From the IMG/VR virus record IMGVR_UViG_3300011337_000167: a stretch of DNA of 20,000 nt. One strand, 5' to 3'. The position numbers and the translations under genes are program-made. Shown here in pieces: positions 1 through 20,000 of this stretch. Source of the stretch: an uncultured virus (IMG/VR IMGVR_UViG_3300011337_000167) (taxonomy: Duplodnaviria > Heunggongvirae > Uroviricota > Caudoviricetes). Position 1 is the stretch's first letter. Each line of letters opens with the position of its first letter. Below the pieces are notes generated by a model. The model was not told where the DNA came from, searched no databases, and saw only the letters and a list, made by a program, of their open reading frames with translations.

Positions 1-144
1 TACCTACCTGTGCGTATCAGCCAAGAAGTAGCAGATTTTTTCAACGCTTACCCTAACAAGAGTGCAAAGATTAGGGAAGTATTAGCTAGTTATGTTCAAC
101 AACATGGAGAAACAAATGAGAAAGAAACTCACCAAAAGCAGTAA
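1..144 (+). CDS. 3' end of a small ribbon-helix-helix-like DNA-binding protein (partial, starts upstream of window)
   Basis: Frame 1 is open from base 1: YLPVRISQEVADFFNAYPNKSAKIREVLASYVQQHGETNEKETHQKQ* (TAA 142-144). The strand-helix-helix pattern (VRIS..EV.....NKS..IRE.L..Y) resembles CopG/Arc-type RHH. It overlaps the next gene start. Confidence 0.6.
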   Translation, partial: YLPVRISQEVADFFNAYPNKSAKIREVLASYVQQHGETNEKETHQKQ

Positions 145-577
145 AGTAATTCGTTACATCAAGAAGAACCCAAATGCCAAGGCGAAAGAAGTGTCGCAGG
201 TAACAGGAGTTCCGATTGCTAGCGTGTATCAAACCGCTTACAAAGTGCGAAAGCAAATGCGTGAAGGTATGGCTAAAGTGCAGATGACCGCCCTATCGCC
301 TAAGCGTGCCGCAAGTAAAACTACTAGGGGTATGAAAGTAATAGCAACTTACACGAGCAACAAGAGCATTAAGTCTGACATGGTCAACCACCCACCGCAC
401 TACAAGGCAGGGGGTATTGAGACGATTGATTTCATTGAAGCTAAGAACCTAGGGTATAACCTAGGTAATGTAGTGAAGTATGTAAGTCGTGCCGATTTGA
501 AAGGCAATAAGTTGGAAGACTTACAGAAAGCTAAATGGTATTTGGATCGGGCTATTAGTAATCTTAGCAAGACCTAA
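116..577 (+). CDS. HTH-like N-terminus fused to DUF3310 (SaV / T7 gp1.7 nucleotide-kinase-like) domain
   Basis: C-terminal DMVNHPPHYKAGGIETIDFIEAKNLGYNLGNVVKYVSRADLKGNKLEDLQKAKWYL is the DUF3310 signature. N-terminal IRYIKKNPNAKAKEVSQVTGVPIASVY is HTH-like. ATG 116 has GGAG at 106-109, so it is preferred over 92. Confidence 0.85.
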   Translation: MRKKLTKSSKVIRYIKKNPNAKAKEVSQVTGVPIASVYQTAYKVRKQMREGMAKVQMTALSPKRAASKTTRGMKVIATYTSNKSIKSDMVNHPPHYKAGGIETIDFIEAKNLGYNLGNVVKYVSRADLKGNKLEDLQKAKWYLDRAISNLSKT

Positions 578-587
578 CAATGTTAGG
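573..587. promoter_or_regulatory. Palindromic operator-like site CCTAACA-A-TGTTAGG
   Basis: Perfect 7-bp inverted repeat with a 1-nt centre. The same core recurs at 1025-1037 and as a variant at 8233-8245. Confidence 0.55.
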
Positions 588-598
588 GGGCAGTTTGA

Positions 599-727
599 TT
601 ATAGATAGAACCTAGTAGCCTTGTAGATGCGAATGATTTTGTCTTCAGCTAGTTTGCCCCGATACTTTATGGCTAGCTGAATCCTTGTTAACTCTGAGGG
701 TGGCAGAGAATCTACATCTCCACCCAT
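599..727 (-). CDS. Putative 42-aa small protein not in the ORF track
   Basis: Minus strand reads AAGGAG (737-732), AAAA, ATG (727), then MGGDVDSLPPSELTRIQLAIKYRGKLAEDKIIRIYKATRFYL, TAA (601-599). It fills the otherwise empty gap. Confidence 0.5.
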   Translation of the reverse strand: MGGDVDSLPPSELTRIQLAIKYRGKLAEDKIIRIYKATRFYL

Positions 728-731
728 TTTT
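698..731 (+). terminator. Possible intrinsic terminator
   Basis: GGGTG-gca-GAGA / loop ATCTACA / TCTC-CACCC, followed by ATTTTT. The stem is bulged and the U-tract short. Confidence 0.4.
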
Positions 732-735
732 CTCC

Positions 736-763
736 TTGACAAAGTCCAACACCATGTTATTAT
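736..763 (+). promoter_or_regulatory. Sigma70-type promoter with extended -10
   Basis: TTGACA (736-741), 16-nt spacer with TG at 755-756, TATTAT (758-763). The ATG of the next gene is at 770. Confidence 0.75.
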
Positions 764-769
764 GGTGGC

Positions 770-1099
770 ATGGCACTAACTCCCGAAAAGAAAGTTAAAG
801 ACAAATGCGTCAAGCTACTTAAGGCTTACGACGCTTATTACTTTTTCCCTGCTACCCATGGTTATGGACGTAGCGGTGTGCCTGATATTATTTGTTGCAT
901 TGCAGGAAAATTTGTAGCTATTGAGTGCAAGGCAGGCGACAATAAGCCTACTGCATTACAAGAAAAAGAAATGGCAGACATTCGTAAACAGGGTGGAATT
1001 GCCGTCGTAATAAATGAAAGCAACCTAACATTGTTAGAGGGATTGCTAAAAGATTTAACAGGGGCTAACGACGAGGAGGACATAGATGGCAGATGTTGA
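770..1099 (+). CDS. VRR-NUC family nuclease / Holliday-junction-resolvase-like
   Basis: PEKKVK...GRSGVPDIICC..GKFVAIECKA...PTALQ...IRKQGG matches the PD-(D/E)XK VRR-NUC pattern. Confidence 0.88.
   Translation: MALTPEKKVKDKCVKLLKAYDAYYFFPATHGYGRSGVPDIICCIAGKFVAIECKAGDNKPTALQEKEMADIRKQGGIAVVINESNLTLLEGLLKDLTGANDEEDIDGRC
1025..1037. promoter_or_regulatory. Palindromic operator-like site CTAACA-T-TGTTAG
   Basis: Exact reverse complement of 574-586. It lies inside the VRR-NUC gene, about 50 nt upstream of ORF 1086. Confidence 0.45.
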
Positions 1100-1493
1100 A
1101 ATGAACAAAGGGGTTCAGATATTACTTGAACGCATGAACAGTAACCCCGATGAATTTATCCCTACCCTACGAGATGGGTATCCTCCAAAATGGCGAGACA
1201 TTCTCCTCTCTATTGAGATGCGAACCAATGGGGGTAAGGAATACAAAGATCAGTTGCCGTTCCTAAACGACAAAGAAGTCAAAGCCCTATGGGAGAAGAT
1301 GCAGAGCTTGCAAGGCGAGCTGTTTACTAAGCGAGTTATGGATACCCTGCTACGTGATGCCCATGATTTTGAAATACTTGAAACCATGAAGCAGTTGCCC
1401 CTACTGCTAGAGGAGTTGGAGAGGCATTCTCCTGCGGAACTATCATCTCTTTCTCGGCAAGTCGCAGGCGGTAGGCTCAAAAAAATAAAATGA
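1086..1493 (+). CDS. Hypothetical phage protein
   Basis: 135-aa ORF with a strong SD (GAGGAGG 1073-1079), overlapping both neighbours. Confidence 0.8.
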   Translation: MADVEMNKGVQILLERMNSNPDEFIPTLRDGYPPKWRDILLSIEMRTNGGKEYKDQLPFLNDKEVKALWEKMQSLQGELFTKRVMDTLLRDAHDFEILETMKQLPLLLEELERHSPAELSSLSRQVAGGRLKKIK

Positions 1494-3313
1494 AAATTTT
1501 TTGTTTAGACTTTGAGACCTATTACTCTCAAACCTTCTCCCTTAGCAAAATTACCACGGAAGAGTACGTCCGTAGCCCTGAGTTTGAAACCATCGGGGTG
1601 GCGGTGTGCGAACAAGGGAGCGCTCCTACTTGGTTTAGTGGTACTAAAGCAGATACAAAGAAGTTTTTGGATAGCTTTGAACTCAACAAGCATCTCGTGA
1701 TAGCCCACAACGCTATGTTTGACATGGCTATCCTTAATTGGCAGTTTGATATAAGACCCAAGGGTATTGCTGATACTTTATCAATGGCAAGAGCCATACA
1801 TGGCACGGAGGTTGGCGGTAGCCTTGCTAAGTTGGCGGAACACTATGGACTTGGAGTAAAAGGCACAGAAGTCTTACAAGCACAAGGTAAACGTCGGATT
1901 GACTTTAATGCGCAGGACTTGGCACAGTATGGCGAGTATTGCAAAAACGATGTGGTGCTTACGATGGGTTTGTTTGAGCAACTAAGTGCGGGCTTTCCTC
2001 CTAGTGAGTTACGACTTATTGACCTGACTATCCGTATGTTTACTGAGCCTAGCCTATGGCTTGACGGCAACATGCTACATGACCATTTAGCTGAAGTACG
2101 GCAGAGGAAAGAAAGTTTACTAGCAAGTATCGAGAAAGAAAAAGAGCACTTGATGAGTAACGACAAGTTTGCCGAGTTACTTATTGCACAGGGCATAGAA
2201 CCCCCAACTAAAATTAGTCCTGCAACAGGTAAAGAGGCATGGGCATTTGCCAAGACCGATGAAGGGTTTAAGGAACTACTTGAACATGAGAACGAAGTGG
2301 TGCAATTATTAGCATCAGCGCGCTTAGGAGTGAAGTCAACCATTGAAGAAACAAGGACTGAACGCTTTATTGAAATAGCGCAGCGAGGCTTATTCCCCAT
2401 ACCACTACGCTACTATGCAGCTCATACAGGTCGTTGGGGCGGTGATGACAAGGTAAACCTACAAAACTTACCACGAGGCTCAATCCTCAAAGATGCAATT
2501 ATGGCTCCCCCCGGGCACGTCGTTGTGGACTCTGACTCTAGTCAAATAGAAGCAAGAACGCTAGCGTGGCTGGCTGAACAGAATGATTTAGTGGATGCGT
2601 TTGAAAGGGGCGAAGATGTATACAGAATCATGGCGTCGTCTATCTATAACAAGGCAACTGAAGAAATTAGCAAGGACGAAAGGTTCGTTGGTAAGACGAC
2701 GATATTGGGATGTGGCTACGGCATGGGGAGTGCGAAATTCAAAGCGCAACTCAAGACGTTCAACGTGGATATTGAGGAGGAGGAAGCCACACGTATTATT
2801 AAAGTCTACCGCCAAACTTATGATTGGATTCCGCAACTATGGAATCAAGCTAACAAAGCACTAGATGCAATACTTAACAACCAAACTGCGACGCTTGGCA
2901 AGGTAGATGTCCTGCAAGTAGAGGGCAGAAGAGGCATTCGATTGCCAAACGGACTGTATATGAAGTACCCAAACCTACGCAAGATGCGTAACGAGCAGGG
3001 TAAGGACGAGTATGTCTACGATATCAAGAAAGGCAAAGCAGTTGTGCCTAACAGGATATATGGTGGGAAAGTTATTGAGAACGTCTGCCAAGCGTTAGCC
3101 CGAATCATCGTTGGTGAGCAGATGCTACAAGTAGCTAAAAAATATAAAGTGGTAATGACTGTGCATGATGCGATTGCTTGCGTAATACCTGAACAAGAAT
3201 CGGAAGCTGGTCAAGAGTATGTGGAGATGTGTATGAAGATGCGACCCAAGTGGGCACAAGACCTGCCGTTGAGTTGCGAGTCAGGAATGGGGAGAAGTTA
3301 TGGCGATTGCTAA
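1490..3313 (+). CDS. polA: Phage DNA polymerase, family A (3'-5' exonuclease + polymerase, no 5'-3' exonuclease)
   Basis: ExoI LDFETY, ExoII AHNAMFD, HTGRWGG/NLQNLPR, motif A DSSQIEARTLA, motif B RFVGKTTILGCGYG, motif C VHDAI. Confidence 0.96.
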   Translation: MKIFCLDFETYYSQTFSLSKITTEEYVRSPEFETIGVAVCEQGSAPTWFSGTKADTKKFLDSFELNKHLVIAHNAMFDMAILNWQFDIRPKGIADTLSMARAIHGTEVGGSLAKLAEHYGLGVKGTEVLQAQGKRRIDFNAQDLAQYGEYCKNDVVLTMGLFEQLSAGFPPSELRLIDLTIRMFTEPSLWLDGNMLHDHLAEVRQRKESLLASIEKEKEHLMSNDKFAELLIAQGIEPPTKISPATGKEAWAFAKTDEGFKELLEHENEVVQLLASARLGVKSTIEETRTERFIEIAQRGLFPIPLRYYAAHTGRWGGDDKVNLQNLPRGSILKDAIMAPPGHVVVDSDSSQIEARTLAWLAEQNDLVDAFERGEDVYRIMASSIYNKATEEISKDERFVGKTTILGCGYGMGSAKFKAQLKTFNVDIEEEEATRIIKVYRQTYDWIPQLWNQANKALDAILNNQTATLGKVDVLQVEGRRGIRLPNGLYMKYPNLRKMRNEQGKDEYVYDIKKGKAVVPNRIYGGKVIENVCQALARIIVGEQMLQVAKKYKVVMTVHDAIACVIPEQESEAGQEYVEMCMKMRPKWAQDLPLSCESGMGRSYGDC

Positions 3314-4304
3314 TAGTCACATATACGGGGAAGATAGAAACAAACTATACCCAATTGCATCAATTGGGTTTACTAAAGACATTTATCCAAACGTTAAAAG
3401 TGCAATTCAAAATATTGAAATAAAAAACAAACTACTTAATGCGTTTACTGATTTTGTTAAGTTAGCACAACAAGGTAAGTGTTTTGATGTTCATTTTGAT
3501 GCCCATAAAGAAAAGTCAAAAGAACTTATTGACTGCATACTTGAGCACCCTAAAATAATAGTTGAACGTGACTTTCTTGGTAGTCGTAGCCCAATTTATG
3601 ACACAGCAGTTAGCGCAATTGAGTCGCTTGGAGAAATACGTCTTCCTTTTCCAAAAATAACAATAATAGGAGGAGAAAGAGTAAATAAAGATTTCCCTGA
3701 TGAAACAGACGAAATCATAGTGCAAGATGGCTCAGTCAATCTTTTGTATTCTTTTTTTCTAACGCAAGATCAAGATCGCATAACAATAAATGCTTTATTT
3801 AGTAAACCAAATGAAATAGGGAAGAATTATTTTATAGCCCATTGTGTACTACATTTTGTAGAGGGCAAACTTAAACTGTCTAAGCCGTTCGTTGCTCGTA
3901 AACATAAATACGAGCTTGCGGAACCTGAAACCATGGACAACATGTCCTACCTCGCAATTATTGCTGTATATATGTTAACCATAGCAGGTGGTGATATGTA
4001 TGTATCTGCCCCTACCCCCGATGAAATTGCCGTTAATAAAAAACGTATTAATAAAGGTAAGAAACCTTTGATTGAGTTTAGGTTAATTACAGTTGATGGT
4101 AAAAAGTCAGCTTTGCCATCTATACCACAGGGCACACATGCCTCACCAAGATTGCATTGGAGACGTGGTCATTGGCGCATTATGAAGAAGTCAGGCAAAA
4201 AAGTATGGATTGACCCGATGCTAGTGGGTGACGAAGAAAACGGCAAGATCATCAAAGACTATGCCGTAGGTAATTACGAGGAGAAAGAACGTGTACATCA
4301 TTAA
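3300..4304 (+). CDS. Hypothetical protein with C-terminal HASPRxHxRRGHWR motif
   Basis: 334-aa ORF with SD GGAG at 3290-3293. Visibly more AT-rich than its flanks, with a basic His/Arg/Trp-rich C-terminus. Confidence 0.8.
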   Translation: MAIANSHIYGEDRNKLYPIASIGFTKDIYPNVKSAIQNIEIKNKLLNAFTDFVKLAQQGKCFDVHFDAHKEKSKELIDCILEHPKIIVERDFLGSRSPIYDTAVSAIESLGEIRLPFPKITIIGGERVNKDFPDETDEIIVQDGSVNLLYSFFLTQDQDRITINALFSKPNEIGKNYFIAHCVLHFVEGKLKLSKPFVARKHKYELAEPETMDNMSYLAIIAVYMLTIAGGDMYVSAPTPDEIAVNKKRINKGKKPLIEFRLITVDGKKSALPSIPQGTHASPRLHWRRGHWRIMKKSGKKVWIDPMLVGDEENGKIIKDYAVGNYEEKERVHH

Positions 4305-4455
4305 AGATGAGAACGGTGAAGTTATGCGCATAGTGGGTAGGCAAGAAGAGGCAAGACATATTGTGCAACAGCGTGAAGGCTGGACTTTTAAATGCGTACG
4401 CAAAGTCGTACGTAAGATAGTAGAAGGGTATAAATTTGAGGAGGCATTATTTTGA
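4291..4455 (+). CDS. Small hypothetical protein (54 aa), not in ORF track
   Basis: SD GAGGAG 4278-4283 and GTG 4291, giving MYIIKDENGEVMRIVGRQEEARHIVQQREGWTFKCVRKVVRKIVEGYKFEEALF*. The TGA overlaps the next TTG start. Confidence 0.75.
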   Translation: MYIIKDENGEVMRIVGRQEEARHIVQQREGWTFKCVRKVVRKIVEGYKFEEALF

Positions 4456-4760
4456 AAAAACTGTTAACGGTTCTTTTGTTTGTCCCAACTATTGCACTAG
4501 GTGGAGTAGTTGCTACTCTGCCCAATCAAGCGGGTGGAAAGATTGTACTAACCGATGAAGAGTGCAGATATGCGGGAGAAATATATACAGCCCTACGCAA
4601 GTCGTATAACTACGGCAGTTCAGGTAGTACAAGCGACGGGTGCTGGTATTTAGATGATGAAACTGTTGTAGTTATTTGGAAACAGAGTAACGGACAGGCA
4701 AGCACAAAACGATATCCAGTAGAAAACTTTGACATCCGCAAGCGGGGTAAAAACTTATGA
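4452..4760 (+). CDS. Putative exported/periplasmic protein
   Basis: Signal-peptide-like MKKLLTVLLFVPTIALG, two Cys residues, SD GAGGAGG 4438-4444, TTG start. Confidence 0.8.
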   Translation: MKKLLTVLLFVPTIALGGVVATLPNQAGGKIVLTDEECRYAGEIYTALRKSYNYGSSGSTSDGCWYLDDETVVVIWKQSNGQASTKRYPVENFDIRKRGKNL

Positions 4761-4930
4761 TCGTCACAATACTTAACCTGTTTGCTCTGTTTGTTGCCGT
4801 GTTTGCGGTGCTAATATTTGTGGTAGTGTTTACATTCTTTTTATTTATTATGTTTGCTTGTGTGTATATTGGATGGATAGAGATTAGGTCAATGCCGTTA
4901 ACTGACGTTTGGGAGAAAATTAAAAAATGA
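4757..4930 (+). CDS. Small membrane protein (57 aa), not in ORF track
   Basis: ATGA overlaps at both ends. MIVTILNLFALFVAVFAVLIFVVVFTFFLFIMFACVYIGWIEIRSMPLTDVWEKIKK* has about 40 uncharged, mostly hydrophobic N-terminal residues. Confidence 0.75.
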   Translation: MIVTILNLFALFVAVFAVLIFVVVFTFFLFIMFACVYIGWIEIRSMPLTDVWEKIKK

Positions 4931-5160
4931 CAACTTGGACTACCGAAGACCGTAAAAATTCAGCACCTCCACACGTTGTAGATAGTGGTGCCAGTTACGA
5001 GCCTATTCCGTTTGCGGGCATAGTAGCCATTGATGACCAAGAAGATTTAGAACAAATGTTACGACACCAGTTGCATATAGTTACTGAGCAATTAGCTACG
5101 GTACAAGCCGAGTGCCAACGACTACGAAATAAACTAAGAGAGGCGGGTATAAATGACTGA
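4927..5160 (+). CDS. Hypothetical protein with C-terminal coiled coil
   Basis: SD GGGAG 4911-4915, 77 aa, heptad-like C-terminus. Confidence 0.75.
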   Translation: MTTWTTEDRKNSAPPHVVDSGASYEPIPFAGIVAIDDQEDLEQMLRHQLHIVTEQLATVQAECQRLRNKLREAGIND

Positions 5161-5362
5161 AGAAGATAAAGGCATGCTACGTGATATATTTGCGGGCTTG
5201 GCTATGAACGGATGGATTATTAACGGGGATTATTCTAAAGAAGAAATACCCCAAATGGCATATATCATGGCTGATGCCATGATGGAAACTAGAGATAAAG
5301 GAGAAGAACTTGGAATTGCAGCAGTTAAACCTAGAAAGCGATATCTTAGAAAAGGTACTTGA
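5153..5362 (+). CDS. Conserved small phage protein (LRDxFAGxAMxG...AYxMADAM type)
   Basis: Motif LRDIFAGLAMNG...AYIMADAMMETR is typical of a common small phage hypothetical family. It overlaps the upstream stop. Confidence 0.8.
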   Translation: MTEEDKGMLRDIFAGLAMNGWIINGDYSKEEIPQMAYIMADAMMETRDKGEELGIAAVKPRKRYLRKGT

Positions 5363-5522
5363 TCGTGGAAAGAAATATTGCTCGAGCTGTACTAGTTATA
5401 AGCCTGATATTGGTGGTCAAGTGCTTGTTGTTGGTAGTCGGCATAGACCAATTCGACGATGGAAGTGTGCTCACTGCCTAGCAAAGATTTCACAAGCTAA
5501 ATACTCATCAAAGAAAAAATAA
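5310..5522 (+). CDS. Small zinc-ribbon-like protein
   Basis: CSSC...WKCAHC pairs; AAGGAG 5298-5303 precedes TTG 5310. Confidence 0.65.
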   Translation: MELQQLNLESDILEKVLDRGKKYCSSCTSYKPDIGGQVLVVGSRHRPIRRWKCAHCLAKISQAKYSSKKK

Positions 5523-5523
5523 T

Positions 5524-6195
5524 ATGCCAGCATGGTCATACAGTAGTTTAAAAACATTTCAACAATGCCCGAAGAAGTATTACCATCTTAAGGTAGCCAA
5601 GGATGTAAAGGATGATGGTAGTGAAGCTACTGTGTATGGCAAAGAGCTACATAAAGTTGCTGAGGACTACATCAAAGATGGCACACCCATCCCCCCACAG
5701 TTTGCGTTTATTCAAGATACAGTAGATGCGCTTAAGAGAATACCAGGTGAAAAGCATACTGAAATTGAACTAGGTGTATCTAATAAAGGTGGCAGACTTA
5801 ATCCTTGTGGGTTCTACGATAAAGATGCGTGGTATCGGGGTATTGCTGACTTGCTGATTGTTAATGGCGACGAAGGCTACCTAGTGGATTACAAGAGCAG
5901 TAAGAATGCAAAGTACGCTGACTTAAAACAGTTGGATTTACTAGCGGGTGCGGTATTTGCTCATTTCCCAGAACTTAAAACGCTTAAGTCTGCTTTGATA
6001 TTTGTAGTTAGTAATGAGTTTGTAAACAAAGAACACAGTTCAATGCACAAGATGGCTTACTTTGAGCATGTGCGATTTGATTTAGAACGGCTTGAAACAG
6101 CCCTAAAAACGGGTGTATGGAACGCAGTAGCGGGTCCGTTGTGTGGGTGGTGTCCCGTCAAGACTTGTCATAATTATAGGGAGAGACGCAAATGA
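5524..6195 (+). CDS. PD-(D/E)XK exonuclease, Cas4/RecB-like with probable Fe-S cluster
   Basis: WSYSSL..FQQCPKKY, G.ELH, RGIADL, LVDYKS and C-terminal CGWCPVKTC (1+3 Cys arrangement). Confidence 0.9.
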   Translation: MPAWSYSSLKTFQQCPKKYYHLKVAKDVKDDGSEATVYGKELHKVAEDYIKDGTPIPPQFAFIQDTVDALKRIPGEKHTEIELGVSNKGGRLNPCGFYDKDAWYRGIADLLIVNGDEGYLVDYKSSKNAKYADLKQLDLLAGAVFAHFPELKTLKSALIFVVSNEFVNKEHSSMHKMAYFEHVRFDLERLETALKTGVWNAVAGPLCGWCPVKTCHNYRERRK

Positions 6196-6605
6196 GCTTC
6201 AGTAAAGGAGTTACAAAAGAAAAAGGAAAACAAACCCCAAAAGACGCTTGGGATTACATTAGGGGCGAACATGAAATATGCCATTGCTCTTACCCTAGTT
6301 GTCGTAATAGAAAAATAACTAGAGACCAAGATGCTGTGTCTTGGGACATAGTGCATATAGCAAAAGATCAATTTGAATTTAACTTATCCCCATTAGCAAA
6401 ACTAGCAGTAGTTGCTAACCCAAAAATTACGGATAGGGGTGAAGAATGGGGAGATTATTTTGTTACTTTATCTATGCATGCGGAATGCGCTGCAGAATGG
6501 GGTATGCACTTGATTAAAGACGCCCTTGAGAGCCATAATGTAGGGACTAAACTTCGTAAGGAAAAACCTCAAAATGCCATACGTGAACAAACCAAGACCA
6601 TATAA
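6192..6605 (+). CDS. Hypothetical protein, possible Zn-binding
   Basis: ATGA overlap; CHCSYPSC and HAEC motifs. Confidence 0.7.
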   Translation: MSFSKGVTKEKGKQTPKDAWDYIRGEHEICHCSYPSCRNRKITRDQDAVSWDIVHIAKDQFEFNLSPLAKLAVVANPKITDRGEEWGDYFVTLSMHAECAAEWGMHLIKDALESHNVGTKLRKEKPQNAIREQTKTI

Positions 6606-6858
6606 AAAAGAATACGAACAGTATCAGGGTAAACCCGAACAAATAAAGAATAGGGCTAAACGTAACACAGCCCGTGCGGAGCTAATGAAAGAAGGAAAGG
6701 TACACAAGGGTGATGGAAAAGACGTCGATCATGCAAAACCTCTCAGCAAGGGGGGAACAAGTGCTAGGGGTAATCTCAAGGTTAAACCCGCTAGCAAGAA
6801 CAGATCATTCAGTAGGAACTCAGACCACTCCGTCAAACGGAATGCAAGCAAGAAATAG
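6574..6858 (+). CDS. Small basic HNH endonuclease-like protein
   Basis: KDVDHAKPLSKGGTSARGNLKVKPASKNRS is an HNH/HNN-type beta-beta-alpha-Me motif. Confidence 0.8.
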   Translation: MPYVNKPRPYKKEYEQYQGKPEQIKNRAKRNTARAELMKEGKVHKGDGKDVDHAKPLSKGGTSARGNLKVKPASKNRSFSRNSDHSVKRNASKK

Positions 6859-8236
6859 CATCCTAACGGATTACAACTGGCCTGGTAAACATAAGCCTTT
6901 TGCACACCAAAAGCAAACTTCTGAGTTCTTAACGCTTAACCGCAAGGCTTTCTGCTTTAACGAGCAGGGCACAGGTAAAACGGCTAGCGTAATATGGGCA
7001 GCTGACTACCTATTGAACCTAGGCGTTATCCGTCGTGTGCTTGTAATTTGCCCCTTATCTATTATGAGGTCGGCATGGCAACAGGACTTATTTAAGTTTG
7101 CGATTCACCGCACATGCGATATAGCCCATGGTAGCCCAGTACAACGCAAAAAAATACTTGCCAACAATGCTGAGTTTGTCATTATTAACTTTGATGGGGT
7201 AGACATCGTCAAAGAAGAAGTCCTAAAAGGTGGGTTTGACCTAATCGTAGTAGATGAGGCAAGTGCCTACAAAAATGCACAAACAACCCGTTGGAAGACG
7301 CTCAGAGACATAGCCGCCCAAGTTAAGGGTATGTGGATGCTTACTGGTACTCCAGCAGCACAATCCCCCGTAGACGCATTTGGCCTCGCTAAGCTTATTA
7401 ATCCTAATAACACCCCTAAATTTTATGGTCAGTTCCGTGACCAAGTTATGTTCAAGGTAGGTACTTATCGTTGGATACCAAAACCCCAAGCCCAATCCGT
7501 TGTACATAAAGTGTTACAACCTGCTATTCGGTTTGAGAAAGATCAATGCCTAGACCTACCTGATGTAACTTTTGTAGAACGGGATGCCCCGCTTACCCCC
7601 CAGCAAATAAAGTATTACAAAATACTCAAACAACAAATGTTGATACATGCAGATGGAGAGCAAGTTACTTCAGTAAACGCAGCTACCAACATCAACAAGC
7701 TACTGCAGATCTCTGGCGGTGCGGTATATACCGATACTAAAGAAGTCATACAGTTTGACGTATCCAACCGCTTACGGGTTATTGAAGAGGTTATTAACGA
7801 AGCTTCACATAAGGTCCTGGTGTTTGTTCCATTTACTCATACTATAGAACTACTAAGAACTTATTTAACCGCAGCTAATATTACTTGTGAAGTCATTAAT
7901 GGGCAAGTGCCTGTAAATAAAAGGCACGACATAATCAAAGACTTCCAAGAGACCGATAACACTAGGGTCTTGATAATACAACCCCAAGCAGCATCTCACG
8001 GGTTAACACTAACAGCTGCTAATGTAATCATTTGGTATGCTCCTGTGACTAGCGTGGAAACATACTTGCAAGCTAATGCACGTATTAACCGCCCGGGGCA
8101 GAAGAACCCCATGACCATTGTGCATATCAAAGGAAGTGAAGTAGAAGCAAAGCTATACAGAATGTTACAAAATAATATAGATAGCCACACAAAAATAATT
8201 GACTTATATAGACAAGAAATTGAAGATATAGCTTGA
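6842..8236 (+). CDS. SNF2-family (SF2) helicase
   Basis: PFAHQ (Q motif), EQGTGKT, VVDEAS, LTGTP, HGLTLT, QANARINRPGQ. The start is uncertain; ATG 6842 is chosen because 6710-6841 lies within the HNH gene. Confidence 0.93.
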   Translation: MQARNSILTDYNWPGKHKPFAHQKQTSEFLTLNRKAFCFNEQGTGKTASVIWAADYLLNLGVIRRVLVICPLSIMRSAWQQDLFKFAIHRTCDIAHGSPVQRKKILANNAEFVIINFDGVDIVKEEVLKGGFDLIVVDEASAYKNAQTTRWKTLRDIAAQVKGMWMLTGTPAAQSPVDAFGLAKLINPNNTPKFYGQFRDQVMFKVGTYRWIPKPQAQSVVHKVLQPAIRFEKDQCLDLPDVTFVERDAPLTPQQIKYYKILKQQMLIHADGEQVTSVNAATNINKLLQISGGAVYTDTKEVIQFDVSNRLRVIEEVINEASHKVLVFVPFTHTIELLRTYLTAANITCEVINGQVPVNKRHDIIKDFQETDNTRVLIIQPQAASHGLTLTAANVIIWYAPVTSVETYLQANARINRPGQKNPMTIVHIKGSEVEAKLYRMLQNNIDSHTKIIDLYRQEIEDIA

Positions 8237-8260
8237 CATTGTCAAAGTCATTGGTATACT
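8233..8260 (+). promoter_or_regulatory. Sigma70-type promoter with extended -10, -35 embedded in palindrome TTGACA-T-TGTCAA
   Basis: TTGACA 8233-8238, 16-nt spacer, TG 8252-8253, TATACT 8255-8260. Same geometry as the promoter at 736. Confidence 0.8.
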
Positions 8261-8288
8261 AGTGGTTCGTAGTTAGAAGGAGCTAAAA

Positions 8289-8696
8289 ATGAGTGATGTA
8301 GAAGTTATAGCAACAGACAAGCTTGCCGAGATTTATATAAAGATTAGAGACAAGCGAGCTGAGCTAAAGGAGAAGTTCGAGCAACAAGATGAAGAGCTCA
8401 AGGCTCAACAAGACTTGCTTGCAGAAAAAATGCTTGACGTATGTCGTGATAACAATGCTGACAGCATCAAGACACCAGCAGGGACAATTATTCGTAAAGT
8501 GGATACACGGTACTGGACGACTGATTGGGATTCTATGTATCAGTTCATACAAGAACATGATGCCTACCCCCTGCTCGAGAAAAGATTGCATCAAACCAAT
8601 CTTAAGCAGTTTCTCGAAGAGAATCCAAATCTGTTACCTGCTGGTTTACAAGCAGACAGTAAATACACCGTGGTCGTTAGAAGGAGCAAAGCATGA
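8289..8696 (+). CDS. Conserved phage replication-module protein with N-terminal coiled coil
   Basis: SD AAGGAG 8277-8282; coiled coil followed by SIKTPAGT..R...DWD..Y.FI. Confidence 0.85.
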   Translation: MSDVEVIATDKLAEIYIKIRDKRAELKEKFEQQDEELKAQQDLLAEKMLDVCRDNNADSIKTPAGTIIRKVDTRYWTTDWDSMYQFIQEHDAYPLLEKRLHQTNLKQFLEENPNLLPAGLQADSKYTVVVRRSKA

Positions 8697-9568
8697 GTAA
8701 TATTTCTATTTTTCAGCAACAAAACTCAGTAGCAACTAATCGTGAGGTTAGTGAATTATCTAAAGCCCTAGCGGATAGTGGGGGCGGTACTAGTCGTCGT
8801 ATCACCATGGCTAAGGGTGTATTTCGTAGGATCGTAAACGGCAAAGAAGCTGGTAAGGTTAAAGATGGTTTCCTAAATGTCATCATTATTAATGCACTAC
8901 CAAAAGTATCTCGTCAGTTCTACGCTACTGCGTTTGACCCTGATGCAGCCCCAACTCTACCTGACTGCTGGTCTAATTTAGGTGATGTACCTGATCCCAA
9001 AGCCGCTAACGCTCAGTCCACAAGTTGCGCTACCTGCCCACAAAACATTGATGGTTCTGGTACTAATGGCAAAGGTCGTGCATGCCGATTCAATCGTCGT
9101 ATTGCCTTGTTGCTTGAAAACGATATGAGTGGTGACATCTACCAATTTAATATTCCTGCCAAGTCTTTATTTGGTAAGGGTGTTGGTAATACGCATCCGT
9201 TTGAGAGTTACACTAAGTTTTTGCCAGCCAATGGCGAGAGCATTGATCGCATCATTACTCAGATTAGCTTTGATGAGAATGAGACCGCTGATGTGCTGAA
9301 GTTTACCCCCGTGCGTCATTTGACCGACGAAGAGATTGATGTAGTCGAAGCAGCTCAAGCTACTCAAGAGTCCAAGCGGGTTATTCAGTTGACTGTAGCT
9401 CAGCAAGACGGTGTTGTTAAGTTGCCACCAGCAGCTAAAGCAGTTCCTGAAGCCGAGGCTGAAGTAGTTGAAGAGCCTGTTGTTAAACGAGCTAAGAAAG
9501 CTGAAGTGCCTCCCGCTGCACCTAAAGCAAAGTTAGCAGATGTCGTTAACGCTTGGTCGGATAACTAA
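8693..9568 (+). CDS. Conserved phage protein, putative ssDNA-binding/annealing protein
   Basis: SD AAGGAG 8681-8686; beta-rich core with PDCWS, CATCPQN, ACRF; Ala/Pro/Glu/Lys-rich tail ending WSDN. Function inferred from position and tail only. Confidence 0.6.
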   Translation: MSNISIFQQQNSVATNREVSELSKALADSGGGTSRRITMAKGVFRRIVNGKEAGKVKDGFLNVIIINALPKVSRQFYATAFDPDAAPTLPDCWSNLGDVPDPKAANAQSTSCATCPQNIDGSGTNGKGRACRFNRRIALLLENDMSGDIYQFNIPAKSLFGKGVGNTHPFESYTKFLPANGESIDRIITQISFDENETADVLKFTPVRHLTDEEIDVVEAAQATQESKRVIQLTVAQQDGVVKLPPAAKAVPEAEAEVVEEPVVKRAKKAEVPPAAPKAKLADVVNAWSDN

Positions 9569-9570
9569 TA

Positions 9571-9807
9571 ATGAGCTACGGCTATAGTGCTAAAACTATA
9601 GAGCTTAACAAGAAAGCTGGTAATACTAGGCTTGGGGTTGCGCTGGGTAGAGCTGCAATAAAAAAGGGTGTATCGGTTGCTGATATAGCAGAGATGTTAA
9701 ATGTTAGTCGGCAGACGGTATACAACTGGTTTATTGGGGCATACGATCCTAAGCCGGAGCTATCTAAAAGTATCACCAAGCTTATAGCTAATAGACTTAG
9801 TAAGTAA
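9571..9807 (+). CDS. Cro/XRE-like HTH transcriptional regulator
   Basis: GVSVADIAEMLNVSRQTVYNWFIG is a canonical HTH_XRE pattern. Confidence 0.88.
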   Translation: MSYGYSAKTIELNKKAGNTRLGVALGRAAIKKGVSVADIAEMLNVSRQTVYNWFIGAYDPKPELSKSITKLIANRLSK

Positions 9808-9830
9808 TAAAAAGCATCACCGGAAGGTGA

Positions 9831-9854
9831 GGGGGGATTAGTCCCCCCTTTTTT
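9831..9854 (+). terminator. Intrinsic terminator / possible attenuator upstream of primase
   Basis: GGGGGGA-TTAG-TCCCCCC followed by TTTTTT, preceded by the hairpin TCACC-GGAA-GGTGA (9817-9830). Confidence 0.75.
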
Positions 9855-9875
9855 CCCCCTAACAACGAGACGAGA

Positions 9876-12716
9876 ATGGCAAATATAGACCTACTAAACA
9901 GAGTGCAAAGCCCCAATGGGTGGCTGACCGTGCTCGGCTTAAAAGGTAAATCTGCTATACAAGAGCTTGTTCAAACACGAGAAGAATTCGATAAGCACGT
10001 AGAAGACTTTCTGTCTAAGGGCAGAGATGTTTATTTTGGTGTCGCTAAGTTTGAGACCGACTTAAACCGCAAGAAAGAGAATGTAAAAGACCTCAAAGCA
10101 TTTTGGCTTGACTTGGATTGTGGTGAAGCAAAAGCAGAAGTAAATCCAAAAACAAACCGCCCCGATGGTTATATTGACCAAGTAGCAGGTCTTCAAGCTC
10201 TACAAGATTTCTGCAAATTAATCGGATTACCCAAGCCTTTACTTGTTAATTCAGGTAGGGGCATCCATGCGTACTGGCCTCTTACTAAACCTATTACTCG
10301 GGAAGAATGGGAACCAGTTGCTAATCGTTTGAACGAACTATGCGTATTGCATAACCTTTATGTCGATGCAAGTGTATTTGAGATAGCCCGAGTGCTTAGA
10401 GTGCCCGGAACATTAAACTTTAAAGATAATCCACCTAAACCAGTAGAAGTAATTTCAGATGCACCCGATGTAGATTACGAGGCATTTAAGAACCTTTTGG
10501 GTGTTAAAGAAGCACCAAAGAAACCTACTGCACCCAAAGAGTTAAGTGAGTTACAAAAAGCCATGGCTGCTAATACCGTATCTCGGTTTAGCAAAATTAT
10601 GATTCGCAGTGCAAATGGCGAAGGGTGCGCACAATTACTGTATCAGTATCAAAATCAAGAGTCTGTATCCGAACCTATGTGGTTCAATGCGTTATCCATT
10701 GCACACCGATGCGTGGACAGAGAGACTGCAATCCATAAGATTTCAGAGAATCACCCTGAATATTCACCCGAGAATACGGAGGAAAAAGCAAGCCATACAG
10801 CGTTTGCTCAGCGTTGCAGTACGTTTGAGAAAAATAACCCAGGTGGTTGTGAAGGTTGCCAATGGAAGGGACGCATCGGTTCTCCTATTGCATTAGGCAG
10901 AGAAATAGTTAAAGCAGAAGATACAGAAGTCCACGACACACAAGAGATAGAAGATGCGGTTACATACAAAATACCTTCTTTCCCGTTCCCATACTTCCGT
11001 GGGAAGAACGGTGGCATCTACATCACTATTAAAGATGAAGAGGAATCAGAACCAATTTGTGTATACGAACACGATTTGTATGTTGTAAAGCGTATGCACG
11101 ATCCAGACCCTGCGGTTGGAGAACTTGTATTACTACGTTTGCATTTACCTAAAGACGGTGTGCGGGAGTTTACGATTCCGCTTTCTACCGTAGCAGTAAA
11201 AGAAAGATTACGTGAAGCGTTGTCAACAAAAGGCGTCGCTGGGATGCCAAAGCAGATGGATCAGTTGATGGCGTTTTTAATGTTATTTATTAAAGAGTTG
11301 CAATATAAAGGAAGGGCAGAATTAATGAGGACACAATTTGGCTGGGTGGATAAGAACAGCAAGTTTATTATTGGCGATAGAGAGATTAGCAAAGACGGCA
11401 CATTCCACAGCCCACCTTCTGCAAACACAAGGCAGTTCACCGAAGTTATGCACCCCATGGGTACGCTAGAGAAATGGAAGGAAGTGTTTAATCTGTATGG
11501 CGCCCCTGGATTAGAACCCCATGCGTTTGCTGCGCTTACTGCGTTTGGCGCGCCGCTTCTTAAGTTTACTGGTCATAGCGGAGCAATCATAAACCTGATT
11601 CACAAAGAGTCAGGCACAGGTAAATCTACTGCTTTGTATATGTGTAATAGCGTGTACGGACACCCTGATAGGCTAGCTGGAATTTGGAAAGACACCCTAG
11701 CCGCCAAGATGTTGCATATAGGCATTATGAATAACCTGCCGTTTACGATTGATGAGATTACCAACATTAGCCCTGCCGAGTTTTCTACGCTGGCTTATAG
11801 CATGTCACAAGGTCGTGGTGCTAATAGGTCTAGGTCAGATAAAAACGAGATGCGTATTAACAACACCACTTGGCAGACCATATCGTTGGCTAGTTCAAAC
11901 GCTAGTTTCTACGAGAAGTTAGGGGTGCACAAGAACAGTCCGGATGGTGAGAGCATGCGCCTATTAGAGTATCAGATACATCCAAGCAATATTATCCCTG
12001 TACATGTGGCTAAGGAGATGTTCGACCACCAACTTAAAGAAAATTATGGGCATGCTGGGGACATCTATTGCAGTTACTTAGTTAATAACTTAGAAGATAC
12101 GGTCAGCAACTTGTTGGCTATCCAGCAGAAGATTGATAAAGAGATGCGCCTAACCAGCAAAGAGCGTTTTTGGTCTGCTGCTATTGCTTGTAATATTACA
12201 GGCGGTTTGGTTGCCCGTATGCTTGGGTTGCATGACTACGATATGAAGGCTATTTATGCTTGGTCTATGCAGATGCTTTCCACAGTACGGCAAGACATCG
12301 CACCTCCAGCTAATAACGCCGCAGCTATTATTGGTGACTACATTAACCGTAATATTCAAAATATGTTGGTTGTAAACAACGAAGTAGACAAGCGTACTAA
12401 TATGCACTCGGCACCCGTACAGGAGCCAAGAGGCGAGCTAAGGATACGCTACGAACCCGATACTAAGATGATGTACATCGTAGCCAAAGACTTTAAAAAG
12501 GATTGTGTGGAGTCACAAGCCCCATACAAAGAGACTCTTAACGAGCTAAAAGCTCGAGGTGTTTACACAAAAGCCGATACTAAGCAGATGTCCAAAGGCA
12601 TGCGTGTTACATCTCCGGGGGTGCATGCATTGTTTTTTGACTGCTCTGTGCCTGATTTTATTGACATGGATGCGGTCGTAGCGCCGATTATCGAAAATGT
12701 TAGTAGAGAAGATTAG
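9876..12716 (+). CDS. Primase-helicase fusion (AEP/RepB-like primase + Cys-rich linker domain + DUF927/P-loop helicase)
   Basis: AEP motifs FWLDLDCG, VNSGRGIHAYW, RVLRVPGT. Middle domain has Cys cluster ending CSTF...GGCEGC. QFGW (DUF927-like), Walker A ESGTGKST, Walker B TIDEIT, SQGRG..R. Confidence 0.9.
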   Translation: MANIDLLNRVQSPNGWLTVLGLKGKSAIQELVQTREEFDKHVEDFLSKGRDVYFGVAKFETDLNRKKENVKDLKAFWLDLDCGEAKAEVNPKTNRPDGYIDQVAGLQALQDFCKLIGLPKPLLVNSGRGIHAYWPLTKPITREEWEPVANRLNELCVLHNLYVDASVFEIARVLRVPGTLNFKDNPPKPVEVISDAPDVDYEAFKNLLGVKEAPKKPTAPKELSELQKAMAANTVSRFSKIMIRSANGEGCAQLLYQYQNQESVSEPMWFNALSIAHRCVDRETAIHKISENHPEYSPENTEEKASHTAFAQRCSTFEKNNPGGCEGCQWKGRIGSPIALGREIVKAEDTEVHDTQEIEDAVTYKIPSFPFPYFRGKNGGIYITIKDEEESEPICVYEHDLYVVKRMHDPDPAVGELVLLRLHLPKDGVREFTIPLSTVAVKERLREALSTKGVAGMPKQMDQLMAFLMLFIKELQYKGRAELMRTQFGWVDKNSKFIIGDREISKDGTFHSPPSANTRQFTEVMHPMGTLEKWKEVFNLYGAPGLEPHAFAALTAFGAPLLKFTGHSGAIINLIHKESGTGKSTALYMCNSVYGHPDRLAGIWKDTLAAKMLHIGIMNNLPFTIDEITNISPAEFSTLAYSMSQGRGANRSRSDKNEMRINNTTWQTISLASSNASFYEKLGVHKNSPDGESMRLLEYQIHPSNIIPVHVAKEMFDHQLKENYGHAGDIYCSYLVNNLEDTVSNLLAIQQKIDKEMRLTSKERFWSAAIACNITGGLVARMLGLHDYDMKAIYAWSMQMLSTVRQDIAPPANNAAAIIGDYINRNIQNMLVVNNEVDKRTNMHSAPVQEPRGELRIRYEPDTKMMYIVAKDFKKDCVESQAPYKETLNELKARGVYTKADTKQMSKGMRVTSPGVHALFFDCSVPDFIDMDAVVAPIIENVSRED

Positions 12717-12891
12717 TTATAACGTCAACTGGAAAAACTTTAAGACAGGGTATTCAATCTTCATACCTTGCCTTGATCCTGACGTTGCTAAGAAAGACAT
12801 TCTGCGTGTTACAAAAAGACTGAAGATGGAAGTTTTGTTTAAAGTAGTAATAGAAGAAGGTGTAAAAGGTTTACGCATCTGGAGAATTTAA
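12697..12891 (+). CDS. Small conserved hypothetical protein
   Basis: 64 aa, overlapping the primase stop; W..F..G.SIFIPC...GLRIWRI pattern. Confidence 0.75.
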   Translation: MLVEKISYNVNWKNFKTGYSIFIPCLDPDVAKKDILRVTKRLKMEVLFKVVIEEGVKGLRIWRI

Positions 12892-12898
12892 CTATACT
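12870..12898 (+). promoter_or_regulatory. Sigma70-type promoter with no downstream + strand gene
   Basis: TTTACG (12870-12875), 17-nt spacer, TATACT (12893-12898). Confidence 0.6.
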
Positions 12899-12903
12899 CG
12901 AGC

Positions 12904-12981
12904 ACAGAACAGCTCGTCTGTTTCTCCTCGGAAGTTAGCTCCTTCCACACTCTTTGCCCCCGCCTCGTGCGGGGGTTTTTT
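12904..12981 (+). ncRNA. Candidate trans-acting sRNA with multiple anti-RBS segments
   Basis: Bounded by a promoter and an intrinsic terminator. Three hairpins: AACAG-ctcgt-CTGTT, GGAAG-ttagctc-CTTCC, CCCCCGC-ctcgt-GCGGGGG. Perfect 9-11 nt complementarity to the start regions of ORFs 116, 4291 and 8289. Confidence 0.6.
12956..12981 (+). terminator. Rho-independent terminator
   Basis: GCCCCCGC-CTCGT-GCGGGGG then TTTTTT, between convergent gene blocks. Confidence 0.9.
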
Positions 12982-15900
12982 ATTTGTACTGCGGAGAACG
13001 AGTGCCTTCTACTAATGGGTAGACAAATGGAGCTTCTTTATCTGAGACAGATAACCCTTGATATGCTTTGCCACGACGCTCAGCACGAGACTGCAACGAC
13101 TTACTAACTGTTTCACCATTAATGGCTAGCATTGCATTCTTAGTATTAAATTTATCTATTTCTTCTAATATCTTGTCAATCTTGTCGTCATCATCCTGAC
13201 GCACTGCAATATCTAAACGATTTAATATATTTTGTTTTTCTCTGTTTATCTCTGTCACTATCTGTTTAGCCATAAAGTTAGCCTTTTGTACTTGCGCCAC
13301 TTCGGTGCTTCCAAAGCCTAAAGTTTGTGCAAGCAGTTTGCCTGTTGTGTAGAACTCTGGGTTCATCAACTCATCACCTTTAGTAGTAGTTGCGCCTTCG
13401 CTCTTTAGCCTCATTGAGGTTAAACCACCTCTAAGCCACGCTGGAGAAAGTTTTTCAAAAGCCCTACTAACCTGCCCATTATTCCAATCGTCGTAAGCAC
13501 CTGCAAAATTTGCACCCACGCTACCAATTGGACCAGTCCAACTAAACGCAAAGTTTATAAATGCTTGACGAGAAGTTTCTGCAGGAGCATCACTTCTAAA
13601 CCACAACCCATCTAAAGAAGTAGAAGTACCTACGTTTAAATCGGTATAAGCAGATATTGGACCCATTTCAACACCACGAGATAACGTAGCAGCTTGCTCT
13701 TCAGTTAAGTTAAAGAAGTTAGCTAGACTGCTATCGGGACCAAAGTAGCTAGGAATAAACGAATTTCTAAACCATAAGTCTAAGCTGCGTTTACCAAGGG
13801 GATTACCTTCGTCGTCTTCGTCGTAGTCTTCGTCTTCTTCATCTCGAAGTAGTTCACGCATACCTTCTGCCATACCCATAATAAAGCTATATAAAGGGAA
13901 ACCTGTAACACCAGCAAATAGACCAGTCATACCCAGTGTGCCAAAGAACTTAATAGCCGCTTCTTTCTTTTCTTCTTTATTCAATAATGGCAGCATGCCG
14001 TAGAAGTTACGTACTAAATACGATGTCATCTGTAGCGGGTAGGTCAAGAACTGGAATGCTAAGCGTCCAGCAGCACTCTTCATTGGGGGCGGTTTGTTGT
14101 ATTGAGTGTAGTTAAATAAAGCATCGTAGGTTAGCTTTAGGGCTCTTTTAGTAGCTGCATCAAACGCAGCCTTGTCGTCCATACCCTTTTGCTTTGCGTC
14201 TGCGTAAGCTAGTTCAAAACTGGACATGAACATAATTTCACGAGAAATACGCTCAGCGTGGTGGAATGCGCCACCCATTAAATTAAATGTAAACCTAGTC
14301 CCTCTTTCTACTAAACCTTGATAACGAGTACTGGGGGCTGCAGCCATTGCCGTCATATCCCCTGCATAGGTAGACATAAATATATCTTTGTCATTGGCAA
14401 AGTTCCAAGCGTCTTTTAGTACTTTTCTGTACGCTAAATTTTTGTGTTCGTTTACGTACTTAGAGTCATTAATAGATGGCTGACCCCACGAAGTTACTAC
14501 GTTTCCGTTCTCGTCTTTTTTAGTTGTGCCAAATTTATTCCATAAAGCACCATACCTAGCAGCAGTTGCAGTAGCTTTGCCAATACCAAACTCAGCCCCA
14601 AGGGTAGGTAAGCCAACAATCGGTAGCTGGGTCATCTGTACTAATGCAGATTTAGGAGAAGTCAGAAGCCAATAGAACACAAACTTATTACCAATGGAAG
14701 CAACTTGATCCCAATCAAGCCCTTCTTCAGGCACTGTGGGAGTAATTTCATTAATAGCTCGGTTACTAACTTCTCTAATAATAGTAGCTAGCTTTAGCTT
14801 ATCCGGATTTTGCTGTATCTCTGCATATGCAGCAGCTATGCCATTGCGAATCTTATCTGAGTACTTTAGTCGAGCTAGCTGATTAGCAGCGGTATGCTGG
14901 CTAACAATAAAGTTGCGGATTGCATCGGCACTAAAACCAGTCTTGCCTTGGCGGTGTACAAACTTACGACGGATGTCCTTATCTGGTAGAGTCATCAAGT
15001 ACATTTGATAGATATTGTCTTTAACAGCATCAATATCCGACATCTTGTTTTTATCTAACATTGCAAAGATTTCTTTAAGCATATCGCTAGATTCAATATG
15101 TTTTTCTCTTAGTTTGCGAATGTCATTTCCAATATCTATGTCGCCATCGGCAATCATCTGGTCTTTAGTACGCTTGTCCCCAGCTTTATTAAGTTCAGCA
15201 ACACGGGCTTCAATGGCGTTGTTACGAGCAACTTCCCCTTCAAACATATAGAACTCGCCACTCTTGCCCTTGCCTACGCTAAACCAGAAGTTACCATAAC
15301 GCATTAATGGGAAATAAACCTCAAGTTGTTTAGCTTCTTGGAAAGTTTTAGTAATAGCCGCAATTAATTTGCCTTTTGGAGTAGACGCATCGTTAATATC
15401 TCCAGGTACGTTAGAAGCCGCAATCTTTTCTTTTAGCAACTGCTCATGCGTGTCAAAGGTTTTTTTGTAGCTATCTTTAGCCATCTTATATATGGCATGC
15501 CCTTCGCCTTTTCCAAATTTACCTAACTGCTCCCAACCACCCATGGTGTATTTCTCACCAGTAACAGGGTTGTTATAAGCGCCGCCTTCATACACTAATT
15601 TAATTGCTGCAGTGCGCTCAGTTCTTTGTTTTTTAAGGTTAGGTAAAGTTTTAGGGTCCGTAGACGGATTAAGAATGTCATTTTCAATGCGCTGTAACTT
15701 AGGATCATTCTTTATAGCGGTTGCCGCATCGGGGTGTTTAGTAGGGTCTACCTCTAACAAAGTAGATGCGTTAATTAAATCCGCAAGTATATTGCCGCCT
15801 TCTTCGTATTTTTCATTAAAGTTAATCCAAGCAGGAGTTTTTTCAGCAAGCTCACGGATCATTTGCACCCGCATGCCAGCCATGTCGTCTACAGCGTTGT

Positions 15901-18900
15901 TAATGACTTTTAGGTTATTAATTTTGTCCCCAGCTATGCGGGTAATGTCTTCTGTTGTAAAAGCTTTTAACGCAAGCTTTAATTTGGTAACACTTATAGC
16001 ACCATAAATAGCCTTCATCAAACGAATAGCATCGCTGGCATTTCTAACCTGCATTATTAACTCGCCAATTGAACCGTTTAATGTGGAGTTTCTATTAGAT
16101 AATCGAATCTTTCTAAGCAAAGTTTCTACAAGTTTTAATTGCTTAGGTGGTTTAGGTGCTTTTGGCGGTGCAGGTTGTTTTGCTTTGGCTGCTACTGGTT
16201 CCCCAGGAACCGTTACTTCTGGCATTGGTGCAGCTAGCAGCTTATTTGTAACAATAATCAAATCTTGGAGAGCAGAAGTATGCTTCTCGTCCATACTAAA
16301 CAACTGACGTATGCTTTGTACAAATTTATTAAATAGCCTATCAACAAAATTAGGCGGAGCACCTGCAAGTACACCTGGAGAAAGAAGTAAAAATTCTTGC
16401 ATAGCAGGCAAAGACATGCCGTAAGCCACAAACTCTTTAACGTCAGTAAAAGCGTCATTAGGTATTTCTAGCATTTCTGGGGTGAGTAAACCTAAATTGC
16501 CAGTCTCCAAAGCTTGAGCAAAGAGAGCATCATAGTTATCTTTTGCCCGTATCATCAAAGCCATAAGCTCTGCCACTGGACGCAAAGAATTAGGAATAGG
16601 TTTCTTTGCTTCTCTTAATTCTAGATAGGCATTAATACGGGCAACGGTTGCAGCGTGTAAAGCTTCGTGTAACACAACAGTATTGTTAATACCGCCGCTA
16701 CGCATTACATAAATAGTATTTCTGTCAGGTACATATAAACCTGCTGCTCCCATCATTTTGTCTCGTAGGAATGCAGTAGGCATATCGTCTGCACTATCTA
16801 CTACAACAAACTTAACTCCGTTAAGGAAAGGGAGTAACCGTCTAGCTAGTATTTTTTCAAAGGGGTTGCCGTTATTAGCAATCCAACTTACTGCGCTTCG
16901 TGCGTTATTGTATTTTTCAAAGACAGTGTTATCCTGCCCATTAGTAGATTCTGACATTTGGGCACGGCTAGGTGCGCCTATTCTTTGCTTAGCCTCGTAT
17001 CTTAGTTTACCTAACTCACGTTCTTGCGGGTCAGCTTTCTCTAATGCTGCAGTTGCTCTAGTACCTGCGGTTTTTTTCTTTTGGTTGGGGTCAACGGATA
17101 AACCATATGCAACCGATAGAGCATCTATGCGTTCTTGCCTTAAACCATACAAAATATCCTGAGCTTCTTTCTCACTGGCAGAGCGTTCAAGAATAGCGGC
17201 TTCGTCAACTGTTTGAGCTAAAGTTTTTTCGGCTTTAGCAATTGCATTGATAGCATCCCGTCCAGAAGCTATTTGCTGTTTTTTAGTCGCAGCGGCAGCG
17301 GCTATTTGTTCTGGAGTTTTTGCAGCGGCTGGTCTGCCACGAGGTTTGCCTGTTTTGACTGGGGGTGCTGAAGGTGTTACTTCAGTTGTTGTAGTTGGTT
17401 GCCCAGTAAGTTCTGCAACCCTTTTGTCTCTTCTTGGTTGGCTTTCTTTAGTAAAAGCATCCCATTCATCATCTATTTTTTGCAGCAATTCTTTAGCTTT
17501 TCTGGTCTCTTCACTAGTTTGTGCTCTTTTAACTTTTAAGTCTGCAGCGTTTCTTCTTTTCTCTAGCTTTTTAAGTGTTTGTAAATCTTCTTCCGCAGTA
17601 GGCTCTACAGAAGTAGTGGTAGGTGCACCCATACCAGCCGCAACTTGTTTTTGCCGTAAGCTTTCTGTAGCGGCAGCGGTTGCTTGCTCGTCGGTTAAGT
17701 TGTATTTAACTTTTAAGTCTGCAGCTAGTGTATTGAGTTCAGTTCCTTCTCCGCCTCCAACAGCAGTAGTAGTTGTGCCAGCTGCTGCCAGGTCTCCTCC
17801 GGTAGTGTCAATAGCTCCCGTGTCGGTTTCGCTTGGTTTGCCAGGCACAGAAACGCCTGGTTGATCTGCTCCACCGATAGTTGATTCAGTTCCATCTAAT
17901 AGCCCTCCTTGCAAAATAGCATCGCCTGCAACGGCGTAGGCTTCTTGTTCAGTATATGGTTGATTTGTATCTGGATTAACTGAAGCCTTTAGCTTCTCAA
18001 CAGTCTCATTAAACTGCTGACCTAAATTGTCTAAAGCACCAGGGGCATTAAGCTTATCAAGGATTTTCTTTTGATCTTCAACGGCTTTAGCTTCTGCTTC
18101 TCTTTTAGCAATTGTAGATGGCAAGCGCTCATAAGCCTCACGTCCACCAAATGCTGCTGTCTCTAATAAACTAGTTGGACCTTCACCAACGGCTTCCATA
18201 AGGACTTGCCCAGGCTTTTTAATCTCTCCTTCGGTAGCAAGTTGAGCAGCTGCTTCACCACCAGCTCCGCTAATTACTTGTGCGGCGGGTTGGGCTACAC
18301 CGATATTGACCGCTTCTTTTGCTACTTGGTTCTTTATTACTGTCTTAGGCACAAGCAATTTACCAGCTAATCCAGCAGCAGCCGTATCTACAGCGCCAAT
18401 AATAGAAGCCCTTGTCATTGCATGCTCGTAAGCTTTAGCAAATAAAGTTGGATCATTTAACGCTTTATTAACAGCGGCAGGGTCTTTTACATTTACCCCT
18501 TGCTCTTGGAAGTATTCTGTAATACCCGAAGATAACTCACTAGCAAAGCTAGTACTACCCATAGCCATTGCACCAACTCTAGGATTACGGGTTACTGCGC
18601 CTAATACAAGTGCAGGTACTAGTTGTGGGACGCTCTCTAAGGACACGCTAGCCATGACACCCAAAGGATCAACTTGGAACGCATCAAATGCTTGCCGTGC
18701 CGTCTTTACATCAGACAAAGCTTCTATCGTAGGTCTTTTTCTATATTGAGCAGCTTCAGCCTGGGTCTCCATTAGCTTTTGTTGAGATTGAGCTTGAGCG
18801 CCCTGTAACTCTTTAAGTCTAGCTTCTGCCGCTTCTGGTGTTAGTGGTCTGCCAAGAGGGTCTGTAGCCTTACCTTCTCGGATTAAATTGATTTCGTTTT

Positions 18901-19297
18901 GAATGTTGGCAACTTGAACACCAGGCAATATTCCTTTTGCAGCTGCATAGCCAGACTTTAACGGGTCAGTTATACGTTGTAAGAACGGTACTTCTCTTTC
19001 GTACTTTGCAGTCTCTTCTGCTAATTGTTTCTTTTGTTGCTCAGTTAACCCTGTGCTTGGTTGTACTGTAGGTTCAGCTTGGGTTGTTACTTCTTCTGGG
19101 CTAAGTATGGGTGCAGTTACAGAAGCAGGGGCGGCTTTAGGTTTATCTTTAGAAAGAAGATGAGTCAATATCTCAGTATCAGGAACGCCTGCTTCCCTAG
19201 CCCCAGCTAAGTTGTACTTGTATTTTGAGGCAAGATAATTGTTAATCTCAGCATCGCTAAGACCCGCCTTTCTTGCGCCCTCAACATCATATGCCAT
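12980..19297 (-). CDS. Giant (2105 aa) probable internal virion / DNA-ejection protein with zincin-like HExxH motif
   Basis: Single long ORF; Ala/Gly-rich helical N-terminal region, VVLHEALHAAT, hydrophobic Gly-rich segments near the C-terminus. Size and position on the strand opposite the replication genes fit a virion module. Confidence 0.75.
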   Translation of the reverse strand: MAYDVEGARKAGLSDAEINNYLASKYKYNLAGAREAGVPDTEILTHLLSKDKPKAAPASVTAPILSPEEVTTQAEPTVQPSTGLTEQQKKQLAEETAKYEREVPFLQRITDPLKSGYAAAKGILPGVQVANIQNEINLIREGKATDPLGRPLTPEAAEARLKELQGAQAQSQQKLMETQAEAAQYRKRPTIEALSDVKTARQAFDAFQVDPLGVMASVSLESVPQLVPALVLGAVTRNPRVGAMAMGSTSFASELSSGITEYFQEQGVNVKDPAAVNKALNDPTLFAKAYEHAMTRASIIGAVDTAAAGLAGKLLVPKTVIKNQVAKEAVNIGVAQPAAQVISGAGGEAAAQLATEGEIKKPGQVLMEAVGEGPTSLLETAAFGGREAYERLPSTIAKREAEAKAVEDQKKILDKLNAPGALDNLGQQFNETVEKLKASVNPDTNQPYTEQEAYAVAGDAILQGGLLDGTESTIGGADQPGVSVPGKPSETDTGAIDTTGGDLAAAGTTTTAVGGGEGTELNTLAADLKVKYNLTDEQATAAATESLRQKQVAAGMGAPTTTSVEPTAEEDLQTLKKLEKRRNAADLKVKRAQTSEETRKAKELLQKIDDEWDAFTKESQPRRDKRVAELTGQPTTTTEVTPSAPPVKTGKPRGRPAAAKTPEQIAAAAATKKQQIASGRDAINAIAKAEKTLAQTVDEAAILERSASEKEAQDILYGLRQERIDALSVAYGLSVDPNQKKKTAGTRATAALEKADPQERELGKLRYEAKQRIGAPSRAQMSESTNGQDNTVFEKYNNARSAVSWIANNGNPFEKILARRLLPFLNGVKFVVVDSADDMPTAFLRDKMMGAAGLYVPDRNTIYVMRSGGINNTVVLHEALHAATVARINAYLELREAKKPIPNSLRPVAELMALMIRAKDNYDALFAQALETGNLGLLTPEMLEIPNDAFTDVKEFVAYGMSLPAMQEFLLLSPGVLAGAPPNFVDRLFNKFVQSIRQLFSMDEKHTSALQDLIIVTNKLLAAPMPEVTVPGEPVAAKAKQPAPPKAPKPPKQLKLVETLLRKIRLSNRNSTLNGSIGELIMQVRNASDAIRLMKAIYGAISVTKLKLALKAFTTEDITRIAGDKINNLKVINNAVDDMAGMRVQMIRELAEKTPAWINFNEKYEEGGNILADLINASTLLEVDPTKHPDAATAIKNDPKLQRIENDILNPSTDPKTLPNLKKQRTERTAAIKLVYEGGAYNNPVTGEKYTMGGWEQLGKFGKGEGHAIYKMAKDSYKKTFDTHEQLLKEKIAASNVPGDINDASTPKGKLIAAITKTFQEAKQLEVYFPLMRYGNFWFSVGKGKSGEFYMFEGEVARNNAIEARVAELNKAGDKRTKDQMIADGDIDIGNDIRKLREKHIESSDMLKEIFAMLDKNKMSDIDAVKDNIYQMYLMTLPDKDIRRKFVHRQGKTGFSADAIRNFIVSQHTAANQLARLKYSDKIRNGIAAAYAEIQQNPDKLKLATIIREVSNRAINEITPTVPEEGLDWDQVASIGNKFVFYWLLTSPKSALVQMTQLPIVGLPTLGAEFGIGKATATAARYGALWNKFGTTKKDENGNVVTSWGQPSINDSKYVNEHKNLAYRKVLKDAWNFANDKDIFMSTYAGDMTAMAAAPSTRYQGLVERGTRFTFNLMGGAFHHAERISREIMFMSSFELAYADAKQKGMDDKAAFDAATKRALKLTYDALFNYTQYNKPPPMKSAAGRLAFQFLTYPLQMTSYLVRNFYGMLPLLNKEEKKEAAIKFFGTLGMTGLFAGVTGFPLYSFIMGMAEGMRELLRDEEDEDYDEDDEGNPLGKRSLDLWFRNSFIPSYFGPDSSLANFFNLTEEQAATLSRGVEMGPISAYTDLNVGTSTSLDGLWFRSDAPAETSRQAFINFAFSWTGPIGSVGANFAGAYDDWNNGQVSRAFEKLSPAWLRGGLTSMRLKSEGATTTKGDELMNPEFYTTGKLLAQTLGFGSTEVAQVQKANFMAKQIVTEINREKQNILNRLDIAVRQDDDDKIDKILEEIDKFNTKNAMLAINGETVSKSLQSRAERRGKAYQGLSVSDKEAPFVYPLVEGTRSPQYK

Positions 19298-19299
19298 GA

Positions 19300-20000
19300 T
19301 TAACTTTTATCAAAGTCTGCTGCGCTTTTCTTAGTACCGCCTCCACTAGGTGCAGAAGCTGCTGGTGCTTGTTGCCCACCTTTCATTCGTTGCTCCTCTT
19401 TACGATACAACTCTTGTAAATAAGTATTTGCAGTATTAGTTTTATTCTTTTTATCTTCTTTTTGCAATCTACGAAGTTCTTTATTCTCAGGCGAATTAAA
19501 GTTTTTAGACAAAGAGTTATCTACGTTATCACGAGCTTTGTCGTACAAATTAGTTCCTGCAACTTCAGCTTGTGTAGCAGCACGTTGAGCAGCGGCACCA
19601 CGACTGCCTACAAGCCTATCCATTCCTTCATTTAATATAATGGCATCAGGTCTTTGATCTCCTGCAGCTCTTCTTGATGCTAAATAATTATTTGCATAAG
19701 CTATCAGTTCGCCAGGAGACTTCATACCAGCAACTTTTTCTCTGCTAAGGCGCTCTTCTGCCTTCTCAAACATTGCGTTACCACCAGTAATATCACCTAT
19801 CTTCATTAGGCGCTCACCTTCAGCAACTTCAGCAAGACCCTTAGCAATATCACCACGACGACCTCTAAGTCCTTCTTGACGAGCTATCATTCCTGGCAAT
19901 GTTCTTCTCCCTGCTCTAGCAGCCGCACTTCCTACTGGACCTGCTTCACCAGCTAACTCAAGACCAAACTGTAGCAAATCATAACCTCTAGCCTGCTTCC
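19300..20000 (-). CDS. Probable internal virion protein (partial, 5' end beyond window)
   Basis: The frame stays open to the window edge (...KQARGYDLLQFGLELAG...). It is Ala/Gly/Gln-rich and helical, and its stop lies 2 nt before the giant gene ATG. Confidence 0.65.
   Translation of the reverse strand, partial: KQARGYDLLQFGLELAGEAGPVGSAAARAGRRTLPGMIARQEGLRGRRGDIAKGLAEVAEGERLMKIGDITGGNAMFEKAEERLSREKVAGMKSPGELIAYANNYLASRRAAGDQRPDAIILNEGMDRLVGSRGAAAQRAATQAEVAGTNLYDKARDNVDNSLSKNFNSPENKELRRLQKEDKKNKTNTANTYLQELYRKEEQRMKGGQQAPAASAPSGGGTKKSAADFDKS

What the first reader, a model, noticed from the sequence alone, without database searches (positions are those of the whole stretch)
12870..12981. Candidate phage-encoded multi-target anti-RBS sRNA at the replication/virion junction
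Seen: promoter TTTACG-17-TATACT and a strong terminator bracket about 80 nt with no ORF. The body tiles complements of the phage's own translation start regions. TTAGCTCCTTC (12935-12945) matches GAAGGAGCTAA at 8276-8286 (ORF 8289, 11/11) and GAAGGAGC at 8680-8687 (ORF 8693, 8/8). TTTCTCCTCG (12921-12930) matches CGAGGAGAAA at 4277-4286 (ORF 4291, 10/10). TGTTTCTCC (12919-12927) matches GGAGAAACA at 106-114 (ORF 116, 9/9). There are 7-nt matches at ORFs 1086, 4927 and 5310, and CTCGTCT matches AGACGAG before the primase. Pairing extends beyond the SD core into gene-specific spacer bases, and part of it lies in hairpin loops or linkers. Inference: one sRNA represses translation of many early/replication genes, for example at the switch to late expression or in a dormant/immune state. 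Caveat: any anti-SD sequence partly matches all SDs.
Basis: partly seen in the sequence, partly recalled or inferred. Interest (0 to 1): 0.88.

Follow-up and report, generated by a model that had tools for sequence, protein, structure and literature searches.

The report
Conserved phage small RNA against own start sites
A roughly 78-base non-coding RNA gene, conserved in a group of uncultured freshwater phages, carries short sequences complementary to the ribosome-binding sites of the phage's own early genes, so it probably switches those genes off by base pairing.

Summary
Positions 12870-12982 contain a promoter-like site, about 78 nt with no credible ORF, and a strong terminator. All quoted complementarities are exact.

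The element is a real, conserved, structured RNA. There is one copy at the same place in relatives down to about 55% primase identity. 16 of 19 base pairs show compensatory changes, and 0 of 500 shuffles reach that number.

Complementarity to phage start regions exceeds controls that keep the anti-SD core. It changes together with the targets in relatives:
- The SL2 loop tracks the ribosome-binding site of ORF 8289.
- The SL1 loop tracks the primase start region.
- In distant clades the seed matches a stereotyped early-gene ribosome-binding site in 5 to 12 genes and in no late gene at 9 nt or more.

Repression, timing, expression and the host are untested. Some listed 7-nt matches are at chance level. 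The closest analogue is the c4 RNA of P1/P7. The element belongs to no Rfam family. I read it as a new variant of a known kind.

The parts
12870..12875 (+). -35-like hexamer TTTACG, inside the last codons (G-L-R) of the small ORF 12697-12891
   Evidence: In relatives the hexamer is TTTACG or TTGCGA at 17-18 nt from the -10 box. Its conservation cannot be separated from the conserved protein end GLRIWR.
12893..12898 (+). -10 hexamer TATACT, directly after the stop codon of the small ORF
   Evidence: TATACT occurs in 35 of 50 distinct relatives' sequences, and a TAnAnT variant in 44 of 50. The strong promoter at 8233-8260 has the same hexamer.
12905..12982 (+). Predicted small RNA of about 78 nt. 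The start is inferred as about 7 nt after the -10 box, and the end as the U tract.
   Evidence: Covariance model R1 hits 12898-12981 at 92.1 bits. Fold. The start and end are inferred and were not observed.
12907..12923 (+). SL1: stem GAACAG (12907-12912) with CUGUUU (12918-12923), loop CUCGU (12913-12917)
   Evidence: MFE and pair probabilities. Relatives carry at least 12 different stem sequences at this place that keep pairing. All 7 SL1 pairs show changes on both sides.
12913..12919 (+). Seed 1: CUCGUCU (SL1 loop and start of the 3' arm), complementary to the primase start region
   Evidence: 7 of 7 with AGACGAG. Other clades differ but keep pairing: L035 10 nt, L037 8 nt, L039 7 nt, L048 7 nt.
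12919..12930 (+). Seed 2: UGUUUCUCCUCG, the largely unpaired linker holding the first CUCCU
   Evidence: It matches 4277-4286 (10 nt) and 106-114 (9 nt), and forms part of the ORF 1086 duplex.
12930..12946 (+). SL2: GGAAG (12930-12934), loop UUAGCUC (12935-12941), CUUCC (12942-12946)
   Evidence: RNAalifold. 99.5% of cells are paired and 4 of 5 pairs show compensatory changes, for example GUAAG/CUUAC and GAGAG/CUCUC. Positions 12925-12946 are at least 90% conserved in 32 distinct sequences.
12935..12945 (+). Seed 3: UUAGCUCCUUC (SL2 loop plus 3' arm)
   Evidence: 11 of 11 with 8276-8286. It is the top match of 9 nt or more at the ORF 8289 orthologue's ribosome-binding site in 43 of 53 distinct loci.
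12956..12982 (+). Intrinsic terminator: GCCCCCGC, loop CUCGU, GCGGGGGU, then a U tract
   Evidence: 99.4% of cells paired, 5 of 7 pairs covary.
1059..1098 (+). Strongest predicted target: the start region of ORF 1086 (SD CGAGGAGG, AUG at 1086). It lies in the end of the endonuclease ORF 770-1099.
   Evidence: Duplex with 12907-12944 is -44.0 kcal/mol, the best non-self site in the window on both strands. 0 of 1000 core-keeping shuffles reach it. Net energy about -24 kcal/mol after opening costs. It is also the top site in L082, L083 and G003.
8276..8286 (+). Conserved target: ribosome-binding site GAAGGAGCUAA of ORF 8289 (135 aa, weak likeness to Mu Gam, Sipho_Gp157 and Pam3 gp33). It is the first gene after the promoter at 8233-8260.
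9868..9874 (+). AGACGAG in the primase start region (ATG at 9876)
4277..4286 (+). CGAGGAGAAA before ORF 4291 (GTG start, 54 aa)
   Evidence: Net energy -8.6 kcal/mol. Not tested in relatives.
106..114 (+). GGAGAAACA before ORF 116 (DUF3310, nucleotide-kinase-like)
   Evidence: In G003 the orthologue's start region matches that phage's SL1 over 12 nt.
8680..8687 (+). GAAGGAGC before ORF 8693
   Evidence: Across relatives the cognate pairing is no better than non-cognate (7.47 against 7.52 nt, P = 0.73).

Best explanation
Positions 12905-12982 encode a trans-acting, base-pairing small RNA of a virulent-looking phage. It sits at the 3' end of the early/replication gene block.

The RNA has four parts. 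A 5' hairpin (SL1) has a loop that reads CUCGU(CU). A pyrimidine-rich linker follows (UUUCUCCUC). A second hairpin (SL2) presents UUAGCUC in its loop, followed by the CUUCC arm. Last comes an intrinsic terminator with a U tail.

The three exposed stretches act as seeds. They pair with the Shine-Dalgarno sequence and spacer of a set of the phage's own early genes:
- ORF 1086 gives an almost continuous 38-nt duplex over SD and AUG. ORF 1086 is translationally coupled to the DNA polymerase gene.
- The Gam-like ORF 8289 pairs with seed 3.
- The primase pairs with seed 1.
- Several GGAGAAA-type start sites pair with seed 2.

Pairing would keep 30S subunits off these sites and so lower translation as the RNA accumulates.

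Shown here: the element, its conservation, its structure, the complementarity and its co-variation with targets. Inferred: transcription from its own promoter, repression rather than activation, and the role as an early-gene shut-off.
For: Real RNA gene:
- The model finds one copy per locus at the same place. 48 of the 86 sources searched gave hits with E of 7e-7 or better there. There is one strong hit in each of 5 whole records.
- 86.4% of cells are paired against 74.5% in shuffles. 16 of 19 pairs have changes on both sides against 8.4 +/- 1.1. 0 of 500 shuffles reach this, and slid controls give 4-10 pairs.
- At least 12 different SL1 stems occur.
- 12925-12946 is at least 90% conserved across 32 distinct sequences, while flanking protein genes fall to 66% identity.
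- A -10 box is conserved in 44 of 50 sequences.

Targets beyond anti-SD chance:
- ORF 1086 gives -44 kcal/mol, reached by 0 of 1000 controls. It is the top site of the window and of G003, where the orthologue gives -41.3 kcal/mol, z = -3.8.
- Early-block start regions with matches of 10 nt or more, against controls: G002 2 (P = 0.004), G003 4 (P < 0.001), G005 4 (P < 0.001).
- G006 has 8 matches of 9 nt or more (P = 0.002).
- Late-block start regions with matches of 9 nt or more: 1 of 46 in G003, 0 of 40 in G005, 0 of 25 in G006.

Co-variation with targets:
- L054/L057: seed GCUAGCUCCUUA with target UAAGGAGCUAGC, 12 nt, changed at both ends relative to the window.
- L140, L154 and L141: seed UUGCUCC with target GGAGCAA, where the window has UAGCUCC with GGAGCUA.
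- Cognate against non-cognate pairing is 9.57 against 9.01 nt, reached by 0 of 10000 permutations.
- The SL1 loop and the primase start region change together in 5 clades. Cognate 5.79 against 5.32 nt, P = 0.0002.
Against: - There is no direct evidence of a discrete transcript. Only assembled metatranscriptome contigs from two studies cover the element. One includes upstream sequence and the other runs past the terminator, and DNA carry-over is possible.
- The promoter match is weak (9 of 12), such matches are not enriched in the window, and the -35 lies in conserved codons.
- By duplex energy the second-best start region in the window is no better than controls (P = 0.39).
- G004, a complete genome, shows no enrichment of exact matches; the longest is 8 nt.
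- In G002, the window's own phage, late genes also show 3 of 54 matches of 9 nt or more (P = 0.007). Early specificity is therefore not clean there.
- Cross-pairing energies between three clades show little cognate preference for the ORF 1086 and primase leaders. Only G004 with its ORF 8289 orthologue stands out.
- The permutation tests ignore relatedness. Independent compensatory events number only about 2-3 for seed 3.
- Gene starts in the relatives come from my own simple ORF caller.
- The host is unknown, so host targets could not be examined.
Confidence: 0.6

Rival explanations
1. The same RNA and the same pairing mechanism, but its role is exclusion or immunity. A resident or first-arriving phage would silence the early genes of related incoming phages, as c4 does for P1/P7 heteroimmunity.
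For: Seeds and target sites differ between clades in matched fashion, which is what a specificity determinant would look like. The review describes c4 as blocking the ant ribosome-binding site and underlying heteroimmunity (passages seen).
Against: No integrase or repressor family appeared among the 52 proteins I scanned, of 88 called in the complete relative G003. Cross-pairing energies between three clades are mostly similar, so discrimination would be weak. Close clades share identical seeds.
Confidence: 0.1
2. The RNA mainly targets host mRNAs as a host take-over tool. Its complementarity to phage sites is a by-product of anti-SD content.
For: It holds two CUCCU cores that could pair with any strong SD. 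Below the curated thresholds it resembles bacterial anti-SD small RNAs: mmgR/suhB at 35.2 bits, and ar14 and anti-hemB more weakly.
Against: The complementarity extends into gene-specific spacer bases beyond what core-keeping controls give, and it co-varies with the phage's own sites. The seed follows phage-specific ribosome-binding-site consensus sequences in clades of very different G+C content, 43% against 53-57%. The host is unknown, so this rival is not excluded.
Confidence: 0.12
3. It is only a structured 3' untranslated region and terminator of the early operon. It would give stability or termination efficiency and have no trans-acting role.
For: It lies directly after the last early ORF. 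One metatranscriptome contig includes upstream sequence. The promoter evidence is only at consensus level.
Against: A stabiliser would not need loop and linker sequences that are invariant over 21 nt. It would also not need those sequences to stay complementary to distant start regions through matched changes. The -10 box after the stop codon is conserved. Cultured distant relatives make do with a plain terminator or none.
Confidence: 0.08
4. It is a protein-binding or sponge RNA, for example titrating Hfq, ribosomal protein S1 or another pyrimidine-binding factor.
For: It is pyrimidine-rich and unpaired in places, and ends in a terminator with a U tail, features typical of RNAs that bind Hfq (recalled knowledge).
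Against: This does not explain the matched changes in phage start regions or the 38-nt duplex with ORF 1086. No tool here can test protein binding.
Confidence: 0.05

Closest known systems
c4 antisense RNA of phages P1 and P7
   Same: Both are phage-encoded RNAs that act in trans on a phage mRNA elsewhere in the genome. Complementary stretches are presented in loops and pair around the ribosome-binding site to block translation (review PMC12197685, passages seen).
   Different: c4 is described there as controlling one target (ant) in temperate phages for immunity. This RNA sits in a phage with no lysogeny genes found so far (52 of 88 called G003 proteins scanned). It has three seeds and complementarity to several early genes. 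No Rfam family, c4's included, matched at E of 10 or less. That Rfam holds a c4 family is recalled, not checked.
Bacterial anti-SD small RNAs (Rfam suhB/mmgR RF00519; ar14 RF02344; anti-hemB RF02837)
   Same: Short RNAs with small hairpins, exposed pyrimidine-rich CUCC motifs and an intrinsic terminator. The window's element aligns to the whole mmgR model (positions 1-77) at 35.2 bits.
   Different: All scores are below the curated thresholds: 35.2 against 41, 23-25 against 58.8, and 19.8 against 49.5. Relatives hit different families or none. The element is found in phage contigs only. A 17-nt core search of 185,579 species' genomes gave 17 hits, none of which resembles the RNA.
T4 RegA (translational repressor) and RegB (nuclease cutting GGAG in early SDs). 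Recalled knowledge, not looked up here.
   Same: The proposed outcome is the same: a phage-encoded factor that shuts off many of the phage's own early mRNAs at their ribosome-binding sites.
   Different: RegA and RegB are proteins. Here the proposed agent is an RNA, and specificity would come from base pairing. This is a functional analogy only.
Other phage-derived trans-acting small RNAs listed in the 2025 review (for example the VP882 small RNAs of Sprenger et al. 2024, seen only in the reference list)
   Same: Phage-encoded small RNAs that regulate by base pairing.
   Different: I read only passages of the review, not those papers. I saw no case described there of a multi-seed RNA matched to a phage's own early ribosome-binding-site consensus. 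The two text searches listed none by title or abstract start.

Membership tests
Rfam RF00519 suhB/mmgR | Score at or above the curated gathering threshold (41 bits) | tested here: not met
   35.2 bits in the window. There was no hit at gathering thresholds in the whole window. Relative L176 scores 25.9 bits, and L177-L179 give no hit.
Rfam RF02344 ar14 and related CCUCCUCCC-motif small RNAs | Gathering score of 58.8 bits, and the CCUCCUCCC motif (the motif is recalled) | tested here: not met
   23-25 bits, and only in distant relatives L178 and L179. The window's RNA has CUCCUC and GCUCCUUCC but no CCUCCUCCC.
c4-type phage antisense RNA (P1/P7) | Sequence and structure likeness to the c4 family | tested here: not met
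   No such match among all Rfam families at E of 10 or less over 12000-13800 or 12850-13020.
c4-type phage antisense RNA (P1/P7) | Loop-presented complementarity to a ribosome-binding site of a phage gene encoded elsewhere | tested here: met
   The SL2 loop and arm pair with 8276-8286, and the SL1 loop pairs with 9868-9874.
Trans-encoded base-pairing small RNA (general class) | Own promoter and intrinsic terminator bracketing a short non-coding stretch | tested here: inconclusive
   The terminator is clear. The -10 box is conserved in 44 of 50 sequences. The promoter is only 9 of 12 and was not shown to fire.
Trans-encoded base-pairing small RNA (general class) | Conserved secondary structure supported by compensatory changes | tested here: met
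   16 of 19 pairs have changes on both sides, and 0 of 500 shuffles reach this.
Trans-encoded base-pairing small RNA (general class) | Conserved accessible seed with target complementarity better than controls and co-varying with targets | tested here: met
   Caveat: the permutations are not corrected for relatedness.
Trans-encoded base-pairing small RNA (general class) | Detected as a discrete transcript | tested here: inconclusive
   Only Logan contigs of metatranscriptomes were available. X2 covers 12856-12983 and X9 covers 12881-12984 and then runs on. These cannot show RNA ends.
Trans-encoded base-pairing small RNA (general class) | Regulates the target, with or without dependence on Hfq | not testable with these tools
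   This needs reporter or toeprint assays.

The most novel reading that the evidence does not exclude
A family of virulent phages runs an RNA-based shut-off of its early genes. One roughly 78-nt RNA carries three seeds that co-evolve with the ribosome-binding sites of the early/replication regulon. In some clades the whole early block has adopted a stereotyped extended ribosome-binding site (AGGAGCAAAC or GAAGGAGCA) that matches the seed. The RNA would then do what T4 does with the proteins RegA and RegB, and the extended ribosome-binding site would be a regulon tag rather than a translation signal.
Probability: 0.35. Interest if true: 0.8.

Novelty: new variant of a known kind. Interest (0 to 1): 0.62.

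Why it matters
Few phage-encoded small RNAs are understood, and most known cases come from temperate phages or prophages (review PMC12197685, passages read). If this reading is right, it would be a conserved RNA regulator in a virulent-looking, uncultured phage group.

Its target set can be read from the genomes because seed and ribosome-binding sites change together. That makes two questions directly testable: how phages time early-gene shut-off without dedicated proteins, and whether unusually uniform ribosome-binding sites in phage gene blocks mark RNA regulons.

The natural seed and target variants (window, L054, L140, L154 types) form a ready-made set of compensatory pairs for reporter assays. 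The family could be added to RNA family libraries for phage annotation.

Tried and rejected
1. No near relatives in the phage collection (megablast). A distant blastn gave only terminator-like fragments. By primase protein the closest named phages are Pseudomonas phage Rollin (31%) and Rhizobium RHph_TM phages (24%). Neither has the element after the primase and small ORF.

2. No whole genome is held for the window. The nearest record, G001, is a 28.7-kb fragment that adds nothing upstream.

3. An exact search for the 17-nt SL2 core in bacterial and archaeal genomes gave 17 hits in unrelated taxa. None has the linker or terminator context, and my rough estimate of the chance count is about 70. 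This gave no host clue.

4. RNA runs: only small shares were held, and all are assembled contigs. They cover the element in two studies but cannot show ends or strand. Parts of the window without cover say nothing.

5. Duplex energies without accessibility give long, implausible duplexes for most start regions. They do not separate the remaining targets from controls.

6. The cross-clade energy test showed little cognate preference for the ORF 1086 and primase leaders.

7. The MAFFT alignment mis-registers SL1. I used a covariance model and a manual parse instead.

8. The protein atlas gave no function for ORF 1086 (best score 0.76). For ORF 8693 it gave only a lead to Pam3 gp34-like proteins, carried by 10% of one cluster.

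9. A small-peptide reading was rejected. There is no conserved frame, SL1 varies with compensatory changes, and only trivial frames of 20-46 aa touch the region.

10. Earlier notes of this scan: none for this genome or sequence.
Full report
**Setting.** The window is a piece of an uncultured phage.
- Plus-strand genes run from 1 to 12891. They include a DUF3310/nucleotide-kinase-like protein, an endonuclease, DNA polymerase (1490-3313), an exonuclease, a helicase, a Gam-like ORF 8289, an HTH protein, the primase (9876-12716) and a 64-aa ORF (12697-12891).
- These converge on a minus-strand 2105-aa virion-type protein at 12980-19297.
- The finding lies in the 88-nt gap between the two blocks.
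- No close relative exists among deposited phages, and no genome is held for the window.
- IMG/VR holds many relatives. 329 stretches encode a primase relative, and I kept 77 loci at 100% to 49% identity. A second set of 80 loci was found with the polymerase.
- Whole records of relatives show the same two-block plan, with early/replication genes on one strand and terminase, portal, head and tail genes on the other.

**Observation.**
- The promoter-like site is TTTACG, 17 nt, TATACT at 12870-12898, 9 of 12 matches.
- The strongest terminator of the window lies at 12956-12976 and is followed by a T run.
- No credible ORF lies between them.
- Each quoted complementarity is exact.
- The promoter match alone means little: 33 such sites occur in the window against 37 expected.
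- The region folds better than shuffles, z = -3.4.

**It is a real, conserved, structured RNA element.**
- Downstream of the small ORF, whose product ends ...GLRIWRI, relatives carry the same arrangement down to about 55% primase identity.
- The covariance model built from 32 distinct sequences was searched over 86 sources. It gave 48 hits with E of 7e-7 or better at that place and further weaker hits there in distant clades. No source has two strong hits.
- Each of five whole records has one strong hit.
- On the 46 distinct aligned sequences, 86.4% of cells pair against 74.5% in shuffles. 16 of 19 pairs have changes on both sides against 8.4 +/- 1.1. No shuffle of 500 reaches this, and slid controls give 4-10 pairs.
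- The alignment was fitted to the model, so these counts lean towards the structure.
- SL2 and the terminator are 99% paired. SL1 is mis-registered in the alignment (60% paired).
- A per-sequence parse shows at least 12 different SL1 stem sequences that all pair, for example AAGCAGA/UCUGCUU, GCAUGCAG/CUGCAUGU, GUAGGUCG/UGACCUAC and GCAAGC/GCUUGC.
- The SL2 stem covaries too: GGAAG/CUUCC, GUAAG/CUUAC and GAGAG/CUCUC.
- Window positions 12925-12946 (the linker end and SL2) are at least 90% conserved, although the neighbouring proteins have diverged to 66%.
- A TAnAnT box directly follows the stop codon in 44 of 50 distinct sequences, and it reads TATACT in 35. TATACT is also the -10 hexamer of the strong promoter at 8233.
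- The -35 lies in conserved codons, so its conservation is uninformative.
- With a start about 7 nt after the -10 box, the RNA runs 12905-12982 and folds into four parts:
  - SL1 at 12907-12923
  - an open linker
  - SL2 at 12930-12946
  - an open spacer followed by the terminator
- The CGAGC/GCUCG hairpin that the plain fold prefers would lie partly upstream of the start, and it is destroyed in the 88% clade.

**It belongs to no known family.**
- Nothing in the window reaches an Rfam gathering score.
- Below threshold the element aligns to the whole mmgR/suhB model at 35.2 bits against 41, and weakly to anti-hemB and a betaproteobacterial small RNA.
- Relatives hit mmgR at 25.9 bits, ar14 at 23-25 bits or NsiR1 at 27 bits, all far below threshold.
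- The likeness is one of general design: small hairpins, CUCC motifs and a terminator.
- The SL2 core is not found in an RNA-like context in 185,579 species' genomes.

**Targets in the window.**
- Exact matches to 21 start regions beat controls that keep both CUCCU cores:
  - longest match of 11 nt: P = 0.03
  - second longest of 10 nt: P = 0.0065
  - third longest of 9 nt: P = 0.004
RNA positions 12907-12944 pair with 1059-1098, covering the SD and AUG of ORF 1086, at -44.0 kcal/mol.
- This is the best non-self site of the whole window on both strands. The mean is -15.9 with sd 5.4, and the next site is -39.6 inside the large late gene.
- None of 1000 core-keeping shuffles reaches it against any start region; their best is -43.3.
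- After opening costs it stays at about -24 kcal/mol. For comparison, ORF 4291 gives -8.6, ORF 8289 -7.6, ORF 116 -5.7 and ORF 8693 -5.4.
- The second-best start region by raw duplex energy is not better than controls (P = 0.39).
- The ORF 1086 stop overlaps the polymerase start (ATGA), and the polymerase has no SD of its own. Pairing at ORF 1086 could therefore also lower polymerase synthesis. This is an inference.

**Targets in relatives.**

Seed 3 and ORF 8289:
- The orthologue's ribosome-binding site keeps AAGGAGCUAA.
- My script labelled it the top match of 9 nt or more to the local SL2 seed in 41 of 53 distinct loci. Two more, L054 and L055, were identified by eye, giving 43 of 53.
- The other ten loci have 8-nt matches, a diverged RNA, or lack the region.
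- Matched changes occur:
  - L054/L057 have seed GCUAGCUCCUUA with target UAAGGAGCUAGC, 12 nt, changed at both ends.
  - L140, L154 and L141 have UUGCUCC with GGAGCAA, where the window has UAGCUCC with GGAGCUA.
  - L060/L062 changed the arm and the target together but carry one internal mismatch.
- Cognate pairs average 9.57 nt against 9.01 for non-cognate pairs, reached by 0 of 10000 permutations.
- This test ignores relatedness. I count only about 2-3 independent events.

Seed 1 and the primase:
- The primase start region has GAGACGAG instead of GGAG, and the SL1 loop matches it.
- Both differ between clades yet keep pairing:
  - window: CUCGUCU with AGACGAG, 7 nt
  - L035: CGUCUCAUCU with AGAUGAGACG, 10 nt
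  - L037: 8 nt
  - L039: UUCUCGU with ACGAGAA, 7 nt
  - L048: UGUCUCG with CGAGACA, 7 nt
- Cognate pairs average 5.79 nt against 5.32, P = 0.0002. The other genes run through one search's own test show no such signal: ORF 8693, the HTH protein, the exonuclease, ORF 6192 and the helicase (P = 0.07-0.73). In that test ORF 8289 had only 5 usable pairs (P = 0.20); its fuller test is.

ORF 1086:
- Its leader is the top site of the locus in L082 (-41.4) and L083 (-40.9), and of the complete genome G003 (-41.3, z = -3.8).
- It is not the top site in L088 or L087.

**Whole genomes**.

| Record | Early block, matches against controls | Late block |
|---|---|---|
| G003 | 4 of 42 at 10 nt or more; controls max 2 | 0 of 46 at 10 nt or more |
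| G005 | 5 of 21 at 9 nt or more; P < 0.001 | 0 of 40 at 8 nt or more |
| G006 | 12 of 32 at 8 nt or more, 8 at 9 nt or more; P = 0.002-0.003 | 0 of 25 at 8 nt or more within the RNA body tested; one non-SD 8-nt match with the longer body |
| G002 plus the window's first genes | 2 of 24 at 10 nt or more; P = 0.004 | 3 of 54 at 9 nt or more; P = 0.007 |
| G004 | no exact-match enrichment | no exact-match enrichment |

- In G005 and G006 the early genes share a stereotyped extended ribosome-binding site, AGGAGCAAAC or GAAGGAGCA. In G006 14 of 20 GGAG sites are followed by C, against 2 of 9 in late genes. The local seed is its exact complement.
- In G004 the top start region by energy is the ORF 8289 orthologue at -38.4 kcal/mol, z = -4.1. 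The duplex includes pairing of the RNA's spacer with the leader.
- Cross-clade energies show little cognate preference for the ORF 1086 and primase leaders.

**Mechanism.**
- The best-supported reading is a trans-acting antisense RNA that occludes the ribosome-binding sites of a set of early/replication genes.
- Contact would start at the loops and the linker and extend into the SL2 arm.
- Repression rather than activation is inferred from the position of the pairing, which lies over the SD and AUG, and from the short unstructured leader of ORF 8289.
- The biological role is inferred. It could be early shut-off, or exclusion of related phages.

**Expression.** Only assembled contigs of metatranscriptomes were available.
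- In two studies a contig covers the element. X2 covers 12856-12983 and ends at the U tract. X9 covers 12881-12984 and then runs on unlike the window.
- This shows presence in RNA libraries, not a discrete transcript.

**Comparison and novelty.**
- The closest described system is the c4 RNA of P1/P7. It has loop-presented complementarity to a ribosome-binding site encoded elsewhere in the phage (review PMC12197685, passages read).
- The differences from c4 are the several seeds and targets, the virulent-looking genome, and the lack of any sequence or structure likeness.
- T4 RegA and RegB (recalled) are protein analogues of the proposed outcome.
- Two full-text searches listed no paper that describes, by title or abstract start, a phage small RNA matched to its own early ribosome-binding sites. 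I did not read those papers in full.
- I rate the element a new variant of a known kind.

**Confidence.** About 0.9 that this is a real conserved RNA element. About 0.6 that it works as a multi-target anti-RBS repressor of the phage's own early genes.

Noticed in passing
window 8233-8260: A near-consensus promoter, TTGACA-16-TATACT with an upstream TG. Its -35 sits in the palindrome TTGACAtTGTCAA, which is conserved in relatives. The operon it drives ends with an HTH protein (9571-9807), so autoregulation is possible.
   Followed up: no
window 1490-1493: The ORF 1086 stop and the DNA polymerase start overlap (ATGA), and the polymerase has no SD. This suggests translational coupling.
   Followed up: partly
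G005 (L194-L196) and G006 (L197-L199), early blocks: Early genes share a stereotyped extended ribosome-binding site, AGGAGCAAAC or GAAGGAGCA, that late genes lack. These clades have 53-57% G+C against 43-44% in the window's clade, so their hosts probably differ.
   Followed up: partly
window 12947-12982, minus strand: The late operon's last gene ends at 12980. On its strand the shared hairpin is not followed by a U tract. Late read-through would therefore make an RNA antisense to the small RNA, carrying RBS-like sequences.
   Followed up: no
window 13807-13844: Many short metatranscriptome contigs from several studies cover this stretch at depth 45-58 and then run on unlike the window. It looks like a short low-complexity stretch shared with other organisms, not phage expression.
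   Followed up: no
window about 17770-17830, minus strand: The second-best duplex with the small RNA in the whole window (-39.6 kcal/mol) lies inside the 2105-aa late gene, not at a start site.
   Followed up: no
L067, L072-L076, L111, L061: Some relatives lack SL2. L072-L076 and L111 keep a short CU-rich stretch plus a terminator. L067 has no element or terminator at all. In L072-L076 the ORF 8289 orthologue's ribosome-binding site has also lost the GCUAA extension.
   Followed up: partly
L201 (Pseudomonas phage Rollin) and L202 (Rhizobium phage RHph_TM3_14A): The closest cultured relatives by primase have the small ORF or ORFs after the primase but no such RNA. Rollin has no gap there, and the Rhizobium phage has only a plain terminator. 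In the Rhizobium phage record the primase orthologue is annotated 'putative integrase protein', which looks like a misnomer.
   Followed up: yes
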